This document shows positions 1-64,000 of a DNA stretch of 64,000 nt, one piece after another. Every line of letters starts with the position of its first letter. The first letter of the stretch is position 1. The stretch is taken from contig OZ038378.1 in NCBI GenBank assembly GCA_964036045.1, positions 26,474,001 to 26,538,000 of the forward strand, in the 5' to 3' direction. A program made the translations under genes and the position numbers. The stretch comes from Eutreptiella sp. 'Long Island Sound 2002' (Eukaryota > Protista > Euglenida). The notes below the pieces were generated by a model. That model searched no databases, was not told the DNA's origin, and saw only the letters and a program-made list of their open reading frames with translations.

Positions 1-1739
1 ATCCCCTCCCCCTTGGGGGGAACCGTCACTTGGCCCAAAAAACATACAAAATACGAGGCATCGAAGGCGCCAAACAAAATTTTTATAAGTCGCCGAAGCT
101 TATTTACACTGTGATACTATGGTACAATTTTGTGGTGCAATCCCCCCCCCCCCCTGGGGGGAACCGACCTGACAAAAGGGGGGTGATTGCGGGGGGGGGG
201 GGGGTAGTTGGGTAGATGGGTGGGTTGGTGTCCAATACCCCCCCCCCTCCGCATCCCGTGGGGGTGGGACATTTGTGGGTGGGTGGGTTTTGCTAAATTT
301 TGGGTGGGTGGGTCCCTCAAATCACCCCCCCCCCCCGTGGTTAAGAAAATCCTTGGTAGCATTGTTTCCGAGGACATTGTGGCTAAGGCACATGACTCCT
401 CCCCGAATAAGGGTAGTGTTGCTTCTGAGGCTTTGTCCACGGCAGAATCTGTGGACGTCTTCGCGAATGACCTTGTGTTGGTTCCTTCGGATTCAGAGTG
501 GGATTATGAGAAGCGCCCGTTGACACAACTCTCTCTCTCAAAAGGTCCCTTGCCGAGGCTAGGGAAAGCTATCGTGCAGCGGCTTGGGCAACTCCCGCAG
601 CACCAGCAGATTCCCTTGTGAATCAGGACTTGTCGAATACTCCTCAGCCGTTTAAAAAGATGTGGCAACCGCGCTTTCCTCCTCGGACTATTCCTCGCGA
701 GAATATGTGCTACAAGTGTTCGTGGGAGATTTTTGTTCTGCGGCCATTGCGTGGTGGTAAGCGGACTCAGTGCAACCCTTGCAATGCCCTTTTTCATGAG
801 AAATGATTCTATAGCTTTGTTGTGAAGCCGGAGGATTGGGTGGGCCCTTGTTGTCTCGAGGCAAAGTAGTATGCCCATCTATGTATCTATCTATAAATAA
901 AATTTGACCTTCGAAGACCTGCCTCACTCCAACAGAATCCGAGGACAAATCTTCAAACTAACATGTGTATTGTTGTACACCAACCCTCAAGAACACAAAC
1001 CTCAAAACTAATCTGTACAGTGGGACTTTTCTTTCCCATACGGATTTTTTTCCCATGCCCCAAGCGTTCACTCACTTTGCTTTACCTTGCATGTGCTTGA
1101 GGAGAGATGGGGCATGTGCCCTTGCTATGGAGCTAACGATTGTCGTCCTGAAATCTCGCTCCTTTAGTGGGTGGTGGCAAGCGGTTTCTTTGGACCTGTG
1201 ATCCATGATCCGCGCCCAATCCTGGGGGGGGGGGGGGCTGGGGGGGATGTCCGAGACCTCCGATCCGCTCTGGATCGGATTCCCTAGTCCCCTTCATGTT
1301 CATTGGTGGAAATAGGACGGTTGCCATTGGGGTTGTCATTGTTGGGCCGTTGCAGCATAAGTAGTAGCAGTAGTATAGTAGCTGCACCAATCGCGGGGCT
1401 GCCCTGCACGCTTGCATTGCCAGATGGGTTGTGTGCATACAACTGTGTCCTAGGAACCTACACAAAAAGTTATGTCGGGAGAGAAGATGAAAGGCGGGCT
1501 GAGTTTGGAACCGTAGCATTCCTCTTCAAGGGTCCTCCATTCGGCCCACATACCCCTCACATCCCAACATGACATCACAACCTCTGGAGCAAACGCTGCA
1601 CCATCACCCTCCATACAGCTGTCAGGGAGGGCAGTGGTGCAAGTACAAGACATGAACACGAGAGCAGACTGCTCACACGGCCATTAGACTGAAATAAAAA
1701 GTAACATGACTCGTGCAGATGTCCCCTGATTCCGGGCGC

Positions 1740-1782
1740 ATGTGTGTGTGTGTGTGTGCGTGTGTGTGTGTGTGTGTGTGCG
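1740..1782 (+). repeat. (TG)n microsatellite
   Basis: Directly visible. Confidence 0.95.
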
Positions 1783-2038
1783 GAGGTATGTTCACGACAT
1801 TGTTGTTGTGCAAGGGTCTGCAAAAATCCATGCAGCTTGGAATTGTGGGTTGGATGGAAACCCTTCCAGCTCACGGGCAATTGTGCGTTGCGTGTTTTCA
1901 GTGTTCCCTCCTTGCGCCAGTGGGTGTGTATGGACCGCGTACCATCGGCCTGTTCCGTGTATGCTGTGGTGCATTCATTTTGCTCTTTTGCTCAGCCTTT
2001 GTCCACGGCGATAGACTTTGAACGAGGCAACAGACCGC

Positions 2039-3028
2039 ATGGGTAGGAAGGAGAAGGATTCGGACATCTTCTTTGGCCTTCTCGAAAGCCATGAAGTCCG
2101 GATGCCGAATTTTGCACTCATGGCACTCCACCTTGTATTTGGGATGCAGTGGATTGCGTTCACCATAAACGAAGCTACCGCATGGGACAAGCCTGTGGCT
2201 GAAATCCAGTGCCCCTTTGTCATGACGCACCTCCCTTTTTGGGACGAAGGTGGGAGATGCTTTGGGTACAGCCAGACCTTCTTCGAAATTGTACACTGGG
2301 CTGTCGTGGGGCTCATCAGTAGTGCTGTTCTGATGTCTGTTTTGCTGTACATCAATCCACGCCGATTCATCAGTGCCACAGTCGGCACATCACTGACCCA
2401 AGTCAACCGCATCCTCCTCCTCCTCTTGACTGAGTTCCTCTTCGTGCCTTGCATCCGGCTGCTACTGGAGGCCAAGCCAGATCGCCTGGGTTGGCTCTCC
2501 TTCCTCCTTGGGTGTGTCGCACTGGTGTTCCTCTTTGCCAGCACCTGCTGCACGCGGTTCATATTCTCGGACGTCCTGCCCTGTAATGTCAGCAACCTCA
2601 ACGCGCGCGCCCACGGCCGAGTGCACGTGCTGCTGACCATATTGCAGACCACCCTCGCCGGTGTCCTTGCCTTCGCGCCCGCCCTGGTCTCGCAGATCAC
2701 TGTGGCCGTCCTGTCCCTGATGGCGGCTGCTGTGTTCTGGCACTGCCAGCCCTTCTACCGCCACGCGGTCAACGCGTACTACGTGGCAATCTTCGCGGTG
2801 GCCACATACACGGGGTTCCTGAGCGTGTTTGCCACGGTTGTGGGCGCGAGCACTGGGGTCGCGTGGGCGCTGGCAACAGGCGGGGCCTTGGTGCTGCCCC
2901 TCGGTTTCTATGTGGCCACGTGGCGCTTCTTCCCGATGTACCCGGTGTCAGAGGGTTCCCTCCCAGACATGGCATTTCACCCTTTTGATAACGTGGTGCA
3001 GCCATTCAAGCCCGACGAGGACATGCAG
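2039..3028 (+). CDS. Exon 1: N-terminal multi-TM block (MGRKEKDSDIFFGLL...PFKPDEDMQ)
   Basis: Long GC-rich ORF with many hydrophobic helices. In-frame TAG at 2012-2014 upstream, first ATG at 2039, donor CAG|GTGCGC at 3028/3029. The true start could lie in an unseen upstream exon. Confidence 0.8.
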
Positions 3029-6000
3029 GTGCGCCATCCTTGACCACCTGCGAACAGGCGAGGGGGCGAGACGGCAGGGGTGATTGAGCCACTTTGCCCA
3101 CACGGGGCAGGGTAGCCAGTTCCAGTTTTTCTCCCTGTGCCGAGTGTTGGGAACCCCTGAGACCGCGGGGGTGTTGTTGGAGCTTTACCCAAGCTACATC
3201 GCCATTTCTGATCTTTCTCCCCACATCCAGCGTTGCCCCCCCCCCCCCCCCCAAGACGGCAGGTATGCGAGCCCAGTATCCGTTGCCTCATGGCCCCAAG
3301 ACGGCAGGGGTGATGTAGCCATTTTGCCCACATGTGGGCCAGGTAGCCATTTCTGATTCTTCTCCGGGAGACCCCCGAGACCGTAGGGGTGATGTAGCAA
3401 CTATGCCCCCAAGTGTGCCATGTAGCCTTTTCTGATTTTCGTCCCGGCCCTGAGCGCCAGGGACCTCCGAGACGGCAGGGGCCATGTAGCCATTTTGCCC
3501 ACATGTGGGCCAGGTAGCCATTTCTGATTCTTCTCCCGCGCTGAGTGTGGGAGACCCCCGAGACGGTAGGGGTGATGTAGCAACTATGCCCACAAGTGTG
3601 CCACGTAGCCTTTTCTGATTTTCGTCCCGGCCCTGAGCGCCAGGGACTTCCGAGACGGCAGGGGTCATGTAGCCATTTTGCCCACATGTGGGCCAGGTAG
3701 GCATTGCGGATTTTTGTCCCCGTGTTGAGCGTTGGGGACCCCCAAGACGATAGGGGTGATGCAGCCATTTTGACGACATGTGGATGGGTATGCGTTTCTC
3801 ATTTTTGCCCTTGCCGTGAGCGCTTTTGTAAATCAAAAAGTGCAACGTGCACTGGTTTGTGATTGTTTCCAATGCAACCTTTTCAAGCCGTGTTGGCCCT
3901 CTTTTCGGAAATTCCCAAAGATTAATCGCGACCCTCAAACGGTTTTCAGCGGCAATGCAAGTGGCAGAATCACCACATCAAATTCCGATGGTACCCAAGT
4001 TTAGGGTATGCGCACATCACCTGATAAACTCTGGCGAAAGAGAAAAATTGTTCCAAGCGAAATCCAACAAAAAATACATAAATCACAGAAAGTTATTCAC
4101 AGCATCAGCATCAACAATTGAGTTTGTTACGAAATGTTCAATGCATTCTCCCTTCGCCTATGTTTCACGGGCCGGAGCCTGCGCGCGCAGCACTTTTATC
4201 TAGATTTAATTTTGCATCCAGTCCAACTTTCCTTTAGTGCTGCCGTGAGACCTGAATTTTAATTCCTGTCTGCCTCGTGAACTACGGTTTTGATGCCGAC
4301 GCCGTGAATAAACTTCTATGATTTGTGGATTTTCTGTTTGGGTTTCGCTTCGAACAATTTCTCTCTTTGCCAGAGTTGATGGTGGGGTATGCCTCTCCGA
4401 AACCTGGGTACCATCGACATTTCGATGTGGTGATCTTGCCGCTTGCGCTGCTGGTGAAAAATCTTTTAGGATCACAATTTGTCTTTGGGAATTTCCGAAA
4501 CGAGGGCCAATGGCGCTTAAAAAGATTGCATTGCAAACAATCAAAACCTAGTCTTGGGGGGGGGGGGGGAAACATTCGTGGTATCGCCGTTTTTTCGAAC
4601 CCCCCCCTATGTGTAAAAAAAGTTTTGCAACCCCAGTTTTTTCCTAAAGAACGGCACACTGGGCAGCTCTTGGAAGCCGCTGTTTGCTGTTTCATATGGT
4701 GTAAGTGTAGCCTACACAATGCTTTGAGGTTGCCAAACATTCCCCATTCTGCCGGTACAAATTTGGTAGCCCTACATATCGTGGTCGGCCCAAAGTCCAA
4801 CCCCCACAAAGCAAGGGTGCTGGCCGTGGGGCCCCAAGAGTTGTGGCTTGTGGTAAAATTGGTCAAAATGCTGCTGGTTTTGCCAAGAATAGTAGCACTA
4901 GCACGGTTAGCAAACTAGGTGTGGCATAGGTGAGGGTTTAGGAAGCATCCTTTGCATGCCATACTGCTTCATACCGTTCCCCTGTTGCAATTTTTCTTTA
5001 CCCCGATTGAATTGGCAACATTTCACCTGGTTTTGTGCACAAGCAATGTTGAACCCCAATGTGGGCCTATCGGACATTGGTGGGGTGCAATGTAGTGGCA
5101 TTGTGAGCCCACTTAGCGTGTTGGACCTTCCTGTCTTAGGTGCCACTACCTCATGTAGGACTTCTACAGCGGCATTGTCCTCAACATCTATGCTGGTCAT
5201 GGGGTACACCCTCCCAGAGGCCATTTGTGTCGCGATTGGGGCAGAAACCACTTGGATCACACGACGTGGCGGGTTGTGTGCTAGTTGCACCGGTACGTCA
5301 TTCAAAGTCCTTCAGTGATTCGATTTCACCTCCTTTGAACACACGGCATTGGGTTGATGAGGTTGACGAGGATGCATGGCAGCAACAGGCGTTGCGCCTA
5401 GGCGAACAAGATGCCGAGCAAGCTACGGCAACCCAAGACGTAGCTGGTACTGATTATGATCCACGTGGTGGATTAGACCCCTCAAATTCTGATGAAGAGA
5501 AAGTGGACAATAGTCCGGGTGCCTCTAATGCCTTAGACTCCGACTCCTCCAACTCAAGCTCCAGCACATGCTCATCATCTAGCTCCTCATCTAGCTCTAC
5601 CTAGCCTTCCGTTGAAGATACTACTTGAAAGAAGGCAAAGGCCATGTATTTTGGAAGGGATTCCCGCAGAACTCTTGTAGGCTAATTGTACCTGCGGCTC
5701 ACTGGTGGCTAAGTGGAAATGTGAAGTTGGGGCTCATTTGGGGCTCAGTTGTGCATTGCGATGTCTTTGGGTGCTCACTGAGCGCTCACTGAGAGCTAAT
5801 TAGGGGCTCACTCAAGGCTCACTCAGGAGTTTCTCCCCCTTTCCGCCCTCTCTTCCCACCCTTGCTGGCCCACACTTCACCCTTTTCACACCAACATCGG
5901 TCCACAGTTCTCACCATGTCTTTTCTCCAAGAACTTGAGCGTGCATGCACACATACATACTTGCATACATGTACCCACCGCGACAAACACACAAACATCC

Positions 6001-6846
6001 AAACACACACACTTCGTGAGGGACACAAATATCCAAACACATACACACACATACACCCATACACACGTCCACACACACATGCACATGCACAAATTGACAA
6101 CCACATTCATTCTTGTGTGCAATTATCTTGCGTGTACATAAACACATGGCCGCATTGAACCATGTGAAGTGAAGGGCTGGGGAGAGATGGTTACGGGGTT
6201 GGGATTCGGGGATGTGAACCTAGCCATTTGCGAGGGTGTTCCTTGTTGCCTCATGACAATGGCACCCACCCCACCCCACAAACACACGGGCGCGCGCGCC
6301 ATGAAGCACAAATAGGGCACAGAGGATATTGCTCGCTTTTGTGAGGTTCATCATACAACCATCTTGACCTACACCATGACACATTGATCGCCCTCCCTCC
6401 TTATCCCCTCCCCTCCCCTTTTGCTATGCTGCGTTCGCCGCTTCCCTCGTGCGTAGCCCTTCTGTTCTCTTGCCCGTCCCGTCCCCTTGCCATGCCTTTC
6501 CTATTTTTTGGCCGTGGCATCACATGCATGATGGTGGCGGCAATGACGATGACCTTTGCAGGTATGTTGTGCTATAATGTGTGTGGGTGTGTGTGTGTGT
6601 GCGTGCTTGCGTGCGTGTGTACTTGTGCCCATGCGCATGTGCGCAAGTGTAGATGGTTTGTTCCCTCTTGGTTTCTCTCATTTAGTGTGTTTGTATGTCT
6701 GCTTGTGTGTGGGGGGGGGGGGTTGCATGGATCGATGCGTGGGTGAAGGTGTCCTTGTGCGTCACTGTGAGTGTGTGACTGCATTCTTTGGTTTCTGGTT
6801 GCCTAGGTTCGTGTGTGTATGTGGATTCGTGAATGTGTGTACGCGC

Positions 6847-6879
<33 letters not shown>

Positions 6880-9800
6880 GCAGCTGTTGTTTTGGATGCT
6901 GTTGTTGGTTTTGGTGTTGTGTGGCATAGGCTTTGATTGTGTGCGCATAACATTGTGTTTGTGGCTGCACAGGCAGGTATGGTTGTGTTTGTGGTTGTGG
7001 CTGTGGTTCTGGGCTTGCGTGCGGTTGTTGCTATGGCCGTTGTGGTAGCTCTCGTTGTGGGTGTGGTTATGGTAGTGGCTGTGGTTGCGGCTTTGGTTGT
7101 GGGTGTGGGTGTGGGTGTGGGTGTGGGTGTGGGTGTGGGTGTGGGTGTGGGTGTGGGTGTGGGTGTGGGTGTGGGTGTGTTTCTGCAAGCTGTGTTGTGT
7201 GTGGATTTGGTTGTGGTTGTGTCTGTGTGTGTGGCCCTGGCTGTGGCGAAGGCTGCAGCTGCAGCTTTCACTGTGGCTGCAGTTGTTCTTTGGGTTCTGG
7301 CTGTAGCTTCGGGGGGGGGGCGGGCTAAAGGACTGCAAAGAGGGGGGCTCAAATTACCATCCACCCCCTCCAAAAAAAATCGCACCAAGTTTACAGTGAC
7401 AGTGTACAATGACAGTGTACAATGACAGTGTACAGTGAGAGCATACAATGAGTGTAGAGTGAAAGTGTAGAGTGCTAGTGTAGAGTCTTGGCCGTTGTGG
7501 CGGACGTACTGTGTGTGGGGATACATTCCATGAGACCTTGGGGAGTACAGTGTACAGAGTACAGTGTACAGTGTACAATGTACAGTGTACAGTGTACAGT
7601 GACAATGTACAGTGACAGTGTATAGTGATAGTGTGCAGTGGCAGTGTGCAGTGTGGAGTGATAGCGTACAGTGCCAGAATACAGTGTACCATGTACAGTG
7701 ACAGTAGACAGTGACAGCATTGACAGTGTACATGAACAGTGTACAGTGACAGTGTACAGTGACAGTGTACAGTGACAGTGAACCATGAGTGAGCCCTCAC
7801 TGAGCGCTCACTGCGCCATTTGGCGCGCTCAGTGAGCGCGCGAAACGGCGCAGTGAGCACTCAGTGAGAGCGCCAAACGGCTCAGTGAGCACTCACTGAG
7901 CGCCCAAACGCTTTCACTGTGCGGTGTGCAGTGTGCATGACTTAGTGTGCAGTGTGCATTACACAGTGTGTAGTGCGCAGTGTACACTGCGCACTGCACA
8001 CTGTGTATTGCACACTGCACATTGTGTATTGCACACTGCACACTGTAATACACACTGCACACTGTGTATTGCACACTACCCACTGCACACTGTGCATTAC
8101 AAATTGCACACTGCACACTGTGAGGCACACTGCACACTGTGCATTGCACACTACACACCGCTCGGTATTACACACTGCACACGGTGCACTGTGCAATACC
8201 CAATGTGCAATACACATGGTGCAGCGTGTAGTGTGCATGACACAATGTGCGGTGTGCATTACACAGTGTGCAGTGTGGATTACATCACACACGGCATACT
8301 ACACCCTGTGTAGTGCACACTACACACAGTGTGCAGTGTGCAGTGTGCAATACACAGTGTGCAGTGTGCATTACAGGGTGTGCAGTGTGCATTACACTGT
8401 GCAGTGTGCAATTTGTAACACACAGTGTGCAGTGTGCAGTGTGCAATACACACTATGTAGTGTGCAATGTGCAATACACAGTGTGCAGTGTGCAGTGTGC
8501 AATACACCGTGTGCAGTGTGCATTACAGTGTGCAGTGTGCAATTTGTAACACACCCTGTGCAGTGTGCAGTGTGCAATACACAGTGTGCAGTGTGCATTA
8601 CAGCGTGCAGTGTGCAATTTGTAATGCAGAGTGTGCAGTGTGCATGACACAGTGTGCAGTGTGCATTACGGTGTGCAGTGTGCAATACACAGTGTGCAGT
8701 GTGCAATACACAGTGTGCAGTCCGCAGTACACAGCGTGCAGTGCGCAGTGTACACTGCGCACTGCACGCTGTGTAATGCACACTGCACACTGTGTATTGC
8801 ACACTGCACACTGCACACTGGGTATTGCACACTGCACACGGTGCACTGTGCAGTGTGCAGTGTGCAATACACAGTGTGCAGTGTGCATTACAGTGTGCAG
8901 TGTGCAATTTGTAACACACAATGTGCAGTGTGCAGTGTGCAATACAGAGTATGCAGTGTGCAGTGTGCAATACACAGTGTGCAGTGGGCAGTGTGCAATA
9001 CACCGTGGGCAGTGTGCATTACAGCGTGCAGTGTGCAATTTGTAATGCACAGTGTGCAGTGTGCAGTGTGCAATACGCAGTGTGTAGTGTGTATTACAGT
9101 GTGAAGTGTGCAACACACAATGTGCAGTGTGCAATACACAGTGTGCAGTGTGCAATACACATTGTGCAGTGTGCAATACACATTGTGCAGTGTGCAGTAC
9201 ACAGTGTGCAGTGCGCAGTGTACACTGCACACTACACAGTGTGTAATGCACACTACACACTGTGTCATGCACACTGCACATCGTACAGTGCAAGCATTCG
9301 GGCGCTCAGTGAGTGCCCACTGAGCCGTTTGGCGCTCTCACTGAGCGCTCACTGCGCCGTTTCGCGCGCTCACTGAGCGCGCCAAATGCCGCAGTGAGTG
9401 CTCACTGAGCGCGCCAAATGGCTCAGTGAGCGCTCAGTGAGGGCTCACTCATGGTTCACTGTCACTGTACACGGTCACTGTACACTGTCACTGTACACTG
9501 TCCATGTACACTGTCAATGCTGTCACTGTCTACTGTCACTGTACAAGGTACACTGTATTCTGGCACTGTACGCTGTCACTCCACACTGCACACTTGCACA
9601 CTGCCACTGCACACTGTCACTATACACTGTCACTGTACATTGTCACTGTATGTTGTACACTGTACACTGTACTCTGTACACTGTACTCCCCAAGGTCTCA
9701 TAGAATGTGTCCCCACACACAGTACGTCCGCCACAACGGCCAAGACTCTACACTGGCGCTCTACACTTTCACTCTACACTCATTGTATGCACTCACTGTA

Positions 9801-12800
9801 CACTGTCATTGTACACTGTCATTGTACACTGTCACTGTAAACTTGGTGCGATTTTTTTTGGAGGGGGTGAATGGTAATTTGAGCCCCCCTCTTTGCAGTC
9901 CTTTAACCCCCCCCCCCAAGTTACAGCCAGAACCCAAAGAACAACTGCAGCCACAGTGAAAGCTGCAACTGCAGCCTTCGCCACAGCCAGGGCCACACAC
10001 ACAGACACAACCACAACCAAATCCACACACAACACAGCTTGCAAAAACACACCCACACCCACACCCACACCCACAACCAAATCCGCAACCACAGCCACTA
10101 CCATAACCACACCCACAGCGACAGCTACCACAACGGCCATAGCAACAACCGCACGCAAGCCCAGAACCACAGCCACAACCACAAACACAACCATACCTGC
10201 ATCTGCCGCCACAAACACAATGTTATGCGCACACAATCAAAGCCTATGCCACACAACACCAAAACCAACAACAGCATCCAAAACAACAGCTACACAAGCT
10301 GCAGCACACACACACACACACATTGGCACACACACACACACACACCTGCGCGTACACACATTCATGAATCCACATACGCACACAAACCTAGGCAACCAGA
10401 AACCAAAGAATGCAGTCACACACTCACAGTGACGCACAAGGACACCTTCACCCACGCATCGATCCATCCAACCCCCCCCCCCCGACTCACACACAAACAT
10501 ACATACAAACACACTAAATGAGATAAACCAAGAGGGAACAAACCATCTACGCTTGCGCACATGCACATGGGCACAAGCACACACACACCAACACACACAA
10601 TAGCACAACATACCTACAAAGGTCATCGTCATTGCCGCCACCATCATGTACTTGATGCCATGGCCAACAAATAGGAAAGGCATGGCAAGGGCAGAGCAAG
10701 GGGACGCGACAGGCAAGATAAGAGAAGGGGTTCGCATGGGGTAGGCGGGGGGACGCGGCATGGCAAAGGGGGAGGGGAGGGGATAAGGAGGGAGGGGAAT
10801 GAGTGTGTCATGGTGTAGGTCAAGATGGTTGTATGATGAACCTCACAAAAGCGAGCAATATCCTCTGTGCCCTATTTGTGCTTCATGGCGCGTGCGCCCG
10901 TGTGTTTGTGGGGTGGGGTGGGTGCCATTGTCATGAGGAAGAAACACCCTCGCAAATGGCTAGGTTCACATCCCCAAATCCTAACCCCGTAACCATCTCT
11001 CCCCAGCCCTTCACTTCACATGGTTCAATGTGGCCATGTGTTTATGTACACGCAAGATAATTGCACACAAGAATTAATGTGGTTGTCAATTTGTGCATGT
11101 GCATGTGTGTGTGGACGTGTGTATGGGTGTATGTGTGTGTATGTGTTTGGATATTTGTGTCCCTCACGAAGTGTGTGTGTTTGGATGTTTGTGTGTTTGT
11201 CGCGGTGGGTACATGTATGCAAGTATGTATGTGTGCCTGCATGCTCAAGTTCTTGGAGAAAAGACATGGTGAGAACTGTGGACCGATGTTGGTGTGAAAA
11301 GGGTGAAGTGTGGGCCAGCAAGGGTGGGAAGAGAGGGCGGAAAGGGGGAGAAACTCCTGAGTGAGCCTTGAGTGAGCCCCTAATTAGCTCTCAGTGAGCG
11401 CTCAGTGAGCACCCGGTGAGCCATTTGGCACGCTCAGTGAGAGCTAAGCGAGAGCTAAGTGAGAGCTAAGTGAGCCGGCTCAGTGACGGCTCAGTGACAG
11501 CTCAGTCGGGGTGCTCAGTCAACTGAGCCGTCGAAAAGAAACCGCCCCCCCGGTCGAATCCTCTTGCACTAGGGATTGGCATCCCTTTGGGGACATTCCA
11601 AAACCCCAACCCACCCCCGAAAGCCAGAAGTTTTCACATGAAACCCCTTGAAAAACACCACTTAGCCCCAAATGAGCCGTTTTAGCCCCAACTGAGCCCC
11701 AACTTCACATTTCCAAGTGAGCCACAGGTACAATTTGGACCTCCATTGTGTGAACCGGCTTGGATCTCCATTGTGTGTGTCTATTGTCCGAACCAGCCTT
11801 GGGTCTCCATTGTGTGAACTAGCTTGGATCTCCATTGTGTGAACCAGTCGGTTGGAAAGATGGGTGTCGTTGGGTCCACAACGGACATTGGACACCCGTT
11901 GAACGGCCACGACAAGCCATCCCAACCATGCGGGATCCGTCACCTAGCAGGTAATGGACATGTACACAGTGGCAAGGAAACCGGATCGGCCGGGTGGGAA
12001 GATTGACGTTGTGCGGTCCATAGTAGACTTGGGGCACCAACACCCATAAAAATATCCCACCCGGTTTCAAAATTTTCCTCCCCCTCCCCCCCTTGACCCA
12101 TTTCAAATTGCACTTTTTAGTATACAAAAGTTCAACACTACTGTGCAAAGGTCATGCCTCATCAAGCACAAGCAAAGACTTCTCGTCACACAAATGGCCT
12201 TTGGATTCGGTGACGGCTCCGGTGCGTTCAAATGTCGTACAATATTTCAAAAAACCCGAAAAGCAAGAGCTCAAGAAGATCGCACCCCACAAGCTTGAGT
12301 GGACCCAAGAGAATGAGTTCAAACCAAAAAGCTTGACATCGTACGACGGCTCAACAATACAAGCGCAATGTATGTTGTTTGAATCTCACATCGTGCACAA
12401 AAAGGAGATCGTGAAAAGCACCATTGCCGGGTTGGGCGTGGAAGTGAATAAACAATTTGGTGACACAAAAAAAGCACTTGACACACATGTGGCTGCAATG
12501 AACACGCTTATGCAATCATGATTGAATTTCCCGTGTGTTGTCAAGTGAAGGACAAGACCCTTCGACAAGAAGCGTCACTTGCGATTCAAGCAAGGTGTAA
12601 GCAAGCACATGAGAAATGGGTTGCACATTGCCAAAAGATACTTGCGTTCAGCGACTGGATAAAAATCGCCAACCAGAAAGTGCTCAAGGAAGCACCAGAT
12701 GAAGAGCTCCAAAAAGGATGGACGGCCGCCGACCAACTTGCTGGTGTACATTTGTTTGTGGAATTGAACTGATAAAAGAACGTGAATGTTCCGAGAGGAC

Positions 12801-15800
12801 GCCGCAATACCGGTACTTCAAGCGGAAAAAACGAGGAAGGCATTGAAAAGCCCATTCTCTTTCAATTGGGTGGGAAATACACGCCATTCGTCCATTTCAA
12901 AAAATGGCCTACAATATTGGGTCAAACACACAAAGAAAATTCACAAAGAAAATTTGGAATCTATAGAGCGTGTCAAAAACTTCAAGACGCACAAGGAGTA
13001 CAAGATCACACCGATTCCAATCCTCAAAAAGTCAAACGCGCCACACGTCAACGAGTGCCCAATCATCAAGCACAAATTTGTCGAAGAGATCTGTGATGTT
13101 CGTGACAAAAGAGCGAATCATGCGCAAACACCGCCACCAAGGGCCAAAACAAAAAGGAAAGAGTGGGCACAACAATGAAAAAACATGAAGTGCCAAAAGG
13201 TTGAATGGGGGTTTGGTACACTTCCTTCACTAGGCACACACTAGAAGACCCAATTCCGTTCTAGCCTAGATGGCGCTAGAAGTCTAGAACGGAAAACAGG
13301 GGGGGTTACCCCCCCCCCCGTGGGGGTAAGTGATGGGTACTTTGAGGGGTCTAACTTGGACCCCCCCCCCCATCCGTACTTGGGGGCCCATGCTTTGTTT
13401 TTCGCAATTTCACTGTTTTCACCTGAATTCGGAGTGGAAAAAATTTCGTTCTAGCGGCGTTCTAGCAGCGTTCTAGCAAGCGGTGCTAGAACTCGCTAGA
13501 ACATCGCTAGAACGACGCTAGACCGATATATATTAATGCTCTGCCACTCCTCAAAGAGAAGCTGCCCCGGCTACCATGGCCAGCCGTGGCCAATCACAGG
13601 GTGGCGATGCTCAACCGGAGTCCCAGAGCGCCGGGTCCCCCCCCCCCCCTTGGGGGTACGACCTGACATCCAAAGGTCTCGGCCTCCACCCGGGATAGGC
13701 TGTTTCACTGGTGCAAAAAAATGACCACAAACCCCCAACAAATCTATATATTTCCGAAAACACCAATTTTCAACCAACACGTTTTTGGGGATTCCTCTTG
13801 TGACACCCCAACCCGCCCGGGGTTTCACTGTCACCTGTGAAACCCCGGGGTTAGGACTGTGCTGAACTACACTCTGGGCTATATTCAACCCCTTACGCCT
13901 GTCTACATACCCCCCTTGGGATGGTGGTGGTGGTTCATTTTCGCCGGGAGGGATTATATGAGCACCTAAGTGTGCTTACTAGTGCAGGGTAGTTTCAGTG
14001 TCAACAGTGAAACTCTGCCTTACTCCAGAGGATATGACATAGTATCAACGACTGGAGCACATAGCTGTAGGAACTTGATGACCGGAGATAGTTTCACTGT
14101 TGACAGTGAAACTGATTGTGATGCCGTTGCGTGCGTGTGTGTGTACTGAGAAAACGGTAAGGCATTAAGCCCTTTCACTGTTGGCACTACAACTATTTCC
14201 AAAACTGTGGTGTCTAGGGGTAAACAGGGAAAGCGGATAAAGTGAATTTTATTTTTTTGAAGATGCCTTTAAAAGTCGGAACCGGAAATATCGCCGGACC
14301 GTCGTCTGGTCCAATGGTTATAACCCTCGTCTCGTACCACTGGGGGGTGGGTTCGATTCTCACTAGATCCCCCATCCTAGCCACCCTGTGGCATACCACA
14401 CCAGTACATGGTCACCCACTAGACATGGTAAGTGCCCCGTTGCAGAGGGGGTACACTACTAGTACTACCAAACCGGTAGTTTTTAGACATGTTTTGTAGT
14501 ATATAGTTGACCATGTAGTGAGACACCAGATTTCTAGCCCTGGTTGTAGGAAAAGTACCCCACCAGGACTTGGAGGCATCAATAGAGTTGTACCACCCGT
14601 TATGTCCTTGTGGCTTCCCTGTGGATGTGGTGCATGGGGGGACAGTGGGGTGCCAGGTGAGGATCTCTTTGACGTTATGCCCCCCCCAATGTACTTGCAT
14701 TCACTCCATTGGGACTGCTTTCAGGTGGGAGGCATGCACAACACTAGATCACAAGGACTTTCACTGTCAACAGTGAAACCACTTGCAGCCACTTCCTGTT
14801 AGTACCACATGTTGTCTTTCCTCCTCTGCACAATTTTTGCTAGTCTGTTGTTGTATCTGCTGACACCTTCTCATCACTAACTTCCACTGGCAGCTGTGAA
14901 ACCACTGGTTGTCGTCTGCTTGTTCTGGCTGTATGTGATCTGCCTTTGACGCCTTAGAGGGCATTATGACTGACAACAGTGCCCCCCCATTCAGTCTACG
15001 AGACTTGAGCTCGGGGTTGTATGACGTCTTGGACCGTGTTGACATGTACCAAGACGGGGACTCACTGGTGGGGTGCGCTCTGGGGGGAGGACCACCTTTG
15101 ACTCTTGTGGAGATGGCCCTGGAGTTGCGTTTGAATCCTCGAACAAGACGAAGTATTGCGGAACTGAACCAGGACTGGCCGAGTCGTGGGTCTAAGCAAT
15201 GGCTATTGCGCTTCGTGCCTGATGGGTTCAAGCTCTTCCGCTGGCAGTCCCAACGCCATAGCATCACGTGGTAGCATTCCACGTAGGCGTGTAGCTGCTC
15301 CTGCATAGTCAGAAAAAAAGGAACTATAGTCACGACCACGGGGCGGTTGCTGGTGCTGGATCATCTTATCGGCTACAGCCCGGCGGTCTGCCTTGTCAGA
15401 CGCTTTGCTAGACAGGTAAAAAAGAGTGTGAAGGCTTTGGTGCAGTAGGATATCCTCTGACTGAACCAAGCTTGTTGAGTCCATGAGGGCAGGTGGAAAT
15501 TTGAAATTGTTTGGCCAAATGTTGGTACTTGTTACACAGGAGGCCTTAGGATTATCCTCCATCTCACTTGTTCTGATATCTACAAAGGGGGGCGTGCCTG
15601 AGGTCAAACAGTGCAACATGTTTTGCAACCTACCTTGCACCGTTTGGAAACATCCCAATGTTATATGGGGCTTCTGTTGGAACGTGGTTCCTTGTCGAGC
15701 CTTTCTGATGGTTGAAAACAGGGACTCATATTGCTCCAGTGTGGTAGCAATGAGATCATGCTTTGATGCTTTCACAAGACGAGACAACATAGATTCCCCT

Positions 15801-18800
15801 TTCTCTTCAACATGTGCAGTACCTGGCAATGCATCATGGAAGCAACTCCACAAAAGGAGAGCAATGCGGATAGTGTTTTTATAGTTGCCGTCACTACGTG
15901 TCGGCTTGATCTTCCGCAGCAAAAACAGGCTGCATTCTAAAACCTTGCGTGCTGCAACACCAATGTCAGAGGCCCGATGTCTCCAGGAGCAGTCACGCAC
16001 CATTATACCTAACTGCAAGACAGTAGGAACATAAGCCTGCAATAATTCCCGCAGGGCCTCCCGGCGCTCTTTCCATAGGGAAGTTTCACTGTCAACAGTG
16101 AAACTCCGGAAGCCATGGTCGAATTGAGACTGCAATGCGGGATACGCAAGGTAGCACGAAAGAATGAGCCTCTCCAGGACAATGAGAGCGGGGTCTTGGT
16201 ACACCCGTGTGGGAGTTGGATCCATTAAGAAGCAATCATACTCCAGGTAGATGAAAAAAAGGTTAAAAAGCCTTGTATAAAGCAATGACACACACCTTGT
16301 AAGCATTCCCAATCCCATAGACAGGGCATATGTCACGGAGCGCACCGCGTATTGGAGAAGCACCATGCTCCTTATTGTACACAACCTTTGCAACCCTCCA
16401 CCATATGTTCATGTCACAAAAGAATACCTTCACGGGGTTCCGGTTCCCAGGATTGTCTTGCAATAACCGGACCAACACGTCCCCCAATCCCGCCGTCTTG
16501 GTGACATTGATGTCCCAGAACCCGTATGGCTGCCATGATGAAGTCGTGGGGTTGCCCCGGCGAATATCCAATGGACAGCGAAGAAGACCAAGGGGCAGTC
16601 GATCCGATCCCAGATCCTGCACAACAGTCAAAAACTCAGTGACCGAGTCCCGCATATGCAGTGCCACGTCCTTGACCCGTGTTGTCAATTTCTCTGCGGA
16701 AGGCCACCAAGCGTAGCACATTCTCACCGACAGGCCTGTGAGGACAGCGACAGCAGTGCATGACAAAGAGATGTCCCGTGGTCCATCTGGATTTTTGCTG
16801 TACCGGCTCTTGCAAGACTGGCCTGCCCATGTCACATAGCATCCTTGTGTCATTTCTTGGCGGATCCGCTCTTGTGCAAGGGCAACCCGGTTGGCCAATG
16901 GTAATTCCCGATGGAGTATAAGCCCACTTCCCCGCAACTCAAGCCGCTATTCCTTGGTCAATGTTGTCATAACCCTTGTACTCGGGACCGTTCCTGCCAC
17001 TTTCATCGGCTTTGCCGAGCACCAGCATGGTACTGCTTAAGCACTTTCTTCCGAGCTATGTGCTCCGCCTCCTCAAAGGCTTCCTTAGCATTGCCAACCC
17101 CTTGTGCACCAATGAATGGAGCCCTTGCCCTAGCTGATTGGTGTTGAACAGAAGGTGGTGCAGTGTCAAGCCCGAGGGATTGGGGCATGTCATGGTACGC
17201 TCGGAGCGCCCTCCACATCTCCATATAGCAGTTATTGCACACAGTACCGGCCCCCTAGGCCCCTAGGCCTTGGGAACGGGCCAGCAACCTCTAGCGACGC
17301 CAGCCGACCCAGCCTCCTCCTCCATCTGCATGCACATGCGCCACCACCCACGCCCTCCCCATGCATTGCCAGGCGCAAAGGTGAGGGTATCCTCCCTCCT
17401 TTCTTCACAGGTGTACCTGCAGATGTGAAATTTGAGGGTTAGTGGATCAGGGGATTAACGGATTGCAGCACACCACCACAGAATGTCGAACACCTGCCAT
17501 CCAGCTACCTGGGCTTGCCCATGAGAGCCGCTGTGGTAGGCCACCGCCCTGGCAAGGTGGATACCCCATCAGGAAATGCAATTTATCTTTCTTTCTGCTT
17601 GTTGTGGTGCCCAACCAGAGGAGAAAACAGTGCATGTGTGTGTTCTAAAGCCAGTGGAAGATGATTCAAAAAACAAGCATGCAGTTTCACGCATTTGTGG
17701 GCAGTTTCGGATGTGGCTCTTGGGCCAACCGCATGGTTTGGATCCCTCCAGACAACCCTCTGCCTTGTCACACGGGAAGACCTTATGTTCCCTTTTGCCA
17801 CCCTGCACGACTACTGTCAATCACGTGAACTGTTGTCGTCCACACCTACGTCTGTGCAGTCGGCCAACGAAGATGGACGTGAGCTTATTTCACAAACTTC
17901 ATTGGCGAAGCTGAGACCTGCGGAAGAGGCTGCCCAAAAACAAAGCTGGGGCAGCCCACGGGAATCCGATGCGAGCATGCTTCAGTCAGTGGGGTCTGGC
18001 TCGCGGATGTCCTTTCGCTCTGGGTCCATCATGGCAAGTAGTGCGCCAAGCAGCCAAAGACGGTACGTGGCACATTCCAAATGTACCCTCGTTCCACACC
18101 GCTTTGCAGCCTCATACAAGTGAGGCTGCAACACTCACCAATCCTCCCCAACCCAAACCAACCCTAACTAACCCTATGCCGCCGTCGAAGACTTAAGAGG
18201 GTTGAGACGTGCTGGAAGAGGTTCAAAGAGAGTCAGAGAGGGATGAGGCTCCGGAGCGCCATGGAGAAGCAAAAGGTGGCACAGAGCCGGGCACGCATCC
18301 TTACATGGGACTGGCCATTGCAGGCCGGCGTGCGCTAATTGAAGGGCAACCCACAGCGGTTGGGAGGGTAGCAGATGTGAGCAGATGCGAGTAGAAAGGT
18401 AAACGGCGGAAGTTCACAGGAAACCATGGTGATCTTTGGGGACCGATAGTGGTATGGTGATGGTCATACCCACCACCGCCATGTTCAGCCTTTCAGTGTA
18501 CACTATCAGGGGCCACTGTCAAGGATGGTTGGAGAAATTGCAGAGGGCTTAAGGAGTGGGGGAAGTGGGGCTGTGGAGAGCGGCATACGCACAGGTACCA
18601 CGGACGATTTTTTTGCAGGTACGTCACGGCGTTCGTCCTGCCCTTGATCCGGCACGGGGCTGACCGCGTGTGGGCGCTGTGCGGCGGCATCCAGCGCATC
18701 CTCCTGCCGACAGACGTGGAGCTGTACATGCGGTTTCTGCACACAGACACGGCCAACCTCCCGTTTGATGTCCGCGCCTCCCTCGCAAACTACGGCGCCA

Positions 18801-21800
18801 TCGTGTTTGAGCAGGCTTTCGGACGGTTCCCTCACTCGGGAATGCTGATGTTCCACCACCTGCTGTTTCTGGCCTACTTCGAGGAGGACCTGCAGAAGAC
18901 CTTCACATTCCTGCGCTTCGTCGAGCACCAGCCGGTGTATTTTGACGTCCAATACTTCTCATTTAAAGTCCGGACGAATCTCGCCACCAAAATGGACGTT
19001 GAGGATTTGATGACCGCAAGCCTCCTTCGGAATGCCAGGCGCCACCACCGGAACGTTTTGGTACAGCTCGTGCAGTTCTGGCAGGCCCTGGGCGCCAAAC
19101 GGCCGGATATCAACCGCCTCAACATGATCTCGCGGCGGATCCACAAGCAGCGCCAGGACGCCCTGCAAAAGTTCTCGACGCTGCTGTCCGGCGCCACCAT
19201 CAACCCCGTCGTGTTCCGCCACTGGGGCCTGTTTGTGGAGACAGTGTTGGAGCAGGAGGAGGTGGCCAAGCGCATTTACATGGAGGCCCGCTTGCTGCAG
19301 GACACTGACGCAAGGAAACGTGAGTTCGCCAGGCAGCAGGTTGCAGGGAGGGATGACAGCATGGGTGCTTGTGGCGTGTGAGGTGCCGGGGGCAGGGGGT
19401 TGGCTTTACCATATTGAGAGAGTGATGGTGCAGCAGAAACCGCCGTAAATCATCGATGATGCGTGCCCCAGGCTACCTTTTACTGGTCTGGCTTCAGTCA
19501 TCCTGAACCAGGGATGACTGAACGGTTCTACATGGTTGTCTTTTCATGATTCTACGAGGGTTGTGCCACCGTAGCCTTGGTAATGCAGCTGTGCATTGCC
19601 GGGTACCGGCGGGTGCGCAGGTTGGAATCCTGCCCCAGGCTGCGTGTTACAGGTCCGGCTTCAGGGATATTGAATGTTGACGGAATGATTGTATTGAGCA
19701 ATGCACCACTGGAGCCTTGGTATTGCAGCGGTGCATCCTCCCCCGGCCTAGCTTCTTCTAGTTCAGCTTCAGGGATATCCATGTGGAACTGTTCCGTCAA
19801 CATTCAATATTCCTGAACCGGACCTGTAAAACACAGCCCAGGGCAGGATTCGGATCTACACACCCACCGGTACCCGGCATGCACCGCTGCATTACCAAGG
19901 CTACGGTGGTACTGCCCCCAATACAACCATTTGGAACTGTTCCGTCAACATACTCAGGAGGGATGTGTGCTGTTGTGGAACAGGGACTTCCACTGTCATG
20001 TGGCTACATCTTTCACTAACAGGTGTGCGATGAGAACGAGTCCGATGAGGAAGGGGCAGCGCTCAACCAGGCAAGTCATGAGGTCATGATGCCCGTGGAC
20101 GTGGCGCGCCAGAAGATTTCCACCGCCGAGCACAACAGCGTGTACCGGTTCGTGCGGGCCATCAAGCTGGGGTTCTTCATCCTCGTGCTGTTGCTGTGCG
20201 TCTCCTGCACCATCTTCGTCGTGTATAGCCAGGCGCTGGAGAGGGTCGTGCACCAGATCGATGAGTGCGCCAAGCTCCAGGTCAAGACTCAGCAGGCGGC
20301 CGCGTGGGGGGAGGCGAGGCACCTGCCGGCCCTCCGCGACCGCGTGGGGCTCAGGCCCACACTGGAGTCGACCACTCGTGACATCGCGAGCGCGCACGGC
20401 AGACTAGTCACGGGCGACCTGAGCACCAGCTTCGCAGATCACGTCGACGTTATCAACCGGCCGTGGGTGCCAGTCACGTACTACTACGGCTCGGGCCACG
20501 ACGGGCACCACTTCCACAAGATTCGCATCCGCTCCCTCAGCGACGCCGGCTACGACCTCGCTGCCGCCTCCAACCAGACCGTCCACGAAGTCGCCGGCAC
20601 GGTCATGTCCAGCGCTCAGATGTTCGTGGAGCGCAACGCGCCCAACATGCTCGCGCACGCGTTCAACCTGTCCAGCCAGGCGTACGTAGAGGACGCCGAG
20701 CACGCGTTGCAGGACCATCTGCTGCTCCAGCTAGTGCTCGGGCTGCTGGGACTGACTCTCATGCTCATGGTCTACTTGACGCAGAGCTGGGCCTTCACTG
20801 CAACGGTTGTGGAACAGCTCGTGGCCCTGCAGATGTTCACCCTTCTCCCCAAGTCGGACGTCAATGACCTGATGCTGTACGCGCAGGACCAGCTCCATTA
20901 TTTTGACGGGTTCGTCGGCGACGAGTTTGACAGCGACAACGAGTTGGACGACCCTGAGGAGCCGTCGACGAGCAGGAGGGAGGGGACGGAGAAGAAGCGT
21001 GTGGGGTTTGTGGAGCCAGGGTCCCCTCTGTCGCCTCAGAGCCCCAGGAGCGACTTTCATTCGTCACCTCAGAACTCCAGCAGCAGTGCAAGTTTTGCGG
21101 GTTCGGACGACACCGAGCTCATGTTGGAATCAAGCGAAGCCGGGAAAAGCTACACCGAGATTACCTGGAAAGCGCAGCTGTTGATCGTTCTGCTGTTGGG
21201 CATGCAATTCATATTGTCAGTTGTTGCCGCTGGACTCATCTTGACTATTTTCATGAACGGGGATATGATTGAGCAGAAGCTGGAGGTGCGGGCGTTGGCC
21301 CTGCACACAGCAGAGCAGCAACGGGAGCTGGTGATGTATCAGCTCCGTGAAGCTCGAGGTTTTGCCCAGTTTGGCGAGCATAAGCACTATGACAATTATT
21401 GGCGCAAGCACCACAGCGGTGAGCACGAGCGCATTTTGCGCCGCTTCGCCGAACTTAGAATCCCCAAAGAGGAGCAGCTGAAACTTGCGGAGTCCGAAGC
21501 GGCATTCGAAGAGGTGGTCGAAATCGAGAAGGTGTCAATGTATCTCACCATCAGGGCTTACAACCAGAGCATCAGTGATTACCCAGAGATGAGGGGATTC
21601 CAGTATGACATCAAACATGAGAGACCTTTCAATTGGCACAACTCCCATTTCAATGGCTTGTATTATACCAACACCGAGAACGACATGTCCCTCCCACAGA
21701 CGACTCTGCAGGCATTGTGCCGCAGCATTCTGTTCGATGCCAGGATGCAATATGAAACAAATGTGGCGCTGACGCCCATCAGTGAGTTTGAACAGCTGCT

Positions 21801-24800
21801 AGAGCGCCGTACGCTCAAAGACGTCCAGGGTGCGGAGGCCCTCATAAATCTGCTGTATGCATTGACGATGGTCGTCTTCGTTTGCTTGGCCGCCTCCTTC
21901 ACCATAATGCTCATCGGCCAACAGCGCATCCCGGCCCTGCGGCAGCTGCAGGTGCTGTGCTGTGTGGTGTCGGTGTCAGTGCTGGTGATGGTGTTGGTGG
22001 TGTTGGTTGTTCACAAGTCCGGTGCACGGGCTTTGTGGGATGGGGATAGTCTGTGCTGGAGGTGCGCATTAGCACTGTTTGGATTGATGCATTTTTTTTC
22101 ACCTTTTGAGCATCGGGATGCCGGTGATTTTCGGGTTGCTGTTGTTGGGCTACTTGTTAGTGGTTATCGTATGATGTTTTGTCTAGTGGTGTGTGCGGAT
22201 GTTCAGCATTCGTGTTGGATGCTCTGATGGTGTGTGTGTGGGGGGGGGGGTCTGGGAGGCTGTATTGTTCAAAACAACCCTCGGCTGCAGGTCTCCGTTA
22301 CCCCCCTGGTTGACATTTCGTCAGGTTGCAGTTTCTTTACGAGGCCGTGGACAGTCACCCGTTCTTCCCTCCACGTGCTGCATCGGGTCAATGCTTTCTG
22401 ACGGCGGCTGTGGCCGGTGTTCCTTGTGGTGTCATTTCCGTGTTAGCGGGGCCCACTAGTTGGCGCACTGGGGTTGTGCTGGTTGTTGCAAGTGTTGTTG
22501 TACGGCTTTTGCTGCCCACTCCCGTCCACGTCTAGGTCGTCCACCACATGCCTCGCCGCGTTTCCGTGTGCCTGAGGCCCAATTGCTGACCAGCTGGGGG
22601 CAGTGACAGTGCCCCCAGCCGTAGCGCCCTGCGTCCTCTACTGTGGGTTGTGGTCTGTCAGGAGGGGGGGGGGATTACCAGGCTATCGACCCATGGGACT
22701 GGTCTGGCCAGCCACGAGGGAGGAGCATTACCGCCCAAGTGGTGCAAGTAGTGAGCAAGGAAGGGGCGGTTACCACCGATCCCTTTGGAATGCCCTGTGC
22801 TGCAGGGAGGCGTTTGCTGCACAGTGCATATCAGCTGGACACAAACCGTCAAGGGTCAGCTCCTAATGAGCTACCGACTTGACAGCCGGCCTGTCTGCCA
22901 CCAATCAAGGAGCACAAAGAAGGGGTGGGTAAGCCGAAGGGTGCTGTGGCCGCGGCCCGCGACCACAGCGTACCCAAGCCTGGCTCTTGAGGGCGACGGA
23001 TATGTGTTTATCTTTGTGTTGTGTTGCGTTGTGTTGTGTTGTGTTGCGTTGCATTGCGTTGTGTTGTGTTGTGTTCTGTTGCATTTTGTTGCGTTCTGCT
23101 GTGTTGTGCTGGACCTCTGCAGGCCCTCCGCGTCCTCAACGTATCGAACGCGTTGGCTGCCATCCTGATGCTTGTACTGCTTGGGCTGGCGGCGTCCACC
23201 AGCAGCCGCTTTATTGAGACCCACCGCTGGAAGGAAAGGGGGTGGGCGCTGGCCACAGAGGCCCTGCACCAGGCGGATCTGATGACTGATGACGCGCGGG
23301 CGTTCGTGCAATTTGGAGACACGCGGGAGTACAACGCCTTCTGGGACCTGTTGAAGTCGGGCCAGAGGGAGCGCACGGTGGAGCAGCAGAAAGCGTTGGG
23401 GCTGACGGAGCAGGAGTTGGCCCTGGTGGAACATGCATACATCGAGGCGGAGCATCTGGCGCTGACGGAGGAGATTGCGATGAAGTTGACGGTGCAGGCC
23501 TTTGGACTGGATTTTGCCAATCATCCGGAAATCAAGAATCTGACGTGGAATTTTGCGAATGAGGCCAACCCGGAGCGGCAGCAACTGAAGTTTGTGACCC
23601 GGCCCATGTGGTACACCAATAACACGTATGACATGATGCTCCCCCCGGCGCAGCAAGCCCTGCTCGCACGGAACCTCATGTTTGACCTCAAGTACGAATA
23701 CGACCGCCGCCTCATTCGAGATCCGTTGGACGAGTTCTACCGACTCCTGGACGAGCGTGGCCTGCGGACTATCCATGGCTTGCAGGAGACTGTGCTGCTC
23801 GTGGCCAACCTGCTGGCAGGCGCCACCATGTTCTTTCTCCTTTCCTCCATATGTCTGGTGGTATATTTGGTGCAGAAGCTCTTGGACTATCGTGCAGAGT
23901 CCTCTTTAGACCCGGACCTGCAGAAGCTGGCCCGCCAGGACTTCGGCAACACGAAGCGGGGCGGCGCCATCGTGGCTCTCGTCACTGCCTTCTTCTTGTA
24001 CGCAGCGGTCTGCGGCTTTGCAATATTTTACCTTGTGATGTGGACCCACTACGCGGAAGACCTGCACAACGCAGCCACCCGCAACTGGTCTGCTCCTCTT
24101 TTCTTAGGGAGGTGAGAGAGGGGGTGACAGGACGGGGGGGGGGGGGGCAGCGACTAGGGAGCAGACTTGGGCCTAGCACTTGCCCCAGGCAACAATGACG
24201 GTTGTCCCCGCTGGTCCCCAAAAATCGCCTTTGCCTGTCCTCACGGGCCCCACACAACAGTGATACGTATGTTTGTGCACGTGCAGTTTCCTGTACCTGG
24301 GGTGTTGTTGGCGCGGTGTGTGCGTCCGCGACCCAATGCAGTGCCGGTTGTCCCCAAATAGTTACGCTTGTTCCCCTTCTCTAGCCAAGCGCTAGCACCA
24401 AGTCTGCTGGGGAGGGGATGTGGAGCAAGTGGGGGGCGACAGGGCTGCGGCAGGGGACTGATTCAGGGGGGGGGGGATGGGGGTGACAGGACAGAAAAGG
24501 TCCCTGATTTCCGGCCAGTTTGTTTTTCTCCAGGCTTGATCCAATGTGCTAGCTTCTTGTTTGCGTTGCCTGCTGCCGCCTCCCTGTACATACTGCCTGC
24601 CCCTTTGTGCACAGGCTGAGTGGTTGGTGCCTGCCAGTACCAGTTAGAGGTAGGGATAGTCGTCCTCCCTCCCTCCCGGCTAGTGGTAGGGCTACTTGTC
24701 GCCGTCCGGGCTAGGGGTGGGGTTATCCGTCTCCCTCCTAGTCAGGGGGTGGGGTTGCCAAGCTTCCTCCCCGTGAAGGGGCAGGGCTGTGTAGTTTCCC

Positions 24801-27800
24801 ACCTGCCTCGTCCAGTGCGCACTCTCCCAACACATATGCAGGCTGGTTGTACACGCCGTGGCGCAGGGGGGTCGACCCACCATGCAGGTTCCACAGGACC
24901 GGGTGTGCCTTTGGCCCACATACCCAACGTCCGCCTGTGTGGGGAGCAAATGCTCGACAAAGGGCCCACGCGGCAGGAAACGTGCACCCGTAAGTTTCGG
25001 CAAGTTTTTGCTGCCACCTACATGAGGGTGGCAATGTGCTACATGTGGCGGTATTGGGCAACCCAGCCCCAGTAGAAGGGCCGCTGCTGACCAGGTGGTA
25101 CCCTTAACCCTAACACTGGAAGCAAAAAGCCACAACAGCCCTGGTGGGCCACTGTGTGTGGGTGTTTGATACATGAGGCACGCAGGGGAGCGGTGTGTTC
25201 ACCGGTGGTGGTGAAAGGGTGTAGCCCTCACCCTAGCACTGGAAAACCAAAGGCGCCGTGCTTGTGGTGCGTGGGCCACTGTGTGTGGGTGTGTGATACG
25301 TGGGCACGCAGGGGAGTGGTGTGTTCACGGGGGGGGGGGTGTGGACCAAACGTCCGCCTCCAGCTGATGGGTACAGCCATACTACGTGGAATGCACCTGA
25401 ACCTGTCCCCGTTAGTACTAAGCTGGGAGACCACTTGGGAACACTCGGTGCTGTAGGTTTTTTTTTTGCTGCCCCATGTGCATGCACCCTCGCACAACAC
25501 ATGCATACACCCCTGGCCTAATCACATTGCTCCCACCATCACCGTGGGCCGAGGGGACACTCAGTCCTGTAGCACCCACATGGTGAGTGGCCAGTTTTCT
25601 GTTGCCACCTACATCAAGATGGCATTGTGGCTTGCGTGGCGGTATTGGGCAATCCACCCAAAGTTGAAGCCAGGAGGGAGACCGGCAACCAACCCCCTCC
25701 ACGGGAGGGAGATGGAGAACCCTACACCTAGCCCGGGAGGGAGGCAGGACGACTATCCTGACCCCTAACTGGTAATGGCAGGCACCAAGTTATGCTATGC
25801 AAGGAGTATATAGGGTGGGGACCGGAAGGAGTGGAAAGGAGGGAGTGATGTGGTTGGGGCAAGGGGTCACCCTTGCCCCAAAAGCAGACACCCTAACCGG
25901 GTGTATGCTTTTGTTGTGTGTCGGCGAGGGCGTGCTACGCGGGGGGTTAGCAAAAAAAGGCGCAGAGCACTGAGTATTACCAAGTGGTCTTTCACACCAG
26001 TACTAATGGGAACAAGATGGATTCCACCAGCCATATCATGTGGAATGCACCCAAAATTGTTCCCAGTACTACTGAGCGGGGAGACCACTTGGGAACACTG
26101 GGTGCTGTACGCTTTTTTTTGCTGCCCCCTGCCCCCTGCGCACACACCCTTGCTGACACACAACACAGGCATACACCCCTTGCCCCAACCACAGTGCTCC
26201 CTCCTTTCCGCGCACCCCCCCCTCAGCCCCCCACCAGCGAACACACTGCTCCCCTGCATACCCCACATATCACACACCCACACACAGTGGCCCACCCACC
26301 ATAAGCAGGGTTGTTGCACCTGTTTATTTTTCAGTGCTAGGGTTCGGGTTACCACCTGGTCAGCAGCGGGCCTTCTATTGGGGGTGTGTTGCTCAATTCC
26401 ACCATGCATGCCACATTGCTGCCCCAATGTAGGTGGCAGCAAAAGCTTGTCAAGAGTTCCACTTTTTTGAGTGTCTATCTTTTTTTGGGACATACTCCTT
26501 GCAAAACATGCAATCCACGGTGAATCCTCACCGACTTTGTGAAGGCCAATGAACCAGGTCCCTTCTACCTTCCTTTTTGTTTGTTTCCTAGTGCTAGTGC
26601 AATGTGCTAGCTTATTGTTTGCTTTGCCCGCTGCCGCCTTGCTGTGCACACCGCTTGCACCTATGTGCTCAGGTTGAGTGGTTGGCGCCTGCCATTACCA
26701 GCTAGGGGTAGCGTTACTCGTCTCCCCTTAGGCTGCGGGTCAGGTTATCCTTCTCCCGCCTATCAATGGGGTAGGGTTGCCGATCTTCCTCCTGGCGAAG
26801 GGGGAGGGATGCGCGGTGTCCCGCCCGCTTAGGCACTCCGTTGTGTACTCTCCCCACACACATGCAGACCGGTTGTACACTGTGCGGGGCCGGGGGCTGC
26901 TAGTGCCACAGGCCCGGGTGTGCCCTTGGCCCAGGGACCCAACATCCGCCTGTGGCTGACATGTACAGCCATACCTCCCCATTAGCACGCCCCCACCCCT
27001 GTATCCTTCCCCACCCCTTGTCCTTCTTTGGGGCGGGGAGGGGCGTCACTTGGTCAACCCCAAAATCACCTCGAAGAGAGGTTGTGAGATCAAGTGCAGG
27101 TGCGGACACCATACACCCCCCCTTTTGGGGGGTTGTTCGTGTAGCATTCCCCAAGGCATGAAATTGGATGTCTAACCCCTTGTAAAATCATTATTTTGCG
27201 AGACAAAATGATCCCCTAATGAATTTTTCGATGTTGAGCCCCACTTTTTGGGGGGTGGGGGTGGGGGTGAGGGGCAACAGTTTGTGCTTAGTGGGATTCG
27301 ACCCGTGGTTTGCAAAACGGCTGAGGGACAAATCATCGAGCGCTCACCTATCCGGTACGGGATTCGAACCTACCCCCCTTTGTCCAAGCACTCCCTTGTC
27401 CAAGCACATGAGCCCGTCTGACCGTTGTTTTTCTGGATTTTTTTTACTATGGCTTTTATGGTCAGAAATGTGACGGTACGGGTTTGTGCTTCGATTGTAG
27501 ACTATGTACAGGCAAATTTCAGCATGTTCTTGAGGTCCTCACTGCCCGTTAGGGGCATCAGTAGTTGTGGAATAGAAGCCCTTTCTAGCCTTGTGCCTCA
27601 TCTTGAACCATTGCACATGCTTGCCCTTTGGGACAAGCTTTGGAGCAGGCTTGGCTTTTGGTTTTGGAATGGGTTTAGGCTTCCTATTCCTTGGGACAAA
27701 ACTGTCATCAACAATATGTTTGGTGAAGTAAAGCTTGCCTTGAAAGACATGGCCAATGCTCCAAATCCCATAGCCCGCTTTGGCCCACACAATCTGCACT

Positions 27801-30215
27801 TCATCATCCTCCCAGGATTTCCCGATTGTGGTCAACGTAGTATGGCACGCCCCCATCCGTGGTACCAGGAGTGGCAACATCAGCCATGGCTCAAAACCAC
27901 ACCAAAATAGACAGCATTGGGTTGTAGTTGCAAGTGGAATATTGGTGTGAGCTAAAGGAACTACTAGAAGCACGATCCAGCTCCCCTTTCCCTTTGTTGT
28001 AGCGCCATGTTGCAACAACTGTGGTTAGGGTGAGGTACGGGCAGGTTTTCGGCGACATACGTACTTTTGGTACCGCGCGTTGCGTGCAAACACGGGCTTG
28101 TCTAAGCACATGAGCCCGTCTGACTTTTGTTTTTCTGACTTTTGGCGTGCTTGGAAAAGGGGGGGGGGGGATACGCTTGGCCGGCCGTCCGCCGACTGTT
28201 TGTCGCTGGACCATTGTCTTTGCTTGCATAGATGAGGTTCACCATCGCTTGTAGATGTAGGCTGCCACCAAAAACAACCCAAACGGGGTGTTTCTGCCTG
28301 CATGCCCATCTGCCTCACTGACTGCCTACTGCCTGCTTGCCTACTGCCTGCCTCTTGCATGCCTGCCTGACTGGCTGATTGGTCAGCTGTCAGCCTAATT
28401 TACTTACTCTAGTGTTCTAGCACTCTTCAAGGTGCCTTGCCGGAGGCAGTAGAATTTCATTGCGGGTAAGTGTTGTGTCTTGCAGGTCAGTGTGTTGTGA
28501 GGCACTGCCATTTGTATCCACCGTATTCATCTCTCAGGCTCTCTGGTAGCCCCTTGGGCGCATGCATCATTTTCGTATTGTTGCATCACTCGCTTTCATT
28601 TGTCATTGTGTTTTGACTGTGACCTGCTTTGCACACCATTGTCATGCTTTGCTATTTCGTTTTCTGCCGCAATTTCTGTGCCCCACAGGGTGCGTATACA
28701 GCGGTAGTACGGTTCCCATAGGGGTGGTGGGGGACCGTCACTTGGCAACCGTCCCTGGGAGGGTGGCGGGGGACCGTCTTCCCTCGGGTGGGGAAGGACA
28801 TGCGGGGGGAGAGGGTACTCGGGGGGAGACCACTTGGGAATACTAGTTGCAGTACACTTTTGTTTGCAAGCCCCCCCCCCCCCTGCCCGCCCGCTCCACA
28901 CTCCCCTGTCCCCCCCCCCCACACACACACTGCCACACACGCACTGCTCCCCTGCGTACCCCACATTTCGCACACCCACACAGTGGCCCACGCACCACAA
29001 GCAGGGCTGTTGTGGCTCTTTGTTTTTCAATGCTAGGGTGAGGGTTAGCACCCGGTCGGCAGCGAACCCTTCAACTTGGGGTGGATTGCCCAATGCCGCC
29101 ACACATGCCAGAATGCCAACCTGATGTAGGTGGCAGCAAGAACCTGTCAAGAGTTACACCTTTTGAGTGTCTATTTATTTTCGGCATAAATTCGTTGCAT
29201 AACATGCAATCTTTGGTGAATCCTCACCGTCTTTTTGGAGGCCAATGGGCCATGTCCTTCCTATATTCCAAAATGTCTTTTTTCTGGGGGTGCACTCGGC
29301 ACCTATTGAAAATAGTTTCCCCCAGACAAGCGATGCAAACCTTTTATTCCTGAAAACTCAGATAAGTGCATACTCCCCGAACCTGGAATTGCGGCACACG
29401 TAGTCGGCCTTTTTGGCACCCCCCCCCCCCCCCAAGCTCCCACACCAGTTTTCCTGAGCCAGGCTTTCAGCACGACAGACAGCCCTCCTCCTTCACACAC
29501 TCGTTTCTCCACACAGCCACCCTGAGATTATGACCAACCACCGGCTCAGGTGGCTGGTATGTAGCCACAACCGCACAGTCACAATGCTGATGGTTGCCAT
29601 TTATTTGTTTCAAATTTCTTGTTTGTTGATTGCTGGCCTTGTTGTTTGTTGTTCATTGCTGCTCGTACCCGATTGACCAGCCATGGATATCCATGGCTTT
29701 GGTTGTTGCAAGTTGTTCAGTGTGGGTTGCCTGATGGCTGGCGGTGGTCATTTTCTGATTCTGGCTGCCTTTTGGTCGCTTCTTGAAGCTGTGCTTGGTT
29801 GGTGGCAGCTCTTTGCAGTCCCCTTGTTGTCAGTCTTCAGTTTTATCTTGTGAAATGCCAGTCTATGGCAGCCAGTTGCTGGTGAGTTGCGTTTCGAGAT
29901 GTTTGTCATTGGCGGCACAGGTATCTGGATGCATTTGCTGGTACCCCCCCCCCCCCGTGTCCAGGAACCGGCAATGTTCGACCGCGGAACTAGGGGTCGG
30001 TTCCTGCGCACGCTTTTCCCCCAAAATTCGACCGCGGAACCAGGGGGTGGTTCTTGCACAAGGCGGTTCCTAGACACGGGGGGGGGGGGGATATGGTCTG
30101 GGTGTTCTGTGCCAGTCCAGGGTCAGTGCTGCTTGCTGCTCTTTGGAAGGGTGGCACAAGGAGATCTGTCGTTGCCCGTCCGCCAGAAGTGTGCATGGCC
30201 ACCGCATTATCATTG

Positions 30216-30247
<32 letters not shown>

Positions 30248-33200
30248 TTGTGTGTGTGTGTGTGTGGGTTGTTGGGATATCCATAGGGTCTTGGTTCTTT
30301 TTTGTGGCACTGTTGCACAGGCTGGTGATGCGGACCCTATTTTATTCGGAGCGTGTTGTGGTGCTTGGTGATGGGCTGTCGACATATGCCCGCCTCCAAT
30401 TGCAGCAGGACATCATCGCTGCGGAACAAGTGCGTGGCAAATTATATTTTGGAGTGACTGCCACTGCGGGTGACCAAGAGGTATTTGCTCAGTTCTGAGC
30501 TGCCGCTCCTCCTATCCTATGGACAGAAGTGTGGTCCGTCCGATGCCACCGCCCACCGCCCTGCAATTCCCTGGCTGTACTGTATACTGTATTCATATTG
30601 CGTATACCACGGTGCACGGTGCATCAAGTGTACAAGGCGTTGGGATGTGTCGTACCATCCCGATGCGTTGAGCCCCAACACCTTGTACGACGCCCCGACG
30701 CGTGTACAGTGCATTTCCAACAATGCTCGAAGTCGCGACCGCACCGCCGGTTGCGCTCCTGTAGAGCCGTGGCACACGCCGCCATGGCAAGAGTGTTTGC
30801 ACTCTGCACTGAAGATGATTGCCGTGTGGATCCTGAATGTGTTGATGCCACGACCCGCCACCAGGGAGAAACAGAAACAGTGGGCCAACACAGCGGCTTG
30901 GTGCATCTTTGTGAGTGCTGAGAAGTCGATTGATGCCGCCCACTGCTTGGAGACCAGCTAAATCTCAGCCGCCCCCCCATTCTCCCACGCAGCAATCGCC
31001 GAATCCTGACCCAGGTTTCCAGCAGGGGTAGTGCATGTGCTTCGTGTCTGCTAATGTTGATGCCTCTTTGTGTGTCTGTTGAGGGCGAGGGAAAATCGTG
31101 CCGTTCCCAGGATGGTCACCCCAAGTGATGCACGCAGCGCAAGTGCCCCCCAGAGTGCTTTAGAGTGTGCATTCTGAACGATCCATTCTGTGACCTCCAG
31201 AGCACTGGAGGCTGCACACCAAGCCAGCCAGCATCAGATACCTGTCTTAAGCCCCTGCCTGACCATCTGCCGTTCCACACTAATTGCATTGCGTTCGCCA
31301 CATCTTCATGGCAAAACCCACACCTCATCTGTTGAAGCTCCCAGTTGCTGTCACCACAATGCCACCCGGTGGTCTCCACCCTCACAAGCCTCAACACATT
31401 CCTTGTTACCTCTGAGCATTGCGCTGAGGGTCGATCAACATCACGACAAAGGTGCCTGCAGTCTGGGTGCCCAGAAAAAACTGCCCTCGATAACCAGCTA
31501 AGAGTGTTGCACCACATGTGATTGCAGTCATTGGGCCGCAGCTGATGGAATGGAAAACAAGTTCTGTGCAATTTCCATCCCACAATCGGGGGGGAGGTCG
31601 TTGAAAAGGTGGCCCCAAAAAAAAAGGTTGTGTGTGGGTTCAGAAGGCTACGACGGAACTTTCGTCACTCGTATCACTTGCTCCGCTCTGAATTGATGGC
31701 CCTAGCCCACCAACACAGCCTCAAGGCCGGTTGGCTGTTGTGGGGCACAGTGCAACTATAAATGCCACCCTCACACCCGGTGCCAAACCTGTCCTGTTGA
31801 GGAAGATTCAGTATTGGAGTGTTCACAAGAATGCCTCTGTCCATCGTTCCGCGGCGTCCTCCTGTCATTCTTCTGTCACAGGTCATGCGCCTACCCAAGC
31901 ATCAGGCACGACTGCTTTTTGGGACCAGTGCAGTGGACAAGGCCATGACGGCCTGGCTGGAGATCTGCGACAGCATTGTTCATCAGAGCCATGTTTCTCT
32001 AGCGATGGGGCAGGCAGCAATTGCACGGCTTTTCACGATTTTTGACGAGGTGATGGCCGGGCTGGACCAATCTTTTATGGTTTACAAGGTGCTTGACAGT
32101 GTATTGTGCACTGGGAAGCAACCTGACCTGCGCAGAACGGTTCCAAGAAGGATTTTCCTGTTTTTTTCTTGCTCAGAAAAGGGCCCAATCCCGACTGTAA
32201 ATTTTTCCTTCCCTCTTCTTTTTGCATGGGCAGCCGGCAGTTTGCATCGATCATGCCATAAATTGATGTCTGGATGATTTCAGAGTCTAGCTGATTCATT
32301 TTTGTGGATTTTTATGGCGAAATCTGTGCGTTTTGTCAGTCGATTGAGAACGGATGTAAGTGATAAACTGTTGCGTAGAAGGATTTGTTTTCCATTTTGA
32401 TGGGACGGACCATGTTGGGCACCTGTCTGTTTGCATACAAGGAAGCGGACCCTTGCAGTGGCATGAATGTGTCATACGAATGTGTCTGTAGGCAATTTTT
32501 GAATACAAGGCTACCCAACACACACCAGTTTTGAGGGTGTATTGAAGCATCAAAATTTGGTGACAATAAGCACTGATGGAAAAAATTTCCCATGGCACAT
32601 GTTCATTTTTCAGCCCTGTGGTAGTTTTGCACCCCCCAAGATAAGAGTCATGTTGGAGGAGGAAGTGGAGTTCATGGGCATGTTGTGCACACCCATCTCC
32701 ATCAACACATTTCACATGTACAATCCACTCTTCCCTTTTTCAATTTTAGAGTACCCACCTGTTTTAACAATTGGATATTTTCTTTTACATGTCATTTTCA
32801 CTCATTGTGGGTTTGGGGGAGCCTTAAGCGTAGTGCTCGCGCAGTGCGCGCGCAGTGCAACTATTTGGGCACCTGGCCGTAATAGAAACCCATACTTTGT
32901 GGTACTTTGGGCATCATTGTTGTTTGGTAGTAGGTTTTGATGCATTGGGGATCTGGCATTTTTGGATGTTCACCCTGTTTCACCCATTTCTACTTTTTTT
33001 CACACGTTTTTTGCCCATTTCCACCACACCTACTCTTTTTCTCGGTTGATTGATATGGTGATGCACTTTGAGGGTGCCTGCTACAAGACATCATACCTCC
33101 TCCTCCCTCCTCATTTCTCAGGCCCATTTTCTCCATGGATCTCAGTATTGGGGATAGGGTGTTCTACACCCGCTCCAATGGCCTGCGACCTCCTGCCACG

Positions 33201-36200
33201 GTGGTTGGGACGGCCGAAGACGGACTCCTCCACTTGGAATACTACCAAGATGGGTTTAGAGTGGTGAATCGGCAATGCAAGATGGAGTCCATCTCCTTTG
33301 CCATCCCAAGTTTAGATTTGCCACCTGATTGCCCTCCATCTCCGCTGCCCAACACACCGTCAAGTCCCCCCCCCAAAGGCCCCTGGTCCTTCGCTATGCC
33401 AGAAGAACCAGGAAGGTCCCCCTCAAGGCCCCCTCAAGTCCAGTTAGGGTCGCCTAATTCTAAGGGTGTTTCCAAGGGGCGTGCCTAGGGGCTTTTCGGG
33501 GGGAACATAGTCTAAAAGTAGCGCGCAGTGCGCGCGCAGTGCAAGCATTCCCCCTTTGAAGCCCCTGTACTTGGTGTATATGTACAAATGTCGGGGTGGG
33601 TGATGGGCACAAATGCTGCGCCTACTACAGCAAATTTGGTTCTTCGCTTTTATGAAAGCCGTGTCCCATCCCCTCTCCTCCATGTTATGTGTCGTTTTAT
33701 TGATGATGGTCTTGTTATCCTCTCTCTAATGTTACTTGTGAGCAATTTTTGCAAGACATTCAAGCATTTTATCCCACCCCCTTGAAAGTGGAGTTTGAAG
33801 TGTTCAACTGCATGACAAACATTCCATTTATGTATTTAATAATTGTCAAGGTGAACCCATTTGAGACAAGTGTGTATTTTACACTAGCCCATACATGTTC
33901 TTACGTCCCTTGGGTTCTACTACTCCAAGGCATGTGACGTTGGGATTACAGGAGAATGCATTCATTTTCTTCATTTGTGTTCTCTTGCAGCATGCACGCA
34001 TAGCCAGATCCGCGTGTGCGTGTGTGTGCAAGCACCACAAGACGCAGAGACACAGGAAAAGCGACTATTTTGCGACGCTGTCTGGTAAATTTCTTACCCT
34101 ATACCCATAGGACTGGATTTTGAATGTCGTGTTCCATGCACATCCCTATTTCATGTTGTAACACTTTGGAAGTGTTGGGTTTTTGTTTTATATACCTTTG
34201 CATTATTGTTGAATAGTTGAAGATTAATTTTGTGGGTTTTGCTTTTCAAGGATGAGGTTGACAACATCCAAGTGAATTTTATCTATTGCAGGGGCCATGC
34301 TGCCCTTGGTGGGGTGGGGACGCCCAGCCACAACCTCATTGTCACACACCCGCCATGGTCTCAGATCTGCTTGCATCCAACTTGCTCCAAATCCATCTAA
34401 AAGCTTGTGTTTCTGTGTGGTTAACACATCAAGGGATTGAGCAGGTCGCTCAATTTTGTCTAGAGAGCTGCACGTCATTTGGATTAGCTGGATAAGAGAG
34501 AGGGAGGTGATCAGTGTGTTGAATTTCATGGTTTGCTGCTTTTGTCCGATGTGAGGCCAAAAATGTTCAGAATTGTGATGAAGTAACAGGATAAACAACA
34601 AATTTGACAAGGAATGACGGCACAGAGTGCAATATATTAATACATAAGCTGTGTTATTCAAGGTGATGAAGATCCACCCCTCGGCTAAGCACAGCTGACT
34701 AGAGGGAACATTTGGTGCCTGATGTAATTCGGTGAGCTCAAAAAGGGCTCAAAATGGGCTCATTTCACTTGTTTGTGCACCCCAAATGATCCAAGATCAT
34801 TTTTGGAAAACGCATTTTTGACCCGTTTTTGACCCATTTTTGGTACCAAAACGGCCCATTTCAAGGCATTTTGGGATTTTTGGAGGGCCAAAACGCGTCA
34901 CCACGGGCTCAAAACGGGCTAAAAACACTTGTTTGAGCATCCCAAGTGGCCAAGGAACAACTTTGGAAGAAATCATTCTTTTCGCCCCGGGGACCCTGGT
35001 GGACCCACCATTGGCCCCGACCATGCGGGGCCCGGGCTGCCCTCTAGCTCCACCAAAGTGACCACTGGTACAGGGCTCTAGGTGTCTCGTTGGGCACACT
35101 TGAAGGGAACCCATGGAATCTCGAAGTTCTGTGCGCAATGCTGTACTTTTGCTGACCTGTGACACTTGGTATGTGTCCCCTGAATTCCGGCAGCCCTCTT
35201 TCAGCGCCCTGCAGCCCTCTAGATGACTTGTTGGATTTAAACCGACATTCATTTCAATTGTTAGGTCTTTCCTTATAACTATCCCCCGCCCTACTTGCCA
35301 CCTCCAGGGACCGTAGTAGGCTCGGCTTGGACAAGGGGAGGGGGTACCGCATGGCTCATGAACGTATTCACAGTTTCCTGGACTGTTGGTCTTCTTCTAC
35401 TTACATCCCCAATACCTCAGGACGATGCGTTGGTGTACCAGGCCACTGGTAGAGTCATAGACCTAGTTCTTGGGGTCCTTCTCTCCATCCTCATTATTCT
35501 GTTGTACCTGGCCATCATCTCCCCGTCCGTGCGCAACATGGTGGCCTGTGGGGAGGGCACGGAGCAGATGCTGCGCAGCATCCCTGAGGACATTGTACGC
35601 AAAGTGCCCGCAATCGCGTCGTACCTGCAGATTGCCGGCAGCGAAGCTGTTGAGGTGCCTTCTGCCCATGGCCTGCAACCTCGGCTTTGCTTCGGTTGCT
35701 GTTGACTTGGGGGCACGTTGGGAGAGCCGGTGAGGGCAGTTTCTTGCGTTTGCAGAGCTGCTTGGGGGCAGGGAAGAGCTTATTCCCTTGGGAACAGAAG
35801 GCCCAAAGCCCTGCAAATGAGGCATTCACATCGTTCAGCAGCAAGACCCCTCAAGTTGAATGCCTTCCGATAAGTTCTGCCTGAAAGTGGCCCTGGTGCG
35901 TTTTTTTTGGGGGGGTTATGCAATCTACATCTGTTGCATATGTCCTGCGGAGGTGCCGACAGTGGCCCAAAGGGGGGTAAGAAATTTTTTGCAGTGAATT
36001 TGCAATGAAGGCACGGGAAAATTTTTGCGGCTGCAAAAATCAGGGCAATTTTATTTCATCGAGGATTGTTGAGGGAAGCGGAGTAATGTGCGAAAATGTT
36101 TGATTTTTGCATATTTTTTACACATTTTGGTGATTGGCTGATGGCCTGACCTCCTTTCCACTCCCTATTGCCTCAGATTACTGCAGGTTTCCAAGGCCAC

Positions 36201-37202
36201 AGTGGTGCGGGCGATGGCAGTCCTAGCAGCAGTGCGCCACCTGGGGGCCATGTGGAAGGACCCCCAACCCCCCCAACGCGCACACCTGCGCCTACTTCTG
36301 AGGGTCAGCCGGCGGGTGTCGGGGTCCCGCAGGAAGGGCACAGGCCCCGGCCAAGGGGCCGGGCAGCCCACCAGGCTCCTGGTGCAAGGGAGGGCTCAGC
36401 TGCATGGCACGTGCACTGGAACGTTCAACATTGCAGGGCCACGTTTCATCAATGCGCCTATAATGCCTCTTGGGGGGAGATTGTGTGTGGCCCGTGTCTG
36501 CTATTGCCCTGTGCCCACGGATATCCCTGTGGATCCAGCCCGGGGTGTGGCCCCCCTTGGTCCACCCCATGGAGAGGGCCATGTGCACCCGGCAGCCCAC
36601 AGGGGTGGGCGGCCGCCTTTTCCGCAGCTACTGAACACAGAACCCACAGAACTCACGGAGCACAGAGCTCATCACAACCCTCGTACTTCCAGTGTCTGCC
36701 ACCCGCTGCCTCAGGTCCGAGCTGCCATGATGAAGTCCGAGAAGCTGCTCCGCAACATCCTGCCGCCGTCCATCACCGCCCGCCTCAAGAAAGGGGAGTC
36801 CCCAATCGGAGACTCGTATTTCGATGTCACTCTGATGTTCACGGATATGGTGGGCTTTACCAGGTGTCAAGGCAGGAAGGTGGGAGGGTGCGGAACAGGC
36901 CTTAGTGACAAATAAGTGCCACAGCTCTAAAACCCTAAAATGCCTAAAATTGGCCTCCCATTTCGGGCACCTGAAATCCTGAGGATACTTTTTCTGATGT
37001 CGGTGGATGGGTGGATTGGCTGGGGCCAGGGGCCTCAGATGACCCCCCCCCCCCCCCCGGGTCCTTCAGCAATGGCCTGGTGTGCAATGTGGGCCAACAA
37101 GCTTCAAGGAGGCACAGTGCGAATCTTTTCTTTGCAGAAGATGAAGGCAGGGCAAAGGTGGGTGGGGTGCACTTGAAGACAATCTGAAGTCGTTCGATTC
37201 TT

Positions 37203-37264
<62 letters not shown>

Positions 37265-40200
37265 GGGAGGGGGGGTTGGGGGCGGGGCAGGCTGAGAGCG
37301 GCTGATGCCGTCATCGTCATCGATTGGTCTGTGAGGTCGCACAGAACCATGCAACCCGTGTGGCATGGACGCCATGAACAATCTCCTAGCTGGCACCTGC
37401 TGCAGACCTGAGTAGTGCCACGGTGCCTGCAGTTGCCTCTGGGAGCAAATATTTTCGGTGCTGGCAGTGGCCTTGATGTTCACTCCTTCCTCTCCTGCAG
37501 CATGTCGGGCAACATGGGCGCTGCGGAGCTAGTCACGCTGCTTGACTCTGTCTTTGGTGCCTATGATAAGCTGGTGGAGTGCCGTGGCCTCGAGAAGATC
37601 AAAACCGCCGGCGATGCGTATATCATGGCCGGCAACCTCTTCAAGCACCCGGCCAACGTCCACGTCGTCTGTGTTGAGGCAGGATTGAAGACTTACGAAG
37701 TGCTGCACCAGCTGAATCATGTATGCCCTGTGTGGCGTGCATTACTGTCACCCATCACTCTGTCCTGCAGCATGCCTTGCCTTAGTACTGTGCCACACAG
37801 CGCCATGTCACACAGCACTGTGTCACGCAACGCTGTGTTGCGCAGTTGTGTGTCATGCATCACGTCCTCACTCAGCTTTATGTCACTCAGCATTGTATCA
37901 TGCAGCCCTCTGTCATGCAGCACTCTATCATGCAGCATGTGGTGACCCAGTATCGCAGCACTGTGCCACACAGCACTGCATTACACAGTGTGATATGATG
38001 CAGTATTGTGTCTCACAGCACTGTGTCAGCGTCATGCAGTTTTCAAGAAATTGCCAAGTTTCAATTGGTGGTGGCGGTTGTGGCACCTGTGTCAGGCGTA
38101 AGTCGCTTACTTTTTTTTGGGCGTAAGTTGTGTTTTTTTTGTGGATGTAAGTCGAGTATGAAAAAAAATTGAAAATGCATGGCACGAGAGTTACGCTTTT
38201 TTTTGTGACGGAAACAAGGTCCCTGAGGCAAACAAGGTCCCCGAGGCATATCCAAAGGGCTTAGAGGGTTGGTGAACGACCAGTAGTTTATTCAAGAGCT
38301 AGAAAATTACTTTGTGAAGGATATCCGGGACGCTTGTGCGAAGAATAGCAATCCGCGTGCAAAGCCGAAGTCATCAGACACGAAGTCTAATTTGATTTAC
38401 AAGCGTGTGTTTGCCGATTTCTTGTTGTTGGCTCCATGCCCTTATGGTCGCATGTGATGAATGTAGTTGGCCCCAGGTGACCAAACTCAGGTGGTATCGC
38501 TAGCTTGAGCTTCGCAGCCGGTGGCGCCGGCAGCAATATAGTCATTTTGATGCCGCTTGCCAAAGGCCGAAGGGCAAATTGCATTTTTCGTTCACAATGA
38601 GCACCTCATGTGGGTGTGCTCCAACATTATTCCTTTCTTTCCGTCATCTGCAGGCGATGAGTATAAAAACCACCCTTCATGCCACGGCTCCATTGCTTTA
38701 CCCGCACCGGAGGTACGTAAAATGTCCGTGGGGGCTATATGCTTCACCACCTCCAGTGGCAATCGCGGTTGTTGGGTGGTTCTTGCGTTTTTCCCTAGTA
38801 ATCTCTTTTTTTTTCTTGAAAGGGGGTTTTTTTTTCACACGCGATGTACGCCAAAAAAATTTGCAAACTTAACACCTGAAAGAAAAGGTTTTGGTCGGGA
38901 AAAAACACGACTTACGCCACAAAAAAGTTATGCAACTTACGCCAAAGAATCGCCGCAATCGAGCTACGCTTTCCTCGTGGCACCTGCTCTTGCAGTGGAG
39001 CTTGAATGATGCAATCGGCTAAGGTCCTTGTCATGTCCAATTACTTTTAGGACCGTAGCTCATTGTGTCTGATAAATTGAATACCAACACCGGAGTGCAC
39101 AAAGAAGATGCCCACCTCCCAAAGCATAGAGAGCAAGTCGTGGAATGCGAAGGCTACATGGGGTTCAGGCTTCTTTGCAACAATACATGACGTGTCACAT
39201 TAGCTTCAAATCCACACAACCGAGGGTACCAAGAGTGACACCTGAGTGCAACGCTGCAGGCCAGACTAGCATTTGTTATTTGTGTCACTTGTGGGACAAA
39301 GTAGCAGTGGGTGTAGGAGGGTGTGCTTGAGTACCGCGGAATCTCTGGAGGTGCTAGGCCATACTATGAAGCGCAAGCAAAGTGGAACACCCAGAGGATG
39401 ATAAACATGGTAGAAGTGGATAGCTTGATACTTGTCCTGTATGGCTTTGCTGCTCTACAACATGCATCCCTTATACCAGGGGTTTTGTCAGTGTACTAGA
39501 ATGAAATGGCTTTACATTATGCTCCTCCCTTGCACAGCTTTGGTTGACATGTCATGCTTTCAATTGTTTGCACACCACCGCCCTCACACCCTCCCTCCCT
39601 GCATGGATTCCTAAATTTATTTAAACAGGTTTTCTTTTGCAGACCTCTCCCTCTTTCCTCCTGCCCTGTATCCCCCTGTATCCTGTATGTTTTAGCAGAC
39701 TGTATGATTGCTATGTAAAATGCATTCCCCTGGTGCAGAGTATGGGGTGTTTCGCATGTGGGAGAACTACTCAGTGCCTCTGTTCTTTCCCCTAAAGGTG
39801 CTTCCCACCGTCCAGGAAACTAGTGCGTCACATATTTTCTTGACAGCTTACACACACCCAGGTTTCATCCAACCCCACTTACCCACCTCCTCTTACCTGC
39901 GATCATCTTCACATGCATTTTTCAGCAAAACAAGACTGCCAAGAAGCTGCAACAGCGATGTGGTCTTCATACTGGCACTGTTGTGGGTGGTGTCTTGGGA
40001 CATACTACGCTGGCATTTGACTTATGGGGTGTGGACGTCCAGTTTGCTGCCTGTATGGAGAGTCATGGTGTTCCTGGAAAGGTGTCCGTTCTCGCTTCTA
40101 ACCACTTCCATTTCCATCTCTCTTGCTCTCCCTCCTGTCCTGCCCCTGTTCCCCCTTTCACAAGCACTGCAACGTCGTCACACCTTCCTCACCCATTCCC

Positions 40201-41978
40201 CAGTCAACCTGTTGTGGGGACCTGCGCTGAGACAGGACTCTGCAAGGAGGGATCTTGGCTCATTGGCCCTGGTCACATGCTATTGGTGGTTCTCACGGTG
40301 CAGAGGCGTTGCAGCTCTGTTGTCGTCGTCTCCCCCCTTATTGTGATTTCTCATGGCTTTCACTGGGGCACCAGGGGCGTCATGTGTAGCCCGCCCCTCC
40401 CCCCTACCTCCAATCAAAGTTCAAAATCTTGGTGGCCAGAGCCAAAGTTAGCAGCGCAGTCGCTGGAAACACATTTTTCCCCGCTTGACTGCAGTCGCCC
40501 ATGATTATATCCAGGTCCAGCAGGACTCCCAAGTAGCTGCGGTGAGTGTGATGACCTCTGGTAAGCCTCGCCAGTCTCACGATGTACAAAATTGATGCTG
40601 TCCTGTGGTCTGGTGGCTCAGTGCCGGCCTCTTGCATCACCTTGGACTGCATGACTGTCCACAGGACATGCGCAGCTGTTTTGCGAACGGCAATGGCTGC
40701 AACAGCTCATAGGTGACTGCTTTGTGTCAGGCCCCCGGTGCCCCCGGTCAGGCCCATGAATGGATATGGCCGTGTGTGTACGTGTATCCGGCTTCACTGC
40801 GTCCATGTTGGACAGGATCAGTGGTGGCCTGCAGCCCCAAGCCTACTGCAGAGGAGCCTGCAGCGCCCTGATAGGCCAGCTACCGAGTCGGGGGTGACAA
40901 TGAGCGCTTCAGGAACAGCACTATGGTGAGCGGACGAGTGTTTGCGAGCTGTTTGCGCAGAGACTTGCCTACGATTGTTTGCCATCTCAGAACTGTTTTT
41001 CTGTGTGGTTGGCCGTCCGGGACCAACAGCCCCACGCAGCCCCCGCAACATCTATTCAAAGCAGTCTAAAGACTGCAATGCCACGACCGTATTTCTAGGC
41101 ACCTGAGCAAGTGAATGCCTGGGCAAGGCACACGTGAATCGCAGGAAATGTGATTGCAACTGGGGCACGGCAGGGCAGGGCAGGGCAGGGCAGGGCAGGG
41201 CAGGGCAGGGCAAGAGAGGGCAGAGGTCTCCTTCCCGCAATGCCAACAGAGCACCACTGGTATCCCAAAAGAAACGTTTCAGTGCAAGCAGCCCACATAC
41301 AACAACTGCCATTTTATCATAGAATACCCTGGCACAATGGCCAACAACGTGATTGTCATAAACACATCCCAACTCCCCAACTCAACGCAGCCACACCCCA
41401 TTCTCTGTGTCTTTTTTCACCCATCAACGCGCGGATTTTAATTTCATCACGTTCTCTTGTGTACAGTCAAAATGGTCAGATTTTCGTGGAGCTCCGAAAT
41501 ACGCAGGTTTTGAGCTGGTTTGGGTAACTGCCCCCCCTCCCCCGCCCGTCCCTTGGTAGCGGTGTTCACACCTGAGTGCCTCGTGTATTTTCAGGTGTGT
41601 GAGTGCGAGTGCAGTGCAAGTGCGGGTGGATGTGGCTATTGAGGATCTGATGGGGTGCGAAGCGCAAAAGCAGTGCACGCATGTTCACCTAAGCCCCGGA
41701 GCCTTCCTCAGTGGCAGGAAAGCAGTGGTGCGGTCCCAGCCGTGCCTCGATGCCTCTGTGCGTTTCTATGTCCTCAGGTGCAAATATCCAAGAAGTTGTA
41801 TGAAAGGGTCAAACACCACTACTCATGCAGTCCGCGGCAGGTTGAGGTCCCAGGGCATGGCATGGTTACGACCTACATTGTCAACGGCGATAAGAGGATG
41901 GAAGCCGGGGCTGGACCACGGCGCAGAAGCAGGGTCCCAAGCAATGCTGGCAGCTCGTTTTCGCGCCCACACAACTAG
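2039..41978 (+). CDS. Spliced gene (12 coding exons, 6243 nt, 2080 aa): multi-pass membrane receptor-type class III adenylate/guanylate cyclase with TmcB/TmcC-like N-terminal half
   Basis: Exons 2039-3028, 17752-18062, 18619-19339, 20023-21951, 23123-24087, 30321-30480, 31882-32088, 35421-35654, 36715-36863, 37501-37720, 39926-40081, 41778-41978 all have GT..AG borders and join in one frame. The cyclase motifs FTDMVGFT, EKIKTAGDAY, GLHTG, AFDLWG and MESHGVPGKVQIS assemble across exons 9-12. Confidence 0.85.
3060..3780. repeat. Tandem repeat, ~183-bp unit built from two related ~90-bp subunits
   Basis: GAGAC(G/C)G(C/T)AGGGGTGATGTAGC cores at about 3298, 3378, 3470, 3560, 3653 and 3745. Confidence 0.85.
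3854..4548. mobile_element. Diverged inverted repeat pair (~265-bp arms 3854-4115 / 4286-4548), MITE/foldback-like
   Basis: The reverse complement of the right arm aligns by eye with the left arm (TTTCGGAAATTCCCAAAGA, GATGGTACCCA, AACTCTGGC shared). Confidence 0.75.
7090..7180 (+). repeat. (GTGGGT)n hexamer array, contracted in the partner arm (~10047-10075)
   Basis: Directly visible. Confidence 0.9.
7920..9290. repeat. Heptamer-based (GTGTGCA/TGCACAC) satellite with orientation switches
   Basis: Visible array. Strand switches occur at the palindromic GCGCAGTGTACACTGC sites near 7975, 8742 and 9212. Confidence 0.9.
12093..13178 (+). pseudogene. Frameshifted ORF remnants of unknown, probably TE-derived, protein
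   Basis: Three consecutive overlapping Lys-rich, non-repetitive ORFs (12093-12521, 12518-12772, 12786-13178). No recognised motif. Confidence 0.4.
13447..13522. repeat. Hairpin array (GTTCTAGC)x3 ... (GCTAGAAC)x3
   Basis: Directly visible inverted octamer clusters. Confidence 0.8.
13800..17250 (-). mobile_element. Decayed unclassified DNA-transposon-like element with large frameshifted ORF (17242 to 15203)
   Basis: Overlapping minus-strand ORFs 17003-17242, 16263-16937 and 15203-16393 read as globular protein inside intron 1. The region carries repeated 24-bp palindromes. Family assignment is inference. Confidence 0.5.
17752..18062 (+). CDS. Exon 2: Ser-rich cytoplasmic linker
   Basis: Acceptor CCCTCCAG|ACA, donor CG|GTACGT. 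Phase 0 in and phase 2 out exactly bridge exons 1 and 3. Confidence 0.72.
18619..19339 (+). CDS. Exon 3: helical TmcB/TmcC-like TPR region
   Basis: Acceptor TTTTTTTGCAG|G. Peptide ...VFEQAFGRFPHSGMLMFHHLLFL...VLVQLVQFWQAL...VVFRHWGLFVETVLEQEEVAKRIY resembles this family. The donor at 19340 (GTTGCA) was chosen by phase. Confidence 0.8.
19563..19912. mobile_element. MITE-like hairpin in intron 3 (arms 19563-19685 / 19792-19912)
   Basis: CCACCGTAGCCTTGGTAATGCAG vs CTGCATTACCAAGGCTACGGTGG, and TGAATGTTGACGGAA vs TTCCGTCAACATTCA. Confidence 0.85.
20023..21951 (+). CDS. Exon 4: TM-flanked sensor module 1, acidic/Ser linker, sensor module 2
   Basis: Branch-like CACTAAC plus AG at 20021-20022, 643 open codons, donor CTGCAG|GTGCTG. 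The ORF read-through to 22227 is intronic. Confidence 0.85.
23025..23108 (+). repeat. (GTGTT/GCGTT)n pentamer microsatellite just upstream of the exon 5 acceptor
   Basis: Directly visible. Confidence 0.9.
23123..24087 (+). CDS. Exon 5: sensor module 3 (paralogous to module 2) and start of module 4
   Basis: Acceptor CTCTGCAG|GCC after a (GTGTT)n tract, donor AACTG|GTCTGC (phase 2). Visible peptide similarity to the second half of exon 4. Confidence 0.85.
24540..29300. repeat. Mosaic of direct and inverted copies of one interspersed repeat family
   Basis: 24540-24940 recurs directly at 26600-26950. 24620-24690 is inverted at 25729-25790. GGGAGACCACTTGGGAA occurs near 25425, 26080 and 28825. 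26080-26560 recurs at 28825-29260. Confidence 0.8.
29944..30090. mobile_element. ~150-bp MITE with poly-C/poly-G termini
   Basis: Terminal inverted repeats C(13)GTGTCCAGGAACCG / CGGTTCCTAGACAC-G(13), with internal duplicated CGACCGCGGAAC. Confidence 0.75.
30321..30480 (+). CDS. Exon 6
   Basis: GCACAG|G completes the Trp codon (ATRNWLVMRTLF). Donor GAG|GTATTT. Confidence 0.8.
31882..32088 (+). CDS. Exon 7
   Basis: TCTTCTGTCACAG|GTC, phase 0. Donor AAG|GTGCTT; an alternative in-phase donor lies at 32049/32050. Confidence 0.72.
32560..33960 (+). mobile_element. Penelope-like retroelement RT remnant, interrupted by an insertion
   Basis: VYVQMSGWVMGTNAAPTTANLVLRFYE...MCRFIDDGLV matches the PLE RT pattern (Q..G.AMG...AP..ANL...RYIDD). 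Followed by a degenerate FxxL.I....T.VY block. Confidence 0.7.
32861..33522 (+). mobile_element. 662-bp insertion flanked by a 22-bp direct repeat, carrying a small ORF (33135-33488)
   Basis: GCGCAGTGCGCGCGCAGTGCAA at 32839-32860 and 33523-33544. Confidence 0.65.
34735..35100. repeat. Interspersed repeat with internal AAAA(C/T)GGGCTC / TTTTGACCC motifs
   Basis: Reiterated short motifs typical of non-autonomous TE subtermini. Family not identified. Confidence 0.45.
35421..35654 (+). CDS. Exon 8: last TM helix and post-TM helix (MLRSIPEDIVRKVPAI)
   Basis: CCTCAG|GAC to GAG|GTGCCT, 78 codons, hydrophobic LVLGVLLSILIILLYLAII. Confidence 0.8.
36715..36863 (+). CDS. Exon 9: signalling helix (KSEKLLRNILPPSITARLK) and first cyclase strand (FTDMVGFT)
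   Basis: Classic class III cyclase entry motif. CTCAG|GTC and AG|GTGTCA borders. Confidence 0.92.
37204..37264 (+). repeat. (GTT)n microsatellite, about 20 units
   Basis: Directly visible. Confidence 0.95.
37501..37720 (+). CDS. Exon 10: cyclase core (LEKIKTAGDAYIMAG)
   Basis: CCTGCAG|C completes Ser. Donor CAT|GTATGC. Confidence 0.92.
38090..38960. mobile_element. Non-autonomous element with inverted subterminal GCGTAAGT / ACTTACGC motifs
   Basis: GGCGTAAGTCG and GGCGTAAGTTG at 38096-38130; CGACTTACGCC and CAACTTACGCC at 38908-38945. Confidence 0.55.
39926..40081 (+). CDS. Exon 11: cyclase core (RCGLHTGTVVGGVLGHTTLAFDLWGVDVQFAACMESHGVPGK)
   Basis: TTTTTCAG|CAA to AAG|GTGTCC, 52 codons in phase. 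Confidence 0.9.
41169..41213 (+). repeat. (CAGGG)n pentamer microsatellite
   Basis: Directly visible. Confidence 0.95.
41778..41978 (+). CDS. Exon 12: cyclase C-terminus (VQISKKLYERV...VEVPGHGMVTTYIV) and stop
   Basis: CCTCAG|GTG, ends at TAG 41976-41978. A further exon via an internal donor cannot be excluded. Confidence 0.8.
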   Translation: MQISKKLYERVKHHYSCSPRQVEVPGHGMVTTYIVNGDKRMEAGAGPRRRSRVPSNAGSSFSRPHN

Positions 41979-42399
41979 TGCGATGACTCTGGGGCTGTTC
42001 CTGACTGGGATTTGGTTTTACGTCAGGACAGCCCAAGTTGTCTGTGATGATGGGTGAAATGGCTCATCTCGCTTGGGACGAGAAACAGACTGTGGCACCT
42101 GCGATCCACAAGTGGACAGGAAGATGTAGAGAGTTAGTTAGTTTGAACCGCCAAGGGGACACCTCAAGCGGTGCAGAGAGCATCCCAAAAGATGTATGAC
42201 ACGGTATGCGGACATTCAACGAACGGCACTGATCGTTGGCGTATGGTGGTTTTTTTGGGGGGGGTGGGGTGAGGGGAGCGGCTCTGCCTTGCAAAAATTA
42301 AAAATAGGGGTTGCTCTTCTATGTTGAGGCATGGATTCTGCTGTGCACTCAATTCTGAAACAACGCCGTTGCCTCATGTGTGCTCTGACGGGCTGAAAA

Positions 42400-43960
42400 G
42401 GCCTCCTGCCTGCCTCTGTAGTCGCCTTGTCCAACCCACTTTCCCGCGGCAGAAGCGTGGAAGCCCTCAGCAGGGCATGGGCCACTGCTGGAGAAAAGGG
42501 GCCAGATGCCGTTGCAGTCTGGGCTGACAGGAGCTCAATGCACAAAGCAGCAACGCTATCGATGGGCGAGGTGACTCAGTCATATGACGTCCGTCCAAAA
42601 AGCAAACCTGATGCTTCATCTCTTTCTTTGAACTCTAAAGGCCCACTTCTTTGGGACACCATTTCGGTATTAATGTCGCGCCCCAAGTGTTCATGTGCGT
42701 CATGCAAGTCGTTACATGCCATCTGTACAAGCTCGGAGTGTGTCTTGTTTTGTACATAGACAACATGATGATTGCAGGCCGCTCACAGCAGGAATGCATG
42801 CCTGCACTGCGCCTCACCTTACAAGCGTTGCAAGAACAAATTTTCCGCAACAAAGACGGAAGAACGTGGAGTTCGCCCAGCGCGACCCCCCATTTTCTCG
42901 TTTCGAAGTGTTTTCGCACTTGCAGTCCCCAACTGCCCCTCAGAATTGGGGTTTCAGTCAACCTCCGGCCGCTGTGGGTCAGACAAGAGGGCCTGCGCTG
43001 CGGGTCTGCGGCGCACAGGGGGGTTCCGCACTCACCAATGCAGGCGCTCCCCGTTGGCGGCTGCCGTCGCCTGCACGCGCACTGTGCAATGCACGTCCGT
43101 CTGCTGCGGAGAATACATTGCTGTCTTTTCCCGCCCCAGTCCCAGTCCCCATCGGCACATACCGATTTCCCCCTCCGGTTTGTACGTTTGCTGCGTACTT
43201 CGTGCATGTGTTTCGGTTTGCTGCAAATCTGTGCCCCTGGCACACGGATGGGGCCCTGCGGTCCGCTTTGGTTCGACGGCCAAGGTAAATACCCAGGCCC
43301 ACTGTGGCATCCCTCGCCTGTAGTCCGGTGCCGTTCCTGAACATACGTGGGTAGAACGCCCGGCCTCGTGCCCATATACCGACCTCCGAGTATCACTGGT
43401 GGGCTGGTGCATTTCCTCAATTTCTTTGAAGCCCCTCTTCTGCAGATGGGCACGTTCACAGGCTCTCACGTTCACAGGCTGTGCGGCCCCAGCCATGCGT
43501 TTGAGCACTGCTTCTCCGCCATCACTGATGCAGCAGCGCTTCTGGGGCTTCGGGTGCATCACAATGTCAAGCTGCATTGACCGCCCAAGGACGGGTGCCC
43601 ATGCGCCCCTTGGCCTGCCAGAGATGCTGCTCCACTCTCATGTTGGTTGCTGAGGTTCGCTCTGCTAGCAAAAAAAATCGACACAGAGGCGCAGATGCAT
43701 GAATGGGGTCCGAGTATCTGACCCGCAAACATGCCTAACGGATACAGCCTTTGTGAACCGGCCTAATGTACAGTACAACCCCTCTCCCTGGAGCGTGGCA
43801 GCATGTCCTGGATACCACCTTCAGCAACCAAGAAGTCTCCCTGTGTTTCCACAGTTTGACAAGATATTAGATGATTTCCCCAACTAATGATAGGAGGCTG
43901 CAGATATGAGGCTGCACACCTACATGCCCTCAGACTACTGCTGCAAGGCACTTTCAGTCG
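42400..43960 (+). mobile_element. Highly decayed DIRS-like (tyrosine-recombinase retrotransposon) RT plus methyltransferase remnant
   Basis: HFGINVAPQVFMCVMQVVTCHLYKLGVCLVLYIDNMMIAGRSQQEC matches the DIRS RT pattern (PFG...AP.VF.......L..LG.....Y.DD). SLPVFPQFDKIL...EAADM near 43830-43930 resembles the DIRS MT FPP motif. No YR or terminal repeats recognised. Confidence 0.55.
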
Positions 43961-46799
43961 CGATTCGATGCCCCACAACCTCAGCAACTGAAGCAGGCCC
44001 CTTGCTTTTGGAGTTGTCCTTCGACTGATGGGTGGATTTGAGGATCCATTGCAGTGTGTTGTGACTTTGTATTGAGGGTACCTCAATTCCTTCACTTTAC
44101 TCGAGCAAACACCCCTGGGTGGGGGCAGCAACACTCACAGAATACCCCCCCCCCCCCTTGCACAAGACCGCTAGATCAAGCGCACTGGGTGGTGAGCGGC
44201 TGATGGGCACCGCTGCCTATGGAGGGAGAGGGTTCAAGGGTAAGTGGCAAGAGGCCAACAGGCGCCGCAAGCTTCAGACAGCAATCCACTCAGGCATCAT
44301 ACCAGATCCCTACCCCACTCACGTGTGCGCAGCTCGTGCAAGAAGGTTAAGTGAAATTGTTTTAAATCCTTGTGTTTCCCCTCAGGGGGGCACTCTTGAT
44401 GACAAGCCCGCGACACATCATTAGCCATCACTTTCAAGGGACAGGAGGCAGCAGTGGTGGAAGGGCAGGCTTGCGGTTGCTGCATGCGATGGCTATGCGG
44501 CTGTGTTCAGTGGTGATGGCTGCAATGGATCCCCAAATCACAAGACAGGGCATGTGTGGTCCTTGTACCCCCCTTTGTAGTGCAGCCACATAAGACATGG
44601 GTTTGGGGACAGATGTGCCAGTTACATTGGGTCATGGACACATTTTTTTTGTGGGTGTTTGCCCACTTGAACCCACATGACTCTGATTTTGGGTATATTT
44701 GCGCATTTTATTCCCCTTTCTTGCACCAGCTCACCATGCAATCTTCTCTTTTTGAACCTGGGCGTCTACCGCCTTGTCCAAGCTACAGTAGGCGTAGGGA
44801 CCTTATTAATTGGGGACTTTTGCGTAGCTTGTACAAGGGGGGGGGGGGTAGGGTACCGCCAGTTGGTTTCTCTTGTGGGGTGGTCGAAAATACGGAGCTA
44901 TGAAAGGGTTCTACTGCCGAGGGCGCCGTAGGCAACGCACACAGGACAGCCTGTCTTTGCGAGAGCAAGGCAGACTGCCTGCCTCCTCAACCCTGAGCAG
45001 GGCGCTCAAGGCACGCTCGCTTCTGCCGGCATCAATGCCCGTGTCACTCGTGGTGGTCCCAAACCAGGGCAGTATGGGCCTCTGGGGGAATGGGCCACGT
45101 GTCGGAGTTGGGCTGGCTCCTGGGCTGTTGCATGAAATTTGGCGGCACACGGTGTCTGTGCCATAACCAGATGTCACCCATGCCTCACACTGCAACCAGT
45201 CGGACAGTGGGCCCACCAGGAAATGTCGGTGATACGGGGAGGCGAGCGGGGGCACCAGCAATGCCCCGTGACAGACTGGCATGGCTGCATCTCATCCTTC
45301 CCCTCCGAAATCGCGGGATTGTTTGGCTGCATAACCCCCCCCCCCCCTACGAGAACAACGCCATTGTCCAGAAAACACGAGGTGTTGTTTCCGCATGTTT
45401 TGAAACTATCGAAGTGGCGGTTTCTGTTTATGGTTGTCCATGAAGGCCGAGTGTGTTTCTGTGATTTGGGGCTGGGGATGGTATTTTGGGGATGCTGATT
45501 ACTGTATTGCCACTTTTTTGCCCCTCCCCAGCGCCTCCAGAGACGTGGTTGTGTGGACCTCAGTGATGCTTTGCTTTGCTATCACTGCTTGTGTCTACTA
45601 AAGGTGCATGTAAACAATGCCGTTGTCAAAACAGTGTTGTTTCCGTCATTTTCAGTGCTTTTACTGTTGTTCTTTGCAAGATGGGTAGGAGGGGAGAGGG
45701 GGGCACAGGAGTGCCCTTACCCATAAAGGACTCTGCCTCCTCAACAGCTCCAGGGCTGTGTTGTCATGTTGCTTTTGGTTTGCTATGCTAAGCGGTGCAT
45801 TGTTTTTTTGCTTTGGTGTCTGTTCATTCATTTGGCATCCACGTTGAGCTCTAGGCCACCCTCGTTGGCCTCATGTGCTCCATGGTCCAACAGCACCACT
45901 GAACATAAACTGCAACCAAAACGACACAGCCGTGGCCCGGGTCATCTGGCACCTTTGCTATGCCCCCCCCCCCCCGCTGCGCTGCACAGTAACCGAACGG
46001 TACCAAGCAGCGTGTGTCGAATCCCCCAGCCCCTGCCCTCCGGGCTCCAATACCTGTCCCCTCTCCATACGTATTCCAATTTCCATTGCTGTTTGCTTTT
46101 TGTTAGTTGCACCATCATTGTTACAGAATTGCATCCATCCGATTCGATTGATGTCACATGTTTATGCCTTGCCCCTCCATTGTTGTTATGTTGGGAAGTG
46201 CGTTTGCTTGAGCCCCAATTGAGTTCCCACCAGAAAGGTAAGGTCCTCTTCATTTTTAGTCACCCACAAGGCATTTGATTTTCAAACACAGGGTGTTCTG
46301 CATGTTTCTCGCCTCAGTTGATCCACCCGCCCTCAGTTATGCCACTGTTTCAGTGTTGCAGTCATTTGACGCCACGGGGACACCCATTTTGATGCTAATG
46401 CACCCCCCCCCCCCCCCCACACTCAGTGACAGGCCGGTGTTCAATCGCCGCATCAGTCAGCATTGCTCTTTGGGCCCGATGTTCTTTCACCCCATCTTGT
46501 GGTGTGTGGCTGATGTGAAGAAATGCTGTGACCTGGGGTTGCGGTGTTCTTTATGGAGATGCCGTTGTTGGTTCTGGTTATTGTCATTGTCGTGCATTGA
46601 CTGCATGAAATTTGTTGTGGACAATATTGGTGGGCGCACAGTGAGGGATGCTCCACATGGAGAGGGGAGTAGTGCAGATTGTGCAAGTGATGTGGAGGCA
46701 CGCAGAGAGGGCGATATGACGTGCAACACAAGAGCACAACACCTCACGCTATGAACCCCCCCCCCCCCCCACACGCCATGGCCTCGTGCCAACCCCCCA

Positions 46800-47700
46800 C
46801 CCCACCAACACACACAAAGGGGTCTGGGAGGATGAGAGCCACCTCCTGTGGTGGTGTGGGGCGTGGAAGGTGGCCAGGGAACCCTTCCTCCCAAACATCA
46901 TGCTGTTGGCGCGAGCGATCAAGCCGGGGGCCTGTTGGCGTGGCCTCCGTGCGTATGCCTCTGTGGCCTGCTGCCGGAGTCTGTGGTAGCGCAGAGAAGA
47001 AAAGATGCAGGGAGCTGCACAGAGTCTGCCGACATTGGGAGCCAGGTCCAGGGGAGACCTAGGAGGAGGCCAGCCGCCAGAGGGCGGAGCTGGGCTTGGC
47101 GGGGCAACAGTGGGCGGATGCAGATACCAACCCGCTGGAGCAGTTTATCAGTAAACTGCATGGAATGTTCCTGGTAGTACTCCGGACCAAAATGAAAAAG
47201 GAGGAGGAGGCGGGGCCTTTGTTTCCAGCAGAGAAAAGACTTATACAGCATGATTGCTACCCCTCGCATCAGCTGCATCTCCCTCGTTAGAGGCAACAGC
47301 CGATAGAAGTACCGGAGCTGGGGGTGCTGCCCAAGGACTAGAGATGGGGACACGATTTCCTGCCACCCATACTGCATTGGCTCAGGGAGCTGCATTGGCT
47401 ACCAACAGATGACGATGCACCGGTGGGTCACCGGCAAGTGTCGTTGATGGAGCTCACCCTGGACTTCAAATCCCATGCGGGACGACCTCTGCCACCTATC
47501 CCGCAGTCACGCTTCACGGGCTCAGAACTGTCACTGCAAGAAAAGGGCCGGGTTCTCCGGCTGGCGGTCGCCCTCTTGGGGAGAGCGGCAGGATGCGAGT
47601 CTATCCTGCCGGTAGCAATTACCACCAGATGTCGTGTGTTAGTCCCACTGGGAGCAGAATGGTGGTGGGAGTGAAGCGCCGCCCGCTCTTCACCAGACCG
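46800..47700 (+). mobile_element. 3' remnant of a non-LTR (LINE-like) retrotransposon
   Basis: EDESHLLWWCGAWKVAREP resembles the C-terminal HxxxxC zinc-knuckle region of LINE ORF2. Followed by broken ORFs. Confidence 0.45.
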
Positions 47701-50700
47701 GCTACGGTGTGGCACCACCTACAAAGGCTGCGCCAATACAAGTCGGAGCGCTAGGCGCGCCAGCAACAACAGCGGGTGGCGCGGTGACAGCACAAACAGC
47801 GACGCGCGCAGGGGAAGCCGGCAGCGTCATCCAACGACAGCTCGGTTCAGCGGGAAAAATGCCCGTGGAAAGGGGGAGCCAAGAAGACGGCCGAGGATAT
47901 GCACGGGCCCTGTCATCCCACAAGGGGCCCGCAGAGGCCCGTAGTACCAGGTGACGGGACTGGAGGAAGACCCCATATTAAGTGTAGGGACGGCGCTTCT
48001 CACGCCGCCACAACACTGCGCCAAGGCTAGACGCCCGGAGCAGCACCTCCGTCTGCCACGCCTTCGGGTTTGCACGACACAAAGACACAGACAGTGCGCC
48101 ACATGCGCCGCGGTGGGACGGGGTGTTCGGCACTGCTGCGCCCGGGGGCACGTTGGGCATCCCCGCCCCTGTGCGTAGGAGCGCATCCGAGGAGCAGCAC
48201 TGACCTGCACATCCGGTGCTTGCACGCCTAGAAAGGGGTGGGGGGTACCCAGGCGGCCAAGCGTCGCAAGGCTGGGGCCCAGCCGGCGCTCAGGGGCCCT
48301 CGAGAGTGAGCGATGAAGAAAGTGTTGGAGGGAGGCGCCCCGTGTGCCCCTCAAGCGGCCGTGCCGAGGAGTGCAGCAAGTGGCCCGCCCCGGGCGTGCG
48401 GGTACGGAGGCCACCTAACCGCCCAACCCTAGAGGGTTCTAACGTAGGCACAAGACGGCAATGCAAGCACGTGGCTTTTATGTGCTTGGAACTTAATATA
48501 TAGCTGATGGGTGACTGTTTCCGTGATGATATATTCGGGGCAGCGGGTGTTTATCGTTGCAAATGTTTTGCTCAAACGCAGATTGTGCTCCCTATCCTCA
48601 GCGCTGTATTGGATCGGTAAGTGTGGTTGGCCGAATGCGTCTGTAAAACCATGGAAAAAAAGTGTGGCTGCTCAGCTACTTTTAGCAAATTCCATTGTCG
48701 AATGCCGTAGGTATACATGGATTTTGGGCCAAGCCTGCCAAACCCCTACGAAGAGGCCAACATTCGAGGCATACACGAGGACTACCACACGGCAGAAAGA
48801 CAAAAAGAGCACATGAAAAGGGGGTGGGAGGATGCAGTCCTGTGCCATGAGCACTACAAGTTCCCGCGCCTCACGGCCAGTGAGAGAATCCCACGTACAA
48901 AATCGCCGTCGCACGAGGCTGTGGTGCTGCTTCGTATCTTGCGCAACGTCACCCAACTTGTACCGGGCTGCAACAACACAAACATATCAACGTAGCGCAG
49001 AGGCATCATCGGTTGGGAGTATTCACCCCACTACCCGACAAGCAAGGCTGATACGTCCCCTCAAACTGTGAGGTATTGGCTAGCTCATATATGCGTGAGC
49101 CAAACCTTCATCGCCACAGAAAGTTCTGCCCATTCTTTGCATTGGGTGTGGGTGAGATCCGAAAAGGGCACAGACACCCTCTTGCCGCTGCCACGGACAC
49201 ACATCACAACACCTTCCCCTACATTCCTACTACAAATGCTGGTGCTCGGCAATAAAAAGCCTAAACTACAGCCGGGCGCTGACATTATGCTTGCACCCTG
49301 CCCCCACTACACAAGAAGGCAAAAAGGGTCTTTTGAAGCTTATTCGGTTGCTCTGCATGTCCTGGTAAGACCCATTGGTTGTAGTCGTTTTTCAACATCT
49401 TTCTCCATGTCAACAGCAATGTACATGGGGAAATATGTGCCGTCAAGGGAATAAGTGAACCCCCCTCATCAATCACACACACTTTCATGTTTCTCCCGCC
49501 TTCGGGGTTTGTACCTATCGGTAGAGACACCGAGAAGCAACACACTATTTGGGGGCCAGCGCTTGTTGCGACCGAACCCCAAACACCAACAGCTATCCCC
49601 CGGGAGGGTGCGGACAACTTGAGACTACACGGAGGTATTCTAGCTGGTGCGGTCAAAAGATGGTAGACAAATATCCACCACTTGGTGACTGTCGACCATG
49701 CGCTAGACAGGCCACTTGAATCCGTGCATCGCTCATCCCCATTGGCATCACAGGGGTTAGTCGCGCCGCCCGGACTGCACGGATTCCTATTTCAGGGGAA
49801 AGGGTAGGGAGAAGAAGAAGTGGTACTACATTGTGCTTCCGCACCTTTGGGGGTTTGGCCGGCTGGGGTGTCATGTCTTCATTATTACAATATTAGCCGA
49901 AGCAAGAGATAGAAACCCCCGTGCATGGGCATGAGTGGTGACAGAATAGCTTTCCAAAAACGGAGAAGGCCGGTCGGAACAAAGTATTTTCATTTTCCGT
50001 TTTTATGGTGTCCTCGATGTACCAACTCACCTATTTTGGGCACTGATTTGGGTGTAGGGTTCGTAACCGGTTTTACCAATTCATCGGAAAAACCCATTAT
50101 CGGCAATAACCGGAGATTATTTTCAAAACAATTGGCACACTTGGTTAGTTTGAAAACTGATTTGAACCAATTAATTGGACTGGTTCCAAAATTTTTTGGG
50201 TCTTTTCGGCAGTACATTTTGTTCATCTTTTGCACTGAACGGAGGCTTTGGTAGCAAGAAGGAATGGCCGTTGGTGGATTACAACTTCCGACGTAGTTTT
50301 GATCACTCTGCTCTGACTTGTATGGGCTCTCTTTTGCCGATTGCAAGATTTTGGTTGGTAAAGAGGAATCAATCCGAAAGACCGGCTTTTTTGAAAACTA
50401 TTAATCGGCCAAACCGGTTATTTTTGTAAAAAATAATCGTTTAAAACCGATTATTTTCAAAACTAGCAGGTTCCAAACCTCATGTGGGTGGAGAACAATG
50501 TCTTTGATTAGTGCCCTAATAGTGTTTGATGCTGAAAAACCAAACCAAGGCAGCAAGTAGAGCAAGAGCAATATGTGGATCGAATCAATGGATAGTTTTG
50601 AAATCCAGTGTAGCACAGAAGGGCTGCAGATAGACAAAGCAGGCTTAAATACAAAGATTCAATCACAAAGGGATAAAACAAATGATTCTTAAGTGAAAAC

Positions 50701-53100
50701 TGGCATGACTCTTGCCTCCCAATTAGCATCAAGCACTTCATGTGCACTCTTTTGGATGAAATGGAGTTAGTTAGGAATGTGGGGCAAAGGAGTTAGGCCA
50801 GACACAGAATATGACTTGGCCAAGCAACTGAATTCAGAAACAGTTATAAAGTAGAACCACAATAAGTGGTAGAACCAGTTGCGTATAGGGGAATTGGGGT
50901 GGGGGCCACTAGGCTTAACCTCCAAGGCCTTAGGCATGAAATGCCTACTTTATTTCGGTATAACCTTCATGAAGGAAGATACCTCCGCTCAGTTGAGTGG
51001 TAGGGATTCACTTCATAGGGGGCTAGGGTTATAACCCTAGTTACTTTGAGAAAGTGTACTTTTAGCTTCAAAAGAGAGATAAAAATACTTAAGCAAGTCT
51101 TAGCATCAAGAAAAGAATTTTGAGGGGGCTTGGCCTGGATTAAGACCTCCAAGAAAGACATGGCAGTGACTTTTTCTTACTCCCCCCTTGAGTACTAGTT
51201 GATCATGCTAGTAGGACCAAGGAAAAAGGCTCAAATTTACCCAAAATTACCTCAGAAAATCCATTAAACCAACTAAAAACATTCCCATCAGTTCATACAA
51301 GCCTATCACACTGTAGGTGCCCTCGAAAATCAGTGTAATGTACCGCGGATGATGTCCCTCCGATGGGGCATTCCTCAAAAGTCGCCATCGTGCGGCGAAA
51401 ACTTTTGGTAAAAATTTGGAGGTAGTGGGGTTTGAACCGAGGACTCCCTCCCTAGAGCACACATGCTTGCCCACTAGGGTACAGTCGAACGCTGTAATGC
51501 GGACGGCTATCGGTGTATAACCAGCGTTTTAGTAAACGTCTTGACCAAGGGCCAGGGCGGAGCAATACTCCCAATGAAGAACACAAATCTCCAGGAGCTG
51601 AGAAAAATAGAAAATGGAACCAACAGGGAGTGAATCCTGTGGTTTAGCGAGAGGGGTAGCGATTTAAGAAGTCAAATCGCTAAAAATTGACGAAACGACG
51701 TTAGAAATCGTCTTTTGAAGACTAAAACCTAAAGTCGCAGACAAGCGCAACAGAAGCGGACTCCAAAAAAGAGTTGCGCAAGCTTAAACGGCTCTAGAAA
51801 AAGAAGATATGAGCCGTAGTTTTCAAAGTTTTAAAAGAAATTTTTGCACAGTTGCATCAAAACTTTTATAAACTTTAGGAAAAAGGATTGTAAAGATACT
51901 CACACCACAGAGCAGGTGGACAACCCACCTCTCAGGTATGTAAGTGTGATTTCACACGCATGCATTGCGTTCGCGTTTGTTGCTTCGTTAAAACGCTAGG
52001 GTTGTCACCGGTGTGTTCGCTGGGGGTTCGGGTGCTCACGTCCTTTGCTCTGCACAGGCCAAAACTGAGATGAACGGTATGCGAAGCAAATGGAGCATGC
52101 AGCGCGCATGTAGGATTAGTGTATGCGCTATGCTCGCGATGCATGTGCCTCATTCAGGCATTCACACGTTGTGTCGCTTTCCCTGTGCCCCATTCCACCC
52201 TTTTCTTCTCTTCACAGGTCAAAAAAGAAAGTGCTTGCTCGTGTTTGTGTTGCCCTTGCTTCAAAATAGGGTTGCTGAAAAAGCTTAGGCTTGTTTGGCG
52301 TTGTGCAGTGCGCCATTCCATCTCCTTTTTCTGCAGGAAACAAGATAAGAACAGCATGCATGACACACAGTGCATTAATCGATTAGGGTTGTTTATAATT
52401 CGCCGTAGGGTTGTTCAAACGCTTAGGTTTGTTTTGCGTTCGTGTTACCTTCGGCATTCACATGATGCGTGGTGAGTAAGGTAGGTAAGCCCCGGAGTAG
52501 CTCACCTCCTGGTTGAGTCACGTTATGATTTGTTGTTGTGGGTTGAATTAGGAGAAACAGAGTGAGATTGGTAAACCTGCGCATACCTGTGCATGCATAT
52601 GGCGCATTAAAGGGTAGGCCACGCGTGTTGCGCACGGTACAACTCTTGCTTAGGTTACCCAGGGGCTGCACCCTATGTTCTCTAACGGAACGAGTGGAGT
52701 TCCTTAAGCTTGCTTGCTTGTAACGGGGTAAGAGGACAGGGTATTATAGGGCAGCCTAAGAAGCGTATAATACGTGGAGGCTGTCCTGGTTCCTCAGCCA
52801 CTCACGCTGTTCATTGGCCTTTGCGTTGCAGGTTGGCAGGTGAGGGTGATTGGTGCAGTCTCTTGCCGCGCTAAAACATGCGGCGCAGATCACAACACAA
52901 AAAAAACTGTGCCTCAGGCTGGAGTGGCGAGGGCAGTCCAACTTGTTCAACATACACGCTGTGCACGCAAAAAGAGCACTCCTTCCCTCCAAGCCATGAC
53001 AGAGAAACACCTAGTGGCATCCCTGTTAGGCCACAGTCGCTTAGTAGCGCTGTGTTCTGTTCTTATCACACAGGAGGGTCAATAGGTCCCGAGACTTCAT

Positions 53101-53635
53101 TGTCATGACCACCCAGTAGCGTGTGTAGGTGTTAGGGTCAGCAAGCCGGGCAGGTGACAAGTGCAAGTGCTGAGTGCTCACCCTGCCTTCGAAGGCTGGT
53201 GCTGGTGTTAGTGAGTGTAGTGTAGTGGTGTCCCCTGTCCCGCGTGCTTTTCCACCTGGGCAGGGGAGTGCGTTAGCTTTTGGCCTTTGGAAAAATGGCC
53301 ATTTTGTATGCCCTTGGCACACTTGGCCACCCCTCCCCTCTAGTAGGTAGGGCTTTTGCCGTCTTCCCCAAAGGATAGGCGCCAACCCAACAACTGGGCG
53401 CCATAGGAGTGGTAATAGTACCTGATTAGGACCTTTGGTCCGACGTCAGCGAAGCCCGGTCTCCGGGAGCCACGCCGGGTAGAGAAGTGAGACACGTACA
53501 GACATACGTAGCACACTTAGGGGTATGGTAAACCCTGTAAGGAAGGGTAGAAACCCATGCGTCTGGACCAGCGAGGGGTCCTACCTCTGGGCACGCTTGT
53601 CCCCAAGGAGGGTGGACACACCTTGCTTCATAACA
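53101..53635 (-). repeat. 3' LTR of the Gypsy element (535 bp)
   Basis: Minus strand TGTTATGA...TCATGACA inverted termini, preceded by purine-rich AGGGGGAAATGACAAGCAAGG (53636-53656). The partner LTR is not in the window. Confidence 0.7.
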
Positions 53636-54039
53636 CCTTGCTTGTCATTTCCCCCTGGAGTAGAAAGCCACCGTTCTTCGTTGGCTCCCCAAGGTCATAC
53701 CATCAGGGCAGCTCCCATGCACCACACGGTCAACAAGGCACACACTTGCTGGGTGGCTGCAAACCTGATAAGCGGCCATGTGGTTCACGCTGGTAATCAT
53801 AAGCATGGGACTGCAGGGCACAGCCATGGCTGGAACAGTACTCTGCAAGTAGCGGATGTTTAGGTGTTTGGAATGCCGAACCCGATTGAGGGTGGGAGTT
53901 ACTACATTCACGGTAACCGGAGCTCTACGGGAGCTCTGAACATGTCCTGGCACACACTGAGTAGGCCTAGCTATTGAGCACAGGAGTGCTCATCGCCCCT
54001 GGAAGGTTAGAAATCAGTAAATAGTAAGGTACAAGGAGA

Positions 54040-55350
54040 TTAGTTTCTCTTCTTCCGCTGGGACAGAGTCTCAGCACGGGTTAGTAGCTGTCCCTCGTTG
54101 TTCTCAACAAGGTAGGAGCGAAAGATGGGGTTGATACTCCCATCCGGCTGTATAAAGGCGGACATGGGTTCCCAGGTCGCCTCAGATAGCCCATAGCCAT
54201 GCCACAGGGCTAGGAATTTCAGGCCCTGTTTATACTCGTGGCGGGCAATACCTGCAACCACGTAGTAGCCATCGACTGCCATCTCATCGGCAGTCATCTT
54301 GTCGAGTTCGTCTGCCTCCTCTGGGCTGGCAGCGTTCCCTAGGTTGATACGCTCGACCTCACTGTCGCTGAGGCGCCACTCATCCCAGCACAAATCGTCA
54401 GGGGAATGATAGTGCCGCAACTGCTTAGGCGCACAAAGCAGTTCACAAACTAGACGTGGACTGCACCTGACGTGGATCCTAGATCCATCTATCGTGATGA
54501 CACCATAGGGCCCAAAATAAGGGTCCTGTAGGCAGTTGCGGGGACAGGAGGGGAGGCGTGAATGGTGAACCAAAACAAGGTCACCAACCTTGAAGCTGGC
54601 AGGTCGGCGTAGGCGATTCCGTCGGCTCAGTTGACGGTCACGGATATGTCTCAGGTTAGTCCCAGGTTGGTTAGCCATAGACTGTTTGTGTTCCAGCCAA
54701 TCCCCAACAGGGCTCTTGAAGTCCTCAGGAAAGGGGATTTTGAAGAACCAAGCAGGTCGTCCTCCATGGAACAGCTCTTGGGGGGTGAAACCTGTAGAAG
54801 ACCTCTTCCGAGAGTTCATGGACAGCACTGCCCAGGGCACTAGGCGTACCCCATCTTTGGTACGTTCCTGTTTCATCAGGATTCTCACGTTCTCTTCCAC
54901 CACCCGGTTTTGTCTCTCACAAGGAGGATTAGACGTGTGGGTATACGGCACACCTGTGGTTACCTCAACGTTGAGGGCATTCAGAACTCGTTTGTACCAT
55001 CCAGCGTGACTGCGGATGCGTACATGCTCATCAGAATGCACCTGCTTAGGTGCTCCATAGCGTTCGAACCATTGTTCGGCCAACATTTTCACAGTCTGCT
55101 CACCTGTGATTTTCTTATTGCCAACGAACACACGGGTGAAGCGGGACAGGCCACAGGTAACCACTAGGCAACTATCATAGCCGCCAAAGCGAGGTAGGCC
55201 GTGGATGAAATCCACGTAGAGAACAGAGTTAGTATAATAGGGTATGGGTAAGCCGGAAATCAGTCCCCTATCCCTACTGTTGCTCTGCTTGCTGGCATGA
55301 CAGCCAAAAGCATCCAGAATGGTCTGCATACGGGACCTCAGTTCAGTCAA
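54040..55350 (-). pseudogene. Integrase (DDE) plus C-terminal chromodomain
   Basis: YVDF..., VHSDE..., CERQNRVVE triad, GPY module (YFGPYGV), chromodomain YYVVAGIARHE...KFLALWHGYGLSEATWEP. Confidence 0.93.
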
Positions 55351-55362
55351 GGTTAGACCAGA

Positions 55363-56220
55363 TCAGAAACACTCACGGAAGAATTCCACTGAGCGATTAG
55401 CGCCAGTGTGACCTGAGCTGAGATGGGACCACTGTAGGCACCAATCGAGTCGGGCCTCAGGCACGACAATACGGTCCTCGTAGAAGAGGCACTGGTTGTG
55501 TTTATACCACTGGTGCCCGTCTATGACACGGTGTTCGACACCAGTGCTGAGGGTTTGGAGAATTTCTTTATACTCTGACTGATAGTCGGTTAGGCTCCAA
55601 CCCTGGAGGATTCCAGCAGTCCGCATGGACAGGTAAAGCTGGACATCCATACGCGGGAAAGCCTCTTTGACGAGTGCTTCAGAGATCTCACCAATAAGAG
55701 CATCGAAGTTGTTCCGCGATATATAGTCAGACAGTCCATTTTTTATACCAGGGATGTGATGGACTGTCAACCTGAACTGGCTCAGGTAAGTCCACCACCG
55801 TTTTAATTTCGCTTTCTCCGGTGGTGGGCCCTTCTGAAAGGACTTCACTGGTTCCTGGTCACAGAGCAAGACAATAGGATTAGATCCCAATAGTCGGGAC
55901 TGTGATGAGAGCACCAACATACCGGCCAGGAGTTCCTGGTCATAGGTGCTGTAATTGGAACGCGCTTGGTTCCATTTCTAGTTCCAGTGTCCCAGTGGCA
56001 CAAGCCGCCACTCATTGGAAGGATAGTCGTGCTTCAAGGAGCGGTCACGGTTCCGTCGGCTAGTACGATACTGGCAGTGGGTTAGTTCAGCTGGGTTAAG
56101 TTCCTGCCATTGGTATATCATTCCTCCCCCCCCTACATCACTGGCATCAGTGATCAGGACTATCTCGCCCTTAGGGCGGGGTACGCCCAGGCAGTTGGAG
56201 GAGGCAATTTTCTTCTTCAA
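55363..56220 (-). pseudogene. RNase H and integrase zinc-binding region
   Basis: IVLITDASDVG, NYSTYDQELLA, CDQEP, HHIPGIKNGLSDYISR, HLSSGHTG. In-frame stops at 55978 and 55363. Confidence 0.9.
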
Positions 56221-56223
56221 CTC

Positions 56224-57277
56224 CTAGAAACACTCCTCCTCTCTGGCGGTCCACCTCCAGGAAGTAGTTTTCTTGATTAGGTCAGTGAGAAGGGCAGAGG
56301 AGTAGGTAAAATTGTGGATGTGTTGCCTATAGAAGTTACAGGCGCCCACAAAACTCCTCACGTCGTGTAGACCCTTCTTAGGGTCATCGCGAATCTGCAT
56401 GTCCTGTAGGGGCTGCATCTTAGACGCGGCTGGTTTCCACCAGCCATACCGCGCGTCGAAAGCCAAATACTCCATCTCCTCCTTCATGAACTCGCATTTT
56501 TCGAGTTTGATTCGGTGATGGTTTTTCTGACAAACAATGAAAAACTCATGGAGGAGAAGGACATGGTCCTCTTGGGTATTGGTACCCAAACTCACGTCAT
56601 CGATGTGGGCCTCCATTTCAGCCCCTCAAGAAATCACTCCTGTACCAGAGGTCTGCGCCTCAGTATGTACAAAATTTTGTTCATCAGTTCTTGGAAGAGT
56701 GCTGGGGCGTTAGCCACCCCAAAAGGCATAACCTTCCACTTAAACACACGACCCTTTAGGGTTATAAAAGCTAGCAGCTCCTGAGCTGCGGCTGTTAGGT
56801 CAACCTGCCCAAAACCACTGCGATTGTCCATTTTGGTCTTGTACCGGCATTTGGCAATACGCTCCAGGGTGTTTTCCATGTTGGGAATACTCCCTGACTG
56901 GTTTTGGGTTTTTTTGTTGACCTCACCATAGTCAACAACCAATCGCAGGGCAGTCGATCCTGGTTTAGCAACCAGGAAACAGAGACTGCATTGGTGGGGG
57001 TAGTCCCCCTTCTTATATTCCTCCACGAGGCCAGCATCAATACATTCCTGGATCTGGCGCTCGATTTCTTCAACCTGTTCCTGAGGAGCAGGGTAGGGAC
57101 GACGCCTCACTCGCGTCTTCTCAAATTCAGGTTTCAGTTTCAGGTCCATCTGGACCAGTTTTTCACAGGACAGGGGAGGCGGCAGGGCGCTTAACACCTC
57201 CTCATAGGTTAGGAGCAGTATCTTCAGTCGGGGGTCAACGTTCAGACTCTCTTTTTTCTGCAGGAAATCCTCCTGAG
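56224..57277 (-). pseudogene. Reverse transcriptase (frameshifted)
   Basis: LRLVVDYGEVN, KMDNRSGFGQV, VMPFGVANAPALFQ, AHIDDV, KLEKCEF, VRSFVGACNFYR. Frameshift near 56620 and a stop at 56224. Confidence 0.93.
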
Positions 57278-57920
57278 TGTAATAGGAAACTCTGGTAAAG
57301 GTATCTCTACCATCGTTCCCCATTGAACTGTAGTGATTTTCTGTTGGTTGGTAGTAATGAAGGCGACTTCCTGACAGAACTCGCAGAAGCGACCAGGAAC
57401 GCGTGTGCGCGAGTACAGCAAAGTAAATATGATAGCAAACAATGTAGGCTTTTGATTTTGTGATGATTTATTTTATTATTTATTGATTGCAAAACTATAT
57501 GTTCATTTGTGCATAGGTGCATGGCCCTCCAGGGCAACCACCCGTCAGCCCTGCCGATGAAGTCAGACGGGTGGTGGACAGAAACGGACATGCTCCAGAT
57601 CAAGAACAAGATGTGTTAGTGCTTGTATGGAGGTCATCGGGGTTCAGGGAGCTGGAGGGGACGTTTACGGCGACTTATGCAAAATGAAGTGGAGTTTTGA
57701 AAATACGAGTTATGGATATGATTTTGGAAGGTGAGACAGAGTTACGGTTGAAAGCAAGGACAAAGTTTGAAAAGTATGATAAGTACTCAAGGTCGGAAAC
57801 CAACAGATTTGGGATTGTCAAATCCGAAGATCAGAATATGAGCCCAACAAAGACTACGCGTCAGCGTAGTTATAACATGGTAAGCAGAGTGTGTAATTTG
57901 GCCTTCCTGCGCAGGTGACT

Positions 57921-58217
57921 ATGGCGGAGAGTACATACGAGAGGATGGAGAGATATCGCTGCGAGAGAGACGATCTGCAAGCAGCGCTGAAGGATCAGAC
58001 GAAGACGGAAGAGCGATTACGACAAGAGCGCGACGATCACAAGCAGACAGAAGAGCGCCTACGGCAAGAGCGAGATCAGTGGAAGGAGAAGTATGAGACC
58101 CTAATCAAGGACTGTCGCGAAGGCCGCACCCCACGACTACGAGACAAGAGGAGAACCCATCGTGGCCGTCGACACAACGCAAAATTTGGGAAGCGATCAA
58201 CATCAGCGCCAGCGTGA
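57921..58217 (+). CDS. Short coiled-coil/basic ORF after the PBS of the nested LTR element (possible gag remnant)
   Basis: ATG 57921, duplicated heptad EERLRQERD, Arg-rich tail. No CCHC motif seen. Confidence 0.4.
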   Translation: MAESTYERMERYRCERDDLQAALKDQTKTEERLRQERDDHKQTEERLRQERDQWKEKYETLIKDCREGRTPRLRDKRRTHRGRRHNAKFGKRSTSAPA

Positions 58218-59542
58218 GTGGGAGTCATCAAGCTGAGGCCTTGACGGACGACGAGATGTACTTGCTGGTGGACGCGCAGGTGCAGAGAGCGCTGCAGTAT
58301 GTTGCCCTGTTCCACAATGCTCGCAGTGAGACCTGGGGTATTGGCGCTGGGGGTACGAAGGAGCAGCTGGTGTGAGAGCGAGCTTGCCACTACCTGTGAC
58401 AAGCGCTTGGCCGTGGCCACGTGAGCGACACAAGGCGCCTGTGGTCAAGAGCGAGTATGGCTGTATGGGAGTTGAGCGGTGGACGCCTACATGCAGCGTG
58501 GCCGGTGTCTTTGAGGTGCAGTGCCTCAAGTGAGCCCTGCTGGAGTATTATTGAGACAGCGAGCGAAGCAGCAATGGCCCTGTGCTTGGCGGCGATGAGT
58601 ACGCGCATGGACATCGCCAACAGCGCCAAGAGGAGATGCAGTCAACGTGCCTGGACCTGTGACATTGTGAACAGATTTTTGTGGTTGCTAAGTTGCTTTT
58701 GTTTGGGAAATTTATTATAAATTTTATTTCCATTCTCTGAGTGGGTGGAGCCCAGTGACAACTTGTGAGCTGAGCCCCAGTGCTGATATATGTCTTACTG
58801 AACATAGAGAAGAAGAGTAAGCACTTCTCTGTGAAGGGAGTGCCAATATGTACAGGATCGTTTTGTTTTCTTTTTTTTGATTGCTCTTGTTGATGTTGGC
58901 TCCAGGATGTACTGACTCCCGTGTGAAGGGAGTGCAGCAGTTTTCTTATTTGTACCAGCCACTCCTCTAAGGGTCGTGGCAGGTAAAATGTGAAGGGAGT
59001 GTAATAGGAAACTCTGGTAAAGGTATCTCTACCATCGTTCCCCATTGAACTGTAGTGATTTTCTGTTGGTTGGTAGTAATGAAGGCGATTTCCTGACAGA
59101 ACTCGCAGAAGCGACCAGGAACGCGTGTGCGCGAGTACAGCAAAGTAAATATGATAGCAAACAATGTAGGCTTTTGATTTTGTGATGATTTATTTTATTA
59201 TTTATTGATTGCAAAACTATATGTTCATTTGTGCAAAGGTGCATGGCCCTCCAGGGCAACCACCCGTCAGCCCTGCCGATGAAGTCAGACGGGTGGTGGA
59301 CAGAAACGGACATGCTCCAGATCAAGAACAAGATGTGTTAGTGCTTGTATGGAGGTCATCGGGGTTCAGGGAGCTGGAGGGGACGTTTACGGCGACTTAT
59401 GCAAAATGAAGTGGAGTTTTGAAAATACGAGTTATGGATATGATTTTGGAAGGTGAGACAGAGTTACGGTTGAAAGCAAGGACAAAGTTTGAAAAGTATG
59501 ATAAGTACTCAAGGTCGGAAACCAACAGATTTGGGATTGTCA

Positions 59543-60518
59543 CCACTGCTACCATGTAATAAAATCCACACTAAGGTTAGATTCTATCCTTCTTGAAAAA
59601 ATGTGAATTCCTTCAAGGCATGAAACAACCCATAGAATTGTGTGATAGGAAATGAAAATGAAAATGAAAATGAAAATCCCCACTCTACTATGCTTCAATT
59701 TCAAATTAAAAACACAAGTAGACAAACAACAAAACACAAAGCAAATGTGACACACAACAACACAAACAAAACAATTGGTGTGAACCTATGATGATTGTCG
59801 ACGAGTGAGGCTGAATCACTTGGAGTCCCCTTGATATTATACCCACTTCATTGATGATTGAAACCCCTTCACTTGAGGATGGTAAATTCTGCAAGATTCT
59901 GAGAGAGAGAGAGGTGCATACATGAAAATCATATTTATTTACAACACATCATTGATCATGGCATGCATGCATCATGGTCGTATCTCACATTGAGAACACA
60001 ATGACTCCCAAATAAGCGAATGTGATGATAGTACCGAAATTAACATGCATCAATCCCATAACCAATCATGAAACTCATGGCATCCTAAAATTAAAAGCGA
60101 AGACATCAAACCAAAATTCAATGGCACACTCGCCATGACATGCATAATGAACACAAACAAGATGTCGTATGGCAAATAACCATCAAAAGGACATGGGGCA
60201 TTCAAATTGAGTAAATAATTCGGAATCGCTTGAGACATACTTCGAATGAATCCACGAGAGCAAATTCGAAGTCAACAATGGATACTTGAATGCAAAATTC
60301 AATGAAACGTATACAGGCAAACCCTCAACAATCCGTCATAATTCCTGAAAAACCCTGACGTCGTGGTTATCCTGTAACGCATACCATCACCGGATCTTAT
60401 GCTATACGACTCATGATGACCCATCAAGAATGCGGATAAAGGTGTCGATCCCCACTGATCCCTAATTATACATTGTGTGTCATTTTGTGTTTGTGCTGCT
60501 CCACTGACTCGTATCACA
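59543..60518 (-). mobile_element. Putative 5' LTR (59555-60518) plus PBS (59543-59554) of a third LTR family, opposite orientation
   Basis: Minus strand TGTGATA...TATTACA termini followed immediately by TGGTAGCAGTGG. The first 9 nt complement an initiator tRNA-Met 3' end of the CUGCUACCA type. Confidence 0.6.
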
Positions 60519-63079
60519 CTGTGGTGCGCCTATCTCAAAGGATAGAACTAACACTATTAGCACCACAGGACCGTCAATCAGCAGACCAGCGTGCGCACGA
60601 CCCAACAGGCGGGCTCACGCACACAGAGCATCAGGGATCGCAATTCTGAACTCAGCGATCTCCTGCTGGCATCCCTACCCTATCATCATAGGTCACTGGC
60701 AGACCTCTGGACTCAAACTCCTGCTGCTGTTTATCCCTTGTCTATCCTAACTCTGTGGTCACATTACACTCCCCTCCCAAGCCTGATGCCACCTGAAATG
60801 GCGTCAGACTGATAAGAAAATCAATGGACCACTGAGTGGAGCACCAGTGTAGACTGTTTGCTCTGATCGCTGCACCCAGAAGAAAAAACACATGTAAACA
60901 CTTGTAAAAATGTAGACCCTGGTACTGGTGCTGGTATTGGGCTCACAGTGATCACGCACTGGACAGACCAGTATTGCCAGCAGCACAGAGCTCCAAATGA
61001 TGCCAAAGGTCTCCACCTGCATCTCGAATGGCTTACACAAAGAGAAATTACATAATCTGTGCAGATCAACGTACCTGCACCAACTGGCGGAACTGTGCGA
61101 TCTCCAAAAATACAGTTCTCAGAGAGCGCTGCAGTATGTTGCCCTGTTCCACAATGCTCGCAGTGAGACCTGGGGTATTGGCGCTGGGGGTACGAAGGAG
61201 CAGCTGGTGTGAGAGCGAGCTTGCCACTACCTGTGACAAGCGCTTGGCCGTGGCCACGTGAGCGACACAAGGCGCCTGTGGTCAAGAGCGAGTATGGCTG
61301 TATGGGAGTTGAGCGGTGGACGCCTACATGCAGCGTGGCCGGTGTCTTTGAGGTGCAGTGCCTCAAGTGAGCCCTGCTGGAGTATTATTGAGACAGCGAG
61401 CGAAGCAGCAATGGCCCTGTGCTTGGCGGCGATGGGTACGCGCATGGACATCGCCAACAGCGCCAAGAGGAGATGCAGTCAACGTGCCTGGACCTGTGAC
61501 ATTGTGAACAAATTTTTGTGGTTGCTAAGTTGCTTTTGTTTGGGAAATTTATTATAAATTTTATTTCCATTCTCTGAGTGGGTGGAGCCCAGTGACAACT
61601 TGTGAGCTGAGCCCCAGTGCTGATATATGTCTTACTGAACATAGAGAAGAAGAGTAAGCACTTCTCTGTGAAGGGAGTGCCAATATGTACAGGATCGTTT
61701 TGTTTTCTCTTTTTTGATTGCTCTTGTTGATGTTGGCTCCAGGATGTACTGACTCCCGTGTGAAGGGAGTGCAGCAGTTTTCTTATTTGTACCAGCCACT
61801 CCTCTAAGGGTCGTGGCAGGTAAAATGTGAAGGGAGTGTAATAGGAAACTCTGGTAAAGGTATCTCTACCATCGTTCCCCATTGAACTGTAGTGATTTTC
61901 TGTTGGTTGGTAGTAATGAAGGCGACTTCCTGACAGAACTCGCAGAAGCGACCAGGAACGCGTGTGCGCGAGTACAGCAAAGTAAATATGATAGCAAACA
62001 ATGTAGGCTTTTGATTTTGTGATGATTTATTTTATTATTTATTGATTCCAAAACTATATGTTCATTTGTGCATAGGTGCATGGCCCTCCAGGGCAACCAC
62101 CCGTCAGCCCTGCCGATGAAGTCAGACGGGTGGTGGACAGAAACGGACATGCTCCAGATCAAGAACAAGATGTGTTAGTGCTTGTATGGAGGTCATCGGG
62201 GTTCAGGGAGCTGGAGGGGACGTTTACGGCGACTTATGCAAAATGGAGTGGAGTTTTGAAAATACGAGTTATGGATATGATTTTGGAAGGTGAGACAGAG
62301 TTACGGTTGAAAGCAAGGACAAAGTTTGAAAAGTATGATAAGTACTCACGGTCGGAAACCAACAGATTTGGGATTGTCAAATCCGAAGATCAGAATATGA
62401 GCCCAACAAAGACTACGCGTCAGCGTAGTTATAACACTGAGCATGGAGGTTGCTCTTGCCATGCTCTTTCTCTTTCTGCCGATCAGCAGTTTCGGCAGGT
62501 ACTGAGCCATCATCCCACTCAGGGGGGCATTGCTGCCCATAGTGCAGAGAATAGACTAGGGGTATCTCAGGGTCAAGCTGCGTGTAGGAATCATCGTCCT
62601 CCTCAGACCAGATGGAGATTTTTCCAGGTGTGTCTGAGGTAATGCAGCCGTTCTTGGCGCTCAATACCTTCGGCCTTCAGGTACAACAGCCGTCGGAGTT
62701 CCTGAGTGTCATGCTCAGACAGTGGCATGTTATTAGAAGCAGGCCGCGCTAGAGCATCAGGACTCTGAGCAACGGGTTCACCTGAGTGAGTATGCTGCAT
62801 GTGCAGCACCGGTTTCCCAACAGGGGAAGTTGGTTCTGAGGTTGACTCTAGGTCTACCTCTTCCACTAACAGCTGGGCCAGAAAGGCACTGTGTTTGAGT
62901 TCAACATAGCTGGGATCAACAGGAGGGATGGTGCTGGCGATTTTAGACAGTTGGTTGTCAGCATGCTCCTTTACAGCAGCAGGTTCCAGATAGCCATCGG
63001 GGTATTCACACCCTATAAATGTGGCAGATAGGTGCTCAAGAGATCGTTTTTTGAGATTAAAAGGGGTCAAGCCACGATT

Positions 63080-63560
63080 TTTGGCCATGACCTCTTTCAG
63101 TAGCAGCTGATCCAGATCACACAGGGGTACAGGGTTGAGGGATTGATTGACACGGGATAAGAAACTGGCCCACTCAGGGGCCTGCATAGCTGTGTCTGAG
63201 TCCTCAAGCACGTGAATGGGACTGTCGGGGAGTTGCACCCTTCCCACAGTCATTCTTTCCAGCATACGGCGCCAATAAGCGTGTTCACCTGAACAACCCC
63301 AGTCAGGGGTGCACATAACAACCCTTCCTCCCTCATAAGCGATTTTGGTTCAAACTTTCGCGAGCAGGGAGAAGGGAGGGTTAGCATACCCTAGGCCCAT
63401 TGCTTTCCAGAAGAAACAGAAAGCGTTGTTCAAATGTTTCGAGCAATACAACTGCATGATGTGCTGTTGTTGGCTCGCGAACAATTCCACCTGGATCTCA
63501 TCCAGGGTTACCTGAAGGGCCGCCAGTCCATTTTCAAGAATGTGACGGGCCAATTGGTAT
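63080..63560 (-). pseudogene. Dam-like DNA N6-adenine methyltransferase domain inside Gypsy pol
   Basis: VELFASQQQH (63487) ... LYCS...NAFCFFW ... YANPPFSLLAKV*TKIAYEGGRVVMCTPDW...YWRRML. NPPF at 63382-63371; single in-frame TGA at 63350-63352. Confidence 0.75.
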
Positions 63561-63599
63561 TTTTCAGCGCGATAGTTAGTCTTGGCGGCGTAGCGCAGC

Positions 63600-63984
63600 C
63601 CAGACTCTTTTCGTCCTGACAGCTCCAAAGGTACGGAGAAGAGCCCACTGCCAAAGTCGCAGTTCAGAGAATAGGTGCGTTGAAGAAAGAACATTTTTAC
63701 CTGGGGGTTTCTTCGTAGGAAGTCGGTGCCAATGACGATGCCAAAGGCGTCAGTATCCAACACTCTGCAGTGTGTTTGGTCACAGTTTTGTCGCCAAGAC
63801 AAATAGTCACATCGACACCCCCCAAGGAATGGATGGTACGCCCATCCCCTACTCTTAAGGCCACTGTCTTAGTTTTCTTGAAAGTCTTTAGCAGGCGCCG
63901 GGCCACTATAGAGAGTGTTGCGCCGGTGTCAAGCACTGCTCGGAAAAATTGAGCCCTGATTTTCACGAGGATCCAGAAAACCAA
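63600..63984 (-). pseudogene. Retropepsin-like aspartic protease of Gypsy pol
   Basis: AVLDTGATLSIV, VGDG flap, IVIGTDFLRR. Frameshift near 63790. Confidence 0.9.
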
Positions 63985-64000
63985 GTCCTCCTCTTCGGAG

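Follow-up and report, generated by a model that had tools for sequence, protein, structure and literature searches.

A predicted Dam-like N6-adenine methyltransferase domain in the Pol frame of an abundant Ty3/Gypsy retrotransposon with a chromodomain in Eutreptiella

Results

The window, by which we mean the whole stretch of 64,000 nucleotides analysed here, contains an LTR retrotransposon that is almost certainly of the DAM-LTR kind. This copy is dead and belongs to a high-copy Ty3/Gypsy element with a chromodomain, whose Pol frame includes a predicted N6-adenine methyltransferase (MT) domain between the protease (PR) and the reverse transcriptase (RT). DAM-LTR retrotransposons were defined in May 2026 by Fernandez-Moreno et al. 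(bioRxiv 10.64898/2026.05.21.726589), who name five DAM-LTR lineages as well as EpiLTRs and in whose data chromodomain-bearing LTR elements make up 30.9% of DAM-TEs. The original prediction had taken the architecture to be undescribed, which is not the case, as the preprint reports DAM-LTRs with chromodomain forms included. The kind of element found in the window has been known since that month, and what is added here is a family of very large size whose catalytic motif is intact, an intact relative (P0232) and a link to PCIF1. The preprint is the only account of DAM-LTRs returned by a literature search that had most subscription journals outside its coverage. A PR-DAM-RT order is absent from its main text, where the word "protease" has 0 occurrences (Fig. 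2B may show the order), and PCIF1/CAPAM is unmentioned in that main text.

Organization of the outer element

Read on the minus strand, the window begins just within pol, and the outer element encodes, in this order, PR, MT, a linker, RT, RNase H (RH), integrase (IN) and a chromodomain. The aspartic protease, with its DTG motif, lies at 63700–63985 (Pfam RVP, E 3.7e-4; also aligned by tblastn with the family protein P0004) and is broken in two by a frameshift that the same tblastn comparison places near 63772. The MT domain is found at 63083–63574 and is followed by an acidic, poorly conserved linker (62437–63082) that resumes at 57272, past a nested element, and has no Pfam matches in 62621–63079 or 62437–62676. 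The end of the linker and the RT occupy 56250–57272 (Pfam RVT_1; core at about 56969–56457, with a HIDD motif), with a frameshift near 56636 and a stop at 56628. RNase H follows at 55774–56250 (Pfam RT_RNaseH and RT_RNaseH_2), with stops at 56226 and 55980, and the DDE integrase at 54280–55500 (Pfam rve, E 4.7e-6; core 55230–54940), with a stop at 55365. The chromodomain at the integrase's C-terminal end (54100–54270) scores E 0.0032, under the Pfam cut-off, and Pol terminates at 54040. All of these features are on the minus strand.

Judged by its PR-RT-RH-DDE integrase order, the outer element has a Pol of the Ty3/Gypsy type, and Ty3 Gag-Pol is the best PDB match of the family protein P0221 (E 6.7e-55). 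A chromodomain at the integrase C-terminus, the mark of chromoviruses, is present in the window, in the divergent metagenome locus L002 (E 9.9e-7) and in the protein P0232, where it scores over the cut-off (E 5.8e-7). The proposed identity as a Ty3/Gypsy-type element with a chromodomain is thus borne out by the domain order and by the integrase and chromodomain matches.

Downstream of Pol on the same strand, a 3' region of about 2.4 kb (51671–54039) is found at the depth of the family and gave zero Pfam matches in six frames, no cytosine methyltransferase among them. It is followed by a putative 3' LTR with approximate borders (50505–51670, minus strand), where summed depth is about twice that of the internal region. 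This LTR has a CA end at 50505, and depth below 50502 drops about 50-fold in run X1. The 5' LTR and gag of the outer element lie outside the window end, and no PPT was identified in that element.

A nested LTR element (57278–62436) is inserted on the plus strand, in the orientation opposite to that of the outer element. Its 600-bp LTRs (57278–57877 and 61837–62436) differ by 3 mismatches; a PBS-like TGGTAAGCAGAG is found at 57878, a purine tract ahead of 61837 and a third, partial LTR at 59000–59542. The nested element is younger than the outer one and apparently non-autonomous. A 5-bp target duplication flanks it (57273–57277 and 62437–62441), and the empty site, with a joint of 57274 to 62440, is present in contigs of three of the four runs (X1, X5 and X20). 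Once the nested element is taken out, the linker continues into the RT. The original prediction of a linker of about 220 amino acids that joins the RT across this insertion is therefore correct by the duplication and the empty site, and had missed a frameshift near 62621. In total, the outer element carries five in-frame stops and three frameshifts in addition to the nested insertion, and the window copy is dead.

The intron borders inspected look like ordinary GT-AG ones. An Rfam search gave no match, and a host exon used as query matched only the protein encoded in the window itself.

The methyltransferase domain

The MT domain, about 160 amino acids long, is assigned to the Dam/DIRS/PCIF1 type of N6-adenine methyltransferases from profiles and from the predicted fold of a family member's domain. 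The peptide quoted in the original prediction is present as written, in the same frame as the C-terminal half of the protease and with a single nonsense codon, TGA at 63352–63350. In each of the four runs, at least 99.7% of the summed depth at this codon has another reading, which makes the stop private to the window copy. The peptide includes ELFAS (63473–63487), a predicted SAM-binding motif that reads DLFAx in most relatives, and the intact catalytic motif IV, YANPPF (63371–63388), both on the minus strand, together with NAF (63427–63419), TPDWG (63310–63296) and WRRML (63274–63260). A pattern of motif I and motif IV has a single match across the window's six frames and eight matches in 300 shuffled windows, a control that is indicative only because the pattern was composed after the motif was seen. 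Two 6-mers common to the borders of the MT were considered as a target duplication and rejected, as such sharing is at about chance level in 50-base windows.

Compared directly with the Pfam Dam model, the window copy scores E 0.15, below the cut-off, and eight family proteins reach at best E 0.0012, with no match in two of them. Indirect homology is much clearer. Sixty-one of 120 aligned homologue rows match Dam at E ≤ 1e-3 (best 5.7e-9), and the curated cut-off is passed by P0127, P0332 and P0353. A profile was built from 20 Dam-positive homologues, namely the rows listed among the Dam-positive ones and 26–43% identical to the window family; with it, the window domain reaches 139.7 bits (iE 2e-44), while the profile's two remaining matches stay below 0 bits. 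For the METHYLTRANSFERASE domain the direct Pfam Dam evidence is weak, and the evidence from indirect homology and fold is strong. A Dam/DIRS-type N6-adenine methyltransferase domain between PR and RT, as first proposed, is what these Dam matches and the profile score support.

In the wider alignment, the catalytic N is present in 115 of 120 rows, the first P in 116 and the complete NPPF in 81; no position is better conserved than this N and P among lineages that are 25–45% identical. Within the family, 107 of 120 proteins have NPP, followed by F or Y in 95.

Predicted fold and structural neighbours

A deep alignment gave a model of the P0004 MT domain with a pLDDT of 93.3, whereas a shallow alignment of 35 near-identical rows gave a pLDDT of only 37. 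The fold check that had been suggested for the MT peptide, run here on the P0004 domain, gave matches to N6-adenine methyltransferases, with PCIF1 as the best solved structure, where the suggested HMM check by direct Pfam Dam comparison fell short. The top named BFVD matches of the P0004 model are phage N6-adenine methyltransferases of the PF05869 type (E 2e-7 to 7e-6, TM 0.60–0.67), these best predicted-structure matches being but 12–17% identical. Among solved structures, Foldseek ranks PCIF1/CAPAM best (E 1.5e-4), and VIA-align also places PCIF1 first (Z 9.8, rmsd 3.9, 141 residues aligned), followed by a next match at Z 8.1, by T4 Dam and M.TaqI (both Z 7.2) and by E. coli Dam (Z 6.9). The lead of PCIF1 over the other solved structures, as seen with a predicted model, is moderate, and no PF05869-type phage Dam is among the solved-structure matches listed.

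Sequence searches against the same kinds of targets gave little. In the PDB the deep MT profile had 0 matches, and the single domain returned nothing relevant; the search with A2 matched the protease only. PHROGs gave 0 families, and tblastn of the MT domain against phages gave only matches at E 0.3–0.4. The best ESM Atlas match was 0.79, and one cluster at 0.77 with 14% Dam is taken as a lead only.

PCIF1/CAPAM (PDB 6irw, 6irx) resembles the MT domain in being the best solved match by two aligners and in sharing the NPPF motif, and one homologue, P0353, matches both the Dam and the PCIF1_WW models. The two differ in extent: the MT corresponds to a catalytic core of about 160 amino acids, whereas PCIF1 has about 480–490 amino acids in the structures and usually a WW domain, of which no match was found in window-family proteins. 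Identity is 17–19%, with 141 of 482 residues aligned.

A high-copy family and its relatives

Among 889 candidates, 317 MT homologues were found at E ≤ 1e-3, the best 120 of them at 82–90% identity. Within these best 120 of 317, a protease is encoded in the same frame in 99, an RT in 17 and both in 15. An open PR-MT-RT-RH frame, the check proposed for other copies, is present in P0004, which heads a cluster of 5370 members, and P0221 has an open MT-RT-RH-IN-chromodomain frame. The P0004 scan found 2 loci among 132 stretches, and the A1 pattern scans of metagenome and viral contigs gave no relative.

The divergent element at L002 has the same domain order, with an RT 45% and an MT 38% identical to those of P0004. 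P0232, from the L002 cluster, is an intact divergent element with one 2069-aa Gag-PR-MT-RT-RH-IN-chromodomain frame. With the L002 domain as query, 87 longer proteins and 573 representatives at 50% identity were found; for the best 150 representatives, a protease lies upstream in 29 of the 41 that have at least 60 upstream residues. Some MT homologues carry the protease downstream of the MT domain.

In eight of eight divergent proteins that hold it, the MT aligns at 36–48%, and the protease aligns at 39–43%, while the linker aligns in one of nine targets. Conservation of the MT at the level of the protease, beside a linker that mostly fails to align, points to selection on the MT domain. Within the family, columns with a shared variant number 7 of 155 in the MT and 18 of 221 in the linker, raw counts by which the MT is slightly more constrained.

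A sister family with NPRF for NPPF has also been amplified (clusters of 1049, 281, 266 and 218 members). In the MT tree it is sister to the window family, with support of 93 for the 21-row group that holds both; this tree retained 86 of 120 rows, all unnamed homologues, was built by a quick method with a midpoint root, and is silent on the donor and on the order of events.

The original prediction had allowed that the domain might be a one-off DIRS fragment, and a chance motif nested in a single copy would look similar. The weak direct Dam score and the further nested insertions in the window speak for such a reading, which we nevertheless regard as exceedingly improbable. Family proteins in the hundreds, together with several divergent lineages, have the domain at the same in-frame place, and GC content is equal across PR, MT, linker and RT (0.50–0.51). 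Coverage of the MT is within the range of RT and integrase in all four runs, and a clean removal of the MT between protease and linker is seen in none of the 15 joints listed of 246. The reading is refuted by P0004, P0221 and P0232, which carry the domain in open frames. On sequence evidence the MT domain is a family feature of a high-copy element and not a single-copy oddity, in agreement with the lineage feature that had been predicted.

Discussion

Relation to known elements

With DAM-LTRs the window element shares the Gypsy Pol order, a Dam-homologous domain in the Pol frame and NPP followed by an aromatic residue. As to long terminal repeats, a putative 3' one is suggested by doubled depth at about 50505–51670, and the 5' end is outside the window. 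The window family may be uncatalogued, as with such Dam scores it would seem to fall short of the E 1e-5 screen of the preprint. DAM-LTRs are probably undercounted more generally, because the window family scores under the usual Pfam thresholds (573 representatives match the L002 domain).

Like EpiLTRs, the element is an LTR element with both a DAM and a chromodomain. It falls outside the EpiLTRs, since no cytosine methyltransferase was found in 51670–54040 (six frames), in the linker, or in P0221, P0232, P0026 and P0027, in the last two of which Gag continues directly into PR.

DIRS1-like elements are defined by a tyrosine recombinase instead of a DDE integrase and have no aspartic protease. 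Compared by description, the window element differs from them in its protease, DDE integrase, chromodomain, Gypsy order and MT placed before the RT, and DIRS1-like identity was rejected on account of the rve integrase and the aspartic protease. The likeness is in the domain itself, as the available parts of two sources describe the same Dam-like type within a retroelement polyprotein (PMC4738411, PMC5890265). The DIRS MT domain has been proposed as the donor of the DAM-LTR domain (bioRxiv 10.64898/2026.05.21.726589), and, according to the accessible portion of PMC5890265, cytosine methyltransferases were captured in parallel.

A proposed role for the methyltransferase

On balance we think it probable that the MT, with its predicted N6-adenine methyltransferase fold, methylates the element's own RNA or its reverse-transcription intermediates. 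In active copies, the MT would be made within Gag-Pol and carried into the particle; from what is known of Ty3/Gypsy biology, its placement in Pol would mean synthesis together with RT and integrase, and hence packaging with the template RNA. The protease would free the MT, alone or still linked to the RT through the flexible linker. RNA, RNA:DNA hybrid and single-stranded DNA would then be within its reach ahead of any finished duplex, and it would bind SAM and methylate adenine N6 on nucleic acid within the particle, the likeliest substrate being RNA, RNA:DNA hybrid or single-stranded DNA over bare double-stranded DNA. The mark may make new copies look like the host's own, for instance by providing a seed for the 6mA maintenance of the host once they have integrated, as proposed in the preprint (bioRxiv 10.64898/2026.05.21.726589). 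The chromodomain would work separately and steer the integrase.

The element's own RNA and replication intermediates are favoured for these reasons and because of published observations. PCIF1 uses NPPF, and its substrates rank ssRNA > hybrid > ssDNA > dsDNA in the available part of a review (PMC10544176); Iyer et al. place the DIRS domains and PCIF1 in one clade, in the part of their paper at hand (PMC4738411); and a DAM assay in E. coli was negative for DNA methylation, for which the authors suggest a hybrid substrate (bioRxiv 10.64898/2026.05.21.726589). Likeness to PCIF1 suggests an RNA or RNA:DNA-hybrid substrate and could explain that negative assay.

A phage-Dam-like enzyme acting on double-stranded DNA, which would mark completed cDNA, sites of integration or the chromatin of the host under guidance of the chromodomain, seems to us quite improbable. 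The best viral fold matches are annotated as DNA N6-adenine methyltransferases, the Pfam family is Dam, and DAM-LTR insertions have elevated 6mA in three species, yet DNA was left unmethylated in the E. coli assay and eukaryotic DAMs are without part of the target-recognition region (bioRxiv 10.64898/2026.05.21.726589). The part given to the chromodomain fits poorly as well: ichthyosporean DAM-LTRs are without chromodomains (bioRxiv 10.64898/2026.05.21.726589), and in P0221 over 1200 residues lie between the MT and the chromodomain. The joint action of a methylation writer and a chromodomain reader, which the original prediction had envisaged, is doubtful because processing of Pol would likely part the two domains.

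The MT might instead be kept while catalytically dead or dispensable, as a SAM- or nucleic-acid-binding module that keeps hold of the template RNA or aids Pol in folding, packaging or localisation; this we consider possible but rather unlikely. Iyer et al. propose such a role for the DIRS-type domains, which they hold to be likely inactive, in the part of the paper available (PMC4738411), and no retrotransposon DAM proven active was found in the literature covered. The negative E. coli assay agrees with a dead module, as does the sister family, amplified past a thousand proteins with NPRF. So do changes near motif I, where in the predicted SAM pocket of the window family the usual D is replaced by E and the usual N by Q. 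Conservation of the catalytic N and the first P across such distant lineages argues against loss of catalysis, and so does the fact that NPPF belongs to an active enzyme, PCIF1.

The reading we prefer remains that the MT methylates the RNA of its own element or the replication intermediates. A narrower version, in which the DAM domain is a PCIF1-like RNA writer that acts in the particle on the cap-adjacent adenosine of the element's transcript, or on the RNA strand of replication hybrids, is unlikely in our estimate. If true, it would make the domain a transposon-encoded RNA modification enzyme, the domains of DAM-LTRs and DIRS elements would be instruments of RNA-level host mimicry, and the absence of DNA methylation in E. 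coli would be explained.

In the window family, copies whose NPPF is intact number in the thousands, P0232 offers an intact full-length element, and the NPRF sister family is a natural comparison. The nearest solved structure belongs to an RNA enzyme with a preference for RNA and hybrids over double-stranded DNA, which indicates the choice of substrates to try with these domains.

Spread and catalytic motifs of the outer family

The outer chromodomain Ty3/Gypsy family is present in all four runs whose contigs were compared with the window (X1, X5, X13 and X20), each of which carries a different organism label (A to D), and its protease, methyltransferase (MT), reverse transcriptase (RT) and integrase were covered in four out of four at 80% likeness. 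The catalytic motif of RT usually reads YxDD. Both HIDD, the motif of the outer family (window about 56610–56595, minus strand), and FFDD, found in the divergent metagenome locus L002, depart from this form. A decayed RT fragment with an LYIDN motif lies on the plus strand at 42639–43340 (Pfam RVT_1, E = 1.3e-5), and an MT profile search of the whole 64-kb window found no second MT domain.

The Gag-Pol junction

As read from family proteins, the Gag/Pol boundary of the outer family is located just past window position 64000. Gag and Pol seem to be separated by an in-frame stop, since two of the seven proteins that span the end of Gag (P0026, P0027, P0070, P0087, P0100, P0101 and P0212) terminate there, and the other five read on, with Y, W, Q (twice) or S at that position, in each case a single base away from an amber codon. 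Stop-codon read-through is described as an established strategy (10.1101/2022.12.06.519325). P0232, an intact Gag-to-chromodomain relative, has no stop at this junction.

Other features of the window

The LTR element nested in the outer copy (57278–62436, plus strand) contains LTR-like sequence in three copies, and one of its internal blocks is duplicated (58283–59542 versus 61120–62379, 99.4%). Its open reading frames are short and coiled-coil, it lacks an RT, and the depth over it is far below that of the outer family. A multi-exon host gene at about 18460–40100 (plus strand) encodes an adenylate/guanylate cyclase domain together with membrane segments and TPR repeats of the TmcB type. On the minus strand, 15203–16946 contains two open frames (401 and 227 aa) that overlap and have no Pfam match; they are possibly a decayed mobile-element gene. 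At 5769–11414, an imperfect 5.6-kb palindrome (83.6%) surrounds a CA/TG-rich satellite (about 7900–9300).

Variant domain orders and the NPRF sister family

At least two domain orders exist among the MT-bearing relatives. In P0283, P0296, P0335, P0353 and P0367, which fall on separate tree branches, the MT domain precedes a protease-like motif. P0130 carries one protease with a Dam-like domain on either side, the first at residues 11–94 (Pfam Dam, E = 6.2e-5) and the second in the usual position after the protease; this frame may be a chimera of nested copies.

Most of the homologues listed from a search with the MT domain of L002 (P0130–P0211) form a sister family in which motif IV reads NPRF. 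Its identity to the outer family is 75–79% in RT, versus 42% in the protease and 47–48% in MT, an unevenness that recombination could have produced. The NPRF sister family provides a natural control for catalysis.
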